NCBI GenBank assembly: GCA_007122335.1 | Contig: SKTZ01000029.1 | Location: 5,593-69,592, forward strand | DNA from: Bacillota bacterium | GTDB lineage: Bacteria > Bacillota > Halanaerobiia > B1SED10-174 | Length of the DNA stretch: 64,000 nucleotides | Reading direction: 5' to 3' | Part shown: in pieces, positions 1 to 64,000 of the stretch | Layout of the letters: each line of letters starts with the position of its first letter | How positions within the stretch are numbered: position 1 is the first letter of the stretch | Translations under genes and position numbers: made by a program | The notes under the pieces: model-generated | What the model was told of the DNA's origin: nothing | The model's input: the letters and a program-made list of their open reading frames with translations, nothing else | Database searches by the model: none

Positions 1-243
1 GGAAGTGTTAATAATATTCAGTTCGGCTCCCCTGAGTATCCATAAATTTTCAACTTCCGGGGGGATCTGTAACATTGCTCCCATTAAATAATGGTGGGGA
101 CCCCCGGGAATGGAAGGACCATGTTCGGTAATTCCCAGGACCGAGAGGCCTGCTTTTTGGGCTGCGAAAACATTTTCCTGCACCGTACTGAAACCATGCC
201 CGCAGGCAACAGTATGGGTATGCAAATCAGCAATCAATTTCAA
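1..243 (-). CDS. PHP-domain phosphoesterase, YcdX-like (5' part only; the gene runs off the window start)
   Basis: Reverse-strand translation from TTG 243 reads MKLIADLHTHTVACGHGFSTVQENVFAAQKAGLSVLGITEHGPSIPGGPHHY... This carries the DLHxHT and ITxHGP metal-ligand motifs of YcdX-type PHP phosphatases. AGGTGG lies 5 nt upstream. The frame is open to position 1, so it is absent from the ORF track because it runs off the edge. Confidence 0.65.
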   Translation of the reverse strand, partial: MKLIADLHTHTVACGHGFSTVQENVFAAQKAGLSVLGITEHGPSIPGGPHHYLMGAMLQIPPEVENLWILRGAELNIINTS

Positions 244-394
244 TTTTCCCACCTACTCATTATTTATTATTAAGAAACTTCGCGGAGAAAGAATTTGCTC
301 CTGCTTGAAAAAAGCTAGGGCAGGGTCTGGGGAAGGAAAATTGATTTTTTTAGAGAAGAAGAACTTAATTAAAGTGGTAAAGGGGGTAATTTAT

Positions 395-844
395 TTGAAT
401 TTGGAAGAGAAACTTGCACCAGAATTTTCTTTGCCTGGAACGGATGGTAAGGACCACAGCCTGGAAGATTACAGGGGTAAGAAGATTGTTCTTTACTTTT
501 ACCCCAAAGATAATACCGGGGGCTGAACCAAAGAAGCCATCTCTTTTAGGGATCGGCATCAGGCTCTGGAAGAGCTTAATACCGTAGTACTGGGAGTTAG
601 CAAGGATGGAATGGCTTCTCACCACAGGTTTAGGGATAAATATGACCTACCATTTGTTTTGCTTTCTGATACCGAAAAAGAGGTCCTCCAACGGTACGGG
701 GTTTTAAATGAAAAAGGAGGGACTGTGCGCAGCACTTTTGTAATTGATGAAGAGGGTCTGGTAATTAAAGAATACAGGAAGGTTAAGGTCGAAGGGCATG
801 CCGAAGAAGTTTTAAATTTAATTCGAGATCAGAAGAAGTTTTAA
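395..844 (+). CDS. bcp: Peroxiredoxin (Bcp/PrxQ type) with selenocysteine: in-frame UGA at 524-526 at the peroxidatic Cys position
   Basis: Track ORFs 110..526 and 611..844 are in the same frame and separated only by TGA 524-526. The joined product reads ...VLYFYPKDNTGG[U]TKEAISFRD...LPFVLLSDTEKEVLQRYGV...FVIDEEGLV. This aligns to the Bcp motif YFYPKxxTPGCTxEA with the TGA exactly at the catalytic Cys. Probable start is TTG 395, with AGGGGG 8 nt upstream. Confidence 0.8.
536..557 (+). promoter_or_regulatory. Candidate SECIS-like hairpin downstream of the peroxiredoxin UGA
   Basis: GCCAUC-UCUUUUAGG-GAU(C)GGC is an imperfect 6-bp stem with one bulge, starting 10 nt after the UGA. It is weak and found by eye only. 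Confidence 0.25.
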
Positions 845-871
845 AAGGATAATTTATTTAATCAGAAAAAT

Positions 872-1225
872 ATGGGAGTTGATTTTTTGGGAAGAAAGGC
901 AATTTTTTGCACCGGGGATAAGCTGGGAAGAGGAGAGGAAGAACTGGGGAAAACACTGCTTCGCAATTTCTTTTATTCAATTGGGGAGGGAGATAACCAT
1001 CCCGATGCCGTTATTTTTATGAACAAAGGTGTTTACCTGGCCCAGGAAACATCAGAAATTGCCCTTTCACTGAAAAAGCTAGCCCAAAAGGGGGTTAAAA
1101 TCCTGGCATGCGGGACCTGCCTGGATTATTATGGGTTGAAGGATAAACCTCTAATTGGTGAGGTTTCCAATATGCATAGTATTACTGATATCCTGGGAGA
1201 ATCGGAACAGGTGGTGACAATCTGA
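872..1225 (+). CDS. DsrE-like domain protein resembling the C-terminal domain of the sulfurtransferase-like selenium metabolism protein YedF
   Basis: GDKLGRGEEELGKTLLRNFFYSI...IFMNKGVYL...KGVKILACGTCLDYYGLKD matches the conserved YedF-family C-terminal signature (GxGxEELG, CGTCLDYYGL). No TusA-like N-terminal CPxP domain is present. It lies 27 nt after the Sec-peroxiredoxin. Confidence 0.6.
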   Translation: MGVDFLGRKAIFCTGDKLGRGEEELGKTLLRNFFYSIGEGDNHPDAVIFMNKGVYLAQETSEIALSLKKLAQKGVKILACGTCLDYYGLKDKPLIGEVSNMHSITDILGESEQVVTI

Positions 1226-1470
1226 TGATCTGGATTATTGTTCTTGTAATTATCGTAATCCTTGCCCTGGTGTTTTTTTCTCCAGCTCAGAAGGAAAAAA
1301 GGAAACACGGTCAAATAAAAAAGCAGATCCAGAGAAAAATGAGAGTAAGTGAAGAGCGAGCAGATGAATACATTCGGGATATGAAGGGGAGGCTTAAGAA
1401 AAAATACCCCGGAAAAAGTGATCAGTGGTATCTTGAAAAAATTTTGTCTGACCTGGAAAGAGGAAGATAA
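1225..1470 (+). CDS. Small membrane-anchored hypothetical protein (N-terminal TM helix, basic cytoplasmic tail)
   Basis: The ATG overlaps the upstream stop (ATGA). MIWIIVLVIIVILALVFF is a TM helix. No recognisable family. Confidence 0.5.
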   Translation: MIWIIVLVIIVILALVFFSPAQKEKRKHGQIKKQIQRKMRVSEERADEYIRDMKGRLKKKYPGKSDQWYLEKILSDLERGR

Positions 1471-1493
1471 CCCACCTGCGGGTGGGTTTTTTT
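1471..1493 (+). terminator. Rho-independent terminator
   Basis: CCCACC-TGCG-GGTGGG followed by TTTTTTT, immediately after the stop at 1470. Confidence 0.85.
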
Positions 1494-1548
1494 ATGAAAT
1501 AAGAAGGGAAAATTTTCCATAAATAGAAATTAATTTAGAGGTGGTTCA

Positions 1549-4209
1549 ATGGACAAGAACCTGATTTTTACAATCCTGCAGAGCACTCCATCCCGGTATT
1601 TCCGGGCTGACTGGCAGAAAAATTTTCAACTCCTGTTTTTAAGGGTTTTAAAAGAAAAAAACCTTGTTCTGGATAAACTAAATGGGCTGTTGCTAGAGGG
1701 GAGTAAAGATTTATTGGAACTCGAGGCTGTCCTGGGAAAGCTATCGGGGAAAAACCCAAAGGAAAGAACAATTCTTTCAGGACAAGGTAGCGGGGCAGGA
1801 AATAAAAGGCATAAAGAAACTGTGATCATTGGTGCTCCCCGGCCCGAGGCAGATTTTTTTGAATTAAAGCCCGAACTCCTGGTTTTTTCACATGTTCCAA
1901 TTGCTCAGAAGAGGTTGATGCTGGAAAAAGGGTACGGGGAAATTTTCCAGGCAGGCACCAAAAATCTTCAAGTCCGTTTCTTTTTACGTAAGGATTTTTG
2001 GGGGAAGGTTTTCCTCCCCGAATTTGGGGGGATAACAACTTTCTTTCCGAAAAAAGCATTGTTAGAAGAACTTGCAAAGAGAATTTGGGGTTTCCCTGAT
2101 TTGAAGCCAGAGCAGTACCGCTTAATCAAACAGATTTTCCAAAAAAGAAAGGCTCTGGGTATTTTGCCAACCGGAGCGGGCAAATCAATCTGTTTTCAAC
2201 TTCCAGCCCTTTTATTCTCCGGCACATCTATTGTTGTGGCTCCTCTTAAGTCTTTAATCCAGGACCAGGTTACTAACTTACAAAAGGAAGGAAGGGGCTT
2301 TTGGGCCGATTTTTTAGATAGTTCGCAAAACCCGGCAGAAAAAAAGCGAGTTTTACATAGGTGGATGAATGGAGAATTAAAAATTCTTTACCTTGCCCCG
2401 GAAAGGCTTCAGCAGAAAAAATTCCAGGAATTATTAAAAAGAAGGGGGAGAAAAAGGCAGGGTTTTTTTGTCATTGACGAAATCCACTGTGTTTCTGAGT
2501 GGGGACATGACTTTCGTCCCGCTTATCTCCAGCTGGCTAATAGCCCTTTGCAAAAAAATAACCGCGGTTTGATTGGGTTAACTGCCACTGCTCCAGGTCG
2601 CGTCCGACAGGAACTGAAAAATTTTTTTTGTTTTAATAATTGTGATGTAATTGAAACAGATGAAATGGACCGGCCTGAAATCGGTTTGCAGGTTAAGTTG
2701 ATAAAAGAGGGCCAGGAAAGGTTTCAGGTTTTAAAGGATATCCTGGAAAATAATCTGCCAGAATTTTTTGGAATTGATCGGGAAAAGTTTTCCAGGAAAA
2801 ATGCGGGTGTTATCTTTGTACCTTATGCCCAGGCAGAAGGAAAAACCACCCGGCAGGCGAGTACAAAAACTCTTAAAACCCGCCTTGAAGACGAAGGTCA
2901 TGAAGTATTGTCCTACCACGGGAAACTGGGTGAAATGGAGAAAAAAGTAGTTCAGGCAAACTTTTTAAAAAATAAGGTTTCCCTCCTTGTTGCTACAAGA
3001 GCTTTTGGTATGGGAATTGATAAGCCCGATATTAATTACACCATCCACTATTATGCTCCTGGGTCTTTGGAAGCATATTTTCAGGAACTGGGGCGGGCAG
3101 GAAGGGGTGGACAGAAATCCCTCTCTGTTCTCCTGTATAAACCAAGGCAAAAAAAATGCAGGGCGGAACAGAGGAGAAAGGGGGAATTGGAACCTTCTTG
3201 TTTGGGAAAATGGAAATGTAATTATAAAGAGGGGGAGCTTTGTGATTATGGAATTCAGTCCCGTTTCATTGAAAAACAGCATCCCTTACCCGGGGGCCAA
3301 AAGGGGCTATTTGATCAACTTTTGAGAGAAATTTATAAAAAAAGGGGAAAAAAGATTGAGCTTTCTATAGATATTTCGGACCAGGTTTTTATCCAGAAAT
3401 ACCTTTTCTTTCTTCAGGAAACAAAAATAATTGGTGATTATAATATTGTCTACTTTGAAGATGAAAGGTTAAACTTTCAGGTTGAAAAAAAGTTTACATC
3501 CTCCCCCGGGGAAAATGAATCCTTGTTTGCTGAGTATATTAAACAGGACCTAATCATAAAAAAACGCAGATATGCAGCCCTGGGTATACTGGAAAAATAT
3601 GTTTTGGAAAAAGAAAACTGCCGCAGGTCAATTCTTTTGGATTACATGGGCCAGGCCATTCAACCCGGCGCGAGGTGCGGTTTTTGCGATTTGGAAACCT
3701 TGAATACCAAGCGGGCCAGGTCGATTAAGGCCAGGGAATCAGGAGAGAGATTAGAAGCTGGGTTGGGTGTTTTTCTTGAAAAGGAGGACCTTCCTGTGGA
3801 AAGGATAGTTGAGGTTATTAAAAAGATCGAAGAATATGGGCAGCAAAAAAAGATTCGACCAATTGCAGAAAAAAAATTAAATGAAGATCCGTTTAATATC
3901 CCGGCTCTATTTATAGCGGGTTTGCTTGATTTTAAAAAGGAGGGGGAAATTGAGCTTTTACTTGAATGTATATCAGGTTTACAAAAAAGAGGGGATAATT
4001 TAGCAGTAATCAGTGTACTAAGCCATTTATTCGCCCACGATGAAGCTCTGGCGATCAGGGTGGTTGAAAAAACGAAAAACCGAAACTGGCTAGCTGTCTG
4101 CGGTTTTTTTATTAGCGATAAAAAAAACCGGAAAAAGTTTTCCCTGCTGTGTTTGAATAACTGGGGGAGGGAATTATTATTTTCCCTGGAGGGAAAGAAA
4201 CTTGGATGA
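1549..4209 (+). CDS. recQ: RecQ-family ATP-dependent DNA helicase with about 200-aa N-terminal and long C-terminal extensions
   Basis: Walker A LPTGAGKSICFQLPAL, DEIH box with CVSEWGHDFRPAY, motifs LTATA, GMGIDKPD and QELGRAGRGG, and a Zn-finger-like CRRSILLDYMG...CGFCD. GAGGTGG RBS upstream. Confidence 0.85.
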   Translation: MDKNLIFTILQSTPSRYFRADWQKNFQLLFLRVLKEKNLVLDKLNGLLLEGSKDLLELEAVLGKLSGKNPKERTILSGQGSGAGNKRHKETVIIGAPRPEADFFELKPELLVFSHVPIAQKRLMLEKGYGEIFQAGTKNLQVRFFLRKDFWGKVFLPEFGGITTFFPKKALLEELAKRIWGFPDLKPEQYRLIKQIFQKRKALGILPTGAGKSICFQLPALLFSGTSIVVAPLKSLIQDQVTNLQKEGRGFWADFLDSSQNPAEKKRVLHRWMNGELKILYLAPERLQQKKFQELLKRRGRKRQGFFVIDEIHCVSEWGHDFRPAYLQLANSPLQKNNRGLIGLTATAPGRVRQELKNFFCFNNCDVIETDEMDRPEIGLQVKLIKEGQERFQVLKDILENNLPEFFGIDREKFSRKNAGVIFVPYAQAEGKTTRQASTKTLKTRLEDEGHEVLSYHGKLGEMEKKVVQANFLKNKVSLLVATRAFGMGIDKPDINYTIHYYAPGSLEAYFQELGRAGRGGQKSLSVLLYKPRQKKCRAEQRRKGELEPSCLGKWKCNYKEGELCDYGIQSRFIEKQHPLPGGQKGLFDQLLREIYKKRGKKIELSIDISDQVFIQKYLFFLQETKIIGDYNIVYFEDERLNFQVEKKFTSSPGENESLFAEYIKQDLIIKKRRYAALGILEKYVLEKENCRRSILLDYMGQAIQPGARCGFCDLETLNTKRARSIKARESGERLEAGLGVFLEKEDLPVERIVEVIKKIEEYGQQKKIRPIAEKKLNEDPFNIPALFIAGLLDFKKEGEIELLLECISGLQKRGDNLAVISVLSHLFAHDEALAIRVVEKTKNRNWLAVCGFFISDKKNRKKFSLLCLNNWGRELLFSLEGKKLG

Positions 4210-4504
4210 ATTAAAGAATTTACAGGAAGAATTTAGAGAAGTACTTGAAGAAATAAGGGAGAAAATCAAAAAATGGGATGGGAATTTCATTGAACTGGAA
4301 GAGTTGAAAATAAACCTTCAAAAGGATTTGGAGCAGGTGTCAAAGGAAAAAAAGGGAAGTAATAAAGAAACAATAGAAGGGTTTTATTTGCTAAAAAAGA
4401 GGCTGGAAAAACAGGAAAAAATTGTGCATGGATTGCAAAAAAGATGGGAGGTCATTCTTTTTTTTCAGCTTGTTCTTTTAATTGCCCTTATCTTTTTACT
4501 TTAA
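4202..4504 (+). CDS. Tail-anchored coiled-coil protein (hypothetical)
   Basis: The TTG start overlaps the recQ stop. The sequence is rich in heptad-like E/K/L repeats and ends in a hydrophobic helix ILFFQLVLLIALIFLL. No family recognised; start uncertain. Confidence 0.4.
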   Translation: MDELKNLQEEFREVLEEIREKIKKWDGNFIELEELKINLQKDLEQVSKEKKGSNKETIEGFYLLKKRLEKQEKIVHGLQKRWEVILFFQLVLLIALIFLL

Positions 4505-4529
4505 AATTTTCAGGAAGGATCGATTGTTA

Positions 4530-5717
4530 ATGTTGAGGAAAAGCCTGCTTTTGAAAATTTTTGATGGAGCTTACATGCAGAGGTGGAATGATAAGCTTCG
4601 ACCGATGGAGTTAATTGAACTCGATAAACAGGCCCATAAAATGGTCGTTGCCTATTTCCTCGGGCAATTTTCTGAAGATAATCATGATTTCGACTGGATG
4701 GAATTAATTGAAGGAGGAATTTTTGATCTTTGCCAGCGCCTTGTTATTACTGATATAAAACCACCTGTTTTTTATAAAATCCGAGAAGATCGAGAAAAAT
4801 ACCGCAGGCTAAATGAATTCGTTATCCGGGAGATGGAAACCTACCTTACTCCTCTTGGAGACGACTTTTTTGACCGGTTTAAAAATTACCTTTTTAGAAA
4901 GGAAAATAATTCTACTCATAGAGTTTTAGAGGCTGCTCACAATTATGCATCTCGCTGGGAATTTTCCTTAATTGAAAACCTCAATCCTCAGGGCTTTGAA
5001 ATAGAGGAAATTAAGAAGAATTTCCGAGAGAGGTTAGAGAAATTTGCGGATTTACCGGGGATGATTGCCCTGGAAGAAAATGCGTCTTTTCGATCTTTTA
5101 TTGACCTCTGTGGCCATCTGAGATTTCAGGCTCGCTGGTCTCATTTGCACCGGGTTCCCAAAACCTCCGTTCTCGGTCATTCTCTTTTTGTTGCAATTTT
5201 AGCCTACCTTTTGACCATGGAAATTGGAGGTTGTGTACAGCGCCGCTACAACAATTTTTTTACCGGGCTTTTTCATGACCTGCCTGAGGTCTTAACAAGG
5301 GACATTATTTCGCCGATAAAAAAATCGATTGAGGGCCTTGATGATTTGATAAAAGAAATTGAGGTTGAGCAAATGGAAAAGGATGTGTACCCATTATTAC
5401 CAGAAGAATTGGTTCCCGAGCTTAAAATGTTTACCCAGGATGAATTTTCCAACCTTGTGACAGTTGAGGGCAAGCCAAAAAAGGTAAACACGGCCCAGGA
5501 AATCAGCCAATTTTTTAATGAGGCTTCCTTTAACCCCAGGGATGGAGAATTACTTCGGGCTATTGATCGACTTGCTGCCTTTATTGAAGCCCGGGTTGCC
5601 CTGGAAAATGGAGGGGTTAGCGCCGAATTTCAGGAAGCAGCTATTTCCATTAAAAAAAGTTATTCAAACCAAAAAATCGCCGGAATTAATTTTGGCGAGA
5701 TCTTCGCGGATTTTTAA
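4530..5717 (+). CDS. HD-domain phosphohydrolase (YfbR / 5'-deoxynucleotidase-like, apparent tandem arrangement)
   Basis: The N-terminal MQRWNDKLRP...LDKQAHKM and a second RFQARWSHLHR...SVLGHSL...GLFHDLPEVLTRD give the H...HD motif of the YfbR-like HD_3 family. I chose the ATG at 4530 over 4482 to avoid overlap with the upstream TM tail. Confidence 0.65.
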   Translation: MLRKSLLLKIFDGAYMQRWNDKLRPMELIELDKQAHKMVVAYFLGQFSEDNHDFDWMELIEGGIFDLCQRLVITDIKPPVFYKIREDREKYRRLNEFVIREMETYLTPLGDDFFDRFKNYLFRKENNSTHRVLEAAHNYASRWEFSLIENLNPQGFEIEEIKKNFRERLEKFADLPGMIALEENASFRSFIDLCGHLRFQARWSHLHRVPKTSVLGHSLFVAILAYLLTMEIGGCVQRRYNNFFTGLFHDLPEVLTRDIISPIKKSIEGLDDLIKEIEVEQMEKDVYPLLPEELVPELKMFTQDEFSNLVTVEGKPKKVNTAQEISQFFNEASFNPRDGELLRAIDRLAAFIEARVALENGGVSAEFQEAAISIKKSYSNQKIAGINFGEIFADF

Positions 5718-5718
5718 A

Positions 5719-6258
5719 ATGAAAATTTTATTGGTCTATCGGGAGCAAAAACTGGGAGAAGAATTCAATAATAAGTTTTCCTGCGAGACCGGGGTTAAAA
5801 TCTTAAAAGGGGATATTTGCAGTTTGGTTTGCGATGCAATTGCGAGTCCTGGCAATTCTAAGGGAGATATGGGGGGAGGGCTTGATCTGGCTGTTCGGAA
5901 AAGATTGGGGCCGGGAATTGAAGATAAACTAAAGGCAAAAATAAACTCGAGGTTTGCGGGGAGAATTCCAGTGGGAGAAGCTGTTGTTCTACCTACGGGA
6001 GATCCCCTTATTCCCTGGTTTATTTCCGCTCCGACAATGGTTGAGCCCGGGGATATTCGGGGAACCAGAAATGCTGAAAAAGCAATGCTGGCGATTTTGG
6101 GGGAAGCTAAAAAGAATGGGGAAATAAAAAAAATAGCCATCCCCGGACTGGGAACCGGTGTTGGAGGTTTGTCGGCAAAAGGGGCTGTTAGCCAGATGTG
6201 GTCCGGTTATAAAAAATTTAAAAGTTTTGGGGGAGAAAAAAATGCGAATCAGATCTAA
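5719..6258 (+). CDS. Macro-domain (ADP-ribose binding/hydrolase) protein
   Basis: GDICSLVCDAIASPGNSKGDMGGGLDLAV and IAIPGLGTGVGGL match macro-domain motifs (DAIVNxxN, GGGhD, GxGxxG). ATG 5719 lies 1 nt after the HD gene stop. The track ORF start at 5518 is an upstream extension overlapping the HD gene. Confidence 0.7.
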   Translation: MKILLVYREQKLGEEFNNKFSCETGVKILKGDICSLVCDAIASPGNSKGDMGGGLDLAVRKRLGPGIEDKLKAKINSRFAGRIPVGEAVVLPTGDPLIPWFISAPTMVEPGDIRGTRNAEKAMLAILGEAKKNGEIKKIAIPGLGTGVGGLSAKGAVSQMWSGYKKFKSFGGEKNANQI

Positions 6259-7522
6259 AGCAGCCCGGGTTTTAATGGTCCTGTTCTTTTTTGTTATGAT
6301 TTTCTGCGTATTATCTGAAAACCAGGTCCTGGCCCAGAAGGCGGGAGTTTTGAGTTTTGAGGGAAGACTTCATTCCCGTTATCTTGATCTGGCCGGGAAT
6401 AAACTGGTTGTGATCCTGCTTGACCTGGGGCGTTTGGACCTGGTTAAACCCCGGGAAATGGATAGAATTTTGCAGGATTTTGGGATCCGGTATTACCGGG
6501 ATCTTCAGGCTGAAGAAGTAAAAATGATTGGTGAAAGAGCAGGCATCGACCTTTTATTCGCCGGTTTTATTGAAAACCTTGAGGTTTACTGGGACTCAAA
6601 TCAGAGGCGTTATAAAGCGGAAGTAGAAATAACTGTTAGAATATACAATACTATTTCCGGTGGAGTCATCAGGATTATTAACCAGAGAGGGTCGGCTTCT
6701 CACGGGAATCGTGAAGATGCCCAATTTCAGGCGCTGGAGAATTGTTTTTCCTCGAATTTTATTCGCCAACTTAGGGAAGAATTTTTACTAACCAGCACAA
6801 TAAAAGAAATTGAAAACGATGAGATTTACTTTTTTGGGGGTAGAGATTTAGGAGTTAAAATCGGTTCCCGGTATCAAATCCTGCAAAAGGTGGCAGGGAC
6901 AACCCAGTACAAACAAATTGGTCTCCTGGAAGTAATTAGTGTTGAAAATGATTTTTCCAGGGGCAAAGTTTTATATGCGAGGGAACCTCTGCAGCATGAT
7001 TACTTACTGGAAGAAATGGTTTCCAAATCCAGGTTTAAGTTAAATCTTGGTTACAGTAACATGCCTTTTAAGATGGATGGTAGTTCGGGCCGGTTAAATA
7101 TCCCGGGAATTAGAGTTGGTAACGAGGTTCCTTTCTCCCATTCCAGCAAGGTGCTATTGGAATTTGCCGGAGGAGGAGGGGCATTTATTTTTGATATTGG
7201 CGGAGTTCATGTCCGGGAATTTCCCATAACTCCCGGTAGTTTTTATGGTACGCTTGGAGGTAGTGCAGGTTTTTCCATGGGTATGGTGGAAGGCTGTGGG
7301 GAGGTTCTTGGTTCAGCAGGGATTTTTGGAGAATTACTTGCCGGAGTTAAATACTATCCCCGCCAGGAGCACGGAATGACCTTTTCCCTCGAAGGAGTTG
7401 GTCGTCTGGCTACACCCCTAACGCGCTGGCAGGATATAAATGAGGGGAATGTCTCACCTTGTGGTCCCAACTTGAGAACTTCAGGTTTGGGAATCCGAAT
7501 TTCAGTGGGTTTAGGGTTCTGA
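6242..7522 (+). CDS. Exported protein: signal peptide, CsgG/LpoB-like N-terminal region and Gly-rich beta-rich C-terminal domain ending in Phe
   Basis: MRIRSKAARVLMVLFFFVMIFCVLSENQVLAQ is a signal peptide. The C-terminus ...SGLGIRISVGLGF resembles an outer-membrane beta-barrel terminal strand. The start overlaps the macro gene by 17 nt. Confidence 0.55.
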   Translation: MRIRSKAARVLMVLFFFVMIFCVLSENQVLAQKAGVLSFEGRLHSRYLDLAGNKLVVILLDLGRLDLVKPREMDRILQDFGIRYYRDLQAEEVKMIGERAGIDLLFAGFIENLEVYWDSNQRRYKAEVEITVRIYNTISGGVIRIINQRGSASHGNREDAQFQALENCFSSNFIRQLREEFLLTSTIKEIENDEIYFFGGRDLGVKIGSRYQILQKVAGTTQYKQIGLLEVISVENDFSRGKVLYAREPLQHDYLLEEMVSKSRFKLNLGYSNMPFKMDGSSGRLNIPGIRVGNEVPFSHSSKVLLEFAGGGGAFIFDIGGVHVREFPITPGSFYGTLGGSAGFSMGMVEGCGEVLGSAGIFGELLAGVKYYPRQEHGMTFSLEGVGRLATPLTRWQDINEGNVSPCGPNLRTSGLGIRISVGLGF

Positions 7523-7593
7523 AATAGAGGGATTTTAGGAATTGAGTAGAAAAAATTAAGATAGAGAAAGTTTTACTTAAAGGAGGAAATGTT

Positions 7594-8628
7594 TTGTCCA
7601 AACTGCTCGGTCCTCTTACAATAAAAGGTCTTGAACTGCCCAATAAGGTGGTCATGGCTCCGATGTGCATGTACTGTGCTGGAGAAGAAGGACTTGTAAC
7701 TGACTGGCATCTTGCCCACTACGCTGCGCGAGCCATAGGTGGGGTGGGACTAATCATCCAGGAAGCTACTGCAGTTGAAAAAAGGGGAAGGCTGAGTCCC
7801 AACGACCTGGGAATATGGGATGATGACCAGATAAAAGGATTGAAAAAACTGGTTGACCTCGTCCATGAATTTGGGAGCAAAGCTGGAATTCAACTGGGGC
7901 ACGGAGGGAGAAAAGCCCGCCCTGGTAAAGGAGAAATAATTGGGCCAAGTAGCATTGCTTTTTCCGAGGACCATCAGGTTCCCAGGGAGATGGAAGAAAA
8001 AGAAATTAAAGAAGTTGTAAATGCTTTCAAAAAAGCCGCAGAAAGGGCCTGTGCTGCAGGCTATGATATTATCGAGTTGCACGGAGCCCACGGCTATCTT
8101 ATTCACCAGTTTCTTTCCCCTTATTCTAACCAGCGGCAGGATGATTATGGAGGAAGTTTGGATAATCTGCTGCGCTTTCCACTGGAAATAATTCAGGAAG
8201 TAAAAAAAATTTTGCCTTCCGATAAACTTTTAATGTTAAGGATTTCAGCAGTTGAGTATATCCAACAGGGCTATTCCTTTAATGATATGGTAAAAGCCGC
8301 TAAAATTTTCGCTGAGGTGGGAATAGATATCCTCGATGTGAGCACAGGTGGAGCAGGTCCTTCAGCACCCCGGACCTGGCCTGGGTTTCAGGTTCCCTAT
8401 GCCCAAAAAATCAGAGAGGAACTGAATGTTCCGGTTATAGCCTGTGGTCTTATAACCGATCCGGGAATGGCTGAAGAATTGGTTAGTAACAACCGGACCG
8501 ACCTTGTGGCCTTAGGCAGGGCACTTTTGCGTGATCCCAACTGGGTTCTAAATGCAGCTCGGGAACTTGGTATTCCTGGAAAAATTCCTTGGTCCTATGC
8601 TCGTGCCTATCCCGAGGATGTTAGATAA
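7594..8628 (+). CDS. namA: NADPH dehydrogenase / NADH:flavin oxidoreductase, Old Yellow Enzyme family (YqjM/NamA-like)
   Basis: LELPNKVVMAPMCMY...DWHLAHYAARAIGGVGLII, HGAHGYLIHQFLSP and LVALGRALLRDPNW. TTG start with AGGAGG 7 nt upstream. Confidence 0.85.
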   Translation: MSKLLGPLTIKGLELPNKVVMAPMCMYCAGEEGLVTDWHLAHYAARAIGGVGLIIQEATAVEKRGRLSPNDLGIWDDDQIKGLKKLVDLVHEFGSKAGIQLGHGGRKARPGKGEIIGPSSIAFSEDHQVPREMEEKEIKEVVNAFKKAAERACAAGYDIIELHGAHGYLIHQFLSPYSNQRQDDYGGSLDNLLRFPLEIIQEVKKILPSDKLLMLRISAVEYIQQGYSFNDMVKAAKIFAEVGIDILDVSTGGAGPSAPRTWPGFQVPYAQKIREELNVPVIACGLITDPGMAEELVSNNRTDLVALGRALLRDPNWVLNAARELGIPGKIPWSYARAYPEDVR

Positions 8629-8650
8629 AACATAAAAAAGGAGGGGGAGT

Positions 8651-8854
8651 ATGGAATTCAGAAAAATTTTGATGATTATTCTTGGGGTCATTTTTTTAAT
8701 TGTCCTTGTCCAGAATTTCCAAGCAATTACCGTTGAATTTCTTTTTTGGGAAATAGAGATTCCCCAGATAATTGTGCTGTTTCTTTCAGCTCTGCTGGGC
8801 TTTATTATCTGCTACATATGGCTGCATATAAGGGGACGAAGGCGAAGGATTTAA
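8651..8854 (+). CDS. Small two-TM membrane protein, LapA-domain (DUF1049)-like
   Basis: Two hydrophobic helices, the LFWEIEIP motif and a basic C-terminal RGRRRRI. GGAGGGGG RBS. Confidence 0.5.
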   Translation: MEFRKILMIILGVIFLIVLVQNFQAITVEFLFWEIEIPQIIVLFLSALLGFIICYIWLHIRGRRRRI

Positions 8855-8916
8855 ATTATCTTATTCTTTAGTTTTTTATGTCTTTGATTATAAGTACGTC
8901 CGGAAGGAGGTTTGGG

Positions 8917-9471
8917 ATGGGCAAGATAGATATTGGGGCAAAAATTTTGCAGTACCGCAGGCAAAGGGGCTTTACCATAAAAGAACTGGCTAAAAAAACA
9001 AAACTAACTTCATCAATGTTAAGCCAGATTGAGAGAGGCAATGCCAATCCATCAATTAATTCACTGCGGATTATCGCCAAAGCGCTGGATATTCCCCTAG
9101 TTAATTTTTTTGAGGATGAAGACAATGTTGAAAACCTTGTAGTAAGAGCAAAACAAAGAAAAAAATTAATGATGCCCTGTAATCAGGGATTTGTATATGA
9201 ATCCCTTTCCCCCAATTTAAGCGGAAAAATTCAAATGGTTCTTTTAAGATTAAATCCCGGAGAAGAGACTACAGAAACAATGATGAGTCATGAAGGGGAA
9301 GAAGCCGCGATAGTCCTTGATGGGAAAATTAAAATTTACCTTGAAGACGGTGTTTTTGAACTTGATAGAGGCGATAGCATCAGGATACCTCCCGGAAAAC
9401 CCCATAAATGGGAGAATATTGATACTGCGGTTGTAACAGTAATTTTTGCTATTTCTCCACCGTCATTTTAA
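8917..9471 (+). CDS. XRE-family transcriptional regulator with C-terminal cupin domain
   Basis: HTH IGAKILQYRRQRGFTIKELAKKTKLTSSMLSQIERGNANPSINSL, and cupin HEGEEAAIVLDGKIKI...GDSIRIPPGKPHKWEN. GGAGG RBS before ATG 8917. Confidence 0.85.
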   Translation: MGKIDIGAKILQYRRQRGFTIKELAKKTKLTSSMLSQIERGNANPSINSLRIIAKALDIPLVNFFEDEDNVENLVVRAKQRKKLMMPCNQGFVYESLSPNLSGKIQMVLLRLNPGEETTETMMSHEGEEAAIVLDGKIKIYLEDGVFELDRGDSIRIPPGKPHKWENIDTAVVTVIFAISPPSF

Positions 9472-9482
9472 TTTTGTCAACG

Positions 9483-9516
9483 GCCCTTGTTCAAGGACAG
9501 GGGCTTTCTTTTTTTG
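9483..9516 (+). terminator. Rho-independent terminator
   Basis: GCCCTTGT-TCAAGG-ACAGGGGC (8 bp including one G-U pair) followed by TTTCTTTTTTT. Confidence 0.7.
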
Positions 9517-9621
9517 CCACAGGAAAAAAAGAGGGGTTTTGGATTAATTGTTTAATAAATTAAATCAAATTAATTATTTTGGACTTAGCGGGAAAATAAA
9601 TTTCTGGCAAGGAGGGTTTAT

Positions 9622-10716
9622 GTGAAAATTAAAGAAGTTCGGGTTGGATACCTTAATTTGGAATTAAAAGAACCCTTTACAATCTCTCTGGGTACTGTAA
9701 CTGAGGCCAAAAATGTGGTGGTTGAAATTGAGACAGATCAAGGGCACCTGGGTTGGGGAGAAGCCGCCCCCATGCCGATTGTAACTGGTGATTTCCAGGA
9801 ATCGGTTGTGCGGGGAATTTTACAATTTCTCCGCCCCCTAATTATAGGGGAGGATCCCAGGGGAATTTCCCGGATTTCGGAGATGCTGGATAAGGTTCTT
9901 TTCGGGAATCCCGGGGCCAAAATTGCTGTTGAGATGGCTCTTTTTGACCTGCTGGGAAAAATTTATGGTCTGCCCCTTTATATCCTCTGGGGTGGCCATG
10001 ACAATTCTTTTGAAAGCGATTATACCATTGGGATTGATGAGCCGGAAGTAATGGCCGCAAAAGTTGACCCTCTTCTGGAGAGAGGATACCGGGCGCTAAA
10101 GGTTAAGGTTGGAAAAAACGGAAAAGAAGATGTGAAAAGGATTGCTGCAGTTGCGGCTGCTGTCGCAGGGAGAGCTTTGATCCGCCTGGATGCCAACCAG
10201 GGTTGGGGAGTTAAGGAAGCTGTGAACACTATCCGGGAGATGGAAAAATTTAATGTTGAACTGGTTGAAGAACCAATTCCCCGGGGCAATATAGAGGGGC
10301 TGGCTTTTATCCGAAACCGGGTAAATGTCCCGATAATGGCAGATGAAACTGTTTTTTCTCCCCAGGATGCTTTAAAGGTTATCAAAGCCGAAGCAGTTGA
10401 TTTAATCAACATCAAGCTGATGAAAGCCGGAGGCTTGATTGCGGCGAGAAAGATTGATGCCCTGGCTTCAACTGCAGGTGTTGAATGTATGGTTGGTTGT
10501 ATGATTGAAAGCAGACTTGCAATGACTGCTGCTGCAAACCTTGTAGCAAGTTCGTCCAATATTACCCGGGCTGATCTTGATGCTCCCGGGTTTTTACGCT
10601 CAGATCCTATCATCGGTGGCGCGGAGGTTAAAGGTGGTTTGTGCACCCTGCCTGATAAGCCTGGCCTGGGTCTGGAACTTAAGAGACAGGAGGTTAAATT
10701 TGTTGATAATGCCTAA
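9622..10716 (+). CDS. Dipeptide epimerase (L-Ala-D/L-Glu epimerase-like), enolase superfamily
   Basis: GWGEAAP, KVKVG, RLDANQGW, VELVEEP, IMADE and DLINIKLMKAGG are typical of the MLE-subgroup dipeptide epimerases (YkfB/YcjG-like). GTG start with AAGGAGGG RBS. Confidence 0.75.
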   Translation: MKIKEVRVGYLNLELKEPFTISLGTVTEAKNVVVEIETDQGHLGWGEAAPMPIVTGDFQESVVRGILQFLRPLIIGEDPRGISRISEMLDKVLFGNPGAKIAVEMALFDLLGKIYGLPLYILWGGHDNSFESDYTIGIDEPEVMAAKVDPLLERGYRALKVKVGKNGKEDVKRIAAVAAAVAGRALIRLDANQGWGVKEAVNTIREMEKFNVELVEEPIPRGNIEGLAFIRNRVNVPIMADETVFSPQDALKVIKAEAVDLINIKLMKAGGLIAARKIDALASTAGVECMVGCMIESRLAMTAAANLVASSSNITRADLDAPGFLRSDPIIGGAEVKGGLCTLPDKPGLGLELKRQEVKFVDNA

Positions 10717-12085
10717 AAATAACTGGAAAAATGAATTTGCAGAATTTGTCCATGAAATAATGGAGGAATTTGAAATTCCGGGTATGTCAGTTGGCCTGTC
10801 CCAGAACGGAGAAGTTATTTATTCAGAGGGTTTTGGTTATGCTGACCTGGAGAACGAAAAGAAAGTCAATCCCGAAACGGTTTTTGGGATTGCTTCAATT
10901 ACCAAGTCTTTTACTGCTCTCGCAATAATGATCCTGGAGAGGGAGGGTAAATTAACAACCGGGGATCCTGTGCTAAAATACTTACCAGATTTTGATGCTG
11001 GAGAGAAAATTACTCCAGCAATCAATATTCACCATTTCCTGACCCATACGGCTGGTTTACCGCCAACTCCTGCTTTAATGTATGCAATGGTTAGGAGTAT
11101 TGAGGGAGATCCAACAGCTGAAAAGCTGAAAGAAGACGGAAAGTGGGAAAAGTGGACGGAAGAACCTCCGATTGAAAGTTATAAAGATCTGCTTGATTTT
11201 TGGGCCCGCAACAAACCTGAGCCCTTGGGTTATCCCGGTGGGCAATTCAGTTACTCCAATGACGCTTATTCCCTTTTGGGGACCATAGTGGAGAGAATAA
11301 GCGGAATAAGTCTTGGCGAATTCATGGAGGAAAAGATATTCAAACCCTGCAACCTGGAAAAAATTACTTTTTCACCGGATGAGCTCAAGAAGTGGCCAAA
11401 TGTGACCCAACTTTATGCGAAAATTGATGAAGAGATTGTTCCTGCCCCCAAGTGGAATCATTCAGAAGCAATGCTTGGAGCGGGGTTTTTAAAAACCCAC
11501 GCCCTTGATCTTTTAAGGTATGGCCAATCATTTCTGGGTTCTGCATATTTGAAAAGAATGGGTTCCCCCTATTTTCCTCTTCCAGATGGCAAGTTTTATG
11601 GATACGGGTTTATGGTGCAACCAGATTACCATGGAAATACTATTATTGAACATGGAGGCAGTCTAAAGGGGATTTCGAGTCATCTGGGAATGGTGCCCGA
11701 GGAAAACCTTGTAGCAACAGTTTTGATTAACCTCGTGGAAATGCCTGTTACCCGGGTTTGGGATGCTCTTGTAAACCTGGCACTGGGTTATTCGATTGAG
11801 GAGGAAAGGTTTTCTTTTTCGGCTCTTGCTTCGTTGCCTGAGAGTTCCAGGGATTGGCCGGGTAAATATGTATCTCCTGAAGGTGCCGAAATTGAAGTAA
11901 CCTCGGAAGAAGAGAAGCTATTTGTGGAATTTAATAATAAAAAGCAGGAACTAACACCGGTGGCCGTGGATAGGGCCAGTTTAATTCGCAGAGGAGAGAA
12001 AAGCATAATCCAATTTTTGCGAGATGGAGAGGGCAAGGTTTCCGGGATACACATGGGCTTGCGAATTATTAAAAAAGTGAATTAG
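10709..12085 (+). CDS. Serine hydrolase, beta-lactamase/transpeptidase-like family (possible peptidase/esterase)
   Basis: SxxK motif ASITKSFTA, YSNDAY (YxN) and HGGSLKG. ATG 10709 overlaps the epimerase stop by 8 nt. The track start at 10577 is an out-of-context extension. Confidence 0.75.
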   Translation: MPKNNWKNEFAEFVHEIMEEFEIPGMSVGLSQNGEVIYSEGFGYADLENEKKVNPETVFGIASITKSFTALAIMILEREGKLTTGDPVLKYLPDFDAGEKITPAINIHHFLTHTAGLPPTPALMYAMVRSIEGDPTAEKLKEDGKWEKWTEEPPIESYKDLLDFWARNKPEPLGYPGGQFSYSNDAYSLLGTIVERISGISLGEFMEEKIFKPCNLEKITFSPDELKKWPNVTQLYAKIDEEIVPAPKWNHSEAMLGAGFLKTHALDLLRYGQSFLGSAYLKRMGSPYFPLPDGKFYGYGFMVQPDYHGNTIIEHGGSLKGISSHLGMVPEENLVATVLINLVEMPVTRVWDALVNLALGYSIEEERFSFSALASLPESSRDWPGKYVSPEGAEIEVTSEEEKLFVEFNNKKQELTPVAVDRASLIRRGEKSIIQFLRDGEGKVSGIHMGLRIIKKVN

Positions 12086-12090
12086 ATTAA

Positions 12091-12117
12091 AGCCCCGCTG
12101 ATCGCGGGGCTTTTTTT
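12091..12117 (+). terminator. Rho-independent terminator
   Basis: GCCCCGC-TGATC-GCGGGGC followed by TTTTTTT. Confidence 0.85.
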
Positions 12118-12149
12118 GTGAGAAAAAATTTTCGGGAAAATCTTTTTAG

Positions 12150-12178
12150 TTGCAGGAAATTAAAATATGAAGTAGAAT
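12150..12178 (+). promoter_or_regulatory. Sigma-A-type promoter of the NAS-like/feo operon
   Basis: TTGCAG, 17-nt spacer, TAGAAT, about 45 nt upstream of ATG 12222. Confidence 0.45.
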
Positions 12179-12183
12179 AACTT

Positions 12184-12204
12184 AAATGAGGATGATTTTC
12201 ATTT
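12184..12204 (+). promoter_or_regulatory. Candidate metalloregulator (Fur-like) operator
   Basis: AT-rich inverted repeat AAATGA-N9-TCATTT, with inner ATGA-TTT-TCAT, located between the -10 element and the RBS of an operon ending in feoB. It resembles but does not equal the Fur 7-1-7 box. Confidence 0.25.
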
Positions 12205-12221
12205 TCAAAGGAGGAAAACCT

Positions 12222-12773
12222 ATGGGTTCACTTCCCAGAGCTGTTCAGTTACTGGAAAAAACCTGGACAAGCAGTCCATTAATGCAAAAAATATATTCGT
12301 CACCCTACCACGTTATTGTCAAAAGAGAGACAGGCCTGGCAGGGATAAGGGCAGGAGATCGGATTTTAAGTCTTGGCTGTGGAGCAATTCCTTTTACAGC
12401 AATTATCCTTAATCAGATTACCGGATGCCCTGTTTCAGCCCTGGATATTGATTTCGCGGCTTTAAATAAAGCCAGGGAGCTCCTGGAGAAAGCTGGTCTT
12501 AAGCAGATCAGGTTAATTGCCGGGAATGGTTGTTCTATTGACCTTTCTGGTTATTCAGTAATAATTACTGCACTTCAGGTTGAACCAAAAGGGGACATAA
12601 TTGACAACTTTCTGAGTAGTGCCAAACCAGGAGCCCGGCTGGTGATGAGGGTGCCCAGGAAAACTTTTGCAAACAGTTATGATCCGATTCCCTCCCAGTA
12701 CAAACCCGAAAAAGAAGTCAGCCAACCAATGATTACTTTTGGCAAATCGGTTTTATTCAGGAAAGCAGGTTAA
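12222..12773 (+). CDS. Nicotianamine-synthase-like SAM-binding (class I Rossmann) protein, paralog 1
   Basis: ILSLGCGAIPFTAIIL...ALDIDFAALNKARELLEKAGL...VIITALQVEPK...GARLVMRVPR resembles the NAS core (VGSGPxPLTSIVLA...DID...VFLAALVG...MLRSAHG). It is a clear paralog of 13742..14545. GGAGG RBS before ATG 12222. Confidence 0.55.
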   Translation: MGSLPRAVQLLEKTWTSSPLMQKIYSSPYHVIVKRETGLAGIRAGDRILSLGCGAIPFTAIILNQITGCPVSALDIDFAALNKARELLEKAGLKQIRLIAGNGCSIDLSGYSVIITALQVEPKGDIIDNFLSSAKPGARLVMRVPRKTFANSYDPIPSQYKPEKEVSQPMITFGKSVLFRKAG

Positions 12774-12774
12774 T

Positions 12775-13806
12775 ATGGCTAAAAAAACTGCTCTCGGTAC
12801 TGCAGGGATAATTCTTCTCCTGATTTTTATCTTCAGGGGGGGCTGGACTGATATCGTATCTGCCTGGGGCCAGGTCCCTTACTTCTGGCTTATAATTATG
12901 CTGGGACTCCAGGTTTTCACCCTTCTCTTGGGAGCTTACCAGTGGTACCACCTTTTAAAAAATAGAGAAAAAAGCCTCAGCCTGTTGGAAGTTTTTTCAA
13001 TAAATCTTGTGGGAAGTTTTGTTGAAAGTGTAACACCTTCGGTAAAATTGGGGGGAGAAGGGGCAAAAATATTCCTTCTAAAACAAAAAACCGGGCGACC
13101 TTATGCAGATCTCACAGGAGTTTTACTGGTTCACAAGTTTATTTCCCTGGTTCCTTTTCTGTTAATTCTCGGCCTGGTGTTATTCGCAGGATTATTAAAT
13201 TATTCAATTCCCGGCTTTATATACTGGAGTTTTGGGTCCTTGGTTGTTTTGCTTTTGGTTTTCTCCTGGGTAATTTTCCCGAAATGGGACCAGGAGGTTT
13301 CAGAGATGAGTTTGGGGTTTTTGCGAAAAATCAGAGGTTTCATTTTGCGAATGCTTGGGTCTGTCCGGGAAAGGAGAGAAAAGATATCATTTCTGCAAAT
13401 GTTTGCGATATCTATTTTGATCTGGTCTCTTTACCCGGTTAAGGTATTTATTTTAAGCCGACTTATTGGTATGGAAATTGATTTTCTCCTGGTCAGTGTA
13501 GCTACTTTTATAGCTTATTTGATCAGCATGCTTCCACTTTCCCCTGGAGGAATTGGCACTTATGAAGGAACACTTGCTGTAATTTTAAATTTGAATGGTA
13601 TTCCTTTAGCTGAAGGTCTGGGATTGGTTCTGCTTTCAAGAATAATTACTTTCTGGATCCCGCTTGTCTGGGCTGGTTTAGCAACAGTTATAACTATGAA
13701 GAATTACGAAGAAAAAGGTTTTTTAAAGGGAGGTAAGCAAAATGGCAGAAAAAAATCAGAGCAAATTACTGTATTACAAACTGCTGATAACCATCCAGGG
13801 ATTTGA
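12775..13806 (+). CDS. Flippase-like membrane protein (UPF0104 / lysyl-phosphatidylglycerol-synthase TM-region family)
   Basis: About 8 predicted TM helices and the family-typical LPLSPGGIGTYEGTLAVIL motif. The ATG lies 1 nt after the upstream stop. Confidence 0.65.
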   Translation: MAKKTALGTAGIILLLIFIFRGGWTDIVSAWGQVPYFWLIIMLGLQVFTLLLGAYQWYHLLKNREKSLSLLEVFSINLVGSFVESVTPSVKLGGEGAKIFLLKQKTGRPYADLTGVLLVHKFISLVPFLLILGLVLFAGLLNYSIPGFIYWSFGSLVVLLLVFSWVIFPKWDQEVSEMSLGFLRKIRGFILRMLGSVRERREKISFLQMFAISILIWSLYPVKVFILSRLIGMEIDFLLVSVATFIAYLISMLPLSPGGIGTYEGTLAVILNLNGIPLAEGLGLVLLSRIITFWIPLVWAGLATVITMKNYEEKGFLKGGKQNGRKKSEQITVLQTADNHPGI

Positions 13807-14545
13807 ATTTTTGGGAGCAAGTTTTCCAGCATTCGGAAAAGTGTATCATCGGATTTTTTATCAAAAACTGGTGGAAAAAGAGATGAAAATAGCGGGTATT
13901 GAACCCGGAATGCGGGTGATGCAGGTAGGGTGTGGGCCTTACCCTTTTTCTGCAATTATGCTTGCTGAAAAGGGCTGCAGGGTGGAAGCCATTGATAATG
14001 ATCCGATTGCCATTGAAAAGGCCGGGGAGGTCCTTGAGAAATTAGGCTTAAAAGAGAAGATTGATCTGAAGTTAATTGATGGTTATGAAGTAGAATACGG
14101 TGAATTCGACCGGGTTTTTGTCGCCATGCATGTTGAACCAAAAGACAGGGTGCTGCAAAAGGCAATCAGTGAGATGGGGGGAAAAGGGAAGGTTGTTTTC
14201 CGGAACCCCAGAGGTCTACTCAAGTTATTTTATAGTGGTGTGCAACTCAAGAAACTACCTTCGCCCATTTTTTCCCGGATAAAAGAAAAACTGGGGAAAG
14301 AATCTCTTTGTATTTCAAGTTGTAGGGTTAAAAACCTGACTGAAGCCGGATTTGGCGAAGAGTTGATTATAAAAAACGTTCCTGCCCACCCTTTATTGCC
14401 CGCCCTGGGAATTCGGCCGGGGAAGAAAGTATGCCTGAAAGGTCGACAGTATTTTAATGGCCCCTTTCTGGCTTTAGTAGATGGTCGGAAAGTAGCCCTG
14501 GGTTTTGATCTTGCACAATTGATTGAGGTTCAGGGCGGTGAGTAA
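13742..14545 (+). CDS. Nicotianamine-synthase-like protein (paralog 2) fused to a C-terminal FeoA domain
   Basis: The N-terminal part reads VMQVGCGPYPFSAIMLAEKGCRVEAIDNDPIAIEKAGEVLEKLGL...RVFVAMHVEPK...GKVVFRNPRGLLKLFY (NAS-like). The C-terminal 70 aa, L.EAGFGEELIIKNV...LPALGIRPGKKVCL...GPFLALVDGRKVALGFDLAQLIEV, match the FeoA SH3-like domain. Start uncertain (65-nt overlap with the upstream gene). Confidence 0.6.
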   Translation: MAEKNQSKLLYYKLLITIQGFEFLGASFPAFGKVYHRIFYQKLVEKEMKIAGIEPGMRVMQVGCGPYPFSAIMLAEKGCRVEAIDNDPIAIEKAGEVLEKLGLKEKIDLKLIDGYEVEYGEFDRVFVAMHVEPKDRVLQKAISEMGGKGKVVFRNPRGLLKLFYSGVQLKKLPSPIFSRIKEKLGKESLCISSCRVKNLTEAGFGEELIIKNVPAHPLLPALGIRPGKKVCLKGRQYFNGPFLALVDGRKVALGFDLAQLIEVQGGE

Positions 14546-14547
14546 AT

Positions 14548-16320
14548 TTGAGTGGCAATAAGAACCGCAATAGAAAACGACACCACTGTGGTCAAAAACC
14601 GGAAAAGTTCAAACCAGGTGAAAAATCAATTCTTTTAATCGGTCCGCCAAACGTGGGTAAAAGCGTTTTCTTCAATTATTTTACGGGTCTTGAAGCCAGT
14701 GTGGGAAATTATGCGGGGACAACCGTTGAATTTTCCCGGGGCCGGATGGCCATCAGAGGGTTTCAATATGACCTGATTGATGTGCCTGGGACCTACACCC
14801 TTGATGCCACCAATCCTGCAGAAAAAGTAGCCGTGGATATGTTAAAGCAGCGGCCTGCAGGAATTGTCTGTGTCCTGGATGCCAATAGCCTTGAAAGCGG
14901 TCTGTACCTGTTGTATCAGGTTCTGGAATTTAAACTCCCTACAGTGGTTGCTATCAACCGGTCTGACCTGGCCCGCGAAAGGGGATATTTAACAGATTTT
15001 AATACCCTGGAAAGCGAACTGGGAATACCCGTAATCGAAACGGTTGCTTTAACCAGTCAGGGGCTGGAAGCTGTCCGAGAAAAAATTTTTTCGGCCCCGG
15101 TTTCAAGCGAGCCTCTGCCGGAAGTTAGTTCTCAACGCTGGGAACGGGCAGAAAAGATAGCGGGAAAAGCCCAAAAAATTAAAACTAGCAGGTCCGGGGA
15201 AACCAAAAGGCAAAAACTGGACCCCTGGTTAACAAATCCCTGGCCGGGTTTACCCCTTGCAGTTTTAATTTTATCCTTTATTTTTGCCATTATTATTGGT
15301 CTGGGAATGGGTCTCCGGCAATATATTCTCTTGCCTTTTTTCCGGGGGCTGGTTTTTCCTCCCCTTATTCAAGGGGTGGAGGGGATAATTCCTCCCGGAA
15401 TTATTCGGGATATTTTAATTGGAGAGTATGGATTCTTGATTAAAGGGCTGGAATGGCCTCTGGCTCTCGTTTTTCCCTATGTTCTCTCTTTTTATTTTGC
15501 CTTAAGTGTTTTGGAGGATAGTGGATATCTTCCTCGGTTTGGAATTTTGTTGGATGGAATAATGGCAAAAATTGGTCTACGTGGTTCAAACATTATCCCG
15601 CTTCTCCTTGGTTATGGTTGTGCAATACCGGGAATACTGGGAACAAGGGCCCTGGAATCAAAAAAGGAACGGATCATGATTTCCACAATGATTTCTCTCG
15701 CCGTTCCCTGTATTTCTCAATCCGGGGCATTTTTTGCCCTTTTAGCCGAAGTTTCTATCCTTGTTGTGCTGGCTCTTTTTGCTTTCTCCATTCTGGCAAT
15801 GTTTGTTGCTGGCCTGGTCATGGACCGCCTGCTCCCGGGGAAAAGAATGGATACAGTCCTGGAAATTCCAGAATTATTATTTCCCCGGCCCCGCTTCCTC
15901 GGGAGAAAAGTTTTGATGAGGATCAAGGGTTACATTTTTAATGGGGCTGTTCCAATGGTAATGGCGGTGGGAATTGCTTCCCTCTTTTATGAAACTGGAA
16001 TCCTTGTTTTCGTTGGGAGAATTCTCAGTCCCCTGATCGAACAATGGCTACGCCTGCCTCAGGAGGCCGCAGTTCCCCTGGTTTTAGGGATTGTTCGCAG
16101 GGAACTTGCCGTTTTGCCCCTGGTTGAAATGGGTTTATCGCAGACCCAGTTGTTGGTTGGGGCAATTGTAGCCCTGTTTTATGTGCCCTGTATTGCAGTC
16201 CTTGCAACCCTTGCCCGGGAATTCAACCTTAAAATAGCTGCCCTGATCCTACTCGTAACAGTAGCAACTGCTTTTTTAACCGGAGGCCTTTTGGCCAGAA
16301 TTTTGGAATTGATATTTTAA
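14548..16320 (+). CDS. feoB: Ferrous iron transport protein B
   Basis: N-terminal G domain (GPPNVGKS, DVPGTY, AINRSD) followed by a polytopic gate/nucleoside-recognition membrane domain. The TTG start lies 2 nt after the upstream stop. Confidence 0.9.
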   Translation: MSGNKNRNRKRHHCGQKPEKFKPGEKSILLIGPPNVGKSVFFNYFTGLEASVGNYAGTTVEFSRGRMAIRGFQYDLIDVPGTYTLDATNPAEKVAVDMLKQRPAGIVCVLDANSLESGLYLLYQVLEFKLPTVVAINRSDLARERGYLTDFNTLESELGIPVIETVALTSQGLEAVREKIFSAPVSSEPLPEVSSQRWERAEKIAGKAQKIKTSRSGETKRQKLDPWLTNPWPGLPLAVLILSFIFAIIIGLGMGLRQYILLPFFRGLVFPPLIQGVEGIIPPGIIRDILIGEYGFLIKGLEWPLALVFPYVLSFYFALSVLEDSGYLPRFGILLDGIMAKIGLRGSNIIPLLLGYGCAIPGILGTRALESKKERIMISTMISLAVPCISQSGAFFALLAEVSILVVLALFAFSILAMFVAGLVMDRLLPGKRMDTVLEIPELLFPRPRFLGRKVLMRIKGYIFNGAVPMVMAVGIASLFYETGILVFVGRILSPLIEQWLRLPQEAAVPLVLGIVRRELAVLPLVEMGLSQTQLLVGAIVALFYVPCIAVLATLAREFNLKIAALILLVTVATAFLTGGLLARILELIF

Positions 16321-16345
16321 AAAGCCCCTCGGGGGCTTTTTTTTA
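16321..16345. terminator. Bidirectional rho-independent terminator between feoB and the convergent gene
   Basis: AAAAGCCCC-TCG-GGGGCTTTTTTTT, with A-run and T-run flanks serving both strands. Confidence 0.85.
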
Positions 16346-17416
16346 TGCAGAATTACATTTTCTCTGCTGGTTCATCAGATCAACGAAGGCTTCCAAACGC
16401 GTTTCAACCCCTGCCTGGCCAGTTTGTTCGTCAATAAAAAAGGTCAGGACAGGGATCCCATTCACCTTGCTCAAATGGGGCATTATGCTTTTGGCGACAA
16501 TTTCAGGAATGCAGGTAAAGGGGGCCAGCTGGACTACACCGTTAAAACCTTTTTCGGCGAAATGGACAACATCACCAACACTGTTCTGCCCGTGTCCGCC
16601 AATGACTAAAGGAAGGTAGGGCTGGGCTCTTTCCTTGGCTTCCCTTTCCCCGTGGGCCACAACATCGTGCCGGGTAAAACTGGTTAGAAAAATGGTCCGC
16701 CGGGGAATTACCCCCATGTGGCCCAGGGTTTCTTCAAGGAAAAAATTCGCTGCTGGTTCAAGCTGGACATATATTTCCCCGATAATTCCTACTTTTAAAG
16801 GCTCAAAATCCAGGTTCTGGGGAACTTTCTCCAGTTCTTTTAATCCTTCCCGGTGGGCTTCTTCAATCTCTTTGGTACTTCGAGCTGCTTCGAGGTAGCC
16901 AATACCTTTTCGAAAAGCCCTGCTGGTATCCCCCCGTTTTAATTCTCTTGCCCTGATTTCGTGGCTTTTTATTTCAATATCGTCCACCGATTTTAATTTG
17001 GCAAAGCCCCTACGAATTGAACGGTAAAAACCTCCCCAGGAACCCCCTTTTTTTAATTTAACTATCTTTTTGAAAAAATCAACAGGTTTTTTTAAAGGGG
17101 GAAAAAAGAAAATGAACTGGGGGTTGTAACCCATTTCCCTCAGGATGCGCCGGTGTAATTCACCGTAAAAGCCAGCCCTGCAGGGTCCATAACCCCCGGC
17201 GCTAACAATTATTTCTACCCCTTTGGGCAGGGTTTCCAGGTAAGTTCCCAAAACCAGCTTGAAAGGAATACAGGCAAATTCAGGAGCATACTGAACTCCC
17301 AGGGAAAGAGTTTTAGGTGTTGGCCGGGGAGGAGCAATAACTTCATGGCCAATTTCCTCCAGCATTGATTGAAATACAATTGTAGATGTTCCCATGTGGG
17401 CGTATGTTACGCGCAT
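16343..17416 (-). CDS. 2-hydroxyacyl-CoA dehydratase-family / activase-associated protein (third gene of a split 'CoA-substrate-specific enzyme activase' system)
   Basis: A 357-aa ORF with features I recognise from the HgdB/BcrC-like dehydratase fold family (GGYGPCRAGFY, LAPFTCIPE). It lies directly downstream of a BadF/BcrAD ATPase. Confidence 0.55.
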   Translation of the reverse strand: MRVTYAHMGTSTIVFQSMLEEIGHEVIAPPRPTPKTLSLGVQYAPEFACIPFKLVLGTYLETLPKGVEIIVSAGGYGPCRAGFYGELHRRILREMGYNPQFIFFFPPLKKPVDFFKKIVKLKKGGSWGGFYRSIRRGFAKLKSVDDIEIKSHEIRARELKRGDTSRAFRKGIGYLEAARSTKEIEEAHREGLKELEKVPQNLDFEPLKVGIIGEIYVQLEPAANFFLEETLGHMGVIPRRTIFLTSFTRHDVVAHGEREAKERAQPYLPLVIGGHGQNSVGDVVHFAEKGFNGVVQLAPFTCIPEIVAKSIMPHLSKVNGIPVLTFFIDEQTGQAGVETRLEAFVDLMNQQRKCNSA

Positions 17417-17422
17417 TTTTTC

Positions 17423-18397
17423 TCACCCCGTTCTTTTTTCTTCCAGTTGATCCCACTTGCTGCAGCGACTACCCCAGCGGGCTAACAGTTCTCCTTCGGC
17501 CATTATATTAACAATTTCGCAGTTGTTAGGACAATCTTTACACTCAAAACTACTTGCTTCATACTGAAATTCGCTTAATTCAAAACCCAAAAACCTGGTT
17601 GGTTTGTCATTTTGAGCCGTGAGGCGTTTGGCGATTAAAGCGGCTCCAATTGCTCCCATCACATTGAAGTGCTGGGGGATTGTTATTTCTTCCCCCAGTG
17701 CTTTTTCAAAAGAAGCCTTAATTCCGGGGTTGGCTGCAACTCCTCCCTGGAAAACTATCGGGGCTAGGATATCCTTTCCCTTAGCTACATTATTCAGGTA
17801 GTTCCGAACAAGGGCTTCGCTTAGCCCGGCAATAATATCAGGAAAGCTGTGTCCGGTTTGTTGTTTGTGGATCATGTCGGATTCAGCAAAAACAGAGCAG
17901 CGTCCGGCTATGCGGACTGGATGGTTGCTTTTTAAGGCGAGTTCCCCAAATTCCTCTATTGGTATATTCAAACGGGCGGCTTGATGCTCAAGGAAGGAAC
18001 CTGTTCCAGCAGCACAGACTGTATTCATGGCAAAATCAACAACAACACCATTGCGGATAATTATGATCTTGGAGTCCTGCCCCCCAATTTCTAAAACGGT
18101 TTGCACATCGGGAACAACGTGGGTTGCTGCAACAGCGTGGGCCGTAATTTCGTTTTTTACTGTATCTGCACCAGCAATTACTCCCGCCAGGCGCCGGGCA
18201 CTTCCTGTGGTGGCAACCCCTGCAATTTCAACATTTTCCGGGATATCTTTGCCTGTTTTCTGAATACCCTGCTGGACAGCAGTGATAGGTTGCCCTCGTG
18301 TCCTGAGGTAATGAGAAGTCAGGAGATTATCATTTTCATCAATTATTACCAGGTTGGTACTTACAGAACCAACGTCAATTCCCAGGTATCCCTTCAC
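17423..18397 (-). CDS. BadF/BadG/BcrA/BcrD-type ATPase (2-hydroxyacyl-CoA dehydratase activator-like)
   Basis: ASKHA-fold motifs GIDVGSVSTNLVII, EIGGQDSK, CAAGTGSFL and FQGGVAANPG. The C-terminal Cys cluster is CKDCPNNCE...WGSRCSKW. Confidence 0.8.
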   Translation of the reverse strand: MKGYLGIDVGSVSTNLVIIDENDNLLTSHYLRTRGQPITAVQQGIQKTGKDIPENVEIAGVATTGSARRLAGVIAGADTVKNEITAHAVAATHVVPDVQTVLEIGGQDSKIIIIRNGVVVDFAMNTVCAAGTGSFLEHQAARLNIPIEEFGELALKSNHPVRIAGRCSVFAESDMIHKQQTGHSFPDIIAGLSEALVRNYLNNVAKGKDILAPIVFQGGVAANPGIKASFEKALGEEITIPQHFNVMGAIGAALIAKRLTAQNDKPTRFLGFELSEFQYEASSFECKDCPNNCEIVNIMAEGELLARWGSRCSKWDQLEEKRTG

Positions 18398-19394
18398 TTA
18401 ACTTTTCTCCCTTCGTCTCTTTTTTATGAATAAGCATATCTACAAAGGCTTCAAGACGGGTCAAAATTCCAGCTTCCCCGGAATGTTCATCAATACTAAC
18501 TGTAAGGAAAGGGAGTTGATTGTGGTTTTTGGCCTCAAGTTCAAGTAATTTATTGAGCATGGCGTCAGGTCCACAACCAAAAGCAGTTACATGGATTATA
18601 CCGTCTATGTTTTTTGCTTTTTCAATCAAGTGGAGAGCACTCCATGCAGCCCGGTTGCTGTAATACCAGAAGAAATTCTGAGGTAAGCGCCGGGACATTT
18701 TTCGCAAGCTATTGTTGGCAATGTTTTCGGGGGTGATAATCCCGATACCTATTTTCCGGAGGTTTTGCAGAAGATTTCCACTTATATAGGGGTCAAATAT
18801 TGAATAGGGGTAACCAACTACAGCAAGGGTTATTTTTTCCTTTCCAGGCCGGGGAAATTCAATATCCTTTAAAGGGGTATGTAGTTTTTCCAGAGCTTCG
18901 GAGGGAAAAAACCCCTTGCTTAAAAGATAATGGTATTTTTTGTGGATTTGCCCGGCTTTTAAATAACCCCGGATAATAGTTGTTTTTTTTGCAGAAAATT
19001 TAGTCCCAATTTTATATAGAAAGCCAAAAAGAGAGGCCCGAAACCTTCTGACCCGGAAAGTGGTATTAATAATCGGGGGGAGATCTTCCCGGGAAAACTT
19101 AACCATGTCAGGGAGCCCTAAAAACTTCGGGCAAAAAGTGCTTTTCCCATCCGCGCTCACCAAGCGGGGGATGAAGAGGAAGTCGACCTTGTTTTTCAGG
19201 GCCATGACGTGTCCGTGGTACAATTTTATCGGGACACAGGCGTCATTAACTGTTTCCTGGACACCCAGGTCCAGTATTTTTTTATTTGTAGGAGGGGATA
19301 AAACCACTTCTAAACCGAGTTCTTCTAAGAAGGTTTTCCAGAGAGGGTAAAAAGTATAATAAGCAAGAGTTCTTGGAATTCCTATTTTTACCAT
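18375..19394 (-). CDS. Activase-associated protein (DUF2229-like, acyl-CoA dehydratase activase-related)
   Basis: IGIPRTLAYYTFYPLWKTFLEELG...CVPIKLYHGH...FCPKFLGLPD is typical of the N-terminal module of the long fused activases. Start is ATG 19394 or GTG 19403. Confidence 0.6.
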   Translation of the reverse strand: MVKIGIPRTLAYYTFYPLWKTFLEELGLEVVLSPPTNKKILDLGVQETVNDACVPIKLYHGHVMALKNKVDFLFIPRLVSADGKSTFCPKFLGLPDMVKFSREDLPPIINTTFRVRRFRASLFGFLYKIGTKFSAKKTTIIRGYLKAGQIHKKYHYLLSKGFFPSEALEKLHTPLKDIEFPRPGKEKITLAVVGYPYSIFDPYISGNLLQNLRKIGIGIITPENIANNSLRKMSRRLPQNFFWYYSNRAAWSALHLIEKAKNIDGIIHVTAFGCGPDAMLNKLLELEAKNHNQLPFLTVSIDEHSGEAGILTRLEAFVDMLIHKKETKGEKLSEGIPGN

Positions 19395-19579
19395 GATTTT
19401 CACCCCGAGTCCAGAAATTAGAATTCAATGACCTTTTAAAAGTTCTTTTTCAGGAAAGCTTTCTCCTTCTCCGGCCGGCAATCTTTAAACTATAATAAAG
19501 GAAATATTGAAGAGAAAGAAGGTGGTAAAAGAAAAAAGCCGAAAGATATGTTACAAAAAAAACCAGGAGGAGGGTTAAG

Positions 19580-20155
19580 GTGAAAGAAAAGCCAGTATAC
19601 TCAGAAAACCTTAAATTGCCATATGCCATAATAATGAAGCCAATATTTGGGTTATTATGCATGGGTTTTTTCGGGCTTTTCTGGTACCAAAGGTATGCGG
19701 ACCCTCTTCTTCCAGAAGCAATCCCCAACTGGATAAACTTAATATTATCAATTCTTCTGCTCCGATTTTTCTTGCTTGCCTTGAACTTCTCTACTCTTCA
19801 TCTGGAAATTACAAGCCGTGGAATTTTAATCAGCTTTGGCCTGATCAAAAGAAACATTGAGTGGAAATTCATTGAGGACTGCAGGATTTTACAGGGCCGG
19901 TTCCGGGCGATCTGGTGGAGGCTGCCTCTGGACCGGTCGGGAGGGAAGTGGCGCAATGTTTTCCAGATCCCTGGGTATCCCCAGATTTCCCTGAGGGTTA
20001 AAAAGCAGAGGTTTATCGAAGTGATTTTTTCCACCCGGGAACCGGAGAAAGTAAAAAGAATAATTGAATATTTCTTTACAGAATTAACTTCGAACGGGGG
20101 AAGTAATGTCCCGGGGAGTGAAGTAGTTGGTCCCCCAAACTCCGATAATTATTAA
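19580..20155 (+). CDS. Membrane protein with possible bacterial PH-like domain (hypothetical)
   Basis: GTG start with GGAGGAGGG RBS, then two TM helices and a soluble domain. The 3' end overlaps the convergent EamA gene by 72 nt, so the true C-terminus is uncertain. Confidence 0.45.
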   Translation: MKEKPVYSENLKLPYAIIMKPIFGLLCMGFFGLFWYQRYADPLLPEAIPNWINLILSILLLRFFLLALNFSTLHLEITSRGILISFGLIKRNIEWKFIEDCRILQGRFRAIWWRLPLDRSGGKWRNVFQIPGYPQISLRVKKQRFIEVIFSTREPEKVKRIIEYFFTELTSNGGSNVPGSEVVGPPNSDNY

Positions 20156-21010
20156 AATAGCTCCAAGAAAGTGAAACCAGTAAAGACTTTCCCCCAGTAT
20201 TACCACTCCAGAAGTTACTGCAATTAGTGTAGTCAGGCTGGGGAAAGCGCTGACCTGGGAAGCGGGTAAACGGGAAAGGGTAAAATTAATTAGAAAAAAT
20301 GCTACCACTGAGGAGAAAATCGCCAGGTAAAGAATGGCGGAAATAACGATTGGTTCTCCTAAAGGGAGCAGAAACTGATCAAGCCTTCCCCTGAAGAAGT
20401 GCATAATCAGACTCAAACCCAAAAAGAAAACCGCCCCAACATTCATCATAATATAGGTTAACTCAATGGGCTTGAAACTTCGGGAAAAATAGCGGGACAG
20501 ATTGCTGAAGGCGCCTCCAGAAAGGGGGGCGCCAAGGAGGATTAAAAGGCCAATAAAATTTCTTCCAATTTCCTGGGTAGCCTGCATATAACCGATCAGA
20601 AGTACCCCTGAAACTGAGAGTATTATGGAAATTACCTGGGGTATAGCAGGCCTTTCCTTGAGGAAAATAGCAGCTATGCTCACGGTGAAAATTGGAATTA
20701 AAGCAACCATCATTCCTCCTTCTGAAGCACTTGTCATCTGGATACCAATAGTTTCGCAAACGAAATAAAGAACTGGCTGGAAAAAAGCTAAGAGCATAAT
20801 TTCGCGCCAGCGCCGCAAGGGAATATTAATTTTTATTACTCCAACCCAGCGCAGGATGTTTACAACGAGAGCCGCCAGGAAAAAGCGGAATCCAAGAAAA
20901 TGAATTGGTTCAATGTGTTCCAAGGCACTGCGGGTAAAAATGAAAGAGAAACCGAAGAAAAAAGCCATTCCAATTGCCGCGGCGATTGCCGGGTAGTCTC
21001 TGTTTGACAT
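20084..21010 (-). CDS. EamA/DMT-family transporter
   Basis: Ten predicted TM helices in two EamA-like repeats. Start chosen at MSNRDYPAIAAAIG. Confidence 0.75.
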   Translation of the reverse strand: MSNRDYPAIAAAIGMAFFFGFSFIFTRSALEHIEPIHFLGFRFFLAALVVNILRWVGVIKINIPLRRWREIMLLAFFQPVLYFVCETIGIQMTSASEGGMMVALIPIFTVSIAAIFLKERPAIPQVISIILSVSGVLLIGYMQATQEIGRNFIGLLILLGAPLSGGAFSNLSRYFSRSFKPIELTYIMMNVGAVFFLGLSLIMHFFRGRLDQFLLPLGEPIVISAILYLAIFSSVVAFFLINFTLSRLPASQVSAFPSLTTLIAVTSGVVILGESLYWFHFLGAILIIIGVWGTNYFTPRDITSPVRS

Positions 21011-21132
21011 TAGCTGGCACCTCACATATACTGGTTAATAATTTGTTTTCAATAATTATGGCAACTTTCCTTTTTTTGGATTGGTTTTAGTTGGTTTTGC
21101 CTGATTTTTTTGTGTTGAAGGGAGCGATTTTT

Positions 21133-21645
21133 TTGTGGCAAAAGGTAGTAAAGGACCCGAAATTAATTCTTTTGGTCATGGTTATTTTTTTTACGATAAT
21201 ATTCCTGTGGGACAGAGGATTTGATCCCGAAGGAATTTTTATTCCGCCTGATTTAGAGCCAGGAATGGAATTCACCGACTACCGGGACAGTGAGAAATTT
21301 AACCTGGATCTGGAAGTGCTGGTTATTGAAGAGGGAGAAAATCTATACAGTTTCAACTGGATTCTGGAAGTTGAACCCCTGATTGAAACACCTGGACTGG
21401 AAATTTACGGGATGTTGCCCCTAGAACTTGAAGACTACCACGCCGGGGAAGAAATTTTTCCCACCTGGCTTCGCCAGGAAGAAAATCAAGAACCTTTTTT
21501 AGATGAACACCGACTACTATTAATTGAGGATGCAAGTAAAGAGAGAATCGCTGAACTTGCAGGGTGGGTAAAAATCCTGATTTTCTGGGAAGATGGAGAC
21601 GAGTTTTTGGAAATCGAACTACCTAGTGAAGAAATAGACTGGTAG
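21133..21645 (+). CDS. Highly acidic membrane-anchored hypothetical protein
   Basis: One N-terminal TM helix (LILLVMVIFFTIIFLW) followed by a very Glu/Asp-rich domain. TTG 21133 is preceded by AAGGGAG. Start uncertain (the track gives 21091). Confidence 0.4.
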   Translation: MWQKVVKDPKLILLVMVIFFTIIFLWDRGFDPEGIFIPPDLEPGMEFTDYRDSEKFNLDLEVLVIEEGENLYSFNWILEVEPLIETPGLEIYGMLPLELEDYHAGEEIFPTWLRQEENQEPFLDEHRLLLIEDASKERIAELAGWVKILIFWEDGDEFLEIELPSEEIDW

Positions 21646-21772
21646 AGAAAATTTTTTATCGGGGTTAAAACAAAACCTCGATTTGATTTTATTAGTCTTT
21701 TGTAAGGAAAAAAGAAGCAGAGATTAAATTAAAAGAGTTAAATTTTTCTAATCAGAAAATATGAAAAACAAA

Positions 21773-21789
21773 GGTCAAAAAAGGTCAAA
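21773..21789 (+). promoter_or_regulatory. CtsR operator (direct heptad repeat)
   Basis: GGTCAAA-AAA-GGTCAAA exactly matches the CtsR box consensus (A/G)GTCAAA-NAN-(A/G)GTCAAA. It lies just upstream of the hsp20 -35 element. Confidence 0.65.
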
Positions 21790-21796
21790 AAACAGA

Positions 21797-21813
21797 TTTG
21801 ACCTACTTTGACT
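21797..21813 (-). promoter_or_regulatory. Second, inverted CtsR-like box overlapping the hsp20 promoter
   Basis: The plus strand TTTGACC-TAC-TTTGACT reads on the minus strand as AGTCAAA-GTA-GGTCAAA. This is a near-consensus CtsR box and covers the -35 hexamer. Confidence 0.5.
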
Positions 21814-21826
21814 TTCTTGCTATGAT
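21798..21826 (+). promoter_or_regulatory. Sigma-A promoter of hsp20
   Basis: TTGACC, 17-nt spacer, TATGAT, 32 nt upstream of ATG 21859. Confidence 0.6.
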
Positions 21827-21858
21827 TAAATTGAAAAATAACTGGGGAGGTGAAAAAT

Positions 21859-22287
21859 ATGCGTGGAATGTTACCTTTCCGTGGAAGGATAGGGCCCCGT
21901 CGCAGACGAGAAGATCTCGTGGATGTTTTTGACGAATTTTTTGCTCCAGATTTTGGGAATAGAGGAATGTCTACGGATATTCAGGAAACTGATGAAGCCT
22001 ACCTGATGGAAATTGAACTCCCGGGTTATGACAAGGATAATATTGAAATTGAACTTAAAGATAATCTGCTTACCATCACTGCAAAAAAAGATGAAGAATT
22101 TGAGGAAGAAAAGCAAAACTATATTCACAAGGAAAGAAAAAGGGGAACTTTCCAGAGGTGTTTTAGCATTGACCAAAACGTTGATCCGGAAATAATCGAA
22201 GCTGAGTTTAAAAACGGGATCTTGAACCTAAAATTACCCAAAAAACAAAAGGGAAATGGTGATAGGAGAACAATTGATATTAAATAA
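21859..22287 (+). CDS. Small heat-shock protein, Hsp20/alpha-crystallin family
   Basis: D.QETDEAYLMEIELPGYDKDNIEIELKDNLLTITAKK...F.R.F....VDPE.I.AEFKNGILNLKLPK is the canonical ACD. GGGGAGG RBS before ATG 21859. Confidence 0.9.
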   Translation: MRGMLPFRGRIGPRRRREDLVDVFDEFFAPDFGNRGMSTDIQETDEAYLMEIELPGYDKDNIEIELKDNLLTITAKKDEEFEEEKQNYIHKERKRGTFQRCFSIDQNVDPEIIEAEFKNGILNLKLPKKQKGNGDRRTIDIK

Positions 22288-22316
22288 AGGCCTGCAGTCC
22301 GCAGGCCTTTATTTAT
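22288..22316 (+). terminator. Rho-independent terminator
   Basis: AAGGCCTGC-AGTC-GCAGGCCTT followed by a T-rich tract. Confidence 0.8.
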
Positions 22317-22383
22317 GAAGCAGGATTTTCCTTTTTGTAAACAGAAACTATACTTTAAAAGCAAAATTGAAAGGAGGTTTAAG

Positions 22384-23493
22384 GTGTTTAAAAATGCGAT
22401 TCAAATAGGGAAGCTGTGGGGAATTCCCCTCAGGCTTCATTATAGTTTTTTGATAATATTGCCTTTTTTGGCCTGGGCTTTTGGGAACAATATCAGGGCA
22501 CTGGCTGAACTCGCGGGGATTCCTTTAACAAGCCTAGGGGCCAACCCCTATTTTTTAGGGTTCCTGATGGCAATTGCTTTATTTACCAGTGTTGCCCTGC
22601 ATGAGCTTTCCCATTCTTTAGTTGCTCGGAAAAAAGGAGTCCATATTCATTCTATTAATTTAATGCTTTTCGGGGGAGTAGCTCAGATGGATGAAATTCC
22701 CGAAGACCCAAAAGATGAGGCCATGATAGCATTTGCTGGTCCTATTTTAAGCCTTGTCCTGGGCGGAATTTTAATTGGCGGTGCTACCCTTTTTAGGGGA
22801 GTTATTGTGGCGGATATGCAGCTAATGTTCCTTTACCTGGGGTGGATGAACCTATTCCTTGCAGTTTTCAATTTAATACCAGCCTTTCCTACCGATGGAG
22901 GCCGGGTTTTAAGGGCTATCCTGGCCGGGAGAATGCCTTTTTTACAGGCAACCAAAATTGCCGCTACTATTGGTAAAGGATTCGCTTTTGCTTTCGGGAT
23001 CCTGGGGCTTTTAACTGCTAACTTTATCCTGGTCTTTATTGCATTTTTTATCTATATTGGGGCCAGTCAGGAGTACCAGACCCTTTTTATTAAAAATACC
23101 CTGGAAGGTTTCCGGGTTTCGGATTTAATGACTGAGGATGTGAAAGTTGTTGATGAAGAGACCGTGGTATCTGAATTGGTGGACCGAATGTTTGTTGAGA
23201 GGCATTCCGGGTACCCGGTTACAAGAAACGGAGAAGTAATCGGTCTTGTGACCATGGGAGATGTTAGAAGGGTTGAACCAGAGATGCAGTCCCAGACCAG
23301 GGTTCGGGAAATCATGTCCTCGAATATAATCAAGGCTGATCCAAATGAGGATATTTACCTGGCTCTCCGCAGAATGTCCCAGGAAGATGTGGGGCGCTTG
23401 ATGGTTATGAAGGGGGGCCAACTGGTGGGGATAATAACCCGTTCGGACATAATGAAAGGATTCCGACTGAGGGAAATGCAAAGCGGGACTTAA
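22384..23493 (+). CDS. Site-2 protease family (M50) metalloprotease with C-terminal CBS pair
   Basis: HELSHSLVARKKG (HExxH), NLIPAFPTDGGRVL (LDG motif) and two CBS-like repeats (VSDLMTEDV...GYPV, VREIMSSNI...GRLMVM). GTG 22384 follows AAGGAGG. Confidence 0.85.
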   Translation: MFKNAIQIGKLWGIPLRLHYSFLIILPFLAWAFGNNIRALAELAGIPLTSLGANPYFLGFLMAIALFTSVALHELSHSLVARKKGVHIHSINLMLFGGVAQMDEIPEDPKDEAMIAFAGPILSLVLGGILIGGATLFRGVIVADMQLMFLYLGWMNLFLAVFNLIPAFPTDGGRVLRAILAGRMPFLQATKIAATIGKGFAFAFGILGLLTANFILVFIAFFIYIGASQEYQTLFIKNTLEGFRVSDLMTEDVKVVDEETVVSELVDRMFVERHSGYPVTRNGEVIGLVTMGDVRRVEPEMQSQTRVREIMSSNIIKADPNEDIYLALRRMSQEDVGRLMVMKGGQLVGIITRSDIMKGFRLREMQSGT

Positions 23494-23579
23494 AATTATC
23501 TCCAGTAAATATTGAGGGTTGCAAAACGAATCGATAAATGTTAATATGGCGATAAAGGAATATGATGGGGAGTGAGAGT

Positions 23580-24746
23580 ATGGATCAGAAAAAGAAATTG
23601 CTCCTTTTTGTTGGTGCCTTTATCGTCATTTATTTTCTTCCAGTGGAAAGTATGCGCTTTCAGGAGGCAACCATAGAGGCTTTTGCCCTGCTCCGTTATT
23701 ATGCCCGGGAACACGTGCTTTTTTGCCTGATTCCGGCCTTTTTTATAGCCGGGGCGATTGCAAACTTCATTTCCCAGGGAGCAATAATTAAATATTTTGG
23801 CCAGAAGGCCAAGAAGTGGGTTTCTTATTCTATTGCTTCAGTTTCAGGAATGGTTCTGGCTGTTTGTTCCTGCACGGTATTACCCTTATTTGCAGGGATT
23901 TATCAGCGAGGAGCTGGGATAGGACCCGCAGTTGCTTTTCTCTATTCTGGGCCGGCCATTAATGTGCTGGCGATTATTCTGACGGCCCGGGTCCTGGGCT
24001 GGCAGCTCGGTCTGGCCAGAGCCGTGGGAGCTATAGTTTTTGCAATTGTAATCGGTTTATTGATGGCCTTTTTCTTCCGCAGGGAAGACAAAGAGCGTTT
24101 GGAAGGTGATTTTGACCTGGAAACTGAAGATGGAAAACCACTGGGGCAAAGAGTTGCTTTCCTTTTCAACCTGGTCTTAATTCTTATTTTTGCCGCCTGG
24201 GGCAGGCCCGAAGAGGCCACGGGTTTCTGGTTGTTAATAGCTGAATACAAATGGGTTTTCGCTGGAATTTTGCTTGTAATTTTAGGTGCGATGTTGTATA
24301 AGTGGTTTGAAAAAGACGAGATGAAATTATGGGTCAGCTCTACCTGGGATTTTGCCCAGCAGATTCTTCCGCTCCTTTTTGCCGGAGTCTTTATCGCGGG
24401 ATTTTTGATGGGAAGGCCCGAAAGTGAGGCTGGCTTAATTCCTGCCCATTATATTGAGAATTTAGTTGGGGGCAATTCCCTTACCGCAAATATGATTGCC
24501 TCAGTAATTGGTGCCTTTATGTATTTTGCGACACTGACAGAGGTTCCTATTCTCCAGGGACTTATTGGTTCAGGAATGGGAAATGGGCCGGCGTTAGCTC
24601 TTCTCCTCGCGGGGCCAGCTCTCAGCCTGCCCAATATGCTGGTTATTCACAGTGTTATTGGCACGAAAAAGACCCTGACCTTTGTGGTCCTGGTGGTTAC
24701 TATGGCCACAATTGCAGGGATGATTTATGGTAATATAGTAATCTAA
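23580..24746 (+). CDS. Permease of the DUF318/ArsP-like family
   Basis: About 9 TM helices. The conserved VCSCTVLPLF CxC motif and a duplicated core are typical of this family. GGGGAG RBS. Confidence 0.65.
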   Translation: MDQKKKLLLFVGAFIVIYFLPVESMRFQEATIEAFALLRYYAREHVLFCLIPAFFIAGAIANFISQGAIIKYFGQKAKKWVSYSIASVSGMVLAVCSCTVLPLFAGIYQRGAGIGPAVAFLYSGPAINVLAIILTARVLGWQLGLARAVGAIVFAIVIGLLMAFFFRREDKERLEGDFDLETEDGKPLGQRVAFLFNLVLILIFAAWGRPEEATGFWLLIAEYKWVFAGILLVILGAMLYKWFEKDEMKLWVSSTWDFAQQILPLLFAGVFIAGFLMGRPESEAGLIPAHYIENLVGGNSLTANMIASVIGAFMYFATLTEVPILQGLIGSGMGNGPALALLLAGPALSLPNMLVIHSVIGTKKTLTFVVLVVTMATIAGMIYGNIVI

Positions 24747-24761
24747 AGGAGGCTGATACCA

Positions 24762-24992
24762 GTGAAAATTGAAGTAATGGGTCCCGGCTGTCCCCGTTGC
24801 CGCCAGACCAAAGAAGCAGTAGAAAAAGCTTTGAAAAACAAAAATATTTCTGCGCAGGTTGAGCACATCTCGGAGATGAAAGCTTTTTCTCAGAGAGGGG
24901 TAATGATGACTCCTGCGGTATTTATTGATGGAGAGAAAAAAATAGAGGGTCGGGTGCCCACAGTTAAAGAAATTGAAGACTGGCTTGATTAA
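24762..24992 (+). CDS. Thioredoxin-fold 'redox-active disulfide protein 2' family protein
   Basis: A 76-aa protein, MKIEVMGPGCPRCRQT... with CxxC, plus TPAVFIDGE. This is the classic partner of the upstream permease family. Confidence 0.8.
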   Translation: MKIEVMGPGCPRCRQTKEAVEKALKNKNISAQVEHISEMKAFSQRGVMMTPAVFIDGEKKIEGRVPTVKEIEDWLD

Positions 24993-25016
24993 AGGGGCGT
25001 AAGCCCCTGTTTTTTA
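24993..25016. terminator. Bidirectional terminator
   Basis: AGGGGC-GTAA-GCCCCT plus GTTTTTT, lying between convergent genes. Confidence 0.75.
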
Positions 25017-25017
25017 T

Positions 25018-25782
25018 TTAAAGGTCTTTAATATTGTCAAGGACTTCCACCGCCTTTTTATAACCAAGTTCGATCAATTCCCGGGTTTTATTTAAATCCC
25101 ACATCCCTACTTCCTGGAGATCAGGCACTATTAGATATTTTGCCAGGCTGGCGTCCTCAGTTTCCCGATAGCGGTTGACCATGTACAGACTCTGGTAGAT
25201 AACCTCAAAAATATTCCGGGGGGATCTTTCCGGACTGCGGTGGGCATTTACATCAACCGCCAGAACGGTTTCCACCCTGCGTTCAAAAAGGGGAATGGTG
25301 GGGATGTTATGCAGGACTCCGCCATCAACGAGTGTTTTATTATTTCGCTGCACGGGAAAAAAGATTCCAGGAATGGCACAACTCCCCCTGATGGCACTCA
25401 TCAAATCGCCTTCTTCAATAAAGAGAGGGCAGTGATTTTCCAGGTCAACAGCAATAACAATAAGGGGAATTTTAAGATCCGCAAAGATTTTTCCGCTCAG
25501 ATAATCACCCAGCATTCGGTCCAAAAACTCGATATCAATTAATCCCAGGCGGGGGAATCTTATCCGGGAATAACGGAAAATTTTCCGCCAGTTCATATTC
25601 AGGGCAATTTCCTCCATTTCGCCGGGAGAATAACCTGCACAGTAAAGCCCTCCAACTATGCTTCCGGCACTTGTTCCGGCGATAATGTCCGGTTTAATTT
25701 TTCTTTTTTCCAGGTACTTAAGTACGCCAATGTGGGCAATTCCCCGGGCTGCCCCCCCACTTAAAGCCAGACCCAGTTGCAT
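25018..25782 (-). CDS. Patatin-like phospholipase
   Basis: GGAARGIAHIGVLKYL (oxyanion GGxRG), GTSAGSIVG (GxSxG) and DGGVLHNIP (DGG). Confidence 0.9.
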   Translation of the reverse strand: MQLGLALSGGAARGIAHIGVLKYLEKRKIKPDIIAGTSAGSIVGGLYCAGYSPGEMEEIALNMNWRKIFRYSRIRFPRLGLIDIEFLDRMLGDYLSGKIFADLKIPLIVIAVDLENHCPLFIEEGDLMSAIRGSCAIPGIFFPVQRNNKTLVDGGVLHNIPTIPLFERRVETVLAVDVNAHRSPERSPRNIFEVIYQSLYMVNRYRETEDASLAKYLIVPDLQEVGMWDLNKTRELIELGYKKAVEVLDNIKDL

Positions 25783-25946
25783 GGTCTTTACCTCCTTTCT
25801 TGATACTATTTTGTTTTATCTTAAGAAAATCCTTTTCCAGGTTAGCAAAAACCCCGGGCTTTCCTTTGCAGGGTTATTTCTTCAAGACCAAAATATGTTA
25901 TAATATACTGGAAAAAATGTGAATTAGTAAAAGGAGGTTTCTCTTT

Positions 25947-26615
25947 TTGCAGCAAGAACTTTATCAGGAAAGTAAAAGATATGCCTTAAAGAGATTACAG
26001 GAAGAGGCAGATTATATTAAAAGCCGGGGCCTTTCGACGGTGTTTCATTACCGGAAAGAACACACCCTTACCGTTGTAGGTTTGGCCAGAAAAATTGCGG
26101 AAAAGACGGGGGCGGATATGTTAACCTGCGAAGTGGGAGCATGGTTTCATGACCTGGGAAAATGTTACGACTCCCGGCTTTCCCCTGAAGATAATCGGAA
26201 GCGACAAAAGAATCACGGCTTATATGGAGCCGAAGAAGCCAGGGAATTCCTCTCCCAAAAAAAAGCCGATCCTGATTTTATTGAAGAAGTTTATATTGCA
26301 ATAAAGGAACATGTTGGTCTGACCAGAAAAGAAAATAAACCCATGACTCCCCTTTCAGCCGCAGTAATCTGGGATGCTGATAAATTGAGCAAAATTGGCT
26401 GGAGTGCGTGGCTTCATTTTCTTGCCTATACCTGCAATAGAGAGAGAGAAGAGCAGAGTCTCCTGGAGCTGTTACATCGGGATGGGTTGGAAACCATGGA
26501 AATGATTTTTAGAAATTTAAATACGGAAATCGCCAAAAAGATGGCAGAAAAAAGGCTTGAAAATTATCAAAAAAACCTTTTGCATATGGAAGGCGTTTTA
26601 CGTGGGGAAATATAA
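25947..26615 (+). CDS. HD-domain protein
   Basis: HTLTVVGLARKIA...AWFHDLGK...HGLYGAEEA...IKEHVG...WDADKL. TTG start with AAGGAGG RBS. An extended -10 (TGTTATAAT, 25896-25904) lies upstream. Confidence 0.75.
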   Translation: MQQELYQESKRYALKRLQEEADYIKSRGLSTVFHYRKEHTLTVVGLARKIAEKTGADMLTCEVGAWFHDLGKCYDSRLSPEDNRKRQKNHGLYGAEEAREFLSQKKADPDFIEEVYIAIKEHVGLTRKENKPMTPLSAAVIWDADKLSKIGWSAWLHFLAYTCNREREEQSLLELLHRDGLETMEMIFRNLNTEIAKKMAEKRLENYQKNLLHMEGVLRGEI

Positions 26616-26636
26616 AGAAGAAGAAGGAGGTCTGAA

Positions 26637-26915
26637 ATGTTTTTGAATATAACCTCTCTTGAACTTTTTATGATGCTGGCAATTATTCTGGCTGGCGGAC
26701 TGCTTTTGGTATTTGTTTATCAGGCTTACAAGGGCCGGGGTCGGGGTGAAGAATTACTGCCTATTGGTATAGTTTTGCTATCGGCTGTAGTTATTATTGA
26801 TAAGCTTTTTTTCTCCCAACGGGATTTTTTGGACTGGATGACGATAATTGTTTTTGTTATAGGAGCTATTGCTGGAATAAAGATGATTTTAAAACCAAAA
26901 GAAAGGAGGAATTGA
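26637..26915 (+). CDS. Small three-TM membrane protein (hypothetical)
   Basis: GGAGG RBS, hydrophobic helices, and a stop 1 nt before the next start. Confidence 0.45.
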   Translation: MFLNITSLELFMMLAIILAGGLLLVFVYQAYKGRGRGEELLPIGIVLLSAVVIIDKLFFSQRDFLDWMTIIVFVIGAIAGIKMILKPKERRN

Positions 26916-26916
26916 A

Positions 26917-27894
26917 ATGCCAGCTAACCTTACTCCCCAGTATTATGAAGCAGAAAAGGCATATAAGCAGGCCAAAACCGTAGAAGAGAAAATTTCCGCT
27001 CTGCAGGAAATGTTAGCCGTTATTCCCAAACACAAGGGGACCGAAAAGCTGCAGGGGCAGTTAAAAAAGAAATTGTCTAAACTGCGGGAGGAAGGAGAGA
27101 AGAAGAGTAAATCCACTTCCACATATAACCCCTATCGAATAGATAAAGAAGGGGCAGGACAGATAATCCTTATTGGATTGCCCAATGTGGGAAAATCATC
27201 TGTCCTTGGAGCTCTAAGCAATGCCAGGGTAAATATCGCCGAATTTCCTTTTTCCACTGGCATCCCTCTTGCAGGGATGGTTCCCTATGAAGACGTAAAA
27301 ATCCAGGTAATTGATACCCCCCCTCTTGTTGTTGAAGATGTTCCAGGAGAAATGGTCGGGGCTGTCCAGAGAGCGGAAGCAGTGGTTATTGTAATCAATG
27401 CCGGGTCAGGAGAAGCCCTGGACCAGCTGAGTTCAACGGTTGATTTTCTTGAGGAAAAAAGATTGGTCCGAGAAGAAATCCCCGAAGGGGTAAAAGCATT
27501 TCGCCGGGAGGACCTGCTGGTTATCGCCAATAAAATTGATCTGCCAGGGGCCCAGGAAAACCTGGGAATAATAGACGAGCTTTATCCCGATTTAAGGATT
27601 TTGCCCATTTCTGTTAAAACAGGGAAAGGTTTAGAAGAAGTTCCCCGTGTTTTTTTTGAAATGCTTGATGTAATCAGGATCTACAGCAAGGTACCCGGAA
27701 AAGACCCTGATATGGAGGCGCCTTTCGTCCTCCGGCGGGGTGGCACTGTTTTGGAATTTGCTCAGGAAGTGCACAAGGATCTCGCCGATGGACTGGAAAA
27801 AGCCCGAATTTGGGGTTCCGCCAAATTTGATGGTCAACCGGTTCCCCGGGACCATGTCCTTGCTGATAAGGATATAGTTGAACTGCATACTTAA
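26917..27894 (+). CDS. DRG/Rbg-like OBG-superfamily GTPase with C-terminal TGS domain
   Basis: The N-terminal helical region (QEMLAVIPKHKGTEKLQGQLKKKLSKLREE) resembles DRG. G1 is GLPNVGKSS, G3 is DTPPL and NKID is G4. The C-terminal TGS-like region reads LRRGGTVLEFAQEVHKDL...ARIWGS....GQPV..DHVL.D.DIVEL. Confidence 0.75.
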   Translation: MPANLTPQYYEAEKAYKQAKTVEEKISALQEMLAVIPKHKGTEKLQGQLKKKLSKLREEGEKKSKSTSTYNPYRIDKEGAGQIILIGLPNVGKSSVLGALSNARVNIAEFPFSTGIPLAGMVPYEDVKIQVIDTPPLVVEDVPGEMVGAVQRAEAVVIVINAGSGEALDQLSSTVDFLEEKRLVREEIPEGVKAFRREDLLVIANKIDLPGAQENLGIIDELYPDLRILPISVKTGKGLEEVPRVFFEMLDVIRIYSKVPGKDPDMEAPFVLRRGGTVLEFAQEVHKDLADGLEKARIWGSAKFDGQPVPRDHVLADKDIVELHT

Positions 27895-27925
27895 CCATTG
27901 TGGAGATTAAAGAGGGGGAGTTTTT

Positions 27926-29323
27926 ATGTTAAGAACATTAAAAAAAATTGTTCATGGCCAGGATGAACACCTGGAAATCAGATATCATAAAAGATTTTCT
28001 ACAGTTATCCAGTTCAAAAATGGAATATTAAAAAAAGGCGAGAGAAAAACCCTTGCAGGTGTGGGTATCAGGGCCCTCGTTGATGGCTGCTGGGGTTTTG
28101 TCTCCACCTCTGATACTGATGAAGATAGTTTGCGGAAGGCTGCAGAGGAAGCTGTAAAAGCGGCCCGGGAAGCAGCAAATTTAAAAAAAGAAAAAATTAA
28201 GGGGCTTGGCGAAGGAGATGCCGGGCAGGGGAAGTTTTACCTTTATCAAAAAGACGAACAGGAACCGGAATTTGGGGAGAAAGTTGTTTCCCTGCAAAAA
28301 GCTGACGGTAAGATCCGGGATGCAGGAGAAGATATAATTGGGTCGATGGTTAATTATCACGTTTTCCAGGATACCAAGGTAATTGTGACTTCCAGTGGTG
28401 CAGAAGCAGAGATTTTTGATCAAAAAAGTGAAATAGGTATTGTTGCTTTTGGTGCTCAGGACGGAAAACAGGAAATGGCGGTAGTTTCTCACGGGGTTAC
28501 AGGAGGCTGGAAAGATCTTTTTGCGAGGGAAGCCCTGGATAAAATGACGGAGCGAGTAGTTGAAATTGTAAGGACAAAACTAAAAGCAGGTTATGCCCGG
28601 GGTGGTGATTATACCGTTATCCTGGATCCTCGTCTTGTAGGGGTCCTGGCTCATGAAGCCATTGGGCACACGGTTGAGGCGGATTTTGTGCTATCCGGTT
28701 CAGTTGTTGCAGATAAAATCGGGGAAAAAGTTGCCAGCGACCTGATTACCCTCATTGATGACGGGACTGAAAAAGGAGTCGGCAAGGTCATTGTTGACGA
28801 TGAGGGGACTGTTTCCAGGCCAACAGTGATAATCGAAAATGGTGTATTGAAAAATTATCTGCACAGTCGAGAAACAGCTCATATGTTTGCCACAGAACCC
28901 AGGGGAAATGCCCGGGCTTATACCTATCGGGATGAGCCTTTGATCCGGATGACCAATACTTTTATTAAACCAGGAAAAGATAAACTGGAGGATATGATTA
29001 AGGGAATTGATGATGGTTTTTTACTGGTTGGAATGGATCAGGGGGGCCAGGCGGATGCAACTGGAGAATTTATGTTTGGAGTGCAGGAAGGATACAGGAT
29101 AAAAAATGGAGAGATAAAAGAACCAGTTAAAGGGATCAATATTTCCGGTCAGGCTTTCGAAGTTCTGAAAAGTGCAGACGCCCTGAGCAGTGAATTTAAA
29201 CTGGATCTGGGGGCGGGTTACTGCGGGAAAATGCAGCCTGCCAAAGCCGATGCCGGAGGACCATATCTTCGCTGCCGGGTAAAAATTGGGGGGCAGAAGG
29301 GAGAGGAGGAACAAGATGAGTAA
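27926..29323 (+). CDS. tldD: TldD-family metalloprotease
   Basis: HEAIGHTVEAD (HExxxH), DDGT and GNARA motifs. 465 aa. Confidence 0.9.
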   Translation: MLRTLKKIVHGQDEHLEIRYHKRFSTVIQFKNGILKKGERKTLAGVGIRALVDGCWGFVSTSDTDEDSLRKAAEEAVKAAREAANLKKEKIKGLGEGDAGQGKFYLYQKDEQEPEFGEKVVSLQKADGKIRDAGEDIIGSMVNYHVFQDTKVIVTSSGAEAEIFDQKSEIGIVAFGAQDGKQEMAVVSHGVTGGWKDLFAREALDKMTERVVEIVRTKLKAGYARGGDYTVILDPRLVGVLAHEAIGHTVEADFVLSGSVVADKIGEKVASDLITLIDDGTEKGVGKVIVDDEGTVSRPTVIIENGVLKNYLHSRETAHMFATEPRGNARAYTYRDEPLIRMTNTFIKPGKDKLEDMIKGIDDGFLLVGMDQGGQADATGEFMFGVQEGYRIKNGEIKEPVKGINISGQAFEVLKSADALSSEFKLDLGAGYCGKMQPAKADAGGPYLRCRVKIGGQKGEEEQDE

Positions 29324-30650
29324 TCGGGACATTTACCTTGAAGCCCTGGAATTTGGGAAAAAAACCGGTGCAGATCATGTAGAGGTGTTTTTTAACAAGA
29401 GCAAAACCCTGGAAGTAGTAATTGAAAAAAACGATTTACAGGTTCCCAAAGGGGATAAATACCAGGGGATAGGTGTCAGGATATTTAAAAATGGGAAAAT
29501 CGGGTTTGCCTCTACCAACCTCTTAACCACGGAGTCAATCCAGGAAACAGTTCGATCTGCCCTTGATCTTGCGGAAAATTCTCCTGCCGACCCCGATCAG
29601 GGACTCCCTGAACCCATGCCCTTAAAAGAGGTCGAGGGAATATTTGACCCGAGGGGAGAAAGTGTTGTCCTGGCTGATCTGATAAATAAAGGGAATGAAT
29701 TCATGGAACAAACCAGGGGGACAGATAGCAGGGTAACAATTGATACAGCTTCTTTTAAAGCGGAAATTATTGAAAGAGCGATTGTAAATACCCGGGGGAT
29801 ACAGGCCGAAGAAAAGAAAACCAAATTTGAAAGTGTGGCCATGGGTTTTGCCCGGGACGGAGAAGATGTTTCCTCTTTCGATTTAGAATATTTGGTTACT
29901 CCCGAGTGGGAAAAATTAAAAACCGGAGAAATTGGAGAACGATTGAGGAAAAAAGTTGTGGGGAACCTTGGTGCGGAAACCATTCCTGGATTTAAGGGTA
30001 GTGTAATATTGTCCCCATTTGCAGCGGTTATGCTTCTTTTTTCTCCCATTGTTTTTGGGGTTAATGCAGATAATGTGCAGAATGGAATTTCTCCCTGGAG
30101 GGAGAAGATGGGCCAAAAAGTTTCTTCCGAATTTCTCTCCATTGAAGATGATGGATCCCTGCCGGGGGAAATTGGATCGAAGATGTTTGACCGGGAGGGG
30201 ATCTCTCCTCAGCGCTTGGAGGTAATAAGCAATGGGAAATTGAACGCCTGGCTTCACAACTACTATACTGCTTCCAAAGCGGGAGAAAAACCAACAGGAC
30301 ATGCTTCCGGCGGAGACCAGTCTCTTCCTGGTATTGGTCCCAATAATTTTATAATCAAACCCGGCCAGGAAAGTTTGGATGAAATAATTAACTCAATTGA
30401 CCGGGGTTTAATTGTTACAAGGTATTCCGGCGGTTCTGATCCGGTGAGTGGCGATTTTTCAGGGGTGGTAAAAGGTGGTTATTTAATCGAAAAAGGAAAA
30501 GACCTTAAACCGGTTAAAGAAGTAATGATTGCAGGAAACGTTTATAAGCTTCTTCATCAGCTGCTGGCTTTATCCAATGAAACTCAGAGGGTTATGAACT
30601 TCAATTCTCCTTATGTTGCGATTGAAGGAGTATCGGTAACCGGGAAATAA
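29316..30650 (+). CDS. pmbA: PmbA/TldE-family protein (TldD partner)
   Basis: Family-typical length and C-terminal SGDFSGVVKGGYLIEKG. The ATG overlaps the tldD stop by 8 nt. Confidence 0.85.
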   Translation: MSNRDIYLEALEFGKKTGADHVEVFFNKSKTLEVVIEKNDLQVPKGDKYQGIGVRIFKNGKIGFASTNLLTTESIQETVRSALDLAENSPADPDQGLPEPMPLKEVEGIFDPRGESVVLADLINKGNEFMEQTRGTDSRVTIDTASFKAEIIERAIVNTRGIQAEEKKTKFESVAMGFARDGEDVSSFDLEYLVTPEWEKLKTGEIGERLRKKVVGNLGAETIPGFKGSVILSPFAAVMLLFSPIVFGVNADNVQNGISPWREKMGQKVSSEFLSIEDDGSLPGEIGSKMFDREGISPQRLEVISNGKLNAWLHNYYTASKAGEKPTGHASGGDQSLPGIGPNNFIIKPGQESLDEIINSIDRGLIVTRYSGGSDPVSGDFSGVVKGGYLIEKGKDLKPVKEVMIAGNVYKLLHQLLALSNETQRVMNFNSPYVAIEGVSVTGK

Positions 30651-30658
30651 GCTGAAAT

Positions 30659-30686
30659 AGGCCCTTTAAACAGGGCCTGTTTTTTT
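30659..30686 (+). terminator. Rho-independent terminator
   Basis: AGGCCCT-TTAAAC-AGGGCCT followed by GTTTTTTT. Confidence 0.85.
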
Positions 30687-30808
30687 GCAACACATGTTGC
30701 AGAGTTTATTAGTGAAAGGAAAAGAAAATGGTTATTAATAAGGTGTAATCTTAATAAATAGGGGAAAGAGTGCTATGTGTCTGCTAAATTTGAATAAACA
30801 GCTAAAAT

Positions 30809-30837
30809 TTGCAATCGAAAAATAATGTTGCTATACT
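30809..30837 (+). promoter_or_regulatory. Sigma-A promoter of the osmoprotectant ABC operon
   Basis: TTGCAA, 17-nt spacer, TATACT. Confidence 0.5.
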
Positions 30838-30888
30838 AAAGAAGTCTAAAAATAAAAAGGAAATGAATAGAAAAAGGAGGTAAACCTC

Positions 30889-31572
30889 TTGGAGTTTTTG
30901 CGAGAAATTTTGTGGCAGGTTGCCCCAATTCGCTATTTTTTTGAAAATATCTCTAGAATTATTACTTACACACAAAACCATCTTGAATTAACAATGGTTG
31001 GGGTTATCCTGGCAATTATTCTCTGGGTAAGTGTGGGAATAATTATTTACCGGTATCCTAAATTGAGCCATGGGGTTTTAGGAATTGCCAGTATTGTTAT
31101 GTGTATTCCCAGTATTGCCCTTTACGGAATTCTCCTTACCCTTCCGGGTTTTGGCCTGGGCCGAACCAGTGCTTTAACCGCCCTGGTTCTCTATGCAATG
31201 CTACCTATTGTCCGGAATGTTTTTGTCGCCCTGCGCAGTGTAGATCCATCTATACTGGATGCGGCAAAAGGAATGGGGATGTCCAAACAGGAGGTTCTCT
31301 GGGAAGTGCAGATTCCCAATGCTCTCCCAACTATTTTCGCCGGGGTGCGGGTAGCACTTGTTATGATGGTTGGTATTGCTACTCTGGCCACATATATTGG
31401 GGAGCAAAATTTAGGCCGTTTAATTCAACACGGGATTACCAGAACCCATCCAACAATGATCATTGTAGGAGCGGTTGTAGTTTCAATAATTGCTATTGGG
31501 ATTGACCTTTTAATGGGGCTTTTAGGAAAACATTTAATTTCCAAAGGACTCCAACTTGAAGAGAGTAAATAG
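30889..31572 (+). CDS. Glycine betaine/choline/carnitine-type ABC transporter permease (OpuCB/OpuBB-like)
   Basis: BPD-transporter EAA-like loop DAAKGMGMSKQEVLWEVQIPNALP. TTG start after AAAAGGAGG. Confidence 0.85.
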   Translation: MEFLREILWQVAPIRYFFENISRIITYTQNHLELTMVGVILAIILWVSVGIIIYRYPKLSHGVLGIASIVMCIPSIALYGILLTLPGFGLGRTSALTALVLYAMLPIVRNVFVALRSVDPSILDAAKGMGMSKQEVLWEVQIPNALPTIFAGVRVALVMMVGIATLATYIGEQNLGRLIQHGITRTHPTMIIVGAVVVSIIAIGIDLLMGLLGKHLISKGLQLEESK

Positions 31573-31590
31573 AGGGGGGACCAGACAAAT

Positions 31591-32715
31591 ATGATCCGGT
31601 TAGAGGGAATTGGAAAAGAATTCGGAGATTTTACAGCGGTAAAGGAGCTTTCCCTGGAAATTCCGGAAGGAAAAACCTGTGTAATGGTTGGCCCTTCGGG
31701 ATGCGGGAAAACCACAACTATGCGTATGGTTAACCGCTTGATTGAGCCCACTCGCGGGACAGTGTATATTGATGAACAGGACTATAAAAAGAAAAAGGTG
31801 GAAATTCTACGCCGGGATATCGGTTATGTAATCCAGGAAGTGGGTCTCTTCCCCCACAGAACTATTGCAGAAAATATTTCCACAACACCAAAACTTGCGG
31901 GCTGGGATGATAAAAAAATCAAAAAACGGGTAGATGAACTACTGGAGATAGTGGAGCTGAACCCGGAGGAAAATCGGAATAAGTTTCCCCGACAACTCAG
32001 TGGTGGACAGCGTCAGCGCGTGGGCCTGGCCCGGGCAATGGCTGCTGACCCTCCGGTAATGCTTATGGATGAGCCCTTTGCCGCAGTTGATCCGATTACT
32101 AGGGAAAATCTGCAGAATATGTTCCTTCGTTTACAGCGGAAAATGAAAAAAACAATAATTTTTGTAACTCACGACATCAACGAAGCAATAAAAATGGGAG
32201 ATCAGATAGCGATTTTAAAAGAAGGCGAACTTGTCCAGGCCGATACTCCAGAAGAGCTGCTTGCTAATCCCAAAAATCAGTTTGTTACTGATTTTATCGG
32301 TGTGGATAGGGCGATTAAGATTCTGGACCTGTTTTCAACTGATGAGGTAATGTGGACTGAAGCTCCGGTTATTTCCAAAAAAAATATGCAAGAAGAAGCC
32401 CAGAAACTTATTGAAAAGGGAGAAAAAGGCATTCCGGTAATAGTTGAGGACGAGCAGGGAAACAAATTCTGGTTTGATCTTGATGAACTGGAAAGCGGAC
32501 AGTCCCTGGAAGAAATTATACGTCCCCTTGAAATAACTCTTGAACCTACAAATTCAATTAAGCTTGCCATGGCCAGAATGCTGGAGCACAACAATGATGC
32601 AGTTTTAATCATTGGAGATGATGATGAAGAACCCGGAATTTTAACCCTAAAAGGGATCCGCAACTATGTTTACAGAATTTGTGCTTCTGACCCCGGTGAA
32701 AAGGTGGAGATTTAA
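31591..32715 (+). CDS. Osmoprotectant ABC transporter ATP-binding protein with C-terminal CBS-like regulatory domain (OpuCA/ProV-like)
   Basis: Walker A GPSGCGKTT, signature LSGGQRQRV and Walker B LMDEPF, plus a C-terminal extension of about 130 aa. Confidence 0.9.
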   Translation: MIRLEGIGKEFGDFTAVKELSLEIPEGKTCVMVGPSGCGKTTTMRMVNRLIEPTRGTVYIDEQDYKKKKVEILRRDIGYVIQEVGLFPHRTIAENISTTPKLAGWDDKKIKKRVDELLEIVELNPEENRNKFPRQLSGGQRQRVGLARAMAADPPVMLMDEPFAAVDPITRENLQNMFLRLQRKMKKTIIFVTHDINEAIKMGDQIAILKEGELVQADTPEELLANPKNQFVTDFIGVDRAIKILDLFSTDEVMWTEAPVISKKNMQEEAQKLIEKGEKGIPVIVEDEQGNKFWFDLDELESGQSLEEIIRPLEITLEPTNSIKLAMARMLEHNNDAVLIIGDDDEEPGILTLKGIRNYVYRICASDPGEKVEI

Positions 32716-32718
32716 ACC

Positions 32719-33396
32719 ATGAGTATTACAATTGCTAACTTTTTTAGTAATTTTGCTGAGATCTATGGTCCGATTTTTTCGGAACGAATTCCTCCCCTTT
32801 TAATTCAGCATATTCAACTGGTTTTTCTGGCCACGGGAATTGCAATTTTAATTGGGGTTCCTCTGGGTATTTTCCTAACCCGACCTGCGCTGCGCAAACA
32901 CAGCCAGAAGGTTCTTAATTTTGTTAACATAGGGCAGGCAGTCCCGGGTTTGGCCCTGATCGCGATATTCCTGCCTATTCTGGGGATAGGTTATATTCCT
33001 GCTGTTGTTGCACTGGTTATTTACGGACTCCTGCCAATTGTTCGTAATACAATAGCCGGGCTTGAAGCAGTAGATGATAAAGTTAAAGAAGCCGCCCGGG
33101 GAATGGGGATGTATAATAACCAGGTTTTATGGCAAATTGAATTTCCCCTTGCTTTCCCTGTTATTATGGCTGGAATAAAAACTTCTGCGGTAATAACCGT
33201 TGGAACTGCAACCCTGGCTGCCCTGATCGGGGGAGGCGGATTGGGAAGATTGATTTTTACTGGGATCTCCCTTTTCCGCCCTGAATTTATTCTTGCCGGT
33301 TCAGGTACTGCTGCTGTTTTGGCCATAATAATGGAAAAAGGCTTGAGTTTTTTTGAAAGGGTGGTGGTAAAAGAGCGAATGCCGCTGGACTTCTAA
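32719..33396 (+). CDS. Osmoprotectant ABC transporter permease (OpuCD/OpuBD-like)
   Basis: Paralog of 30889..31572 with EAARGMGMYNNQVLWQIEFPLAFP. Confidence 0.85.
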   Translation: MSITIANFFSNFAEIYGPIFSERIPPLLIQHIQLVFLATGIAILIGVPLGIFLTRPALRKHSQKVLNFVNIGQAVPGLALIAIFLPILGIGYIPAVVALVIYGLLPIVRNTIAGLEAVDDKVKEAARGMGMYNNQVLWQIEFPLAFPVIMAGIKTSAVITVGTATLAALIGGGGLGRLIFTGISLFRPEFILAGSGTAAVLAIIMEKGLSFFERVVVKERMPLDF

Positions 33397-33447
33397 AAGA
33401 AGTGCTAACCAGGCAATTAGTTCCAAAAAAATGAGGAGGTTTGATTC

Positions 33448-34359
33448 TTGAATAAAAAAGTTTTAATTGGAGTAGTTGCAATTCTGGTGTTACTTGGTTT
33501 ATTTATGGTTTTTTCTCCAGAGGACGATCCTGCAATCACCGTAGCTTCTAAGATGTGGACTGAACAGTTTATTCTAGGAGAGATCTTATACCAGTACCTT
33601 GAAGCTGAAGGATATCCCGTTGAAGACCAGATTGGTTTGGGTGAGACAGATATTTTGCGCCCTGCCATTGAGACGGGTGAAATAGATGTTTACTGGGAGT
33701 ATACAGGAACCGTCCTGGTAACAGTTATGGGTGAAGAAGAAATTAGTGAGTCAGAAAAAGCATATCAAATGGTAAGGGACTGGGATATTGAAGAGAATAA
33801 TCTGGTCTGGCTGGATTATGCTCCGGCCAATAATACCTATACACTCATGGTCAGGGAAGAATGGGCAGATGAAAGAGGAATTGCAACTATTTCCGAACTG
33901 GGGGATTACATGGAAGAGAATCCGGATGAACGAATTCGCCTGGCCTTAAACGAAGATTTCTGGGAGCGCCCCGATGGAATTCCAGGGCTACAGGAACTTT
34001 ATGGCTTTGAATTTGATGGTGCCCAGGCAAGGTTTATGGCGATTGGTTTGACTTACGGGGCTTTGAATGAGGAAGAAGCAGAAGTAGCGATGGGATTTGC
34101 AACAGATGGCCGGATCCCTGCCTTTAATTTCCTCCTGCTTGAAGATGACAAGAGCTTTTTCCCGGCATACAATGTAACCCCGGTAATTCGGGCTGAGATT
34201 CTGGAAACCTATGATGGCCTGGAAGAAGCGATTAATCGTATCTCTCCCAGGCTTGATATGGAAACTTTAATGCGACTGAATATGCTGGTAGATGTAGAAG
34301 GGCAGGAGCCGGAAGATGTTGCAAGAGACTGGTTGCAGGAAGAGGGATTAATTGATTAA
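33448..34359 (+). CDS. Glycine betaine/compatible-solute binding protein (OpuBC/OpuCC-like), membrane-anchored and very acidic
   Basis: N-terminal TM anchor, then SKMWTEQFILGEI...IDVYWEYTGT (aromatic-box-like residues). It is the last gene of the ABC operon. Confidence 0.8.
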   Translation: MNKKVLIGVVAILVLLGLFMVFSPEDDPAITVASKMWTEQFILGEILYQYLEAEGYPVEDQIGLGETDILRPAIETGEIDVYWEYTGTVLVTVMGEEEISESEKAYQMVRDWDIEENNLVWLDYAPANNTYTLMVREEWADERGIATISELGDYMEENPDERIRLALNEDFWERPDGIPGLQELYGFEFDGAQARFMAIGLTYGALNEEEAEVAMGFATDGRIPAFNFLLLEDDKSFFPAYNVTPVIRAEILETYDGLEEAINRISPRLDMETLMRLNMLVDVEGQEPEDVARDWLQEEGLID

Positions 34360-34378
34360 AGAATAAGGGTAGCCTGAA

Positions 34379-34416
34379 AGGCCGGAAGAAATTTCTTCCG
34401 GCCTTGTTTACTTTTC
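34379..34416 (+). terminator. Rho-independent terminator
   Basis: AAGGCCGGAAGAA-ATT-TCTTCCGGCCTT followed by a T-rich tail. Confidence 0.8.
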
Positions 34417-34489
34417 GAAGAGTAAGATGTTAAATCTATTTTGAAGAAAAAACTGAAAATTTCGAATAAAAATTTCGGAAGGAAAATTA

Positions 34490-34518
34490 TTGACAGGGGG
34501 TCAGGGGTGTGGCATAAT
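34490..34518 (+). promoter_or_regulatory. Sigma-A promoter
   Basis: TTGACA, 17-nt spacer, CATAAT, about 85 nt upstream of ATG 34605. Confidence 0.5.
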
Positions 34519-34604
34519 TATATTGTGAAAAAAAGAACGAAGTAAAGAAAATATTTTTTTACTAAGTTTCGTGAAAAAAAACACAAGAGAATGGGGGGGT
34601 ATTC

Positions 34605-35573
34605 ATGGCAGTAATGGGCAACTTTGTTTTGATGGCTTTGGTTTTGGGGGGATTATTGTTCTTCTCTTTATTAACCGCCTTTGTGAATAATTTCATTTAC
34701 TTTCCCTTACTTTTTTTTGCTGTTCTTGGGTTCTTGTTTCGTTATGCAAAAGAACTAAAAGAAAAAATCATTCCCAAAATTTCCCGGGAAGATTTATTGC
34801 TGATCCTTTGTGTCCTGGGAGGAACTGTGATTACTTTCCTTCTAAATAATCACCTGGAACTGGGAAGTATAATACCTGCAGCGCTGGTGGGATTGGTTGC
34901 CGCGCTTTTTGCGGGGAAAAAAGCTGGTCCTATTTACTGTGGTGCCTTTGTGGGGATGGCCTGCCAGGAGGTGAGCGGAACTTTTTATTCCATTCTTCTG
35001 GCGGGACTTTTGGCCGGGGGATTATTTGTTTTAAATAAAAATCATTTTAATGGTTTTGGGGGAAAACTTGGGATATTGGCTTTCACAGGGTGTCTCGTAG
35101 TATTTTTCCTTCGGGGGGAAGAATTTTCAAGTCTGATTATTGAAGGTTCCCGGTTAAAATGGATGATAGTTTTTTATTCTGTCCTGGGAGCTGTCCTGAC
35201 CTATTTTGGAAGTTTCAGGTTAAACCAGGGGCCTGTCTTATCTTCTGCCCTTACAGGGTTGGTAGGGGGGATAATTTTACCCTCGATTTTTCCGGAGGTA
35301 GGCCTTTTGCTTGCCGGGGCTATGTTCTGCGGAGCTTTTGTGGGGATGTCTTCTCCAGAACGTTTACCCAATGAAGGTTTTATTGTAATAGCGGCCATTT
35401 TTGCTGGAATTTTCTTTGTTTACAGTTCCTCTTATCTTGGGGGAACAGGTGGAAAATTAGGGGCAATTGCCTTCATAAGCACTATCGGGGTAAGAGGATT
35501 GGCGGATCTATACCTCCAGTTCTGGGTCCCTTACCGGACCAAAGTTGTTTCCCTTCTTTTAAAAAACCTGTAA
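34605..35573 (+). CDS. Polytopic membrane protein of unknown function with internal two-fold repeat
   Basis: About 10 TM helices. The motifs CGAFVGM and G(F/T)GGKLG(I/A)xAF each occur twice at a constant 130-aa offset. Confidence 0.6.
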   Translation: MAVMGNFVLMALVLGGLLFFSLLTAFVNNFIYFPLLFFAVLGFLFRYAKELKEKIIPKISREDLLLILCVLGGTVITFLLNNHLELGSIIPAALVGLVAALFAGKKAGPIYCGAFVGMACQEVSGTFYSILLAGLLAGGLFVLNKNHFNGFGGKLGILAFTGCLVVFFLRGEEFSSLIIEGSRLKWMIVFYSVLGAVLTYFGSFRLNQGPVLSSALTGLVGGIILPSIFPEVGLLLAGAMFCGAFVGMSSPERLPNEGFIVIAAIFAGIFFVYSSSYLGGTGGKLGAIAFISTIGVRGLADLYLQFWVPYRTKVVSLLLKNL

Positions 35574-35826
35574 AAGGATTTCGGGGGTTTTTAGGGAACT
35601 AATTGTATAATTGTACACCGTAGGAAAAGATAATTAAAAAGAGGCTTTTTTCTTCCCCCCTTTTTGGAATAGTTTTTCGGGAGGCGGGAGGAACTCTTTT
35701 CCCTGTAACCCTGTTTTCTTTTCGAAATTTATTCTTTGCAGGGAGAAAAGATTTTTTGTTGAATGAAAAAAAGAGAGTTCTCCAACAGAAGAAGGAGGTG
35801 AAAAGCGCGAAATAGGGCGCTGATTT

Positions 35827-36318
35827 ATGGCAAAAACTATTGAGCAGGAAAACTACCGCGAAAAAGTGGAAGAAATTGTGGCTTTTTTCCCTGAAAAAAA
35901 AGGAGCATTAATACCAGCCCTACAGGCGATCCAAAAGGAATTTGGTTACCTGCCACGTCCCGCTCTGGAGGTTCTTTCAGGATCCTTGCGAATGCCTCTG
36001 AGCACAATTTTTGGAGTGGCTACTTTTTATGCCCAGTTTCATTTGCAGCCCAGAGGTAAACATATTGTCCGGGTTTGTATGGGCACTGCCTGCCACGTTC
36101 GAGGAGGCCAAAAACTTCTGGCGACCCTGGAAAATGAACTTGGAGTTGAGGCAGGGGGAACCACTGAAGATCTGAATTTCACCCTGGAGGAAGTAGCCTG
36201 TATTGGAGCGTGTGGTCTTGCTCCAGCAGTTATGGTAGACGATGAAACATACGGCAGATTGACCTCTGACAAATTAACCGAAGTCCTTGACCAGTACCGG
36301 AAGGGAAAGGAGGGATAA
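35827..36318 (+). CDS. NuoE/HydC-like [2Fe-2S] subunit (formate dehydrogenase gamma-like)
   Basis: ALIPALQAIQKEFGYLP...VCMGTACHVRG...EVACIGACGLAP is the thioredoxin-like 2Fe-2S pattern of NuoE. Confidence 0.85.
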   Translation: MAKTIEQENYREKVEEIVAFFPEKKGALIPALQAIQKEFGYLPRPALEVLSGSLRMPLSTIFGVATFYAQFHLQPRGKHIVRVCMGTACHVRGGQKLLATLENELGVEAGGTTEDLNFTLEEVACIGACGLAPAVMVDDETYGRLTSDKLTEVLDQYRKGKEG

Positions 36319-36324
36319 AGGGAA

Positions 36325-38076
36325 ATGAAAACTCGAGTTTTAGTAGGAATGGGGACCTGTGGAATTGCTGCAGGGGCAAGAAAAGTTATGGAAGCTCTTG
36401 AAAAAGGCCTGCAAGGGGTAGAAGGAGTCGAACTTTTGCCTACTGGCTGTGTGGGCTTATGTGAAAAAGAGGTAGTTGCTGAAATACAAAAAAATGGGGA
36501 AAAAACCATTTATGGTGACCTTACCCCGGAAAAAGTGGAGAGATTGATAGAGGAAGTAGTTTTAAAGGGTAATATAATTGAGGACTGGATTGCTGCCCGC
36601 CCCGAAGAACCCATCCTGGCCAAACAGGAGCGCATTGTTCTGGAGAATTGTGGGCATATTAACCCGGAAAATATAGATGAATACCTGGAAAAAGGTGGTT
36701 ATAAAGGGCTGGAAAAAGCTCTAAAGGATATGACCCCGGACCAGGTTGTGGAGGAAGTAAAAACTTCGGGGTTAAGAGGGCGTGGTGGAGGAGGTTTTCC
36801 CGCCGGCCTGAAATGGCAGTTTGCCAGCCAGGCCCCTGGAGATAAAAAATATGTTGTTTGTAATGCTGACGAAGGAGATCCAGGAGCATTTATGGACAGG
36901 AGCATAAAAGAGGGAGATCCTCATGCTCTCCTGGAGGGAATGCTTATTTGTGGTTATGCCATAGGCAGTGACGAAGGATATATTTATGTCCGGGCGGAAT
37001 ATCCCCTGGCCATTAAACGAATAAAGGTTGCAATGAAACAGGCCGAAGAACGAGGTTATTTAGGAGAAAATATCCTGGAAACAGATTATAACTTCCGGAT
37101 AAAAATAAAAGAAGGCGCTGGAGCGTTTGTCTGCGGGGAAGAAACCGCCCTGCTTGCATCAATTGAAGGGAGAATGGGACGTCCCCGCCCCAGACCGCCT
37201 TATCCGGCCACAAAAGGCCTTTGGAATAAACCGACCAATATTAATAATGTGGAGACCTATGCAAATATTCCTCGAATTATCAGGCGAGGTGGCGAAAAGT
37301 TCGCTCAAATAGGAACAGAGAAAAGTACGGGCACCAAGGTTTTTGCCCTAACGGGCAAAATTAATAATACAGGTTTGATTGAAGTTCCCATGGGGATTTC
37401 AATTAGAGAGATTATTTACGACATTGGGGGAGGCATTCCCGAGGGAAGAAAGTTTAAAGCTGTACAAATAGGAGGACCATCAGGAGGCTGTATTCCTGCC
37501 CACCTGTTGGATCTGCCCATTGATTACGATTCTCTGGTAGAATCAGGGGCAATTATGGGCTCAGGTGGTCTTGTAACAATGGATGAGGAGACCTGCATGG
37601 TTGATGTAGCCTGGTTTTTCCTTAATTTCACCCAGAAGGAATCATGTGGAAAATGCACTCCCTGCAGGGAAGGTACCAAACGAATGCTGGAAATCCTGGA
37701 GAGGATAAAAGCTGGGAAGGGGAAGAATGAGGACATTGAAAGGTTAAAATTTCTTGGCCGCAACATTGTGGATACTTCTCTTTGCGGACTTGGACAAACT
37801 GCTCCCAACCCGGTTTTGAGTACTCTACGCTTCTTTGAAGACGAATATCGGGCCCATATTGAAGAACAACGTTGTCCCGCCGGAGTTTGTGCTGATTTAC
37901 TGCGGTATGTAATTGTTCAGGAAGATTGCAAGCGCTGTTCAATATGTGTAAAAGTTTGCCCGGTGAATGCAATTAGCGGTAAACCAAAAGAAAAGCACCT
38001 TATTGACCAAGAAATTTGCACCAAGTGCAATGCGTGCCTGGAAAAATGTCCTTTTGACGCCATAGTTAAAAAGTAG
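36325..38076 (+). CDS. NuoF/HydB-like FMN- and NAD(P)H-binding Fe-S subunit
   Basis: GRGGGGFPAGLKWQF, CNADEGDPGAFMDR and ESCGKCTPCREG, plus an N-terminal Trx-like domain (GTCGIAAGA...GCVGLCE) and two C-terminal CxxCxxCxxxCP ferredoxin motifs. Confidence 0.9.
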   Translation: MKTRVLVGMGTCGIAAGARKVMEALEKGLQGVEGVELLPTGCVGLCEKEVVAEIQKNGEKTIYGDLTPEKVERLIEEVVLKGNIIEDWIAARPEEPILAKQERIVLENCGHINPENIDEYLEKGGYKGLEKALKDMTPDQVVEEVKTSGLRGRGGGGFPAGLKWQFASQAPGDKKYVVCNADEGDPGAFMDRSIKEGDPHALLEGMLICGYAIGSDEGYIYVRAEYPLAIKRIKVAMKQAEERGYLGENILETDYNFRIKIKEGAGAFVCGEETALLASIEGRMGRPRPRPPYPATKGLWNKPTNINNVETYANIPRIIRRGGEKFAQIGTEKSTGTKVFALTGKINNTGLIEVPMGISIREIIYDIGGGIPEGRKFKAVQIGGPSGGCIPAHLLDLPIDYDSLVESGAIMGSGGLVTMDEETCMVDVAWFFLNFTQKESCGKCTPCREGTKRMLEILERIKAGKGKNEDIERLKFLGRNIVDTSLCGLGQTAPNPVLSTLRFFEDEYRAHIEEQRCPAGVCADLLRYVIVQEDCKRCSICVKVCPVNAISGKPKEKHLIDQEICTKCNACLEKCPFDAIVKK

Positions 38077-38091
38077 AGAGGGGGGAGATAA

Positions 38092-40779
38092 ATGGCGGAA
38101 ATCAGCGTTAAGATCAATGGGCAGGAAGTACAAATTGAAAAAGGAAAAACATTGCTTCAGGCTTGTGAAGAACTTGGTATAGATGTTCCAACACTGTGTT
38201 ATCATCCGCGGGTTGCAATTGAAGGAGCCTGCAGACTTTGCATGGTTGAGGACAAGAAATCAGGACAATTGATTGCTTCCTGTACTCTGGAAGCAGATGA
38301 TGGGATGGAAATAGAGACGGAATCCCCCCGGGTTGTTGAAGCCCGAAAACTGGTTTTGGATTTGCTCCTAGCCTCTCATGATGTTGATTGTTTTGCCTGT
38401 GAGAGAAATGGAGATTGCCGGCTTCAGGATTACTCCTACCGTTATGGAATTGAAAGAACGGCTTTTCCGGGAGAGCGGAGGGAGTTCCCTATTGATAACC
38501 AGAACCCTTTCTTTGAAAGGGATTATAACCGTTGTATCCAGTGCGGATTGTGTGTAAGGGCCTGTCACGAGATTCCCCAGGCCGGGGCCATTGATTTTGC
38601 CAACCGGGGTTTTTCCTCTGAGATAGCAACACCTTTCAATGTTCCCCTGGAGGATTCGACCTGTGTTTTTTGCGGGATGTGTGTGGAATTATGCCCGGTT
38701 GGTGCCCTGGTGCCCCGTTTGGACCGTTTCACCGGTAGGCCCTGGGAGATAGAAAAAGTAAGAACCACCTGTGCTTACTGTGGCGTGGGTTGTCAGATTG
38801 AATTGAATGTTAACGAGGACCGGGTTGTAGGGATCAGTGGCTATGGGGAAAGCGAACCCAATTATGGGGATTTATGTGTTAAAGGTAAATTCGGCTGGGA
38901 CTATATTCACCACCCCGAAAGACTAACCGCTCCCTTGGTCCGGAAGGAAGGCAAGCTTGTTCCAACCAGCTGGGAGGAAGCCCTCGATTATACCGCCCGA
39001 AAATTTAAGGAAATTAAGGAGGAACACGGTGGAGATGCTCTGGGAGGATTGACTTCAGCCAAGTGTACCAACGAAGAAAACTATCTTTTCCAGAAATTTG
39101 TTCGCGCTGCACTGGCAACCCATAATGTTGACCACTGTGCTCGCCTATGACACTCTGCTACAGTAGCCGGTCTGGCTACAGCATTTGGTAGTGGAGCAAT
39201 GACTAACTCTGTTGCGGAAATTGAAAAGGCTCCAGTTATCTTCATCATTGGATCCAACACTACAGAAGCCCATCCTGTAATTAGTTACCGGGTTAAAAAG
39301 GCCGCCCGGGAAGGCAGCAAGATTATTGTCGCCGATCCAAGACGGATTGAACTGGCTGAATATGCTGATATCTGGATGCAGCACCGACCCGGGACCGACG
39401 TAGCCCTGCTGAACGGGCTGATCCACATTATTTTGAAGGAAAACCTTTGGGATCGAAAATTTGTAGAGGAACGAACCGAGGGTTTTTCGGAATTAGAAAA
39501 AGCCGTTTCTAAATTTACTCCGGAATTAGTAAGCCAAATTACTGGTGTTCCAACAGAGCAATTAACAGAAGCTGCCCGCATTTATTCCACCGCTGACGCA
39601 GCTTCAATTCTCTACGCCATGGGGATCACCCAGCACGTTTCTGGGACCGATAATGTTCTGACTCTGGCCAATCTGGCCATGCTGACCGGAAATTTGGGTA
39701 AACCGAATGCAGGTGTAAACCCGCTTCGAGGACAGAACAATGTCCAGGGAGCCTGTGATATGGGTGGATTACCCAATGTGTATCCGGGTTATCAAAAAGT
39801 TGATGACCCCGCAGTCGCAGCAAAATTTGCCGAAAGCTGGGGAAATGTACCCGGAAATGAACCGGGCCTTACAATGATGGAAATGATGGAAGCGGCTGAA
39901 AAGGGAGATATTAAAGCACTGTATATTATGGGTGAAAACCCGGTGCTGAGCGAGCCGGATAGTACCCACAGTAAGGAAAATCTTTCTGCTCTTGATTTCC
40001 TTGTTGTGCAAGATATTTTCCTCAGCGAAACTGCGGAACTGGCTGATGTGGTTTTACCGGGTGTTTCGTTCGCCGAGAAGGAAGGAACTTTTACCAATAC
40101 CGAACGAAGGGTTCAAAGGGTAAGGCAGGGAATCCGGCCTCTGGAAGGAGCCATGGGTGACTGGAAAATTACCCTGGAACTGGCCAAACGAATGGGGTAT
40201 GACTGGAAGTACAATTCCCCTGAAGAAATATTTAATGAGATGGCAGCTTTAACACCTTCATATGCTGGTATTGATTATGACCGGATTGAAAAACAAGGCC
40301 TGCAGTGGCCCTGTCCCGACAAAAATCACCCGGGAACAAGGTACCTGCATCAAGGGAAATTCCCCAGGGGGAAAGGAAAGTTCCACGGGATAGACTTTAT
40401 TCCGCCCGCGGAACTTCCTGACGAAGAATATCCCTTCCTGCTCACCACCGGCCGCAAACTAACCCACTACCACACGGGAACCTTGAGTCGGAGAAGTTCA
40501 GGTCTTTCCACCATAGATCCCGAAGAAATGGTGGAGATCAATCCCAAAGATGCAGAAGCACTCGGACTGGAGGAGGGGGATAAAATGTTAATTGCCTCCC
40601 GCCGGGGAGAGGTGACAGCTCGGGCCAAACCAACCGAAAGAGTTCCGGAAAAAATGATCTTTATGACCTTCCATTTCAGTGAATCTGCTGCAAATGTTCT
40701 TACCAACCCTGTATTGGATCCTGTAGCTAAAATACCGGAGTTTAAGGTTTGTGGTGTAAAAATAAAAAAAGATGAATAA
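38092..40779 (+). CDS. fdhA: Formate dehydrogenase catalytic subunit (molybdo/tungstopterin), selenocysteine-containing: in-frame UGA at 39148-39150
   Basis: Track ORFs 38092..39150 and 39199..40779 share a frame. The junction reads HNVDHCARL[U][20 protein letters not shown], the canonical Sec site of FDH. The N-terminus has NuoG-like 2Fe-2S and 4Fe-4S motifs. The MopB core is followed by a C-terminal molybdopterin dinucleotide-binding domain. Confidence 0.9.
39163..39179 (+). promoter_or_regulatory. SECIS-like hairpin for the fdhA UGA
   Basis: GUAGCC-GGUCU-GGCUAC is a perfect 6-bp stem starting 13 nt after the UGA. The GGUCU apical sequence resembles the E. coli fdhF SECIS loop (GCAGGUCUGC). 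Confidence 0.6.
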
Positions 40780-40780
40780 A

Positions 40781-40810
40781 AAAAGGAGGGGATTTATCCC
40801 CTCCTTTTTT
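40781..40810 (+). terminator. Rho-independent terminator after fdhA
   Basis: AAAAGGAGGGGA-TTTA-TCCCCTCCTTTT, a 12-bp stem including the flanking A/T runs. Confidence 0.85.
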
Positions 40811-40995
40811 GCAGGTTAAAAACTTTTAGAGTAGAAAAAGAATAGAGAGAAAAAGGTAAATCCAAGAGCATTGTTTTCTTTAAGTCGTTAAAGGTCTCTT
40901 TAGATGAATTGGAATTTAGTTTCGTTGTTTTTCTGGCAAAATACTCGGATTAAGGAGAAATTTAAACGAATTAAATAACGGGTATAAGTTTCTTG

Positions 40996-41024
40996 TTGCA
41001 GTATTGATTTATTTGCAATAAAAT
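40996..41024 (+). promoter_or_regulatory. Sigma-A promoter of the mrp cluster
   Basis: TTGCAG, 17-nt spacer, TAAAAT, about 38 nt upstream of ATG 41062. Confidence 0.45.
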
Positions 41025-41061
41025 AGTAAGAGGACTGTTGTGGCTAACGGAGGTTTTACTT

Positions 41062-41553
41062 ATGTTTTTTTCCAAGGATGTCCTGGGAATGACAATAATT
41101 TTATATATTTTCTGGCTCCTTATTTCCTGGAGTTTACACTGGGTTAACCTTTTGCTGGGCTTTACCTTTGCTTTTTTTGTGGCCATCTTTATGGCCCCGG
41201 AAATCATAAAAAAAGAGGAAAGGCCGCCGTTTATTGCCCGAGGATTTTTTTTCCTGCGGTTTGTGTTTATTTTAATAAGGGAGATAATCAAAGCCAACAT
41301 CCAGGTTGTGCAGATTGTCCTCAGTCCCAAACTCAATATAACCCCCCAGTTTGTTGAAGTTAAGCAGGTCATGAGGTACCCGGTAACCCAGGTTTTGTGG
41401 GGCAACTCCATCACGCTAACACCGGGGACTTTAACCATAGATGTTGACGATAAAAAAATCCTGATTCATTTTTTAACCGGGGACCTTGTTTCTCACTTCC
41501 CCGATAACCCCGTTGGTAAAGCACTGGTCGAATTCGAGGGGAGATCAAAATGA
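41062..41553 (+). CDS. mnhE: Mrp/Mnh-type cation:proton antiporter subunit E
   Basis: WGNSITLTPGTLTIDV...ILIHFL is the MrpE signature. ATG 41062 lies 8 nt after GGAGG. Confidence 0.8.
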   Translation: MFFSKDVLGMTIILYIFWLLISWSLHWVNLLLGFTFAFFVAIFMAPEIIKKEERPPFIARGFFFLRFVFILIREIIKANIQVVQIVLSPKLNITPQFVEVKQVMRYPVTQVLWGNSITLTPGTLTIDVDDKKILIHFLTGDLVSHFPDNPVGKALVEFEGRSK

Positions 41554-41813
41554 TTGAAACTGCCTTTTTGGTGGCTGCTATTCTCCTGATGGTGAATGTT
41601 ATATTTTGCCTTTATCGGGCAGCAGTTGGTCCTACTCCGGGAGACCGGGTTGTCGCTATTAATATGATTACAAGTAAGACCATTGCGGTTATGGCCCTGG
41701 TTTCTTTTATGTACCATGAAGAACTGTTTCTTGATGTTGCAATTACTTATACCCTGATCGGTTATACAGCGACCATTTGTGTGGCTAAATACCTGGAATT
41801 GAAGAGGTTATAG
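41550..41813 (+). CDS. mnhF: Mrp/Mnh antiporter subunit F
   Basis: LYRAAVGPTPGDRVVAINMI...DVAITYTLIGYTATICVAKY. ATGA overlap with mnhE. Confidence 0.8.
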   Translation: MIETAFLVAAILLMVNVIFCLYRAAVGPTPGDRVVAINMITSKTIAVMALVSFMYHEELFLDVAITYTLIGYTATICVAKYLELKRL

Positions 41814-41825
41814 GAGGAGCAAGAA

Positions 41826-42146
41826 ATGCGGGAAATAATTGTAATGCTGTTTTTATTCACCGGTGTCTTCTTTTTTACAGTGGGAACAATCGGGGTTTTG
41901 CGCCTTCCCGATGTTTTTTGCCGCCTCCATGCCAATACAAAAAGTGATACCCTTGGTGTTGGTTTGGTCCTTTCTTCTTTAGTGCTTTATGAAGGACTTT
42001 CTTCAGCGGGAGTTAAAATAGTATTTATGATAATTTTTATCTTGATAACCAACCCCACTGCAGGCCATATTATTGCCCGAGCTTCTTATGATACAATTGT
42101 GGATTGGACCGGGCAGCTGGCCCGGCAAAAGGGTGGTGAGGAATAG
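41826..42146 (+). CDS. mnhG: Mrp/Mnh antiporter subunit G
   Basis: GTIGVLRLPDVFCRLHANTKSDTLG...NPTAGHIIARA. Confidence 0.8.
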   Translation: MREIIVMLFLFTGVFFFTVGTIGVLRLPDVFCRLHANTKSDTLGVGLVLSSLVLYEGLSSAGVKIVFMIIFILITNPTAGHIIARASYDTIVDWTGQLARQKGGEE

Positions 42147-42382
42147 TGGCGATCTTAGATCTCCTTTTATTGAGTATTCTTGTTCTCTGTGCTTTGGCCG
42201 CGGTTCGAACCCGGGATCTTCTTGGGGCAGTAATAATATATGCCGCTTATAGTCTTTTGATGGCAATTATCTGGCTACAACTGGGCTCACCTGATGTTGC
42301 GATTACGGAGGCTGCACTGGGAGCTGGAGTTACTACCATACTTATGATTGCCACCATTAGTAAGACGGGGAGGTATGAATGA
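42146..42382 (+). CDS. DUF4040-type small Mrp subunit (MrpA C-terminal / MbhD-like)
   Basis: AVRTRDLLGAVIIYAAYSLLMAIIWLQLGSPDVAITEAALGAGV. The GTG overlaps the mnhG stop. Confidence 0.7.
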   Translation: MAILDLLLLSILVLCALAAVRTRDLLGAVIIYAAYSLLMAIIWLQLGSPDVAITEAALGAGVTTILMIATISKTGRYE

Positions 42383-42735
42383 TGCGTCAAATTATCCCTT
42401 TTTTCTTAACCCTGGTCCTGGGAGCTGCTCTGCTACTGGTGGTCGCCGAAATGCCTCCGTTTGGGGATATAAATAACCCCGCTCATAATGTAGTTAGCGA
42501 ACGCTACCTGAATCAGGGAGTTCGGGAAACCGGAGCACAGAATATTGTCACTGCTATAATCACGGACTACCGTGCCTATGATACTCTGGGAGAGGTCACG
42601 GTTTTGTTTGCTGCTATTGCTGCAGTGCTTACTGTTTTAAACAGGTTGCGCTTGGGAGTAATCTGTCCTGAAGACAGGGAAAGGGGACTGACAGATGAGG
42701 ATGCAGGAGATCCTGATACTGAAGATAGTTGTTAG
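42379..42735 (+). CDS. MnhB-related subunit (MbhE-like)
   Basis: NIVTAIITDYRAYDTLGEVTVLFAA is typical of the MnhB/MbhE N-terminal part, followed by an acidic tail. Confidence 0.65.
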   Translation: MMRQIIPFFLTLVLGAALLLVVAEMPPFGDINNPAHNVVSERYLNQGVRETGAQNIVTAIITDYRAYDTLGEVTVLFAAIAAVLTVLNRLRLGVICPEDRERGLTDEDAGDPDTEDSC

Positions 42736-43126
42736 ATTTGTTATTCCCTTTATCCAGGTCTATGGATTTTATGTAATTACTGCTGGACATCTTAGTCCTG
42801 GTGGTGGTTTTGCCGGGGGAACAATTGTTGCTGCCAGCATGGTTTTATATGCCCTGACTTTTGATGCTTCCCAGGGTCTTGAAAAACTCTCCCATGAAAG
42901 AGCATCCCTGTTTGAGAGTCTGGGAGCTATCTGGTATGTTGCCCTTGGTTTTTTGGGAATCCTTGTCGGAGGTAATTTCCTTACAAATGGGCAGATTGGA
43001 ATTCCTCTTGGCACACCGGGCTACCTGATAAGTGGGGGTTTGATTCCCCTTCTTTCTTTTGGGATTGGAATAAAAGTCGCAGTTACCGTTGTCAGCCTTT
43101 ATTATTCGCTGGTTGAGGAGGATTAG
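42695..43126 (+). CDS. mnhB: Mrp/Mnh antiporter subunit B domain protein
   Basis: HLSPGGGFAGGTIVAAS is the MnhB-domain signature. Start uncertain (41-nt overlap with the previous ORF; ATG 42701 is also possible). Confidence 0.7.
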   Translation: MRMQEILILKIVVRFVIPFIQVYGFYVITAGHLSPGGGFAGGTIVAASMVLYALTFDASQGLEKLSHERASLFESLGAIWYVALGFLGILVGGNFLTNGQIGIPLGTPGYLISGGLIPLLSFGIGIKVAVTVVSLYYSLVEED

Positions 43127-43128
43127 TT

Positions 43129-43506
43129 ATGGCCGAAGCCCTTGCAGCCCTGGGCCAGAATTATTTCTTTTATTATGCTCTTATTCTTTTTATGGTTGGA
43201 TTTTATACCACACTGAGCCATTCAAATATTTTAAAAAAAATCATTGGGATCAATATAATGGAAACCTCAATATTCCTATTTTTTGTTGCCCTTGGTTATG
43301 TTGAGGGTGGGCAGGCTCCAATAATGGGTAGAGGAGCCGAAGGAGGGCCTTATATGAATCCCCTGCCCTCGGCCTTGATTCTTACTGGAATTGTTGTATC
43401 GGTAAGTATTACGGCTTTTGCCCTGGCTTTGATGGTTAAACTTTATCATTTTTATGGAACCCTTGACGCTGATGAAATTGTTATGCTGCGAGGAGAAAGA
43501 CAATGA
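43129..43506 (+). CDS. mnhC: Mrp/Mnh antiporter subunit C (NuoK-like)
   Basis: Three TM helices with IIGINIMETSIFLFFVALG...ALILTGIVVSVSITAFALAL. Confidence 0.8.
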   Translation: MAEALAALGQNYFFYYALILFMVGFYTTLSHSNILKKIIGINIMETSIFLFFVALGYVEGGQAPIMGRGAEGGPYMNPLPSALILTGIVVSVSITAFALALMVKLYHFYGTLDADEIVMLRGERQ

Positions 43507-44993
43507 TATATCAGCTACCTGTTCTAATTGTGGTCCAACTTCTTTTGGGTTCTTTTCTTATGCCCATTGTGGGGAGGATTCGCAATCAGCTAATCCCCCA
43601 TATTTCGCTGTTTTTAATGGGTCTCGCCAATGTTTTCTCTATAATTTTACTTTTCCGGGTTGTCCGGGAAGGAAACATTCACTACCACCTTGGAAACTGG
43701 GCACCTCCCTGGGGCATTGAAATTGTTGCAGACCTTTTAGGTGCCTACATGGCAGTTATTATTACGGGAATAAGCTTTTTGGTCCTGGTTTTTGCCTGGC
43801 GGGATATTCAGAGAGAAATAAATTACGCCCTCAGGGGCTGGTTTTATACCCTGGTCCTACTGATTTCCGGGGCAATGGTAGGAATGGTTTTAACCAATGA
43901 TTTGTTCAATCTTTATGTTATGGTTGAAATCGTATCCCTTTGTGGTCCCGCCCTTGTGGCTATCCGGAACAACCGGCTTGCTGTGGAAGCAGGCTTTAAA
44001 TATCTGGTAATGATTGCTCTTGGTTCGGGCCCGATTCTTTTCGGGATTGCTCTAATTTATATGATTACCGGCCATTTGAACATGACTTTCGCCGGCCAGG
44101 AAGTATTAAATGTAATTCATGAATATCCCAGAGTTGCTCTTTTAGCCCAGGCCTTTTTCATCGTAGGTTTTGGGGTTAAGGCGGCCCTTTTTCCCCTGCA
44201 TGTCTGGCTCCCAGATGCTTATACTTCCGCACCTTCCCCCTCAAGTGCTCTTCTGGCCGGACTTGCGGCAAAAGTATATATAGTTGGTTTGACCCGGGTC
44301 CTTTTCAATCTTTATGGAATTGACGTACTTGCTACCACACCGCTTTTTACCATTCTCAAAGTAATGGCGGTGGCAGGGATTATCATGGGTTCAATAATGG
44401 CTCTAAACCAGAAAGATATAAAAAGGTTGGTGGCCTATTCAAGTGTTGCTCAAATTGGGTACATATTCCTGGGGCTTAGCCTGGCTACAGGGTTTAGTGT
44501 AACCGGGGCTATTCTCCACATTTTGAATCATGCCTTAATAAAGTCAATGATGTTTCTCTGCTGTGGAGTAATTATTTACCAGAAAAAAACCAGCAATGTG
44601 GATGAACTGGGGGGAGTGGGGAAGGAATTTCCCATAACCATGATTTGCTTTGGTATTGGTGCTTTTGCCATGGTTGGTATTCCCATGCTCAATGGTTTCA
44701 TTAGCAAATGGTATATCAGCCTGGGAGCCCTGGAATATGGGGGTCTGGCTGGTTTAATGTATTTGCTTGTGATTATTATCAGCAGCCTTTTAAATGGTCT
44801 TTATTATCTACCGGTATTAATTAAAGCCTTTTTGGGTGGGGATTCCCAAAAAGAAACTGTTTTTGATAAAGCACCAATTACTTTGATATTGCCAATTGTA
44901 ATTTTGGCTGCAGGTATAATTATTCTGGGGTTATTACCCTTTGTTCCGCTGCAAATTGCTGCAGACGCGGCCCAGCACTTGTTGGGCCAGTAA
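43503..44993 (+). CDS. mnhD: Mrp subunit D / NuoN/M-like proton-conducting membrane subunit (copy 1)
   Basis: A 496-aa polytopic protein with FGVKAALFPLHVWLPDAYTSAPSP..., KRLVAYSSVAQIGY and HALIKSMMFL. Confidence 0.85.
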   Translation: MIYQLPVLIVVQLLLGSFLMPIVGRIRNQLIPHISLFLMGLANVFSIILLFRVVREGNIHYHLGNWAPPWGIEIVADLLGAYMAVIITGISFLVLVFAWRDIQREINYALRGWFYTLVLLISGAMVGMVLTNDLFNLYVMVEIVSLCGPALVAIRNNRLAVEAGFKYLVMIALGSGPILFGIALIYMITGHLNMTFAGQEVLNVIHEYPRVALLAQAFFIVGFGVKAALFPLHVWLPDAYTSAPSPSSALLAGLAAKVYIVGLTRVLFNLYGIDVLATTPLFTILKVMAVAGIIMGSIMALNQKDIKRLVAYSSVAQIGYIFLGLSLATGFSVTGAILHILNHALIKSMMFLCCGVIIYQKKTSNVDELGGVGKEFPITMICFGIGAFAMVGIPMLNGFISKWYISLGALEYGGLAGLMYLLVIIISSLLNGLYYLPVLIKAFLGGDSQKETVFDKAPITLILPIVILAAGIIILGLLPFVPLQIAADAAQHLLGQ

Positions 44994-45028
44994 AAAACAC
45001 TATGAATTAACAGGAGGAGGCAACCGGG

Positions 45029-46525
45029 ATGGTACAGGGAGTAGAAACGCATTCGCATTTACCGGGATTGGTCGTATTAATTCCAATAATTTTTACTGCA
45101 TTGGTAGGGATTTTCCAGAAAAGGTCATTTTTGCTCCGCAACTGGCTTTTTATTAGCGGCGCGGCAATTACCTTTGCTGGAATGGCTTTGATGGGCTATT
45201 ATGTCCTGCAGGGAAGAATACTGGTTATCAACTATCTTGTGGCCATGTTTCCGTTTACCATTACATTCAGAGTGGATACCCTAAGTTTTCTTATTGGGGT
45301 TGTTGCTGCAGGAGTATGGCTATTGGCTTCAATATATTGCTTGCAGTACATGAAAGATGACCATGCTCCCAACCGTTATTTCCCGGTTCATATTTTTACC
45401 CTGGCTGGTTCGCTAGGGGTATTTCTTGCGGGGAACCTCTATACTTTTTTCCTCTTTTATGAGGTAATGGCTTTTTCCGGTTACTTATTTGTTATCCATG
45501 CTGAAACTCCAGAAGCTTTTAAAGCTGGATCCAGGTACCTGATGGTAACCATCCTGAGTGGTATCCTGGTTTTCACTGGGGTTATTATTACCTATCAGCT
45601 GGCAGGAACTCTTGACCTGGGTTCTTTAGGAATCATTCCCGAGGCCAATGTTGTCTCCCTGATCGCCTTTGTGGCTTTTATAATTGGTTTTGGTTTTAAG
45701 GCGGGTCTTTTTCCGCTGCATACCTGGTTGCCTGCTGCTCACCCGGTTGCGCCGTCTCCAGCGAGTGCTTTGCTTTCTGGGATTTTGATCAAAACTGGAG
45801 CTTACGGAATAATCCGGGTAACCTATAACGTTTACGGGATCGAGATGATGCGGGATACTGGCTGGCCCACTATTCTGCTGATTTTCGCTGCGATTACCAC
45901 TCTTTACGGATCCATGGCTGCTCTGGTTCAGGATAATCTTAAAAGACGTCTCGCTTATTCAAGTATCAGTCAGATCGGATATATACTTATGGGGGGAGCC
46001 CTTCTTACCGAGCGTGGCCTGGCTGGTGATGTTTTTCACATTGTCAGTCATGCGACAATCAAAAGCACCTTGTTTTTAACTGCAGGGGCAATTATTACCA
46101 AGACGGGGATTAAATATGTAAGCCAGATGGCAGGAGTGGGGCGAAAAATGCCCTATACCATGGGGGCTTTTACCCTTGCTGCACTGGCTATGATCGGGAT
46201 TCCACCTTTAAATGGTTTTGTTAGTAAATGGGCCCTGGCCCTGGGTGCTTTAGATGCTGGCCAGCCAGGCTATGCGGTTGTTCTTTTAATCAGTAGTATG
46301 TTGAACGCCCTGTACTATTTACCAATTGTAATTCTTGCTTATTTCCGCAAACCGGAAGAAGGGACAGTTCTTTATGGAGATATGTTGCGTTACGATGAAG
46401 CCAGGGCGAGTATGCTTGTGCCAATTTTAATTCTGGCTCTGAGTTTGGTCATATTCAATATCCTACCTGTTAACCTGCCACTGGTTCTGGCCGAATTCTC
46501 CGCACGGGCCCTTTTCCAGCACTAG
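45029..46525 (+). CDS. mnhD: Mrp subunit D / NuoM-like proton-conducting membrane subunit (copy 2)
   Basis: FGFKAGLFPLHTWLPAAHPVAPSPASA, RRLAYSSISQIGY and HATIKSTLFL. Confidence 0.85.
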   Translation: MVQGVETHSHLPGLVVLIPIIFTALVGIFQKRSFLLRNWLFISGAAITFAGMALMGYYVLQGRILVINYLVAMFPFTITFRVDTLSFLIGVVAAGVWLLASIYCLQYMKDDHAPNRYFPVHIFTLAGSLGVFLAGNLYTFFLFYEVMAFSGYLFVIHAETPEAFKAGSRYLMVTILSGILVFTGVIITYQLAGTLDLGSLGIIPEANVVSLIAFVAFIIGFGFKAGLFPLHTWLPAAHPVAPSPASALLSGILIKTGAYGIIRVTYNVYGIEMMRDTGWPTILLIFAAITTLYGSMAALVQDNLKRRLAYSSISQIGYILMGGALLTERGLAGDVFHIVSHATIKSTLFLTAGAIITKTGIKYVSQMAGVGRKMPYTMGAFTLAALAMIGIPPLNGFVSKWALALGALDAGQPGYAVVLLISSMLNALYYLPIVILAYFRKPEEGTVLYGDMLRYDEARASMLVPILILALSLVIFNILPVNLPLVLAEFSARALFQH

Positions 46526-46541
46526 GAAGGATGTAGATATA

Positions 46542-48956
46542 ATGGTTAATGCAATCGGGCCGAGCATGCAAAACGCGTTGCTTGTAACCGCGATATTTGC
46601 TCCCCTTCTGGCCGCTGGAGCCCTGTTTAAAGTAAGGGTTTTTAAAACGGCACACAAAATTGCTCTTGTGGCAATTGGGCTTGCTGTTGGGGCGTTAGTT
46701 GCTGTTGTTGGGGAGCCGATAGAATTTATCTGGGAAGGTTTCCTCGGGGTAAGATTTGTCCTTGCTCCTGATTACATGGGGATTTTCCTTGCCATTATGG
46801 CCCTTGTTTTATGGTTTCTTTATACTCTTTTTAGCCTTGATTTTATGCAGAGAAGCCATAATTCAATTCGTTTTCTTTTCTTTTCCCTGCTTTCCCTGAC
46901 TGGAACCCTTGGTGTTTTTCTTGCAGGGGATCTTTTTACAATGTTTGTCTTCTTTGAATTTATGGCCTTTGCCTCTTTTCCCCTGGTTATCCATGAGGAG
47001 ACTGAAGAGGCTCACCGGGCGGGCAAACAGTACCTTTATATTGGAGTGCTGGGAGGCCTGACTATTTTGCTGGGCCTTTTTCTGCTGTACCATCGCCTGG
47101 GAACTCTTGTATACAGTGAACTGGGAGGAGCACTGGCTGGTGGGTCCCCGGTGGATATAATAATTATCGCTGGTCTGCTGCTCGGGTTTGCCATAAAGGC
47201 GGGCCTGGTTCCAGTCCACTTCTGGGTACCCCAGGGTTATGTTGCCGCCCCGGCACCTGGTAGCGCAATCCTTTCTGCCGTTCTTAAAAAATGTGGAGTT
47301 TTTGGGATTATCCGTTTGCTCTTTTTAATGGCTCCGATGTTAACTTTCGGGCAGGTAATACTTGGTTTTGGTTTATTAACAATGGTTTTGGGATCGCTAC
47401 TGGCCTTTTTTGAGCATAACGGGAAAAGAATACTTGCTTACAGCAGTGTAAGCCAGGCGGGTTATATTATGGTAGGGTTCGGCGGAGGCGCGATAATGGC
47501 TGAAACTGGAGTAATGGGAGGTCTTGGTTCTTTTTTCCACGTTCTCAACCATGCTCTCTTCAAAGGAAGCCTATTTTTAGCTTTGGGTTATACTTTTCTG
47601 CGAACCCGGGAATTCAATATTTATCGCCTGGGTAACCTCTGGAAGAAGATGCCCTTTACAACCATTTTAGCAGTTGTTTCTGCAGCCGGGCTAATGGGAT
47701 TACCTCTTTTTAACGGTTATCCCAGCAAAACAATGATTCACCACGCCATTACTTTCGCCGAAAGTGAAACTCAAATGGCGATATACGGATATGCTGAAAC
47801 CCTTTTTAATATTGGTGCCGCAGGGACCACTGCTTATTGCATCAAGCTGATTTATAATGTTTTCTTCGCTCCCCGGGAGCCTGAGTTTACAGGGGAAAAA
47901 GAAAAACCCCTGGTTCAGGGGATATTTATGGTTTTAATTGTAGCCATGCTTTTTATCGGGCTGTTTCCAACTCTGACCATGGAAACCATTATTTTCCCCG
48001 CTGCAGGTGCTTTTTTCCTGGACCCTGATTTTGTTGATTATAAATTAGGTGGGTACAATTTTTTCAATGCTTATGATCTGCGGGGGGCTTTTAAAATTCT
48101 TTTAATTGGTCTGGGGTTAACCGCTATCAACCTTGTTTTGGTCAAAAAACGAATAGACCTTCCCCGCTGGTTATCAATTGAAAGGCTTGTTTTGAATCCT
48201 TTAATTAAGGCTTTAGGGGCAATTCTTGGTGCTTCATATTATTTTATTAATAATCGGCTAATGGGTTTTGGGACTGGTCTCGTAGAAGGCTATAAAAAAG
48301 GACTTCCCTTTATTAACCACCTGGATGGCTATGTTGATGAAATAGGAAAGAGAACAGATGATCTTTTTGCCGGATTTGTTTTCAAGACCTCGGGTAGCCA
48401 TGACCAGAGAAAGCTGATCAATCTGATTTTAGATTATGGAAAGGAAGAAAAAGAAGAAGCTGAGCTGCATGGGTTCTGGAATTGGTTAACGGGTGAAGGA
48501 ATTTTACAACCAGTTGATAAAGAGAATGTTGATTCCCCCGATTTTATTGGAAGTGTTGAAGATTTCAGCAAAAGAATTCAGGAAATGATGGAAAAAGAAG
48601 AGTTGACGGAAAAAGAGAAAAATCGCGTAGAAAGACTTTTTGCCCGGCTTATGGCTTTAGAAGAAAAGGGCATTTCCCCAAAAAGTATGGAGGAGAAAAG
48701 TTATCCTCATTTGCGGATTATCCAGCGAATGGAAGAGATATTCCAGTACCTTACGGGGAATATACAAACTGTTGACGGGTTGGAAAAAGACCAGGAAAAA
48801 GCCCGGGTAGACAAGAAAAAAATCGAAAAAAAGAAGGAAGCTCTGGATTCCGGCTGGGGCAAGTGGAGCGTGTTGAACCTTAATTTTGACATGATTATCC
48901 TTGCTGTTACTCTGGTAATTGCGGTTATATTGCTGGTATTTTTTGCCCAGATTTAA
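46542..48956 (+). CDS. NuoL/MrpA-like proton-conducting membrane subunit with unusual charged coiled-coil C-terminal extension ending in one TM helix
   Basis: The N-terminal 500 aa or so contain FAIKAGLVPVHFWVPQGYVAAPAPGSA, RILAYSSVSQAGY and HALFKGSLFL. The C-terminal 250 aa or so are E/K-rich (EKEEAELHGF...EKEELTEKEKNRVERLF...KDQEKARVDKKKIEKKKEA) and end in ILAVTLVIAVILLVFFAQI. Confidence 0.75.
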   Translation: MVNAIGPSMQNALLVTAIFAPLLAAGALFKVRVFKTAHKIALVAIGLAVGALVAVVGEPIEFIWEGFLGVRFVLAPDYMGIFLAIMALVLWFLYTLFSLDFMQRSHNSIRFLFFSLLSLTGTLGVFLAGDLFTMFVFFEFMAFASFPLVIHEETEEAHRAGKQYLYIGVLGGLTILLGLFLLYHRLGTLVYSELGGALAGGSPVDIIIIAGLLLGFAIKAGLVPVHFWVPQGYVAAPAPGSAILSAVLKKCGVFGIIRLLFLMAPMLTFGQVILGFGLLTMVLGSLLAFFEHNGKRILAYSSVSQAGYIMVGFGGGAIMAETGVMGGLGSFFHVLNHALFKGSLFLALGYTFLRTREFNIYRLGNLWKKMPFTTILAVVSAAGLMGLPLFNGYPSKTMIHHAITFAESETQMAIYGYAETLFNIGAAGTTAYCIKLIYNVFFAPREPEFTGEKEKPLVQGIFMVLIVAMLFIGLFPTLTMETIIFPAAGAFFLDPDFVDYKLGGYNFFNAYDLRGAFKILLIGLGLTAINLVLVKKRIDLPRWLSIERLVLNPLIKALGAILGASYYFINNRLMGFGTGLVEGYKKGLPFINHLDGYVDEIGKRTDDLFAGFVFKTSGSHDQRKLINLILDYGKEEKEEAELHGFWNWLTGEGILQPVDKENVDSPDFIGSVEDFSKRIQEMMEKEELTEKEKNRVERLFARLMALEEKGISPKSMEEKSYPHLRIIQRMEEIFQYLTGNIQTVDGLEKDQEKARVDKKKIEKKKEALDSGWGKWSVLNLNFDMIILAVTLVIAVILLVFFAQI

Positions 48957-48972
48957 AAACCGGGGAGGCGAA

Positions 48973-49437
48973 ATGAATATTAAACATTTTATTGTGAATG
49001 TTGAAGCAGTAATTTCCCGTGGGGACAAGTGGTTGATAATTAAACGGAGTGAAAAGGAAGACCACGCACCTGGAGCCCTTGCTCTGGTGGGGGGGAAGGT
49101 AGAGGTTGACAAAGGAAATGTTATCGAAGATGTTTTAGAAAAAACTCTACACCGGGAGATTGAAGAAGAAGTCGGTATTGAGATAGAAAAAGATCTAGAG
49201 TATGTGGAAAGTAAATTTTTTGTCGCCGATGACAATCAGCCTGTTGTTGACCTTGTTTTTTTATGTCAATATAAAAGCGGTGAGGCAACTCCCGCAGACC
49301 CAGAGGAAGTTGCTGATGTATTCTGGAAAACCGAAGATGAGATCTTGGCAGATCCCAATACACCAGAATATTTAAAAAGGAGTTTGCAGAAAGCTTGGGA
49401 AGTAAAAAATGAAATGGATCCAGGATTAAATTCCTGA
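48973..49437 (+). CDS. NUDIX hydrolase
   Basis: Nudix box GGKVEVDKGNVIEDVLEKTLHREIEEEVGIEI. GGGGAGG RBS before ATG 48973. Confidence 0.85.
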   Translation: MNIKHFIVNVEAVISRGDKWLIIKRSEKEDHAPGALALVGGKVEVDKGNVIEDVLEKTLHREIEEEVGIEIEKDLEYVESKFFVADDNQPVVDLVFLCQYKSGEATPADPEEVADVFWKTEDEILADPNTPEYLKRSLQKAWEVKNEMDPGLNS

Positions 49438-49470
49438 CTCCCCAGGGGGATTGGATTCTCCTGGGAATAA

Positions 49471-49500
49471 AAAAAGCTCCCGTATGAGGGAGCTTTGTTT
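49471..49500. terminator. Bidirectional terminator between the NUDIX gene and tRNA-Leu
   Basis: AAAAAGCTCCC-GTATGA-GGGAGCTTTGTTTT. Confidence 0.75.
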
Positions 49501-49504
49501 TAAG

Positions 49505-49591
49505 TGGTGCCGAAGGTGGGATTCGAACCCACACGAAGGTAACTTCACACGACCCTGAATCGTGCGCGTCTGCCAATTCCGCCACTTCGGC
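49505..49591 (-). tRNA. tRNA-Leu (anticodon CAG), class II with long variable arm, CCA encoded
   Basis: The reverse complement is GCCGAAGTGGCGGAATTGGCAGACGCGCACGATTCAGGGTCGTGTGAAGTTACCTTCGTGTGGGTTCGAATCCCACCTTCGGCACCA. It has acceptor GCCGAAG/CTTCGGC, anticodon stem CACGA/TCGTG with loop TTCAGGG (CAG), T-arm GTGGG-TTCGAAT-CCCAC, and a 3' CCA. Confidence 0.9.
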
Positions 49592-49601
49592 TTACACATA
49601 T

Positions 49602-49630
49602 AATATAAAGTATCGTGGTCTCCTTGTCAA
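49602..49630 (-). promoter_or_regulatory. Sigma-A promoter of tRNA-Leu
   Basis: The minus strand reads TTGACA, 17-nt spacer, TATATT, ending 10 nt before the tRNA 5' end. Confidence 0.65.
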
Positions 49631-49782
49631 GGAATATCTGGTATTTTTGGCAGGAATAATGTGCTTTATGACGAATTGAAAAAGGTGGGTGTTTAACAGG
49701 AAAGAAAATTATTAGGCAAGTGGGATGGATTGGTTTTGCGAGGATTGAAAAATATTTTTGGTGCGAGGAGGGCAGGTTCTAT

Positions 49783-50232
49783 ATGAGCAAGGATCTGGTC
49801 GCAGAAAAGTCAAACCTTATTAAGGTGTTACAGACGGAGCAAAAGAAGGAAGGTTTTATCTCTGATGCTGCAATAGAGAGAATAGCTGGAGAATTTAACC
49901 TTCCTGTTGTAGAGGTTGAAGGTGTTGTGAGTTTTTATACCCAGTTCAAAAGGGTTCCCCCGGGCAAATACCAGATTATGGTTTGTGATGGGACTGCATG
50001 TCATATTATCGGTTCAACCCTGATCTTGAACTGGCTTACTGACGAACTTGGCATAAAAGACGGGGAGACCGATGAAGAAGGTCTCTTTTCTTTGGAAAGC
50101 GTTGCCTGCCTGGGTTGTTGCAGTTTAGCCCCGGTAATCAGCATTAACGGCAAGGTCTATGGTAAGCTTGATCGCAAAAAACTATTAAAAATTGTAGCAG
50201 ACTTTCGGAAAAAGGAGGCAGCTGGATCATGA
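49783..50232 (+). CDS. NuoE/HydC-like [2Fe-2S] subunit (second copy; StnA-like)
   Basis: LIKVLQTEQKKEGFIS...MVCDGTACHIIG...SVACLGCCSLAP. ATG 49783 after GAGGAGGG. Confidence 0.8.
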   Translation: MSKDLVAEKSNLIKVLQTEQKKEGFISDAAIERIAGEFNLPVVEVEGVVSFYTQFKRVPPGKYQIMVCDGTACHIIGSTLILNWLTDELGIKDGETDEEGLFSLESVACLGCCSLAPVISINGKVYGKLDRKKLLKIVADFRKKEAAGS

Positions 50233-51950
50233 TAAAAAGAATTAAAGTGGGGATGGCCAGCTGTGGTATTGCTGCCGGAGCAGGTGAAGTGCTGGAATTA
50301 CTGCAGGAAATGGCCGGAGATAATAAAGTTGTTGAAGTTGGTTGTATCGGACACTGTTATGCTGAACCTCTTGTTGAAGTTGAAACAGATTCCGGGGACT
50401 ATATTTTTGAAAAAGTCCAACCCAAGGAAGAAGACCTGCAGAAGATTATTGACCTGGATGAATTTTCTCGCTTTCAACCCCATTCCCCGCGTGTTGATAA
50501 AGAAAGACAATTGATTACCTCTCTCGCCGGGAAAATTGTTCCCACCTCTCTTGAGGAATACAGGGCTAACAAAGGATACGAGGGCTTGAAAAAAGCTCTG
50601 GAAATGGAACCGGATGCAATTGTTGACGAAGTGAAAACTTCCAAGTTGCGTGGCCGTGGTGGGGGAGGTTTTCCCACGGGATTAAAATGGAGCTTCCTGG
50701 CAGCCAAGGACAGCGAGCAAAAAGTTTTAATTTGCAATGCTGACGAGGGAGATCCGGGGGCTTTCATGGATCGGACTTTAATGGAATCACTTCCCCATCA
50801 GGTTTTGGAAGGAATGTTGATCGGGGCGAAAGCAACTGGTGCCCGCCAATTATTTATTTATTGCCGGGCGGAATATCCCCTGGCAGTAAAAAATTTGAAT
50901 ATTGCGATTGAACAGATTGAAAAAGAAGGCCTTAATATAATCGATGGAGAGCCCGTTAAAATTATGGTTAAAGAAGGAGCGGGGGCATTTGTTTGCGGAG
51001 AAGAAACTGCCCTCATTCACTCCCTTGAAGGGAAGAGAGGGACTCCAAGGTATCGCCCCCCATATCCAACTGACTATGGTTTCCACGGCTATCCCTCGGC
51101 AATAAACAATGTTGAAAGTTTTGCGAATATCCCCCTGATTGTCCGGGATGGAGGGGAAAATTTTGCAGCTACGGGAACCGAGAATAGCACGGGAACAAAA
51201 CTCTTTGCTCTCGCCGGAGACCTGGAGTATTCTGGACTTGTTGAGGTTCCCATGGGAATTTCTATAGGGGAAGTTGTCTACGACATTGGAGGGGCTGAAC
51301 CGGGAAGTGTTAAGGCTGTCCAGATTGGAGGCCCCAGCGGTGGTTGCATTCCTGCGGAACACTTTGATACTCCCATTGACTACGACTCTCTCACTTCCCT
51401 GGGTGCAATTATGGGGTCAGGTGGCTTGATTGTAATTGGAAATAACCGTTGCATGGTTGAAACTGCTCGCTATTTCCTGGAATTTACAACCAGGGAAAGC
51501 TGCGGGAAGTGTACTTTCTGCCGGATCGGAACCAAGCGAATGCTGGAGACTCTGGAAAGAATAACCGGTGGGGAAGGTGGTCCCGAAGATGTAGAGCTCC
51601 TCGCTGATCTGGGTAAGAAAATTATTCAGGGATCCTTGTGTGGGCTCGGTCAAACCGCTCCCAACCCGGTGCTTTCTACCCTCAAATATTTCAATAATGA
51701 ATACCTGGCTCACGTCGAAGAAGGCCATTGTGCGGCCATGGAGTGCAAGGCCCTGGTTGATGTTTTTATCGATAGGGAAACCTGCATTGAATGCGGGCAG
51801 TGTATTAAGAATTGCCCCGTTGATTGTATAAGCGAGGATTACGTGATTGATAATGAAATTTGCACCCGCTGCAACAGCTGTATTGAGGTTTGTCCTGTAG
51901 ATGCCATTGCCCGGGTTGCGAAAGGAGGGGAAGTCAGTGTCGGAAATTAA
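50229..51950 (+). CDS. NuoF/HydB-like FMN/NAD(P)H-binding Fe-S subunit (second copy; StnB-like)
   Basis: GRGGGGFPTGLKWSF, CNADEGDPGAFMDR and ESCGKCTFCRIG, plus two C-terminal 4Fe-4S motifs. ATGA overlap with the upstream gene. Confidence 0.9.
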   Translation: MIKRIKVGMASCGIAAGAGEVLELLQEMAGDNKVVEVGCIGHCYAEPLVEVETDSGDYIFEKVQPKEEDLQKIIDLDEFSRFQPHSPRVDKERQLITSLAGKIVPTSLEEYRANKGYEGLKKALEMEPDAIVDEVKTSKLRGRGGGGFPTGLKWSFLAAKDSEQKVLICNADEGDPGAFMDRTLMESLPHQVLEGMLIGAKATGARQLFIYCRAEYPLAVKNLNIAIEQIEKEGLNIIDGEPVKIMVKEGAGAFVCGEETALIHSLEGKRGTPRYRPPYPTDYGFHGYPSAINNVESFANIPLIVRDGGENFAATGTENSTGTKLFALAGDLEYSGLVEVPMGISIGEVVYDIGGAEPGSVKAVQIGGPSGGCIPAEHFDTPIDYDSLTSLGAIMGSGGLIVIGNNRCMVETARYFLEFTTRESCGKCTFCRIGTKRMLETLERITGGEGGPEDVELLADLGKKIIQGSLCGLGQTAPNPVLSTLKYFNNEYLAHVEEGHCAAMECKALVDVFIDRETCIECGQCIKNCPVDCISEDYVIDNEICTRCNSCIEVCPVDAIARVAKGGEVSVGN

Positions 51951-53976
51951 ACTGACCATAGACGGAAAACAGATTACAGCCCCCAGAGGGAAGACCATAC
52001 TTGAAGTGGCCAAAGAAAATGGGATAGAAATCCCGACCATGTGTCACGATGATAGAATAAGCCAGACCACCTCCTGCTTTGTTTGTATTGTCCGGGAAGG
52101 GAAGAATGGAAACTGGATGCCCTCCTGCTCTGCAGAAGCCCAGGATGGGATGGAAGTTGATGCATCAAGTGATCTAGTTCGGGATATGCGGAAAACCGCC
52201 CTGGACCTGCTCCTTTCTGAGCATAGCGGAGATTGCGAGGCTCCCTGCACGATTTCCTGTCCCGCCCATGCCCGGGTTGAAGAATACGTGAGAGCAGGAC
52301 GGGACGGTGATTTGCGGAAAACACTGGAAATTGCCAAGGAGCGTATTCCCCTGCCCCTCTCAATTGGAAGGGTTTGTCCGCGGTTTTGTGAAAAGGACTG
52401 CCGGCGTAATGTGTTAGATAATGAAGGTGTTGCCATTAACGATTTCAAACGCATTTCGGCCGACCTTTATTATGATGAATATATGGAGGAACGGAAAGAA
52501 CTGACCGGACAAAAGGTTGCTATTATCGGTTCTGGCCCTGGCGGACTGGCAACTGCCTATTTCCTGAGGTTAGAAGGTGTGGCCTCTGATATTTACGAAA
52601 AATTACCTGAGGCCGGAGGTATGCTCCGTTACGGTATTCCAGAATACCGCTTGCCCAAGAAGGTTTTGGATAAAGAACTGGCTCATTTTGAAAAAATGGG
52701 TGGTATTAAAATATACTGTAATAACGAATTGGGCAAAGACATCCAGCTGGATAAACTCAAAAAAGAATATGATGCAGTTGTGGTAGCTGTTGGTTCCTGG
52801 AAGGCCAGCGGAATGAGAACTGAAGGGGAAGAGCTGGCCAGGGGAGGCATTGACTGGCTGGAAGAGCTGGCCCTTAATGGCTGGAAAGGTGAAGACCCTG
52901 GAGAAACCATAGTTGTAGGTGGTGGAAACACCGCCATGGACTGTGTACGCAGTGCGCTTCGCCTGACTGATGAACCTGTTCACTGTATGTACCGCCGGAC
53001 GGAAAAAGAAATGCCGGCCGAGCAAATTGAGATAGATGAAGCACGGGAGGAAGGTGCCCGGTTTAATTTCCTAACTCAGCCCATTAAACTTCGCAGAGAA
53101 AACGGGAAACTTGTTCTGGAATGCTTGCGGATGGAACTGGGTGAACCAGATGCTTCGGGAAGAAGGCGTCCCGTGCCCATTGAAGGCAGTGAATTTGAAG
53201 TTGCCGCAGATACTGTTATCGCTGCTATCGGACAGAAAACCCTTGCTCCAAAAGGGCTTCCAACTAACAAGTGGGGCGACGTAGATGTTGAAGAAGCTGA
53301 CTGCCGGGCAGAAGGTAATGTTTTTGCTGCAGGTGACTGTGTAAGTGGTCCAGCAACAGTTGTCGAAGCAGTTGCCGGTGGAAGAAGAACTGCCCTGGGA
53401 ATACTGGCCTACCTTAAAGGAGAAGAGTGCCAGCTTCCCCGTCAGATTAATGTCTCGCGCGGACACTGGCAGAGCATGTCCGAAGACGATCTGGTCTACC
53501 TTTTTGAACCCGATAAAAACAAAAGAGTCCCTCTGCGTTTGATACCCCTGGAAGAGAGAACTTCTACCTTTAAAGAAGTTAGTTATACCTTTACCGAAGA
53601 GGAAATTTTGGAAGAAGGAAAACGCTGTATTGAGTGTAGCTGTACTGCCAAAGGAGATTGTAAGCTTAAAGACTTCTCTGAAACCTATGGAGCCCATCCG
53701 GAAACATTTGGTGGAGAGAAAGGAAATAATACCTACAATTCCCGCCATCCCCACATAATAATGGATAACGGAAAATGTGTAAAATGTGGGATTTGTGTAA
53801 AAGTCTGCAGCGAGGTCGTTAACGAATATCTCCTGGGCTTTAAAAACCGGGGCTTTAAAACCAAGGTTGAAACTGCATTTGATACAACCCTTCCTGAATT
53901 CTGCACCGATTGCGGTGAATGTATTGAAGCCTGCCCGGTGGGAGCCCTGGATTGGAAAAAGAAAAAGGACGAATAA
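51937..53976 (+). CDS. GltD/NfnB-like FAD/NAD(P)H oxidoreductase with N-terminal 2Fe-2S/4Fe-4S (NuoG-like) and C-terminal ferredoxin domains (StnC-like)
   Basis: The N-terminal [33 protein letters not shown] is plant-type ferredoxin-like. The core has [43 protein letters not shown] and [16 protein letters not shown] (glutamate synthase small-chain family). The C-terminus has CxxCxxCxxxC motifs. GTG 51937 after AGGAGGGG. Confidence 0.8.
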
Positions 53977-54014
53977 AAAAAATAACCGCCCGGGAAAACA
54001 AAGGAGGAATTTGC

Positions 54015-54863
54015 ATGTCAAAACTTATTGATGGAAAGCAGATTGCTAAAGAAATCAGGGTAGAATTAAAAAAAGAAGTAGATGCCTTAAAGGAAAAAAC
54101 AGGAAAAGTTCCTGGCCTGGCAGTGGTTCTGGTTGGGGAAGATCCTGCATCAGCAACTTACGTTCGGATGAAGGGAAAAGCCTGCGAAGAAGCAGGATTT
54201 TTGTCCCGCACCCACAGGCTGTCTGAAAACACCACGCAAAAAGAATTGCTGGATTTAGTTAAACAACTCAACGATGATGACGAGATCCATGGAATTCTGG
54301 TTCAATTGCCTCTGCCGGATGGTCTTGACGAACAGGAAGTTCTTTATACAATTGACCCGGAAAAAGACGTGGATGGTTTTCATCCCTTCAATGTTGGCCG
54401 CTTGATGACGGGAGATCCCAGTTTTGTGCCCTGCACTCCTCGTGGTGTAATTGAACTCCTCGACCGGTCGGGAGTTGAAATAAAGGGTAAGAGAGCTGTT
54501 GTAATCGGAAGGAGCAACATTGTTGGGAAACCGGTTGCCCTTTTACTGCTACAGAAGCATGCAACGGTAACCATCTGTCATTCTCGGACCCAGGACCTTC
54601 CCGGAGTAGTGCGGGAGGCAGATATTGTTGTTGCCGCGGTGGGAAGACCAGAAATGGTAAAAGGGGATTGGATTAAAGAAGGTGCAATAGTTATTGATGT
54701 AGGTGTCAACAGGGTTGGCGAGAAAAAACTGGTTGGAGACGTTGCATTTGATGAAGCAAAAGAAGTTGCCAGCCTGATAACTCCTGTCCCCGGTGGGGTT
54801 GGCCCAATGACAATCGCCATGTTATTACAGAACACCCTGGAATCTTTCAAAAACCATGGATAA
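54015..54863 (+). CDS. folD: Bifunctional 5,10-methylene-tetrahydrofolate dehydrogenase / methenyl-THF cyclohydrolase
   Basis: [12 protein letters not shown]...[21 protein letters not shown]...GILVQLPLP...GFHP.N.G...CTP.G...GRSNIVGKP...[14 protein letters not shown]. Confidence 0.95.
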
Positions 54864-56103
54864 AACAGTCCTTACCGTTAGCGAACTCACCAGCTACCTG
54901 CAGGGTGTTTTGCGACGGGAAGAACTGTTAAGTGACCTCTGGGTGGCTGGTGAAATATCTAATTTTCACCAGCACCATTCGGGCCACTGCTACTTTACCC
55001 TCAAGGACAAGGAATCCAGGCTGCGGGCCGTTTTTTTCAAAAGCCACGCTGAAAAGATCAAGTTTAAAATGGAAAATGGACTGGATGTAATGGCCCGCGG
55101 TTATATTGATATTTACAAACAACGCGGAGAATATCAGCTGTATGTTCAGGAAATGGAGCCCGCCGGAATTGGGGCCCTGCACCTGGCTTTTGAACAGCTT
55201 AAAAAGAAATTGGAGGGAGAAGGGCTTTTTGCGGAAGAGCATAAAAAGCCCCTTCCTCCTTTTCCGCAAAAAGTAGGAGTGGTTAGTTCAGCTTCAGGGG
55301 CCGCGATAAAGGATATCCTTGCTGTTTTCCAGAGGCGTTCTGCAGGTACCTCGTTGCTTCTCGCTCCTGCCCGGGTCCAGGGGGAAGGCGCAGGAGAAGA
55401 GATTGCTGATGCTTTGGATAAACTTTCCCGGACCGATGTCGACGTGATAATTGTAACCAGGGGAGGCGGCTCATTGGAAGAACTCTGGGCTTTTAACGAG
55501 GAAGTTGTTGCTCGGGCCATTTTTTCCTGCCAAATCCCCGTTATCTCTGCTGTGGGACACGAGAGGGATTTTACCATTGCTGACTTTGTTGCAGACAGCA
55601 GGGCTCCAACCCCATCTGCAGCAGCGGAAATGGTTGTTCCCGACCACCGTCAGCTCAAAAAAGATATCCTGGAATACAAGCGGAGACTGGAAAAAGGACT
55701 CATCTCTCTTCTGGATAAAAGGAAGCAGGAACTGGAGAGATTGATGCAAAAAAGGATTTTCGTGCACCCTAAAGAAGAATTAATTGAAAGGCGCCGTCAG
55801 CTGCTTGATGAACTGGAAAACAAGATGGTGACCAAGGTCAAGCATGAACAGCAGATGGAAAGGGAAAGATTGCAAACCCGGGTTGCGCGGCTGGAAGGTT
55901 TAAGCCCGCTAAAAATTCTCGGCCTGGGATACAGCATTTGTACAGACCTTTCCGGGGAAAAAGTTTATAAAGATTTCCGACAGTTAGAGACCGATGAACA
56001 AATCAGGATAATTCTTTCCCGGGGAGAAGCAGAAGCCCGGGTAATTTCCACTCATGATAAGGCAAAAAAGGAGGATGGAAATGGGGGCCAGGCAAAAGGA
56101 TAA
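54856..56103 (+). CDS. xseA: Exodeoxyribonuclease VII large subunit
   Basis: [14 protein letters not shown]....[34 protein letters not shown] and [26 protein letters not shown]. Confidence 0.95.
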
Positions 56104-56395
56104 GTTGAGTTTTGAGGAGGCACTCCAGAAACTGGAGCAAATAGTTGAGAAACTGGAAAGCGGCGATTTAAAGCTGGATGAATCCCTTGAATTGTTTGAA
56201 GAAGGTGTTCGTCTTTCCCGGCTCTGCCAGAAAAAACTGGAAGAGGCCCAGGGCAAAATAGAAAAACTGGTCACCGAGAAAGATGGTGAGATCGAAACAG
56301 AACCTTTTGCTTCCCCGGAAAAAGATGAAGAAGATCAAAACGGAACTGGAAAGGATTCAAAAAATAGTAGAAACTTATTTGCCCAGGATAACTGA
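56081..56395 (+). CDS. xseB: Exodeoxyribonuclease VII small subunit (with acidic C-terminal tail)
   Basis: LSFEEALQKLEQIVEKLESGDLKLDESLELFEEGVRLSRLCQKKLEEAQGKIE. ATG 56081 lies 6 nt after GGAGG. The 3' 70 nt overlap the predicted ispA start. Confidence 0.85.
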   Translation: MGARQKDKLSFEEALQKLEQIVEKLESGDLKLDESLELFEEGVRLSRLCQKKLEEAQGKIEKLVTEKDGEIETEPFASPEKDEEDQNGTGKDSKNSRNLFAQDN

Positions 56396-57209
56396 AGAAA
56401 GGGCGATTCCCGAGAAATTTTCTGAAGCAATAGGCTATGCTCTATCGGGAAAAGGAAAACGGATCCGGCCCTTTCTTTTCCTTCAGGCATTTGGGATCTA
56501 TTCTTCTCATGAAGAAAAAGCGGTGCCTTTTGCCTGTGGAATTGAAGCAATTCATACTTATTCTCTGGTGCACGATGACCTTCCAGTTATGGATGATGAC
56601 GATTTCCGCAGGGGCAGGCTTACTACTCACCGGGTTTATGGCGAAGCCAATGCCTTGCTGGTTGGAGACGCGCTGCTTTCCCTTGCTTTTGAACTGATGA
56701 ATTCAAACGCCATTGATTTTCCCCCCGAAACCGTCCAGATGGCCATAGACAGAGTTTTAAAAGCTTCAGGCCCAGAAGGGATGGTCGGGGGCCAGTACCT
56801 TGATTTAAAAGGCGAAGGTAGAAAGCTTAACTTCAAACAATTGGAGGAGATCCACCGGAAAAAGACAGGTGCTTTAATCACAGCTTCGGTGGTTAGCGGA
56901 GGAATTTTAGGTGGTGCTCCTGAAGAGGAATTAAAAGCCCTGGAAGATTATGGGCAGGAACTGGGTTTATTATTTCAGATTACTGACGATTTACTGGATG
57001 TAGTTGGAGACCCTGATAAAACTGGAAAAGCCGGGCAAAAAGATGCAGCTTTAGGTAAATCAACCTATCCTTCGCTTCTCGGCATTGATGGAGCAAAGAA
57101 GAAAGCAGAGGAAAAACGCCTGAGAGCGCAAAAAGCTGCTGTTAAACTGGGAAAAAAAGGGAGGCTTTTCATTGAACTGGCTGATTTTGTTTTTTCCCGG
57201 GATAGGTGA
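56325..57209 (+). CDS. ispA: Farnesyl/geranylgeranyl diphosphate synthase (polyprenyl synthetase)
   Basis: GGKRIRP-like GKGKRIRPFL, FARM LVHDDLPVMDDDDFRRG and SARM FQITDDLLD. Start is 56325 (294 aa) or 56283. Confidence 0.9.
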   Translation: MKKIKTELERIQKIVETYLPRITEERAIPEKFSEAIGYALSGKGKRIRPFLFLQAFGIYSSHEEKAVPFACGIEAIHTYSLVHDDLPVMDDDDFRRGRLTTHRVYGEANALLVGDALLSLAFELMNSNAIDFPPETVQMAIDRVLKASGPEGMVGGQYLDLKGEGRKLNFKQLEEIHRKKTGALITASVVSGGILGGAPEEELKALEDYGQELGLLFQITDDLLDVVGDPDKTGKAGQKDAALGKSTYPSLLGIDGAKKKAEEKRLRAQKAAVKLGKKGRLFIELADFVFSRDR

Positions 57210-57212
57210 TAA

Positions 57213-57241
57213 TTGCTAGTAATAAGTGGTTATGTTATAAT
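57213..57241 (+). promoter_or_regulatory. Sigma-A promoter immediately upstream of OLE RNA
   Basis: TTGCTA, 17-nt spacer, TATAAT. The -10 ends 6 nt before the first nucleotide of the long-range closing helix. Confidence 0.55.
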
Positions 57242-57246
57242 TAATT

Positions 57247-57825
57247 GCGCATCGGCGGTGCAGTATCCTAGTCAGCTTTGTACTCTTGAAGGCGGGCCTA
57301 AAAATCCGTCAAAGGGCACATCGATGAAGTTCCTGGTTGTGGCTACTGACGCCCAGTCGGGGGTCATAGCTGGGAGTTAAGGATTTCGGGGCGATCCACA
57401 ATGGCATGTGGGCGTGGACCCTGATTCCGCGGAGGCCCGGATACAAGTCGGGAGCTAGTGTCCGGGGAACCTGCAGAAACCGCAAGGTAGCTGCAGTGTA
57501 GCCTGCTTTGAGTGGTAAGGGGAGAGGAGGGTATTAAGTCCTGCTTCCCAGGGGCCCTAGGAAGTAGTTCCTTTACCTCTGAAACCCTTACTGCAAAAGA
57601 AGCTAGGGAGTAATTAAGGCTGTCAAGGAAAACTTCTAGGCTGTCCCACTGTGGGGATAGACCGGGGATTGAAGTGTGGTCTGAGTGGTAATCCAGCCCT
57701 GCATATGGTGACATTGCAGAGTGATTTAAAGGGAAACCGCCAAAAGGGCAACCTTTTGGAGATCACTGGGAAAGCCTGCTGGACCTAAGCCGCAGCATTT
57801 ATCCGGTCTATTACCGCCGATGCGC
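57247..57825 (+). ncRNA. ole: OLE (ornate, large, extremophilic) RNA
   Basis: A gene-free segment of about 580 nt lies in the ispA-[OLE]-oapA-dxs context described for OLE RNA. A perfect 12-bp terminal helix joins GCGCATCGGCGG (57247-58) and CCGCCGATGCGC (57814-25). There is an 8-bp hairpin with a GNRA loop, CCAAAAGG-GCAA-CCTTTTGG (57740-59), and multiple further G/C-rich helices. No credible ORF is present. Confidence 0.8.
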
Positions 57826-57838
57826 CTGGAATTATTTT

Positions 57839-58408
57839 TTGGGGGGAAAAATATTGAACAAGAATCTCCAGACGGGAATTACAATGGGGGTATCAACTTT
57901 TTTTATTGCCATCCTCGTGGTGGCTTTATCCCGTTTGGCGGTAGCCAACCTGACCGCTTTTCTGGCAACAGTTGTTTTTCTCCTGATTATAACCATTGGT
58001 GTTCTGTTTGATATGATTGGGGTCGCGGCAGCCGCGGCCGATGTTGCTCCATTTAATGCCCGGGCGGCCCGGAAAGATTTTGGAGCCAGGACAGGCCTGC
58101 AACTGGTTCAAAACGCAGATAGAGTAGCAACCTTTTGCAGCGATATTGTTGGTGATATTTGCGGAATTGTAAGTGGTGCGCTGGGTGCAATGATCGTAGT
58201 TCGCCTGGCCTTCGCAGTTGATTTTAGTGAAGCTGTTCTAAACATAACAATTGTTGCCCTGGCAGCTGCTTTAACAGTTGGCGGGAAAGGTTTTTGTAAG
58301 GGGATTGGGATAAACAGGGCCAACGAAATTATTGGTTTTGTGGGTAATTTAATTGCACTTGTCCAGGGCTTTAACCCCGGAAAAAGAAAAGGAGGGCGCA
58401 GTAAATGA
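57839..58408 (+). CDS. oapA: OLE-associated protein A (small polytopic membrane protein)
   Basis: Four hydrophobic helices (FFIAILVVAL, AFLATVVFLLIITIGVLFDMIGVAAAAA, ICGIVSGALGAMIVV, ITIVALAAALTVGG). Its position immediately 3' of OLE and 5' of dxs is as in described ole loci. Start uncertain (TTG 57839, TTG 57854 or ATG 57884). Confidence 0.7.
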   Translation: MGGKILNKNLQTGITMGVSTFFIAILVVALSRLAVANLTAFLATVVFLLIITIGVLFDMIGVAAAAADVAPFNARAARKDFGARTGLQLVQNADRVATFCSDIVGDICGIVSGALGAMIVVRLAFAVDFSEAVLNITIVALAAALTVGGKGFCKGIGINRANEIIGFVGNLIALVQGFNPGKRKGGRSK

Positions 58409-60357
58409 TCCAGCTGGATGATATAAAAGGGCCTGAAATATTGCGGGAATGCGGCCCCGATGATCTGAAAAACATTTCTGATCAAATCCGCGAACGAATT
58501 ATTGATGTTGTATCCAAAAATGGAGGACATCTGGCTTCCAATCTGGGGGTTGTTGAATTGACTGTGGCCCTTCATTCAATTTTCTCGAGCCCTCGGGATA
58601 AAATTGTCTGGGATGTGGGGCATCAGTGCTATGCCCATAAATTGGTGACAGGCAGACAAAAAGAATTTGAAACCCTTCGTAAGTACAGGGGAATGAGTGG
58701 TTTCCCCAAAAGAAATGAAAGCCACCACGATATTGTAGAAACAGGGCACAGCAGTACTTCTCTTTCTGCAGCAATGGGCTTAGCAATGGCCCGGGAACAA
58801 AAAGGCGAAAACCACGAAATAATTGCAGTGATAGGAGACGGGGCTCTATCCGGAGGGATGGCTCTGGAAGCTCTTAATCACATTGGACACCTGAATAAAA
58901 AAATAATAGTTGTTTTAAACGATAATGAAATGTCCATTTCCAAAAACGTGGGAGCTCTGGCCAATTACCTGTCAAGAATCCGCACTGAACCGGTTTATCA
59001 AAAACTGAGAAGTGATGCAGAATTTTTAATGAAGAGGATTCCCGCTATTGGCGGACGGATGGCATTTGCCGCAGATCGGATCAAAGATAGCTTAAAGTAC
59101 CTTGTTCTTCCCGGTGTTTTTTTTGAGGAACTTGGATTTACCTACCTCGGCCCTGTTTCGGGGCATGATATTTCCGCCCTTCGCCAGTATTTCCAGCGTA
59201 GCAAGAGACTGGATGGCCCTCTTTTGATCCATGCCATTACGGAAAAAGGAAAGGGTTATCACCCGGCAGAAAAGAGCCCTTCCCGTTTCCATGGAACAGG
59301 ACCTTTTATCCTAGAAAATGGAGAAGGAAAGGTTCGTTCCAGCGGAAAAAGCTTTACCAGTTGTTTCAGCGATATAATTTGTGAAATGGCGGAAAAAGAT
59401 GAAAAGATAGTCGCTATCACTGCTGCGATGCCCGATGGAACTGGACTTGATAAATTTTCCCAAAAATTTCCCGATCGCTTTTTTGATGTTGGTATTGCTG
59501 AACAACACGGGGTTACCCTTGCAGCTGGAATGGCCCGTGGTGGCTTGAAACCTGTAGTTGCAATATACTCAACTTTTTTACAGCGTGCCTATGATCAAAT
59601 TATCCACGATGTATGCCTGCCCAATCTCCCGGTAATTTTTGCCGTTGATCGGGCCGGCTTGGTCGGCGAGGATGGAGAAACCCACCATGGCGTTTTTGAC
59701 CTTTCTTTTCTTCGCCATATACCCAATATGAATGTTCTGGCTCCCCGAGATCAGGTGGAACTGGAAAAGATGTTCACTTGGGCCCAGAGCTGTGAAGGAC
59801 CGGTGGCAATTCGCTATCCCAGAGGAAGTGTTCCCCAACCTCCCTTTAAGAGTGATCAACCCATCAACAGGGGGAAAGGAGAAATGCTCCGCAGGGGCAA
59901 GGATATCCTGCTTTTAGGTAGTGGGAGCATGGCCTGGGATGGGTACAAGGTTGCAGAAATACTGGAGAGCAAGGGATATTCAGTAGGTGTTGCTGACTTG
60001 AGGTTTATTAAACCCCTCGATGAAAAAAATATCTCCAGGTGGATAGAAAATGTTTCAATTGTTGTTACCTTGGAAGAAAATTATGTTGCGGGGGGAATGG
60101 GTTCAGCTATTCTTGAGTTTATGGCCAGGGAAAAGATTGAAAAACCTGTTTTAAATATTGGTCTTCCCGATCGGTTCATTACCCATGGAAATATTGGTGA
60201 ATTATTGCGGGAAAATGGACTTGATATTGATAATATGGTGGATAGAATTGAGGATTTTTGGATTTCCTGCTCCAAAAACCAGAAAAGGGATTCAGATTAT
60301 GGAGAAAAGATTGGACCTTTTGCTCGTAGAACTAGGGCTTTTTTCTTCAAGAAATAA
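58405..60357 (+). CDS. dxs: 1-deoxy-D-xylulose-5-phosphate synthase
   Basis: GGHLASNLGVVELTVALH, WDVGHQCYAHK, GDGALSGGMALEALN, IAEQHGVT and DGETHHG. ATGA overlap with oapA. Confidence 0.95.
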   Translation: MIQLDDIKGPEILRECGPDDLKNISDQIRERIIDVVSKNGGHLASNLGVVELTVALHSIFSSPRDKIVWDVGHQCYAHKLVTGRQKEFETLRKYRGMSGFPKRNESHHDIVETGHSSTSLSAAMGLAMAREQKGENHEIIAVIGDGALSGGMALEALNHIGHLNKKIIVVLNDNEMSISKNVGALANYLSRIRTEPVYQKLRSDAEFLMKRIPAIGGRMAFAADRIKDSLKYLVLPGVFFEELGFTYLGPVSGHDISALRQYFQRSKRLDGPLLIHAITEKGKGYHPAEKSPSRFHGTGPFILENGEGKVRSSGKSFTSCFSDIICEMAEKDEKIVAITAAMPDGTGLDKFSQKFPDRFFDVGIAEQHGVTLAAGMARGGLKPVVAIYSTFLQRAYDQIIHDVCLPNLPVIFAVDRAGLVGEDGETHHGVFDLSFLRHIPNMNVLAPRDQVELEKMFTWAQSCEGPVAIRYPRGSVPQPPFKSDQPINRGKGEMLRRGKDILLLGSGSMAWDGYKVAEILESKGYSVGVADLRFIKPLDEKNISRWIENVSIVVTLEENYVAGGMGSAILEFMAREKIEKPVLNIGLPDRFITHGNIGELLRENGLDIDNMVDRIEDFWISCSKNQKRDSDYGEKIGPFARRTRAFFFKK

Positions 60358-61081
60358 GGCGCAAACTGCAATCCGTAAAGGAGAAGTAACGGTAGAAGGT
60401 GAATTAATTAAAACGCCTTCAACAAAGTTTAAACCGGATGCTCGGATAAATGTAGCCCCTCAGGATCCTTACCCCGGTCGAGGGGGAATTAAGCTTGCCC
60501 TTGCTCTGGAACAGTTGAATTTTGACCCCAATGATATGATTGTTCTTGATGGGGGAGCGTCTACCGGGGGTTTTACCTCCTGTCTTTTACAGCGGGGAGC
60601 ACGCAAGGTATATGCAGTAGATGTTGGGAAAAACCAGCTGGACTCCCAGCTAAGAGTGGATCCCAGAGTCATTGTTGTAGAAAACTATAACCTCCGGTAT
60701 TTTTCTCCGGATTTAGTTAAAGAAAAATTGGACTTAATTGTCCTGGATCTATCCTTTATTTCGGCCACCAAGGTTATTCCCGTTCTTGAAAAAGCTTTAA
60801 AAGATGGCGGTTTTTTCCTGACTCTGGTCAAACCCCAGTTTGAGGTAGGACCGGGAAAAATTGGGAAAAAAGGACTGGTCCGCAACGAAACAGACCAGTT
60901 AAATGCAGTAACGAAAGTGGTTGATTCCAAAAAGGCAAATAAGTTAGGTTTTGTTGGGCTGGTGCCTGCTTCTCCAAAAGGAGTCAGTGGAAATCAGGAA
61001 TTTTTCCTCCTGTCGCAAAAAGGTGGAGAAAGAATTTTTTCAAACCAGGACTGGCTTGATTGCAGGGCAAGAATTAAATAG
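60299..61081 (+). CDS. tlyA: TlyA-family rRNA (cytidine-2'-O)-methyltransferase
   Basis: The S4-like N-terminal region is RLDLLLVELGLFSSRNKAQTAIRKGEVTVEG. The FtsJ-like core contains VLDGGASTGGFTSCLLQRGA..VYAVDVG and DLSFIS. Overlaps the dxs 3' end by 59 nt. Confidence 0.9.
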   Translation: MEKRLDLLLVELGLFSSRNKAQTAIRKGEVTVEGELIKTPSTKFKPDARINVAPQDPYPGRGGIKLALALEQLNFDPNDMIVLDGGASTGGFTSCLLQRGARKVYAVDVGKNQLDSQLRVDPRVIVVENYNLRYFSPDLVKEKLDLIVLDLSFISATKVIPVLEKALKDGGFFLTLVKPQFEVGPGKIGKKGLVRNETDQLNAVTKVVDSKKANKLGFVGLVPASPKGVSGNQEFFLLSQKGGERIFSNQDWLDCRARIK

Positions 61082-61092
61082 AGGTGTTAGCC

Positions 61093-61953
61093 TTGAAAAT
61101 TGGATTGATTGTAAATGAAGAGAAAAAAAAGGCCCTGCAGGTTGCGGAGGCTTTAATCGAAAAAATGAAGGGCAGGGATTTGCCGATTTATATTTCCCAG
61201 GAAGATGCCCCGGGAATGCAGGATAAGGGAACACCAATGTCCCGAAGACAGCTGCGCAAAGAGGCAGAACTTTTGCTCATTCTGGGAGGAGATGGGACAT
61301 TTCTGCATACCGCAAGGTTTTTTGCAGGCTCCAATATTCCCATCCTTGGTTTTAATCTGGGGCGGTTGGGTTTTTTAACAGAAATGGAAGCTGAAGATTT
61401 AGATTTAGTCCTGGATAATATCCTGGAAAAAAAATACCGGGTTGAAGAAAGAGCAATGGTCGAAGGATGGGTTTGCCGCAGGGGTCTTGAAATTGCTCGT
61501 GTTTTGGGTTTAAATGATATCGTCATCAGTAAGGGGGCCTTTGCCCGGATAATTGAACTGGACCTTTACCTGCAAAAGATTTACATCAGTACCTTTCCTG
61601 GAGATGGGTTAATTGTTTCAACCACAACTGGCTCAACTGCTTATTCCCTGAGTGCAGGAGGACCAATTGTTCACCCCATGGTTGAAGCCTTTATTGTTAC
61701 TCCGATTTGCCCCCATTCACTACATGCTCGACCTCTGGTAGTTCGCAAAGAAGAGCAAATTGAGATTAAAGTAAAGAGAGCGGATCGTCGGGTTATGTTA
61801 ACAGTCGACGGGCAGGAGGGACTTCGTCTGGTAAAAGATGATGTTGTCAAAATAGCAGCAGCGGAAGAGAAAACTCTCCTGGTTCGTTTTTCGGAAAAAG
61901 ATTTTTATCAGATATTACAAAAACGCTTAAATTATAAAGGGGATAGGGGGTAA
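61093..61953 (+). CDS. nadK: NAD kinase
   Basis: ILGGDGTFLH, GFNLGRLGFL and STTTGSTAYSLSAGGPIVHP. TTG 61093 lies 6 nt after GAGGTG (the track start GTG 61084 is also possible). Confidence 0.9.
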   Translation: MKIGLIVNEEKKKALQVAEALIEKMKGRDLPIYISQEDAPGMQDKGTPMSRRQLRKEAELLLILGGDGTFLHTARFFAGSNIPILGFNLGRLGFLTEMEAEDLDLVLDNILEKKYRVEERAMVEGWVCRRGLEIARVLGLNDIVISKGAFARIIELDLYLQKIYISTFPGDGLIVSTTTGSTAYSLSAGGPIVHPMVEAFIVTPICPHSLHARPLVVRKEEQIEIKVKRADRRVMLTVDGQEGLRLVKDDVVKIAAAEEKTLLVRFSEKDFYQILQKRLNYKGDRG

Positions 61954-61956
61954 AGC

Positions 61957-62415
61957 ATGAAAGGAAAAAGGCATCTTAAAATAATTAATATTGTTAAAAA
62001 TGAGCGGATCAAAACCCAGGAAGAACTGGCCAGGGTTCTGCAGGAGGAAGGGATTGAAGTTACTCAGGCAACTGTGTCCAGGGACATCAAAGATCTTGGT
62101 TTGATTAAGGTTCCAGTGGAAGATGGAAGCTATAAATATGCCATGCCGCCTGAGGCAGATAAGTACAAAATGGCCCGCTGGATAGAGAAAATGTTCAAGA
62201 ATTTTGTCTTGAGCGTAGATTTGACAGGGAACCTGATTGTTGTAAAAACCCTATCCGGTACTGCCGGAGGGCTTGCTTCTGCAATTGATAACCTGGAATG
62301 GAAAGAAGTCATGGGTTGTGTGGCGGGAGATGATTGCATTTTTGTGGCTCTTGAAGAGAACTGTAATAAAGGTGAAGTTTTGCATCGCCTGCGAGAACTG
62401 GTGGGAATTGAATAG
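61957..62415 (+). CDS. argR: Arginine repressor
   Basis: R...I..I......I.TQEELARVLQEEGIEVTQATVSRDIKDLGL.KV and GT.AGDD..FV. Confidence 0.9.
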   Translation: MKGKRHLKIINIVKNERIKTQEELARVLQEEGIEVTQATVSRDIKDLGLIKVPVEDGSYKYAMPPEADKYKMARWIEKMFKNFVLSVDLTGNLIVVKTLSGTAGGLASAIDNLEWKEVMGCVAGDDCIFVALEENCNKGEVLHRLRELVGIE

Positions 62416-62429
62416 GGGGTTTATATAAA

Positions 62430-64000
62430 GTGCTGGTTGAACTGGGGATAAATAATTTTGCCCTGATTGAAAGGCAGGATATTGAATTTTCCCCCGGTCT
62501 CAATATTCTGACCGGTGAGACCGGTGCGGGAAAATCAATTTTAATCGGTGCTTTGGAACTTTTACTGGGAGCAAGGGCTTCCCTTGATTTCATACGAACC
62601 GGCGCGGAAAAAGCAGAAATCCGGGCCCTTTTCGCAGTTAAAGATCTTCCTGGTTTAAAAGAAAAGCTCAGAGAATTGGGTATTGAGGATGAAGAAGGCA
62701 GCCTGCTTTTAAGCCGGGAGATTTCCCGGTCGGGCAATAACCGGGTCAGGATAAATGGACAGATTGCGACCCTGGGGATAATAAAAGAGATTTCTCCCTT
62801 TTTAATTGATATCCATGGTCAGCACGAGCATCAAGCCCTGTTTTCGGAGGATAATCAGCGGGAATTTTTGGATCATTTTGGAGGAAGAGATTTAAAGAAT
62901 CTAAAAACCCAGGTAAAAGAAGCCTATAAAAACCTGCAAAAGGGAAGGGAAGAATTAAACCGCTTGCGGGATTCGGAAAAAGAAAGAAAGCAGCGCCTGG
63001 AGTTACTTGAGTTCCAAATAAAAGAACTGGAAGAGGCAGACCTAAAACCGGGAGAAGAGGAACAGCTGAATCAGGAACACAGAATTTTGACAAATGTGGA
63101 ATTATTATATAACAAATGCCAGGAGATTTTCTCCAATTTAAGCGGAGAAGAAATGGAAACCGGGATAAACGACCAACTGGGGTACCTTAATAAAGAACTG
63201 AAAGAATTAAGGGAAATAGATTCCCAACTGGAAAATGCGGAAGAACTCCTGAGCAGCTCATATTATCAGTTACAGGAACTGGCCCGGGAAATCAGGAGCT
63301 ATGCAGATGGAATTGTTTTTGATGAAGCCAGTTTGCGGGAAGTGGAAAATAGAATTGGGGAAATTAATGATTTAAAAAGAAAATACGGACCTTCCTTTGG
63401 AGAAGTTATAGAGTTTTTGGATAAAGCCAAGGAAGAACATCACAATCTCCAGGGAAGCCAAGAAAGAACGGAAGAACTGGAAAAAAAGATTGAAGCCGGG
63501 GAAGCCAGGTACCTGGATCTTGCCGGGCAGCTCTCCCAAAAAAGGAAAGAGGCTGCAAAAGAAATGGCTGATCTTCTGGTTAAAGAATTGAAGGGGCTGG
63601 CGATGCCTGAAACCCGCTTCCGGGTTGATTTCAAAAGGATCCCGGATAATATTGATGGAATTAAATCCGAGGGGGAAAAAATTGCTTTTTTCCAGCATGG
63701 AATTGATCAAATTGAATTTATGCTCTCTCCAAATCCGGGAGAAGATTTAAAACCCCTTACAAGGATTGCTTCAGGAGGTGAAATATCTCGCCTGATGCTT
63801 GCTCTGAAGGCTCTAACAGCCGATCAGGAACAGGTTCCCACGATGATTTTTGATGAGATTGATAGTGGCATCGGGGGCAAAACCGCGCAAAAGGTTGCCG
63901 AAAAACTGGACCAGATAAGTTCCAGGCGCCAGGTGATAACAATTACTCACCTGCCCCATATTGCAAGTATGGCCGATAAACATCTTTTCATCGACAAGGA
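62430..64000 (+). CDS. recN: DNA repair protein RecN (5' portion; continues beyond the window end)
   Basis: Translation from GTG 62430 reads VLVELGINNFALIERQDIEFSPGLNILTGETGAGKSILIGALELLLGARAS... A long coiled coil follows, then ...LTRIASGGEISRLMLALK...MIFDEIDSGIGG...ITHLPHIA. The frame is open to position 64000. It is absent from the ORF track because it runs off the edge. Confidence 0.9.
   Translation, partial: MLVELGINNFALIERQDIEFSPGLNILTGETGAGKSILIGALELLLGARASLDFIRTGAEKAEIRALFAVKDLPGLKEKLRELGIEDEEGSLLLSREISRSGNNRVRINGQIATLGIIKEISPFLIDIHGQHEHQALFSEDNQREFLDHFGGRDLKNLKTQVKEAYKNLQKGREELNRLRDSEKERKQRLELLEFQIKELEEADLKPGEEEQLNQEHRILTNVELLYNKCQEIFSNLSGEEMETGINDQLGYLNKELKELREIDSQLENAEELLSSSYYQLQELAREIRSYADGIVFDEASLREVENRIGEINDLKRKYGPSFGEVIEFLDKAKEEHHNLQGSQERTEELEKKIEAGEARYLDLAGQLSQKRKEAAKEMADLLVKELKGLAMPETRFRVDFKRIPDNIDGIKSEGEKIAFFQHGIDQIEFMLSPNPGEDLKPLTRIASGGEISRLMLALKALTADQEQVPTMIFDEIDSGIGGKTAQKVAEKLDQISSRRQVITITHLPHIASMADKHLFIDK

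Follow-up and report, generated by a model that had tools for sequence, protein, structure and literature searches.

A Cys4-insertion RecQ-family helicase and its tail-anchored coiled-coil partner as a likely functional pair within a tightly packed Halobacteroidaceae gene block

The forward strand of the window (the whole 64,000-nucleotide stretch of Bacillota DNA analysed here) carries five co-directional, tightly packed open reading frames at 1549–7522, and the genes, coordinates and overlaps given for them in the original prediction were all found again. The features of the locus are as follows.

1469–1488, forward: intrinsic terminator, 8-bp GC-rich hairpin and T run, ending the upstream unit bcp-DsrE-81aa
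1549–4209, forward: RecQ-family helicase of the Cys4-insertion subfamily, 886 aa (Pfam, NCBIfam, PDB alignment, AF2, Foldseek)
Helicase residues 1–150: alpha/beta N-domain
Helicase residues 175–536 (nt 2071–3156): helicase core
Helicase, nt 3157–3258: Cys4 insertion, invariant C537/C551/C557/C565-D-x-G-x-Q
Helicase, between the Cys4 insertion and the RecQ zinc motif: WH-like and helical segment
Helicase, nt 3619–3690: RecQ zinc motif, C691...C710xxC713-D
Helicase residues 731–885 (nt 3739–4203): all-alpha repeat domain
4202–4504, forward: tail-anchored coiled-coil protein (cc100), 100 aa, TTG start with GGAGGG 8 nt upstream
4530–5717, forward: tandem YfbR-like HD phosphohydrolase, 395 aa (Pfam PF12917/PF13023, YfbR-like/HD_3)
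5719–6258, forward: stand-alone macro domain protein, 179 aa (PF01661, 55.3 bits)
6242–7522, forward: outer-membrane protein (OMP), 426 aa, with signal peptide; 17-nt overlap with the macro gene
OMP residues ~32–185: CsgG/PelC/LpoB-like periplasmic domain
OMP residues ~186–260: FlgT_C-like beta domain
OMP residues 264–426 (nt 7031–7519): 8-stranded, OmpA-like outer-membrane beta-barrel, ending GLGF
7594–8628, forward: OYE-type NADH:flavin oxidoreductase (Pfam)
8651–8854, forward: LapA-domain membrane protein (Pfam)
8878/8917–9471, forward: HTH-cupin regulator (Pfam)
9482–9505, forward: strong intrinsic terminator (terminator scan)

Close spacing of the five genes is ordinary here: a crude gene call of the whole window puts 56% of same-strand junctions at ≤25 nt, with overlap in 28%. 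The region is a string of leading-strand genes. The terminator at 1469–1488 marks the left edge of a transcription unit beginning with the helicase gene, and its hairpin recurs, with an altered loop, at the equivalent place in a second species (L007). The right edge of the five genes is unmarked: the terminator scan found nothing in the gap from 7522 to the next gene, which starts at 7594, and strong intrinsic terminators lie only at 1469–1488 and 9482–9505, with an equivalent pattern in L007 (terminator and promoter scans being consensus matches only). The terminator-bounded unit is eight genes, not five, and the eight genes between 1488 and 9482 may be co-transcribed.

The first gene encodes a helicase with DEAD, Helicase_C and weak RecQ_Zn_bind domains (Pfam), scoring 281.8 against TIGR00614 recQ_fam (cut-off 219.8). 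PDB RecQ cores align to residues 175–530 and 680–731, and the best Foldseek matches of an AF2 model (pLDDT 82.5) are RecQ catalytic cores. As in bacterial RecQ/RecS (E. coli RecQ, 1oyw; D. radiodurans RecQ, 4q47), SF2 motifs I, II (DEIH), III and VI are intact and a RecQ-type CRR...CxxCD zinc motif is present; RecQ cores give its best PDB matches in both sequence and fold. Unlike RecQ, however, the protein has neither the fourth zinc cysteine nor an HRDC domain, possesses additional alpha/beta N-terminal and all-alpha C-terminal domains, carries ~140 aa between Helicase_C and the zinc motif (including the Cys4 cluster and the WH-like element), has a dedicated tail-anchored partner gene, and falls far below the RecQ equivalog cut-offs (314 vs 640; 238 vs 1015). 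The Cys4 insertion, directly after the helicase core, is a probable second zinc site. Its cysteine and motif columns are invariant in alignment A4, and the expression C..C..C..CD[YF]GxQ was found in exactly the best 48 of 120 helicase matches and in 0/72 of the others. The helicase belongs to a small, distinct and sharply delimited RecQ subfamily, with the Cys4 insertion and RecQ-type zinc motif and without HRDC. It had been proposed that this is no ordinary RecQ/RecS and that its long C-terminus is not HRDC, and both points held (~350 residues follow Helicase_C); the N-terminal extension is likewise real, at ~170 residues rather than ~200.

PsyrTA/RqlHI resembles the locus in being a two-gene operon whose partner gene lies close behind, or overlaps, that of a RecQ-like helicase (PMC4670107), and the PADLOC PsyrT model matches residues 173–754 of the window helicase. 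In RqlH/PsyrT, however, the partner RqlI is bound by a PRTase domain at the C-terminus (PMC4670107); no PRTase is present in the window helicase, and cc100, a tail-anchored coiled coil, shows no match to PsyrA/RqlI. The best PADLOC matches of the helicase are to DpdF of the Dpd 7-deazaguanine system (E 3e-99), although they cover only the core (172–536) and the score against NF041063 is 157 bits (cut-off 550). No dpdA/B/C-like genes lie within 10 kb either side of the locus.

For the HD gene, the open reading frame list gives a TTG start at 4482, and gene callers use the ATG at 4530, yielding the family-typical 395 aa and a 25-nt gap after the cc100 stop. The N-terminal half of the product (nt 4530–5099) is degenerate, with H36...Q69-R70 where H...HD is expected, and by itself matches PF12917 (E 2.4e-4). 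The C-terminal half (nt 5100–5714) retains R202-W203, H217, H249-D250, E253, D258 and D346 (alignment A1), corresponding to the metal and substrate residues (R-W, H, HD, E, D, D) of the E. coli 5′-deoxynucleotidase YfbR (2paq). The Pfam YfbR-like score exceeds the gathering cut-off, whereas the 395-aa length, the second, degenerate YfbR-like domain and an equivalog score of 55 (cut-off 122) separate the protein from YfbR. The protein is probably a (deoxy)nucleotide monophosphatase in which one domain is active and the other degenerate. Its homologues fall in >5850 clusters, nearly all of 395 aa (a few 389–410), and are 50–63% identical across phyla and archaea; the protein is a member of a very widespread stand-alone family, outside the helicase module.

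The macro gene starts 1 nt after the HD stop. Its product, whose closest match is Thermus TTHA0132 (PDB 2dx6, E 1.2e-10), carries an N-x6-GGG-L-D motif together with a GTGVGG loop and is predicted to be a MacroD-like ADP-ribose-binding or -hydrolysing protein. Against the DarG models it scores far under the cut-off (21 vs 250 bits), and the PADLOC match to DarG is weak. The fifth product has no Pfam match and belongs to a restricted family, with 6 close clusters and about 24 more distant relatives of full length; it unites in one chain a barrel of the OmpA/NspA 8-stranded type and a CsgG/PelC/LpoB-type periplasmic module, joined through the FlgT_C-like linker domain. The bacterium is a diderm Firmicute, and the OMP belongs to its envelope rather than to any nucleic-acid machinery. 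The original prediction had recognised correctly an H..HD phosphohydrolase resembling nucleotidases (Pfam YfbR-like/HD_3), a macro-domain protein (PF01661) and an exported, beta-rich product, the last being an outer-membrane barrel.

Four Halobacteroidaceae lineages share a collinear block of ten genes, bcp-DsrE-81aa-helicase-cc-HD-macro-OMP-OYE-LapA, although this synteny is uninformative for the five genes because the five flanking genes are equally syntenic. At HD loci outside the Halobacteroidaceae, helicase, cc and OMP genes were nearby in 0/78, a macro gene in one of 78 (a weak match 4 kb away), and no neighbour was common to more than 9/80 HD loci. Neither HD nor macro genes were found near helicase relatives (0/7 looked up), and 0/3 OMP relatives adjoined a macro gene; macro co-occurrence was tested from the HD, helicase and OMP sides, and a metagenome scan by macro gave same-family loci only. 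HD, macro and OMP are probably independent functions, juxtaposed in Halobacteroidaceae only. These counts do not support a single system made up of helicase, HD, macro and exported protein: homologues are scattered outside the Halobacteroidaceae and, inside it, syntenic along with their flanks. Overall the original interpretation is partly supported.

It might be argued that the five genes, or all eight to 9482, constitute a lineage-specific functional operon in Halobacteroidaceae, in which HD and macro assist a tethered helicase, for instance by removing the nucleotide or ADP-ribose products that DNA surveillance generates. Tight or overlapping junctions (cc-HD, HD-macro, macro-OMP) are indeed kept in four lineages even though identity has fallen to 41% (helicase) and 71% (HD), no internal terminator was found, and two relatives of ~600 aa have a Metallophos phosphohydrolase after the helicase, which loosely parallels HD. 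The equal synteny of bcp, DsrE, OYE and LapA, the commonness of ≤25-nt spacing, and the helicase relatives lacking HD or macro nearby nevertheless make such an operon distinctly improbable, as do the stand-alone HD genes of other phyla (78/78 loci, without a conserved neighbour), the placing of OMP relatives among envelope genes, and PADLOC models that match neither HD nor OMP and macro only weakly, through DarG.

The pairing of helicase and cc100 is another matter. The helicase and cc100 genes share 8 nt, an overlap kept in all three lineages where it was read (window, L007 and L008). The N-terminal ~80 residues are strongly charged and helical (45% of the protein is E/K/R/D/Q), and residues 83–100 (nt 4448–4501) form a single C-terminal TM helix, the best 18-residue Kyte-Doolittle window (2.87) lying at the extreme C-terminus. 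An adjoining or overlapping downstream coiled-coil gene with one C-terminal TM helix was present in 10/10 longer subfamily members examined, and the early suspicion that the membrane component matters was right. The pattern holds in four Halobacteroidaceae lineages. Six of the ten are from outside the Halobacteroidaceae (P0153, P0141, P0138, P0152, P0151 and P0145; 33–37% identity), being 6 of about 38 such members; in 6/6 the partner gene overlaps or lies ≤47 nt away, and encodes a charged helical protein of 161–260 aa whose best hydrophobic window ends 0–2 residues from the C-terminus. Partners across lineages have a common architecture and no demonstrable sequence homology. Only 1/1146 crude genes (<0.1%; window plus 78 unrelated loci) meets the partner criteria, namely cc100 itself. 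More broadly, a coiled-coil gene with a C-terminal TM helix lies downstream of 6/7 large RecQ-like helicases (1150–1740 aa) on IMG/VR contigs, and of 0/10 small ordinary RecQs. Helicase and cc100 are also the fastest-evolving genes of the block: identity to the most distant lineage is 41% for the helicase and 30% for cc100, compared with 71% for HD, 63% for OYE and 61% for bcp. Subfamily members of ~600 aa instead have a hydrophobic tail fused to the helicase (5/5, best 17-residue Kyte-Doolittle window 1.5–2.6, vs 0/43 longer ones), and no tail-anchored gene lies downstream in the two inspected, L094 and L131.

Were the adjacency meaningless, cc100 would have to be either a small membrane protein with no tie to the helicase or a spurious open reading frame; its TTG start, its lack of any Pfam, NCBIfam or PADLOC family match, and partners that show no demonstrable homology between lineages would fit. 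This is very hard to credit, however, given that the open reading frame is kept in four Halobacteroidaceae lineages with equal length, start position and TM helix (30–73% identity), that matching architecture follows six distant relatives against so low a background, and that short helicases bear a complementary fused tail.

The reading preferred here, at a probability of roughly 0.6, is that there is no five-component system and that only helicase and cc100 form a conserved functional pair, with the helicase membrane-tethered. Longer members have a tail-anchored partner and ~600-aa members a fused tail, and the conserved unit therefore appears to be a helicase tethered in trans or in cis. Gene 1 would supply an ATP-dependent RecQ-family DNA helicase, and gene 2, translationally coupled through the 8-nt overlap, a cytoplasmic coiled coil with a single C-terminal TM helix. 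The tail-anchored protein would insert into the cytoplasmic membrane and bind the helicase, presumably at the all-alpha domain (residues 731–885), since members without a separate partner lack that domain. The 3′-5′ helicase would thereby be kept at the membrane inner face, and in short members the fused tail would have the equal outcome in cis. There it may survey or process DNA at or entering the membrane, foreign or incoming DNA being the tentatively preferred substrate; membrane-proximal housekeeping repair is the main alternative role, and a somewhat less likely one.

A further proposal, which we regard as unlikely, is that helicase and cc100 are a chromosome-resident anti-phage or anti-mobile-DNA module of a new defence type, in which the tethered helicase would detect or unwind DNA as it is injected. 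Within 10 kb on either side of the locus there are no integrases, transposases or known defence genes, and its synteny is stable across four lineages. P0138 and P0152, both chromosomal relatives, lie between CoA-transferase and MetRS genes, and P0161 and P0165 adjoin a DinG-like helicase, a repair-like context. The PADLOC matches (DpdF, PsyrT) fall mainly in the generic RecQ region, and the subfamily-specific half of the helicase is unmatched in PLSDB plasmids and INPHARED phages. Pointing the other way, an MTase-fused branch of the Cys4 subfamily sits in integrase-rich elements, adjoining DUF1848 (PADLOC ‘RTasDUF1848’) and a PbeA-like HNH helicase, and the alpha/beta N-domain of the window helicase shows a weak alignment to the part of its relatives that holds the MTase. 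Tail-anchored partners also accompany large RecQ-like helicases that bear nuclease domains (DUF559) on IMG/VR contigs, and the rapid evolution of helicase and cc100 would fit as well.

The helicase that heads the five-gene set (1549–4209, + strand) can be assigned to the RecQ family: its TIGR00614 recQ_fam score of 281.8 bits exceeds the threshold of 219.8, and DEAD and Helicase_C matched with 86.5 and 68.8 bits. Its top PDB matches, by sequence and by fold, are RecQ catalytic cores, and helicase motifs I (PTGAGKS), II (DEIH), III (TATA) and VI (QELGRAGR) are intact. The original prediction that this is not a housekeeping RecQ held up: scores against the equivalogs TIGR01389 and NF008279 were 314 vs 640 and 238 vs 1015 bits, the match to the RecQ equivalog was limited to model positions 3–334, and neither HRDC nor RQC had a Pfam match in the protein. 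The RecQ zinc-binding model PF16124 reached 22.9 bits (gathering threshold 25); its CRR...CxxCD motif is present and its fourth Cys missing, and a separate, invariant set of four Cys (Cys4) lies upstream. In the AF2 model (pLDDT 82.5, pTM 0.79) the protein has an alpha/beta N-domain (residues 1–150) and a nine-helix, all-alpha C-domain (residues 731–885). Pfam at E≤5 gave no match in residues 1–175 and 531–679, and Foldseek with the full model returned RecQ cores only, being silent on the extra domains. By MAFFT and hhalign the N-domain aligns with the SAM-motif region of the methyltransferase (MTase) domain of ~1150-aa fused relatives, although, because the signal is weak (hhalign E 0.017, probability 2.6%), derivation of the N-domain from a degenerate MTase is a suggestion only.

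Alignment of the helicase with its homologues (A4) revealed a distinct RecQ subfamily, in which Helicase_C is directly followed by four invariant Cys and then D-[YF]-G-x-Q. In the AF2 model, about 100 residues made up of helices and a winged-helix-like beta element come next. The two Cys clusters of the window helicase are as follows.

C537, C551, C557, C565-DYGIQ: Cys4 insertion (alignment A4)
C691, C710, C713: RecQ zinc motif CRR...CxxCD, after the winged-helix-like region

A regular expression for the insertion picked out exactly the best 48 of 120 listed matches, and none (0/72) of the rest. A tail-anchored gene was found downstream of every longer Cys4 member examined, at six independent loci (33–37% identity) and in four Halobacteroidaceae lineages. 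These partners are 100–260 aa long, rich in E/K/R/D/Q (36–47%) and predicted to be helical, with their sole strongly hydrophobic segment 0–2 residues from the C-terminus, and their genes start in overlap with the helicase stop or at most 47 nt beyond it. In the window the partner is cc100 (4202–4504), a 100-aa coiled-coil protein whose gene overlaps the helicase stop by 8 nt and whose last 18 residues form a hydrophobic segment. Among 1146 crude genes from the window and 78 unrelated loci, these criteria selected a single one, cc100 itself. The short (~600-aa) Cys4 members all (5/5) lacked the all-alpha C-domain and carried a hydrophobic tail of their own, a fusion seen in 0/43 longer members; in the two for which loci were fetched, no tail-anchored gene lay 3′ of the helicase. 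This complementarity in cis and in trans is the strongest argument for a membrane-tethered helicase with cc100 as its partner.

There is thus a real, sharply delimited RecQ subfamily, each examined member of which has a coupled tail-anchored partner or a fused tail, and the sequence of the window pair fits the proposed module, a Cys4-CD[YF]GxQ insertion with a tail-anchored coiled-coil gene or fused tail. Helicase and cc100 are also the most divergent genes (41% and 30% identity, vs 61–71% for bcp, OYE and HD) of the ten-gene block in which they lie (bcp, DsrE, an 81-aa gene, helicase, cc100, HD, macro, exported protein, OYE, LapA). PADLOC 2.0 held no specific model for the partner, cc100 and its counterparts giving at most weak, generic coiled-coil matches (LmuB, JetC, ZorA, DruC). 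A scan of IMG/VR found no Cys4 subfamily member (L105, a locus from that search, is a RecS-like gene beside dnaN/recF), and the subfamily-specific half of the helicase had no tblastn match in PLSDB or INPHARED. No membrane-tethered or tail-anchored bacterial RecQ-like helicase is described in the searchable literature, and that on DUF1848 with helicase and on DpdF-I yielded nothing relevant except RqlHI/PsyrTA. The helicase–anchor pair is new within RecQ-family helicases, absence from the literature and PADLOC being no proof of novelty.

Two known systems were compared and rejected. The RqlHI/PsyrTA family is characterised by a helicase with a PRTase domain at its C-terminus and by an RqlI/PsyrA partner (PMC4670107). 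Both are absent here: the window helicase has no PRTase match, the PADLOC PsyrT match extending to residue 754, and the downstream gene matches no PsyrA model. With respect to the Dpd system, DpdF matches were restricted to the generic core and fell below the equivalog score (NF041063, 157 vs 550 bits), and the neighbours are bcp, DsrE, HD, macro, exported protein and OYE, with no dpd genes.

Partners of the same kind were also seen among viral contigs. Large RecQ-like helicases (1150–1740 aa) in IMG/VR had a tail-anchored coiled-coil neighbour in 6/7 cases, as against 0/10 loci with small ordinary RecQ genes, intended as a negative control. In the large set (L109, L111, L112/L113, L118, L119 and L122; helicases of 1214–1737 aa) the partner lies ≤12 nt downstream and comprises 135–283 aa, with a coiled coil and a C-terminal TM helix; in locus L110 the coiled-coil partner is present and the TM helix absent. 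One large helicase carries HAD and DUF559 endonuclease domains and is a near full-length match to a PADLOC ‘DpdF’ model. Fusions of an MTase to a Cys4 RecQ (~1150 aa) occur at L087–L090 (L087 gene, 7001–10465) and L130 (5001–10212), with a gene for a tail-anchored coiled-coil protein of 255–260 aa and one for DUF1848 downstream. The L087 element has three tandem integrases and Phage_rep_O/IstB genes, and the L130 fusion adjoins an HNH-helicase matching PADLOC PbeA models; the MTase-RecQ, coiled-coil and DUF1848 set is a candidate for a mobile defence cassette. A different cluster is common to Alkalibacter rhizosphaerae and an unrelated assembly (L094, 3316–9723; L131, 310–6725) and consists of a DinG-like helicase (~790 aa), a 360-aa unknown, a 603-aa Cys4 RecQ bearing a fused hydrophobic tail and a metallophosphoesterase, which places the short form in repair-like surroundings.

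In the mechanism that we propose, cc100 would enter the cytoplasmic membrane tail-first and its cytoplasmic coiled coil would bind the helicase, probably via the all-alpha C-terminal domain, since this is found only in members with a separate partner; the RecQ-type motor, driven by ATP, would thereby work at the membrane. The occurrence of MTase- and nuclease-fused relatives in integrase-rich or viral contigs, beside DUF1848 and HNH helicases, suggests defence. To surveillance or processing of foreign or incoming DNA by the tethered helicase we give a probability of about 0.4. Membrane-proximal repair, suggested by the stable chromosomal residence of the window locus and several relatives and by the DinG-like helicase and metallophosphoesterase that adjoin the short forms, is on the unlikely side, and some other role accounts for the rest. 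The surveillance reading can be extended to an undescribed, widespread two-gene module that anchors a DNA helicase at the cytoplasmic membrane, in trans or in cis, for DNA at or crossing the membrane, of which the MTase- and nuclease-fused mobile versions would be anti-phage or anti-plasmid and the Halobacteroidaceae copy domesticated, possibly with HD and macro as accessories; taken whole, this is improbable. If confirmed, membrane-tethered RecQ-like helicases would point to a DNA transaction at the membrane, for example with incoming DNA, in defence or in segregation-linked repair.

Originally, all five genes were predicted to form one system, and of this the description of the locus is accurate: the ORFs and junctions have the coordinates and overlaps first assigned to them, and the domain calls were confirmed by Pfam, NCBIfam and PADLOC.

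1469–1488, +: strong intrinsic terminator, just 5′ of the helicase gene
4202, +: helicase/cc100 junction; an 8-nt overlap between the helicase stop and the TTG start, which is preceded by GGAGGG
4530, +: most likely HD start, an ATG 25 nt after cc100, placed here because the resulting 395 aa is the length of nearly all listed homologues
5719, +: HD/macro junction; macro begins 1 nt past the HD stop
6242, +: macro/exported-protein junction; start overlapping macro by 17 nt
9482–9505, +: strong intrinsic terminator 3′ of the HTH-cupin gene, the next strong one after 1469–1488

Tight spacing is, however, the norm in the window (56% of same-strand junctions ≤25 nt, 28% overlapping, by crude gene call), which is a caveat on that of the five genes. 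The terminator scan found no strong intrinsic terminator in the interval from 7522 to the start of OYE (7594), and at the corresponding locus of a second species (L007) terminators at 6938–6957 and 14957–14976 bracket the same eight genes, helicase to HTH-cupin. The right-hand limit of the five-gene set is arbitrary and the transcription unit therefore likely exceeds it.

Neighbourhood analyses, anchored on three of the five genes (HD, helicase and exported protein), did not bear out a five-component system. The 80 best-matching genome loci for HD were analysed with 10-kb flanks, and the other four genes lay beside it in only two, both Halobacteroidaceae; the remaining 78 were without the set, one having a weak macro match 4 kb away. 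Clustering of all flanking ORFs found no neighbour common to more than 9/80 loci, so HD is best described as a stand-alone gene. Full-length helicase homologues were confined to Halobacteroidaceae (P0121–P0125), and seven more distant relatives that were examined had wholly different surroundings, with no HD or macro gene. Three distant relatives of the exported protein that were examined lie among envelope-type genes (SpoIID/TPR, glycosyltransferase, FlgT_N-like), none beside macro. In four Halobacteroidaceae lineages all five genes keep the same order, but this is uninformative about them because the flanking bcp, DsrE, 81-aa gene, OYE and LapA do so equally; the shared order is vertical inheritance of the local arrangement and no more. 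A macro-anchored metagenome scan, for which the query was a three-sequence alignment with patterns so specific that it is informative within the family only, recovered five soda-lake loci, all of the same lineage. PADLOC-DB 2.0, in which all components of one system were required, matched no known anti-phage system: matches were generic for the helicase, weak for macro (DarG), single and weak for cc100 (DruC, E 0.0089) and nil for HD and the exported protein. The five-gene set would have meant a new nucleic-acid surveillance system; as the evidence does not support this, the set should not be carried forward as a putative defence or repair operon.

The locus itself is unexceptional. Two soda-lake sediment MAGs (GCA_003554285.1 and GCA_007126785.1) and soda-lake assemblies from JGI, ENA and Logan have contigs with an identical helicase sequence, and the nearest relatives in genome collections are Halobacteroidaceae. 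The genes within 10 kb either side are ordinary (5′: acetyl-CoA carboxylase subunits, sigma factor, P-type ATPase, inositol monophosphatase, PHP protein, Bcp peroxiredoxin and DsrE-like protein; 3′: OYE flavin reductase, LapA-domain protein, HTH-cupin regulator, MR/MLE enzyme and beta-lactamase-fold protein), and none of those called was an integrase, a transposase or a known defence gene. GC content is 0.37–0.40 over 3500–5000 (helicase 3′ end, cc100, HD 5′ end), compared with 0.41–0.46 either side; the dip may stem from foreign origin or from the codon usage of a coiled coil.

The HD protein (4530–5717) is classed as a YfbR-like HD phosphohydrolase (PF12917, 84 bits; gathering threshold 25.9), with all YfbR metal and substrate residues kept in its C half: R202, W203, H217, H249, D250, E253, D258 and D346 do not vary among 20 diverse members and align to YfbR. 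It differs from the YfbR 5′-deoxynucleotidase equivalog (NF003009, 55.1 vs 122 bits) in being a 395-aa tandem rather than a single domain of ~200 aa. The N half alone matches the YfbR-like Pfam model (E 2.4e-4), with Q-R in place of H-D. When the two halves of the family were compared by hhalign, nothing significant emerged (probability 0.2%); duplication is supported instead by that direct match and by motif inspection; a fused active/degenerate tandem is thus predicted. YfbR has an established dimeric structure, which the tandem plausibly mimics. The family is very widespread, highly conserved and uncharacterised, with >5850 clusters, nearly all 395 aa long (a few 389–410) and 50–63% identical, from Planctomycetota, Nitrospirota, Desulfobacterota, Chloroflexota, Bacillota and archaea (Methanofastidiosum/Methanocellales); GTDB species-representative genomes, archaea included, hold at least 585 matching stretches. 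The best 80 genome loci include two Halobacteroidaceae and no other Halanaerobiales genus, and the nearest relatives outside the family are about 61–63% identical to the Halobacteroidaceae proteins, which suggests that the latter were acquired horizontally.

The macro protein (5719–6258) is a stand-alone MacroD-like domain (PF01661, 55.3 bits vs 22). Its sequence NSKGDMGGGLD fits the N-x6-GG[VLI]D motif, and the closest structure is Thermus TTHA0132 (2dx6). DarTG membership was rejected: the protein is far below DarG cut-offs (NF048014, 21.3 vs 250 bits; PADLOC DarG, E 1.5e-5), and neither strand has an extra ORF fit for DarT. The last protein (6242–7522), originally described as exported and beta-rich, can now be identified as an outer-membrane protein, consistent with a diderm Firmicute. 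Its family comprises six close clusters and, by profile search, about 24 full-length distant relatives. Downstream of one distant relative (L097, 6001–9399) come a FlgT_N-like gene, an unknown gene and one for a TPR protein, which hints that this CsgG/FlgT-like-plus-barrel family is part of an envelope-associated assembly.

Upstream, a Bcp-type peroxiredoxin gene (392–844, +) is a single frame interrupted by an in-frame TGA (524–526) exactly at the peroxidatic Cys (FYPKDNTGG*TKEA), and in all assemblies gene callers report it as two separate AhpC-TSA fragments. The hairpin 3′ of the TGA was not convincing as a SECIS fold (z −1.6), and Rfam had no match on window positions 1–10000; the product may be a selenocysteine peroxiredoxin. 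The gene that follows is DsrE-like.

Follow-up and report, generated by a model that had tools for sequence, protein, structure and literature searches.

A Feo operon with nicotianamine synthase-like and flippase-like genes in a halanaerobial bacterium and its relatives: a candidate route to chelator-assisted iron uptake

Within the 64,000 nt of DNA analyzed from a Bacillota bacterium of the Halanaerobiia, an anaerobe of soda lakes (contig SKTZ01000029.1, hereafter the window), feoB is preceded by two genes similar to nicotianamine synthase (NAS) and by a gene for a flippase-like membrane protein. What could such enzymes, and such a membrane protein, contribute to an operon for ferrous iron uptake? 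An earlier sequence-only reading of the same DNA had suggested a nicotianamine- or opine-like metallophore, possibly exported by the flippase-like protein and coupled to Feo import.

Layout of the operon and its control region

ORF analysis of the window placed four co-directional genes, in the order A-B-C-feoB, between two terminators, the ORF upstream of the unit being a Pfam Beta-lactamase in the domain search. The features are as follows.

12089..12113, + strand: intrinsic terminator of the upstream gene (10-bp stem with 7 GC pairs, then a T-run), the 5' boundary of the unit
12150..12178, + strand: putative promoter, read from sequence (-35 TTGCAG at 12150-12155, 17-nt spacer, -10 TAGAAT at 12173-12178)
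12185..12207, + strand: conserved operator AATGAGGATGATTTTCATTTTCA, two overlapping Fur-box-like 15-mers (12187-12201 and 12193-12207)
12222..12773, + strand: gene A, 183 aa, short NAS-like SAM-dependent enzyme ("A-type")
12775..13806, + strand: gene B, 343 aa, flippase-like membrane protein of the MprF N-terminal / PplT family
13742..14326, + strand: gene C, N-terminal part (aa 1-195), second NAS-like domain ("C-type")
14333..14545, + strand: gene C, C-terminal part, FeoA domain (aa 198-264) and stop codon
14548..16320, + strand: feoB, 590 aa, TTG start, G-domain and Gate/FeoB_C membrane domains
16319..16344, + strand: downstream terminator hairpin, AAAAAGCCCC-UCG-GGGGCUUUUU and U-run, common to the convergent downstream gene

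All four of the ORFs described earlier as tightly packed were present, with the junctions corrected to a 1-nt gap (A/B), a 65-nt overlap (B/C) and a 2-nt gap (C/feoB). Gene A is preceded by the ribosome-binding site GGAGG (12210-12214), and gene C (13742-14545, 267 aa) has one of its own, GGGAGG at 13728-13733, 8 nt upstream. The strong terminator that had been claimed for the end of the operon was borne out by its 10-bp stem (16319-16341, dG -13.6 kcal/mol, z=-2.2 on folding), its U-run and its position beside a convergent gene; it was absent from the list of the consensus scanner. The single promoter proposed for the operon is plausible, both hexamers being unchanged in five loci of Halobacteroidaceae despite protein identities of only 55-85%, but it is weak by consensus and was not called by the scan of the window, because the -35 element matches at only 3/6 positions.

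The operator stretch was also invariant in all five of these loci. Each of its 15-mers has 3 mismatches to TGATAATNATTATCA, and with 12 Fur-box matches across the window vs 3.6 expected, this mismatch count alone is not significant. At the equivalent positions in Natranaerobius, Fur boxes with 1 and 2 mismatches were found, and there only two matches occur in 14.5 kb (0.23 expected), one before feoA and one before the NAS-like gene. The operon is thus preceded by Fur-box-like operators, and we infer from these sequences that it may be under Fur control. The 3 mismatches in each of the window boxes, and the lack of a fur gene in the window, count against such control.

Relatives of the encoded proteins

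The products of genes A and C are paralogs, as had been noticed from the sequence (33% identity over 173 residues, E=1e-25 by BLASTP). Their top catalytic-domain match in Pfam is NAS (PF03059), with 27.2 bits for A and 29.6 bits for C, only just above the threshold of 27.1 bits, and NAS is also the family matched by most members of the wider A/C family (98/138). On the window proteins Methyltransf_31 scores nearly as high (26.8 and 29.5 bits), and family members are annotated in the databases as "SAM-dependent methyltransferase". It could therefore be proposed that A and C are methyltransferases acting on a lipid head group, by a PmtA-like stepwise N-methylation, or on a protein such as FeoB, with B flipping the methylated lipid or merely anchoring the complex; small soluble phospholipid N-methyltransferases of ~200 aa provide a precedent. 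We consider this explanation a serious rival, but less likely than the make-and-flip proposal made below, since profile searches placed MtNAS (PDB 3FPE) and CntL far above every methyltransferase. Against the PDB, the A-type family profile gave 1.1e-16 for MtNAS and 5e-15 for CntL, its second-best solved relative, vs 3e-7 for the best other chain, which puts both 8-9 orders of magnitude above any methyltransferase, and the C-type profile gave 1.2e-11 for MtNAS vs 3e-5 for the best other chain. The AF2 model of gene A had a pLDDT of 90.5, and the top 4 Foldseek matches of the NAS-like domain of gene C were all MtNAS (1.4e-13). MtNAS alone could be aligned from end to end, N-terminal helices included, which also argues against a methyltransferase. 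As judged by sequence profiles and predicted folds, the closest relatives of both paralogs are the thermonicotianamine synthase MtNAS, the best match in both respects, and CntL, not ordinary methyltransferases, in agreement with the NAS/CntL likeness noted earlier.

A and C share with MtNAS the Rossmann SAM-binding core. The roles of MtNAS Glu81 and Tyr107 have been described (PMC10491745, PMC10248798), and the catalytic Tyr107 aligned with a conserved Tyr of the A/C family within a Y-x4-Y-x6-E pattern, as did P94, Y102 and E114 and the GxGPxPxT, EPK and R..G..Y motifs with their counterparts. The NAS-specific N-terminal Tyr motif and GxGPxPxT are kept family-wide, a further point against the methyltransferase explanation. 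No equivalent of Glu81 could be placed in the alignment, the invariant Glu of the family (E22 in C) aligning linearly with E87, not E81. Unlike NAS, A and C lack ~65-80 residues of the N-terminal helical domain, those closing the MtNAS reaction chamber, and the open active site that would result is compatible with a bulky acceptor. The window also has two specialized paralogs in place of one iterative enzyme. Orthology to CntL was rejected (27.6 bits vs a cut-off of 350), leaving A and C as truncated NAS-like enzymes.

Residues 198-264 of C match Pfam FeoA (9.7e-10, 38.8 bits, cut-off 23), confirming the FeoA domain that had been seen at the end of the second paralog, next to feoB; no other FeoA ORF was found in the window. 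FeoB carries the Pfam domains FeoB_N (2e-45), Gate (1e-25) and FeoB_C, scores 320.4 bits with TIGR00437 (cut-off 315.65), and has an N-terminus 91% identical in locus L001. As in canonical FeoAB(C) operons and FeoA-FeoB fusions, a FeoB with G-domain and Gate has a FeoA domain directly upstream; unlike them, the window operon has its FeoA as the C-terminal end of an enzyme and includes two more genes from outside the Feo set. In a survey of Feo operons, every one had FeoA or a FeoA-like domain; its only remark on extra parts is that in certain cases "FeoA has an additional domain", with methyltransferase, nicotianamine and flippase never mentioned (PMC8749426). The flippase-like protein reported between the paralogs is a member of Pfam LPG_synthase_TM (7e-46, 157.5 bits, cut-off 33.4) and of the NCBIfam flippase-like domain TIGR00374 (102 bits). 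This is the family of the flippase domain of MprF, the lysyl-phosphatidylglycerol synthase/flippase; unlike MprF, the module has no aminoacyl-PG synthase domain, and its partner enzyme is NAS-like and SAM-dependent. A survey preprint on PplT lists rare SAM-methyltransferase fusions and contains nothing on Feo or iron.

Recurrence of the module and its fusions

The NAS-like/flippase/Feo set was found in ~40 distinct loci in Halanaerobiales, Natranaerobius, Alkalispirochaeta and the archaeon Salinarchaeum, and its hosts have diderm, monoderm and archaeal envelopes. Nearly all of the metagenomic copies came from soda-lake sediments. In Salinarchaeum sp. IM2453 the A-B-C-feoB order is identical to that of the window. 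Among the ~41 non-redundant loci, a NAS-like gene is adjoined by Feo genes in 29 and by a flippase-like gene in 31. Several of the flippase and NAS-like pairs lack any Feo gene within 8 kb, so the pair is the core of the module.

The four closest loci have flanking genes in common too, so their synteny alone proves little, and it might be supposed that these genes have no functional link and lie together by chance or through shared ancestry in one lineage. This is highly improbable, as the association outlasts rearrangement (the genes are divergently arranged in L005, L016 and L035) as well as changes of phylum and domain, and the comparative data, with five different fusion architectures, already contradict chance adjacency. 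The four-gene association, whose conservation had been named as a test, is thus kept across phyla and domains and reinforced by fusions. Of the outcomes that the sequence-only reading had set against itself (placement with the methyltransferases, failure of the FeoA profile, gene order not conserved), none was encountered.

The five independent architectures are NAS-like+FeoA, FeoA+NAS-like, two NAS-like domains+FeoA, flippase+NAS-like and flippase+NAS-like+FeoA. FeoA lies C-terminal to the NAS-like domain in many loci, N-terminal to it in P0140, behind two NAS-like domains in P0062 and behind flippase and NAS-like domains in L010 and P0166. In L031, L010 and P0166 the order is that of MprF, a transmembrane flippase followed by a cytosolic enzyme. 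Repeated fusion to FeoA would have no obvious reason if the product were a methylated lipid. No fusion of NAS to a FeoA or flippase-like domain has been reported. The claim that the NAS-FeoA fusion is undescribed holds insofar as we found no paper on it, nor one on a Feo module with NAS-like and flippase genes, but the architecture is already in databases, one copy being labeled by NCBI both "nicotianamine synthase family protein" and "FeoA domain-containing protein".

A possible make-and-flip route to FeoB

We tentatively propose, with somewhat less than even confidence, that the operon encodes an iron-regulated variant of Feo with a "make and flip" module, in which FeoB would be fed by a chelating head group that resembles nicotianamine and is probably carried by a lipid. 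A and C would each transfer a 3-amino-3-carboxypropyl (aminobutyrate) unit from SAM to an amine and jointly build a nicotianamine-like polyamino-carboxylate group, the acceptor most likely being a membrane lipid of the phosphatidylserine or phosphatidylethanolamine type, modified on its amine head group at the cytoplasmic face. The MprF-like B would flip the lipid carrying this group, which could then pick up the little Fe(II) available at high pH, passing it to FeoB. The FeoA domain of C may dock the enzyme onto the cytoplasmic G-domain of FeoB, so that the chelating lipid would be made beside the transporter, and a Fur-type repressor would turn the operon on at low iron. Tethering a chelator to the membrane is an established way of limiting its loss by diffusion, and lipid-tailed siderophores such as marinobactins and amphibactins offer a functional analogy; the amphiphilic siderophores known to date are made by NRPSs and bind Fe(III), rather than being derived from phospholipids and coupled to Feo.

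A PssA-like CDP-alcohol phosphatidyltransferase lies in the same operon in L016 and L042. Together with the fusions, these neighbors point to a lipid substrate at least as strongly as to export of a soluble metallophore. Counting against the flipping of a lipid are the restriction of PssA-like genes to two lineages and the description of the MprF-type domain as a broad scramblase. The flippase gene is missing from ~10/41 loci, some of them short contigs, and from the operon in 2/5 close relatives (L002 and L004), which also counts against make-and-flip. SAM aminocarboxypropyl transfer to a lipid does exist in nature, in the betaine-lipid synthase BtaA, which is not homologous to NAS (PMC10491745).

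All characterized NAS and CntL enzymes, the nearest relatives of A and C, act on soluble amino acids, which counts against a lipid acceptor (PMC10491745). Like the cnt operons for staphylopine, pseudopaline and yersinopine, moreover, the module has a NAS-like protein within a metal-uptake operon, and its Feo linkage and Fur-like operator suit metal acquisition. A and C might use a free amino acid as the acceptor for aminobutyrate units from SAM and so make a (thermo)nicotianamine-like chelator that B exports and whose iron returns through FeoB. We regard this, too, as a serious rival, but as less likely than the lipid-linked route. The LPG_synthase_TM/PplT family is tied only to lipid translocation, with lipid-enzyme fusions in the survey preprint, and metallophore export by such a protein is without precedent; FeoB is known for transport of free Fe(II); the NAS N-terminal lid, which encloses small substrates, is absent from A and C; and PssA-like genes occur within the operon in two lineages. 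Unlike in the cnt operons, where the ABC importer and CntE/CntI exporter have their place, the partner transporter is FeoB, and no CntM opine dehydrogenase, CntK, exporter (MFS/EamA included), metallophore importer or TonB/outer-membrane receptor was recurrent across the ~41 loci. With no CntM or CntK homolog recurring near the module, the opine-type product suggested earlier is unlikely.

It is also conceivable, albeit improbable, that a nicotianamine-like product stays in the cytoplasm and takes Fe(II) at the FeoB exit, the FeoA fusion putting synthesis at the transporter and B having a separate or structural role. FeoA is a cytoplasmic partner of FeoB, many of the architectures join it to the enzyme, and in plants nicotianamine is an intracellular ligand that buffers Fe(II) (PMC10248798). 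Such a role would leave unexplained the near-constant flippase-like partner and its fusion to the enzyme, as well as the Feo-free flippase and NAS-like pairs and the PssA-like genes. The recurrence of the module, often with its parts fused, in halophilic and alkaliphilic bacteria and archaea points to an undescribed form of iron acquisition at high pH.

Structure and proposed regulation of the operon

The four-gene operon was rechecked for its ORFs, junctions and terminators, and the earlier description of it proved correct save for small details. The features are:

12089-12113: strong terminator, closing the beta-lactamase-family gene upstream
12222-12773, plus strand: gene A, NAS-like, ORF of 183 aa
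12775-13806, plus strand: gene B, flippase-like, ORF of 343 aa
13742-14545, plus strand: gene C, NAS-like, ORF of 267 aa
14548-16320, plus strand: feoB, ORF of 590 aa with a TTG start
16319-16344: downstream hairpin terminator (dG -13.6 kcal/mol), common to the convergent gene

A and B are separated by a 1-nt gap and C and feoB by a 2-nt gap, and B and C overlap by 65 nt (13742-13806), where C lies in the +1 frame relative to B. As read from the sequence, both A and C have a good ribosome-binding site. The consensus scan missed the downstream terminator, which was confirmed by folding, as well as the promoter, which is supported by conservation. Across five loci with proteins of only 55-85% identity, a 23-nt segment between the putative -10 and the ribosome-binding site (12185-12207, AATGAGGATGATTTTCATTTTCA) is invariant, as are the elements TTGCAG and TAGAAT. 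The segment holds two overlapping 15-mers with three mismatches each to the Fur 7-1-7 box (TGATAATNATTATCA), although matches with three mismatches are common across the window and weak when taken alone. In 14.5 kb around the module of Natranaerobius thermophilus, only two Fur-box matches with two or fewer mismatches were found (0.23 expected):

6545-6559: before feoA, 2 mismatches
6919-6933: before the NAS-like gene, 1 mismatch

Judged from these sites, the operon is likely to be repressed in response to iron. An Rfam search of the operon and its leader gave only sub-threshold chance matches and no riboswitch or leader RNA.

The flanks are unrelated to the operon. Upstream lie genes for an MR/MLE epimerase and a serine hydrolase, and downstream, on the other strand, a BcrAD/DUF2229 activase set. 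The latter comprises three convergent genes (minus strand, 16343-19403) for a BcrAD_BadFG ATPase and DUF2229/HGD-D proteins, which make up a CoA-enzyme activase set; their synteny with the operon is kept in L001-L003, which are close relatives. Further along the window a 325-aa GTPase (MMR_HSR1 and TGS; 26917-27894) gave a weak FeoB_N match, which is limited to the G-domain; the protein is not a Feo component. A run of hydrophobic ORFs at 41000-49000, including two Proton_antipo_M proteins (43503-44993 and 46542-48956), is likely an Mrp-type cation/proton antiporter cluster, in keeping with an alkaliphile host. GC skew is positive over nearly the entire window.

Family assignment of the four proteins

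A and C are paralogs (E=1e-25, 33% identity across 173 residues), and it had been proposed from sequence alone that both resemble nicotianamine synthase (NAS) and CntL, the aminobutyrate transferase of cnt operons. With single sequences the Pfam NAS family (PF03059) is the best match for both, at a marginal 27.2 bits for A and 29.6 bits for C against a threshold of 27.1, and Methyltransf_31 stands about level (26.8 and 29.5 bits against 27). Family profiles searched against the PDB separate the two. The C-type profile found the thermonicotianamine synthase MtNAS (3FPE) at 1.2e-11 and the best methyltransferase at 3e-5, while the A-type profile found MtNAS at 1.1e-16 and Staphylococcus aureus CntL at 5e-15, with the next chain at 3e-7. 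NAS is also the commonest Pfam family among the members, being matched by 98 of 138 family representatives. AlphaFold models were obtained with a pLDDT of 84 for C and 90.5 for A, and a Foldseek search with the C model placed MtNAS first (E=1.4e-13, TM 0.61) and CntL next (8e-10). The proposed resemblance was therefore upheld by the family profiles and by the C model. That the two enzymes transfer methyl groups, a reading on which the near tie with Methyltransf_31 bears, is considered rather unlikely, generic methyltransferases falling far behind NAS and CntL in the family-profile searches.

In NAS, Tyr107 (MtNAS numbering; Tyr106 in AtNAS1) together with Glu81 was reported to deprotonate the acceptor amine (PMC10491745, PMC10248798). 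In both profile alignments MtNAS Tyr107 aligns with Y40 of C and Y29 of A, and its equivalent is nearly invariant among 44 and among 138 family members. P94, Y102, E114, the GxGPxPxT motif, the EPK motif and R..G..Y are likewise common to the family and MtNAS. The catalytic glutamate is numbered Glu81 in MtNAS, Glu77 in AtNAS1 and Glu84 in CntL; an invariant glutamate in the preceding helix of the family (E22 of C, E12 of A) falls on MtNAS E87 in a linear alignment, and the Glu81 region was left unaligned by broader profiles, in three profile alignments, and by an approximate AtNAS1 sequence. The N-terminal helical domain of NAS, which spans about 100 aa and encloses a buried reaction chamber, is incomplete in A and C, which have only about 45-55 residues before the Rossmann core. 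Matches start at MtNAS residue 80 or later and at position 97-121 of 276 in the Pfam NAS profile, the structural alignment of the C model covers 208 of the 264 MtNAS residues, and A and C lack about 65-80 N-terminal residues of the NAS lid domain. With the CntL equivalog NF033601, for which the cut-off is 350, the two proteins scored 27.6 and 17.0 bits. Because the lid residues are missing and the Glu81 equivalent is not placed by sequence, A and C are classed, on sequence grounds, as short NAS-like enzymes and not as NAS or CntL orthologs. Since their closest relatives are known for no chemistry other than transfer of the aminocarboxypropyl group, we infer that both would use SAM in this way and release methylthioadenosine.

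B matches positions 3-301 of the 302 in the LPG_synthase_TM profile (PF03706), scoring 157.5 bits where the cut-off is 33.4, and TIGR00374 with 102 bits against 43.2; by these profile matches it is a full-length member of the family of the MprF flippase domain, also known as PplT. Unlike bifunctional MprF, which carries a C-terminal aminoacyl-phosphatidylglycerol synthase domain, B has none (343 aa, no second domain; NF033480 at 35.9 bits against 600). A single-sequence search of the PDB with B gave no match at E<0.01. The FeoA domain (PF04023) occupies residues 198-264 of C (38.8 bits against 23, profile positions 2-73 of 74), and no other FeoA was found in the window, so that C supplies it; the FeoA tail noticed in the sequence-only reading, abutting feoB with its start 2 nt downstream, thus passed the FeoA profile. 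The feoB product scored 320.4 bits against 315.65 for TIGR00437, with FeoB_N (2e-45), Gate (1e-25) and FeoB_C (2e-7) domains.

Related loci and domain fusions

An exhaustive HMMER search placed the family at 379 clusters (50% identity, E<=1e-30), most members having 177-210 aa and all longer members tested containing FeoA. The fusion of a NAS-like domain to FeoA, first proposed for C, was found again in many loci and in several orders. There are seven NAS-like+FeoA proteins, one of reverse order (FeoA+NAS-like, P0140), one NAS-like+NAS-like+FeoA protein (P0062, 592 aa), a flippase+NAS-like+FeoA protein (P0166, 546 aa), and a 560-aa flippase+NAS-like protein in L031, a locus with no Feo within 8 kb. 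In locus L003 (2470-2480) C starts immediately after the stop of B, and in Alkalispirochaeta (L010, 7612-9618) and in P0166 B and C form a single protein; gene fusion or fission seems to have recurred at the B/C boundary.

Gene orders vary around these parts. In four Halobacteroidaceae MAGs the order is A-(B)-C-feoB, two of the four being without B, and on a high-GC contig B and A are divergent from C-feoB. Natranaerobius thermophilus has feoA, NAS-like, flippase and feoB; Alkalispirochaeta americana has a NAS-like gene, a 668-aa flippase+NAS-like+FeoA fusion and then feoB; an ENA contig has flippase, two NAS-like genes, feoA and feoB; and the archaeon Salinarchaeum sp. IM2453 has A-B-C-feoB, as in the window. 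Scanning JGI metagenomes for a motif brought in 32 further loci, nearly all of them from samples of Kulunda soda-lake sediment, and the A protein of the window recurs identically in MAGs and contigs of the same sample series. All loci were scored with home-made HMMs. The Halobiforma contig, at only 1 kb, gave no usable context.

Gene content of loci with NAS-like genes
About 41 non-redundant loci: flippase gene 31; Feo genes 29; both 21; two or more NAS-like domains 30
17 loci flanked by 3 kb or more on each side: flippase gene 13; Feo genes 13; both 10; neither 1

Co-occurrence of a flippase gene with the NAS-like genes was seen in most of the loci. A product that acts as a cytoplasmic iron acceptor appears quite improbable beside this frequency. 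The loci define a conserved module made up of NAS-like enzymes (one or two), a flippase-like protein, FeoA and FeoB; at least five architectures join its parts by fusion, and the parts have moved between phyla and domains. Some loci with a flippase and one or two NAS-like genes have no Feo within 8 kb, and the distant member P0052 has neither Feo nor flippase nearby, indicating that the edge of the family has other contexts.

In two lineages (L016, L042) a small CDP-alcohol phosphatidyltransferase joins the flippase/NAS-like operon; its best match is the phosphatidylserine synthase PssA at 79 bits, under the equivalog cut-off. Unbiased clustering of all neighbours in the about 41 loci gave no other recurrent partner, and CntM, CntK, ABC, MFS and TonB components were not recurrent around them.

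Several other neighbours were noted. Four flippase+NAS-like loci without Feo (L030-L033) have in common an ORF that follows the NAS-like genes (4084-4824 in L032, for example). Its N-terminus resembles a signal peptide, it contains calcineurin-like/5'-nucleotidase-like motifs (GGDYIGG, NHEYDYG), and its presence is a lineage-specific synteny. A ferritin/Dps-like ORF with no profile annotation lies near the module in three related loci (L025, L041 and L050, e.g. L050 2-439), in agreement with the iron theme. In Natranaerobius (L008 11003-12430) a group II intron reverse transcriptase (RVT_1+GIIM) follows directly downstream of feoB. The high-GC contig, L005, has the most divergent NAS-like::FeoA protein; its neighbours (311-2124) include an AIRC (PurE/LarB-like) protein and a PP-loop ATPase-like ORF, and its very acidic proteins suggest a salt-in halophile. 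In Salinarchaeum (L019 13656-14681) another LPG_synthase_TM gene, more distantly related, lies downstream of the module at a distance of 4 kb and adjoins an HVO_2718-family gene and a PadR regulator.

A possible lipid-anchored route to FeoB

As a tentative model, which we regard as possible rather than probable, SAM-derived aminocarboxypropyl units may be added to a lipid head group of the PS or PE type and the product flipped to feed FeoB. A and C would move the aminocarboxypropyl groups, B would move their product, and FeoA would tether the process to FeoB. The role of B is drawn from the layout of a transmembrane flippase followed by a cytosolic enzyme, which the module fusions share with MprF, whose enzyme makes the lipid that its flippase translocates. 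A lipid acceptor is favoured over a soluble amino acid, on circumstantial grounds, because lipids are all that the PplT family has so far been tied to, two lineages have a PssA-like gene in the operon, and A and C are without the lid that closes over small substrates in MtNAS. In addition, no metallophore transporter recurs among the neighbours, and the module occurs across diderm, monoderm and archaeal envelopes with no outer-membrane receptor. The same points weigh against a soluble chelator that is exported, as the kinship with NAS and CntL might lead one to expect, and we hold such a product to be unlikely. The opine-type product suggested earlier is unlikely; cnt operons have the CntM dehydrogenase and dedicated metallophore transporters, and no such partners are among the recurrent neighbours of the about 41 loci. 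NF033601 scores also lie far below 350. A CntM-type pathway was rejected because no dehydrogenase recurs nearby. A haloarchaeal PGP-methyl-ester methyltransferase was also rejected as a reading, since the module is mostly bacterial with few haloarchaea, a rejection that leans on the distribution of this lipid. A fuller form of the lipid model, in which halo-alkaliphilic bacteria and archaea convert a phospholipid head group into a nicotianamine-like chelator by two NAS-type transferases and flip it outward in the manner of MprF as a membrane-anchored Fe(II) collector for FeoB, is conceivable yet doubtful.

The main survey of Feo evolution noted FeoA with 'an additional domain' and makes no mention of methyltransferase, nicotianamine or flippase (PMC8749426), and a preprint surveying PplT listed rare SAM-methyltransferase fusions with no iron link. 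The module was not described in the literature searched on FeoB/FeoA with nicotianamine synthase, flippases, haloalkaliphiles, Feo diversity, PplT and soda-lake iron. NCBI names the Salinarchaeum protein both 'nicotianamine synthase family protein' and 'FeoA domain-containing protein', and the architecture is thus already in databases. The parts are known families and their combination is absent from the searched literature; what we regard as new is a Feo system whose accessory module is enzymatic and linked to a flippase, together with a distinct short branch of the NAS family that comprises about 380 clusters when grouped at 50% identity.

Among anaerobic iron importers Feo is the main one, and how it works and what FeoA does are both poorly understood. 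The repeated welding of FeoA to an enzyme and a flippase-like protein offers a testable handle on events at FeoB, and experiments are feasible in cultured hosts with complete genomes, namely Natranaerobius thermophilus and Salinarchaeum sp. IM2453. Free Fe(II) is vanishingly low in sulfidic and carbonate-rich brines at a pH of about 10. The iron supply of anaerobes there is an ecological question, and the module is almost confined to this type of habitat and has crossed between Bacteria and Archaea. It also provides a candidate function for one branch of the widespread and largely uncharacterised PplT flippase family. A lipid-anchored chelator, if true, would be categorically new. It would be the first lipid-anchored metallophore of such kind, and would give the NAS family its first lipid substrate and FeoA its first partner that is an enzyme.

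Follow-up and report, generated by a model that had tools for sequence, protein, structure and literature searches.

The sequence analysed here is a window of 64,000 nucleotides (64 kb), this term referring to the whole stretch of DNA, and contains a block of genes surrounding a long, apparently non-coding interval. The gene order given by the first-pass annotation was confirmed, Pfam/NCBIfam models identifying folD (53952–54863), xseA (54856–56103), xseB (56054–56395) and ispA on one side of ole and oapA, and dxs, tlyA (60158–61081), nadK (61084–61953) and argR (61957–62415) on the other. recN, which follows, begins at ~62418, is cut by the window end and was recognised only from its SMC_N and AAA_23 domains and from an N-terminus resembling that of RecN. 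The same gene set has been reported to cluster with ole (PMC12265935). ispA, coding for farnesyl diphosphate synthase (56283–57209, + strand; NF045485, 328 bits; PF00348), lies upstream of the interval and dxs (58405–60357, + strand; TIGR00204, 851 bits) lies beyond oapA, the dxs start overlapping the oapA stop by 4 nt (58405–58408). From the ispA stop (57209) to the oapA start (57854) there are 644 nt, and the earlier description of this interval as the longest non-coding stretch in the window is plausible, as three other gaps of similar size hold ORFs. These three gaps, at 9472–10576, 13807–14547 and 19404–20083 and apparently larger than that of OLE, were rejected as artefacts of crude ORF picking, each containing a real-looking ORF, and the only Rfam match in the gap at 19404–20083 was a sub-threshold chance match.

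Identity and conservation of the OLE RNA

Searching the whole window with Rfam at gathering thresholds returned two matches only, one tRNA and a match to the OLE family, RF01071, at 57239–57833 on the + strand. The OLE match extends over model positions 1–616 of 616, is not truncated and scores 495.7 bits, compared to a gathering score of 50 (E = 2e-142). The extent of this match defines the OLE RNA gene (ole, 57239–57833, +), within which the structured core runs from terminal helix to terminal helix at 57247–57825 (579 nt, +). The earlier assignment of a ~580-nt OLE RNA to this position is therefore borne out, the covariance-model search that had been suggested as a check giving an overwhelming full-length match.

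Conservation was assessed in a sample of loci containing the invariant 18-mer AAGGGCACATCGATGAAG, for which a single genome of each species was scanned; this yielded at least 120 loci, H. halodurans not being represented among them. From these, 88 loci were kept that carry both the 5' and 3' OLE anchor motifs and sufficient flank, and alignment A1 comprises 89 OLE RNAs aligned with MAFFT, an alignment that is not structure-guided and in which the variable arms are poorly aligned. Five matches to the 18-mer (L024, L044, L048, L069 and L081), under labels including Acidobacteriota, Alistipes, Streptomyces and Acidaminococcus, were found without the two other OLE anchors and, with 596 Gb scanned, are most simply explained by chance.

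In comparison with 87 OLE RNAs from outside its own lineage, the window RNA agrees at 182 of the 184 columns with conservation of 97% or more, and at 224 of 229 columns when the limit is lowered to 90%. Of the five mismatches in the latter set, four amount to two compensatory pair changes. The pair U57507–A57601 occurs in the window and in the close relative L121 only, being C–G in all 87 other OLE RNAs, and the pair A57625–U57635 replaces the G–C present in nearly all of the 87. Overall, standard pairs are formed at 140 of the 151 Rfam model pairs in the window RNA.

Secondary structure and type of the window RNA

The two ends of the structured core are complementary, with GCGCATCGGCGGT (57247–57259) being the exact reverse complement of ACCGCCGATGCGC (57813–57825). 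The 5' strand GCGCAUCGGCGGU (57247–57259, +) and the 3' strand ACCGCCGAUGCGC (57813–57825, +) thus form 13 Watson-Crick pairs, and of the perfect 12-bp end helix noted previously, the perfect pairing stands while the length is corrected to 13. Because both model ends are left unpaired in the Rfam RF01071 consensus, the terminal helix was tested independently. A helix in the same register is 3–14 bp long in 88 OLE loci (median 9) and reaches at least 8 bp in 69% of loci, versus 18% when 5' and 3' flanks are mixed between loci. Changes on both sides are observed at 12 of the 13 pairs among the 89 OLE RNAs of A1, and the covariation score of the helix is 0.513, compared to 0.233 ± 0.013 for shuffled alignments, 0 of 500 of which reach it, and 0.12–0.21 when partners are slid by 1–3 columns. 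Pairing across sequences is 72–100% for the inner eight pairs and 37–70% for the outer five. Combined, pairing and covariation indicate that the window RNA contains the family terminal stem plus a lineage-specific, GC-rich extension. As judged from the aligned sequences, both conservation and covariation mark the terminal helix as a stem of the family, which, from the numbering of later stems, probably corresponds to the published stem P1. The window copy is a clear example, with family-wide covariation, of a terminal helix omitted from the Rfam consensus.

The remaining elements, all on the + strand, were located primarily from Rfam alignment pairs. The first hairpin (57291–57310), GGCGGG/UCCGUC with loop CCUAAAAA, is paired in 98.7% of cells on A1 and, from its order, is presumably P2. 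It is followed by the invariant single-stranded segment AAAGGGCACAUCGAUGAAG (57311–57329), upper-case in the Rfam consensus and matched by the window; the last 18 bases of this segment are the search pattern, and identity across the A1 loci is therefore by construction. A long 20-bp hairpin with loop GCCCA (57330–57376), paired in 96.7% of cells and with double changes at 15 of 20 pairs, would be P3/P3.1, a helix proposed to span the membrane (PMC12265935). The three-tier hairpin with loop AUGGCA (57381–57428), the inner tiers of which are 98% paired, would correspond to the OapC kink-turn region described in other species (PMC9723947) and likewise to the bS21 site (PMC12286853). A short variable hairpin at 57436–57466, defined by 12 Rfam-alignment pairs of low posterior probability, measures 34 nt between its flanking anchors compared to a family median of 53, and the hairpin closed by CUGCAG/CUGCAG in the Rfam alignment (57471–57496) measures 22 nt between anchors compared to a median of 28. 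The large multi-tier arm (57505–57603; Rfam alignment and A1), which includes the pair U57507–A57601, has a length of 71 nt, equal to the family median. Two small hairpins, AAG-GAAAA-CUU and CCCA-CUG-UGGG, with the conserved CUAGGCUGU between them (57625–57655), complete the region preceding the 3' domain.

The 3' domain (57656–57812) is enclosed by an 11-bp helix, 57656–57666/57802–57812, the enclosing helices being 96–99.6% paired with abundant double changes; the names of its junction stems P12.2, P13, P14 and P14.1 follow PMC7936274. The P13 hairpin (57699–57719), CUGCA[U]AUG-GUGA-CAUUGCAG, agrees with the Rfam consensus, down to the place of the bulge, and carries a GNRA loop, GUGA (57708–57711), and a one-base bulge, U57704. 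The corresponding loop of the close relative L121 is GCAA, also a GNRA sequence. OapB binding has been reported to need a GNRA loop and a single-nucleotide bulge (PMC7936274), and P13 is the predicted OapB docking site in the window RNA. P14 (57720–57767), AGUGAUU/GAUCACU, includes the conserved UAAAGGGAAACC and carries P14.1 (57739–57760), GCCAAAAGG-GCAA-CCUUUUGGA, the GCAA loop of which agrees with the GNRA-loop cap described for this stem (PMC7936274). The three internal elements noted in the first-pass annotation, CCAAAAGG-GCAA-CCTTTTGG at 57740–57759, CTGCAG 57471–57476 pairing with CTGCAG 57491–57496 and AGTGAT 57720–57725 pairing with ATCACT 57762–57767, are all present.

Folding of the core supports this arrangement. 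The minimum free energy of 57247–57825 is −257 kcal/mol, compared to −206.7 ± 7.3 kcal/mol for shuffled sequences (z = −6.9), with 0 of 100 shuffles equalling it, and the minimum-energy fold of the 579-nt core recovered P1, P2, P3 and the 3' domain. The covariation check against known OLE sequences that had been proposed was performed on the 89 OLE RNAs, the structure tested being the Rfam alignment pairs moved to window coordinates with P1 added. Across these RNAs, 81.5% of cells are paired and double changes occur in 132 of 164 pairs, and the whole-structure covariation score on A1 is 0.421, compared to 0.185 for shuffles and 0.11–0.14 for slid partners. Helices 7 and 14 are paired in 41–44% of cells on A1, the low-scoring helices being the variable arms.

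With 553 nt between the P1 strands, compared to a median of 580, the window OLE is the sixth shortest of the 89, and it is compact because the hairpins at 57436–57466 and 57471–57496 are short, all other segments being at the median. Full-length OLE RNAs have been set apart from variants with shortened or missing P7–P9 and a missing OapB site (Fernando and Breaker 2024, PMC11332333). Both variable hairpins are present in the window RNA, the large arm is of median length and the P13 OapB site is intact. Thus, on these sequence features, the window RNA is a compact member of the full-length OLE type.

OapA, transcription and alternative readings

The reading frame immediately downstream, oapA (57854–58408, +), codes for a 184-aa membrane protein. 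The most likely start is the TTG at 57854, located 7 nt after GGGGGG (57841–57846), which gives the 184-aa product as called in the public assembly; the ATG at 57884 is a possible alternative. In the automatic annotation of a closely related genome, the oapA reading frame is extended into the OLE RNA. A homolog of the window protein is the next same-strand ORF in 73 of the 76 other OLE loci with enough 3' flank, with E values of 1e-26 to 1e-40, and DV[IV]GD is found in all 73. The DxxxD motif, described as distinctive for OapA (PMC11332333), is DIVGD in the window protein (residues 97–101, in a predicted transmembrane helix), and no variation occurs at D97, G100 or D101 when 55 homologs are aligned. 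Identity to most OapA proteins among the matches listed is 36–47%.

Nothing useful came from searching the window protein against Pfam/NCBIfam at default thresholds, against Pfam with the limit relaxed to E = 10 or against PDB sequences, and the OapA identity therefore rests on OLE adjacency in other genomes, the DxxxD motif and fold. The AlphaFold model (pLDDT 87.3) contains long helices at residues 3–31, 35–61, 88–121 and 126–154, and hydrophobic stretches span residues 5–66 and 97–145. In structural comparison the model is closest to CorB (7M1U) and to the membrane domain of CorC (7CFG). This suggests that window OapA is a small protein with four predicted transmembrane helices, this count being approximate, and a CNNM-like fold, a relationship that rests on fold since no Pfam/NCBIfam match was obtained. 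By its position, motif and fold, all of which agree with PMC11332333, the downstream ORF is OapA, as proposed earlier. OapA has been described as binding OLE RNA at 2:1 and localising the RNA to the membrane (PMC12265935). Combined, these results indicate, with a probability of about 0.94, that 57247–57825 (+) is a full-length OLE RNA and that the ORF at 57854–58408 codes for its membrane partner OapA.

Other OLE-associated proteins were sought within the 64-kb window. Ten small window ORFs searched jointly against PDB sequences gave no match to OapB (oapB/ybzG), for which a crystal structure has been published (PMC7936274), the matches being only to small heat-shock protein, Bcp, thioredoxin-like and Nudix entries. 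No L7Ae/YbxF-like protein (oapC/ybxF) was recognised by eye in these ten and five further small ORFs of the window.

A consensus scan predicted a sigma-70-type promoter for ole at 57213–57241 (+). The site, which had been noted as TTGCTA-17-TATAAT and is present as described, consists of a −35 hexamer TTGCTA (57213–57218), a 17-nt spacer and a −10 hexamer TATAAT (57236–57241) with a TG extension (TG-n-TATAAT, 57233–57241), corresponding to 10 of 12 consensus positions plus the TG. Five bases lie between the promoter end (57241) and the terminal helix, and the transcript would start at ~57247–57249, at the first bases of P1. Promoter-like sequences recur across the family, with a −10-like hexamer 10–30 nt before the GGTGCAGTAT anchor in 72 of 85 OLE loci, compared to 5 of 85 for a control stretch 130 nt further upstream in the same loci; both −10 and −35 elements precede OLE in 49 of the 85, compared to 0 in the control. 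In H. halodurans, ole is expressed from its own promoter within a larger operon and is processed to ~630 nt (PMC9723947).

A terminator scan of 56200–58600 detected no + strand terminator-like site, including between ole and oapA. The possibility that P1 and the U-run at 57834–57840 act together as a long-range terminator, or serve as a conserved signal for the 3' end, was considered and rejected. A T-rich stretch occurs within 20 nt after P1 in 21 of 85 OLE loci, compared to 29 of 85 for a control stretch, indicating that the U-run is not conserved. Since there is no terminator before oapA and the U-run is not conserved, the window ole is likely to be co-transcribed with oapA–dxs and afterwards processed.

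This arrangement bears on a second reading, in which the element is a purely cis-acting, long structured 5' leader controlling oapA–dxs and not a separate stable RNA. Such a leader would be compatible with the missing intrinsic terminator and with the distance of only 28 nt between the P1 end (57825) and the oapA start (57854), and the overlap of the oapA stop with the dxs start implies that ole, oapA and dxs are probably co-transcribed. However, the same arrangement in H. halodurans gives rise to an abundant, processed ~630-nt RNA acting in trans in a ribonucleoprotein (PMC9723947; PMC12265935). Loci labelled Atribacterota retain ole–oapA without dxs downstream, which ties OLE to oapA and not to dxs regulation. 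In addition, ~25% of the nucleotides over 580 nt are invariant, far above the need of known leaders. A purely cis-acting role is therefore very unlikely.

More improbable still is that the window sequence represents a decaying, non-functional OLE remnant, as might be supposed from the two variable hairpins, shorter than in most OLE RNAs (34 versus 53 and 22 versus 28 nt), and from oapB and oapC not being found in the 64-kb window. Decay is at odds with the pattern of sequence change, the only two exceptions among the 184 most highly conserved positions compensating each other. Compared to a 97% identical relative, 12 substitutions fall at paired positions, 8 of which leave the pair state the same in both RNAs, and no helix is lost through any of the 18 differences. 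oapA is intact with its invariant residues kept, the promoter is intact, and short versions of these hairpins are known natural variation (PMC11332333). That the OLE resemblance is due to chance or base composition is of negligible probability, given the E value over the full model, synteny with oapA and family-wide covariation.

Host, proposed mechanism and known systems

The window Dxs is identical to a protein of GCA_003557885.1 (contig PWNI01000311.1), a soda-lake metagenome-assembled genome, and the OLE RNA on this contig is 99.8% identical to that of the window and scores 494.4 bits. The next relative, PWGV01000093.1, labelled 'Halobacteroidaceae bacterium T1Sed10_148', has an OLE RNA that is 96.9% identical over the P1-bounded core and 97% identical over the full aligned stretch, and an OapA that is 93% identical. 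All other sampled OLE RNAs have ~73% identity or less over full length. Halobacteroidaceae are placed in the Halanaerobiales, Bacillota, and among the other genes of the window are those for an Mrp Na+/H+ antiporter, a betaine ABC transporter and an NAD-linked (anaerobic) formate dehydrogenase. These three functions fit a haloalkaliphilic anaerobe, and with a member of the Halobacteroidaceae as the nearest labelled relative, the window probably derives from a haloalkaliphilic, anaerobic member of the Halanaerobiales rather than from a Bacillus. Members of the Halanaerobiales have an outer membrane.

Outside the window lineage, many of the best-scoring OapA relatives are labelled Atribacterota or Caldatribacteriota. 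Two loci so labelled were scanned, both containing a full-length OLE adjoining oapA, and the mscL–ole–oapA setting of these loci recurs in at least four assemblies. It is possible, though we regard it as doubtful, that the OLE–OapA module works in cells other than classical single-membrane Gram-positives. If these placements are right, two views would need revising, namely the proposal that OLE domain 2 reaches the Gram-positive cell wall and the view that OLE occurs in Bacillota only.

Studies of Halalkalibacterium halodurans, together with cryo-EM structures determined for other OLE RNAs, suggest how the window module may function. Transcription of ole would depend both on its own promoter and on read-through from the folD–ispA genes, and the transcript would be trimmed to a stable species of ~580–600 nt with its ends protected by P1. 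The RNA would dimerise and be tethered to the cell membrane by dimers of OapA, presumably a protein of four helices related to the membrane domain of CNNM/CorB Mg2+ transporters but lacking their cytoplasmic CBS and CorC domains. OapB would be recruited at the GNRA loop and bulge of P13 (P13/P12.2), whereas OapC and bS21 would bind close to the kink-turn. The resulting particle may help cells to withstand stresses that include cold, short-chain alcohols, an excess of Mg2+ and growth on poor carbon sources. The particle and its stress-tolerance roles have been described for the OLE family (PMC12265935, PMC12286853), with an abundant processed ~600-nt RNA, a membrane-bound ribonucleoprotein and deletion stress phenotypes being known only for H. 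halodurans (PMC9723947, PMC12265935).

As a typical and already public member of a described family, the window RNA is not a new kind of element, and what is known of the OLE class is unchanged by it. The value ascribed to it in the first-pass annotation as a divergent representative was overstated, since nearly all highly conserved columns are kept (182 of 184) and GenBank already contains a copy with 99.8% identity. The added value is modest, consisting of the compensatory changes of C–G to U–A (57507/57601) and of G–C to A–U (57625/57635), and the practical outcome is correct annotation of ole at 57247–57825 and oapA at 57854–58408.

GOLLD and ROOL resemble OLE in being large non-coding RNAs with elaborate structure and in forming RNA-only multimers (PMC12286853), but are unrelated to OLE in sequence, structure and genomic setting. 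Among the CNNM-domain Mg2+ transporters MpfA, CorB and CorC, which are distantly related to OapA, the membrane domain of CorB/CorC is the best fold match of window OapA, whereas, in contrast to MpfA and CorB, the window protein lacks CBS and CorC domains and falls below the Pfam CNNM model. It resembles known OapA proteins in its size, within ~180–200 aa, in helical membrane topology, in the DxxxD motif and in the position of its gene directly 3' of ole. With OLE variant 1 (TANB77-type), the window RNA shares shortened hairpins after the GGAG motif. Variant 1 often lacks the OapB site and variant 2 (RF39-type) lacks P7 and P8 altogether (PMC11332333), whereas the window RNA keeps both hairpins, a large arm of median length and the P13 OapB site. 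Relative to the full-length OLE RNAs of Halalkalibacterium (Bacillus) halodurans and Clostridium acetobutylicum, the window P1 is long (13 bp compared to a median of 9), the RNA is compact, and the invariant pair 57507/57601 and the nearly invariant pair 57625/57635 have changed compensatorily. In other respects the window has in common with these full-length RNAs the full model match, the invariant nucleotides and helices, the P13 GUGA loop and one-base bulge, a promoter of its own inside a larger operon, oapA immediately downstream and the surrounding ispA, dxs, xseAB, folD, tlyA, nadK, argR and recN genes.

Coding capacity of the window and candidate selenoproteins

Two plus-strand genes in the window carry an in-frame TGA codon within an otherwise continuous reading frame. 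The formate dehydrogenase catalytic subunit (38092-40779, +) lies downstream of NuoE- and NuoF-like genes (35827-38076), and its TGA (39148-39150) is flanked on both sides by molybdopterin domains. This codon falls in the motif HCARL*HSATV, at the usual selenocysteine site of FdhA; given this position of the TGA, in a gene following NuoE- and NuoF-like genes, the host probably uses selenocysteine. In a Bcp/PrxQ-type peroxiredoxin gene (380-844, +), the TGA at 524-526 is located exactly at the usual position of the peroxidatic cysteine (YFYPKDNTGG*TKEAISFRD), the frame remains open on to 844, and a stable hairpin (z = -2.4) begins approximately 10 nt 3' of the codon. From its sequence, this gene looks like a selenocysteine-containing peroxiredoxin accompanied by its insertion element.

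The window also encodes a glycine betaine ABC transporter of the OpuA type (30889-34359, +) and a multi-subunit Mrp-type Na+/H+ antiporter operon (41038-48956, +), as would suit a host adapted to salt and alkali. The sole tRNA gene of the 64-kb window, tRNA-Leu with anticodon CAG (49505-49591, -), separates the Mrp operon from the next NuoE-like gene. A second NuoE-like/NuoF-like pair, followed by a 691-aa protein having 2Fe-2S, 4Fe-4S and pyridine-nucleotide-disulphide oxidoreductase domains, occupies 49720-53976 (+) directly upstream of folD. These genes may form an oxidoreductase module, either electron-bifurcating or NADH-linked, that is connected with one-carbon metabolism. Four sizeable plus-strand ORFs, of 454 aa (6158-7522), 191 aa (19580-20155), 184 aa (21091-21645) and 322 aa (34605-35573), gave no Pfam match at E <= 1e-5.

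Annotation of oapA in a close relative

In Halobacteroidaceae bacterium T1Sed10_148, a close relative, the public annotation gives the oapA product as 252 aa (P0001; PWGV01000093.1, locus L121, 3001-3759), a frame which starts too early, taking in approximately 200 nt from the 3' part of the OLE RNA, itself unannotated there. The public call for OapA in the window's own species is 184 aa.

OLE RNA under other phylum labels

The invariant 18-mer used to gather OLE loci also had matches in genomes that bear the labels Acidobacteriota, Alistipes, Streptomyces and Acidaminococcus (loci L024, L044, L048, L069 and L081). The other OLE anchor motifs were not found in these five loci, which are most simply read as chance 18-mer matches in the 596 Gb of sequence searched. 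A locus labelled Deltaproteobacteria (L101) has both OLE anchors with an OapA homolog downstream, and one labelled Fibrobacter (L079) retains the 5' anchor in a locus cut by the contig end. Both look like real OLE loci, possibly derived from mis-binned contigs.

Homologs of OapA under the labels Candidatus Caldatribacteriota or Atribacterota (P0047, P0031) share 44-49% identity with OapA of the window, and a gap of approximately 870-1000 nt is present upstream of the homologs so labelled (loci L123-L127). The OLE scan covered two Atribacterota-labelled loci and detected a full-length OLE RNA in the gap before oapA in each, at 3218-3806 in L124 (488 bits) and 774-1363 in L126 (477 bits). No paper in the literature collection searched connects OLE RNA with Atribacter; Fernando and Breaker (2024; PMC11332333) put aside 24 non-Bacillota OLE hits as possible transfer or assembly error. 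Among the matches listed, the setting mscL-ole-oapA-peptidase C69 is full in three assemblies and partial in a fourth, and one of these occurrences resides on a 180-kb contig; in the short contigs L126 and L127 only oapA is visible, together with the peptidase in L126. The arrangement in L123-L125, mscL-ole-oapA-peptidase C69, differs from the gene setting of OLE RNA in the window.
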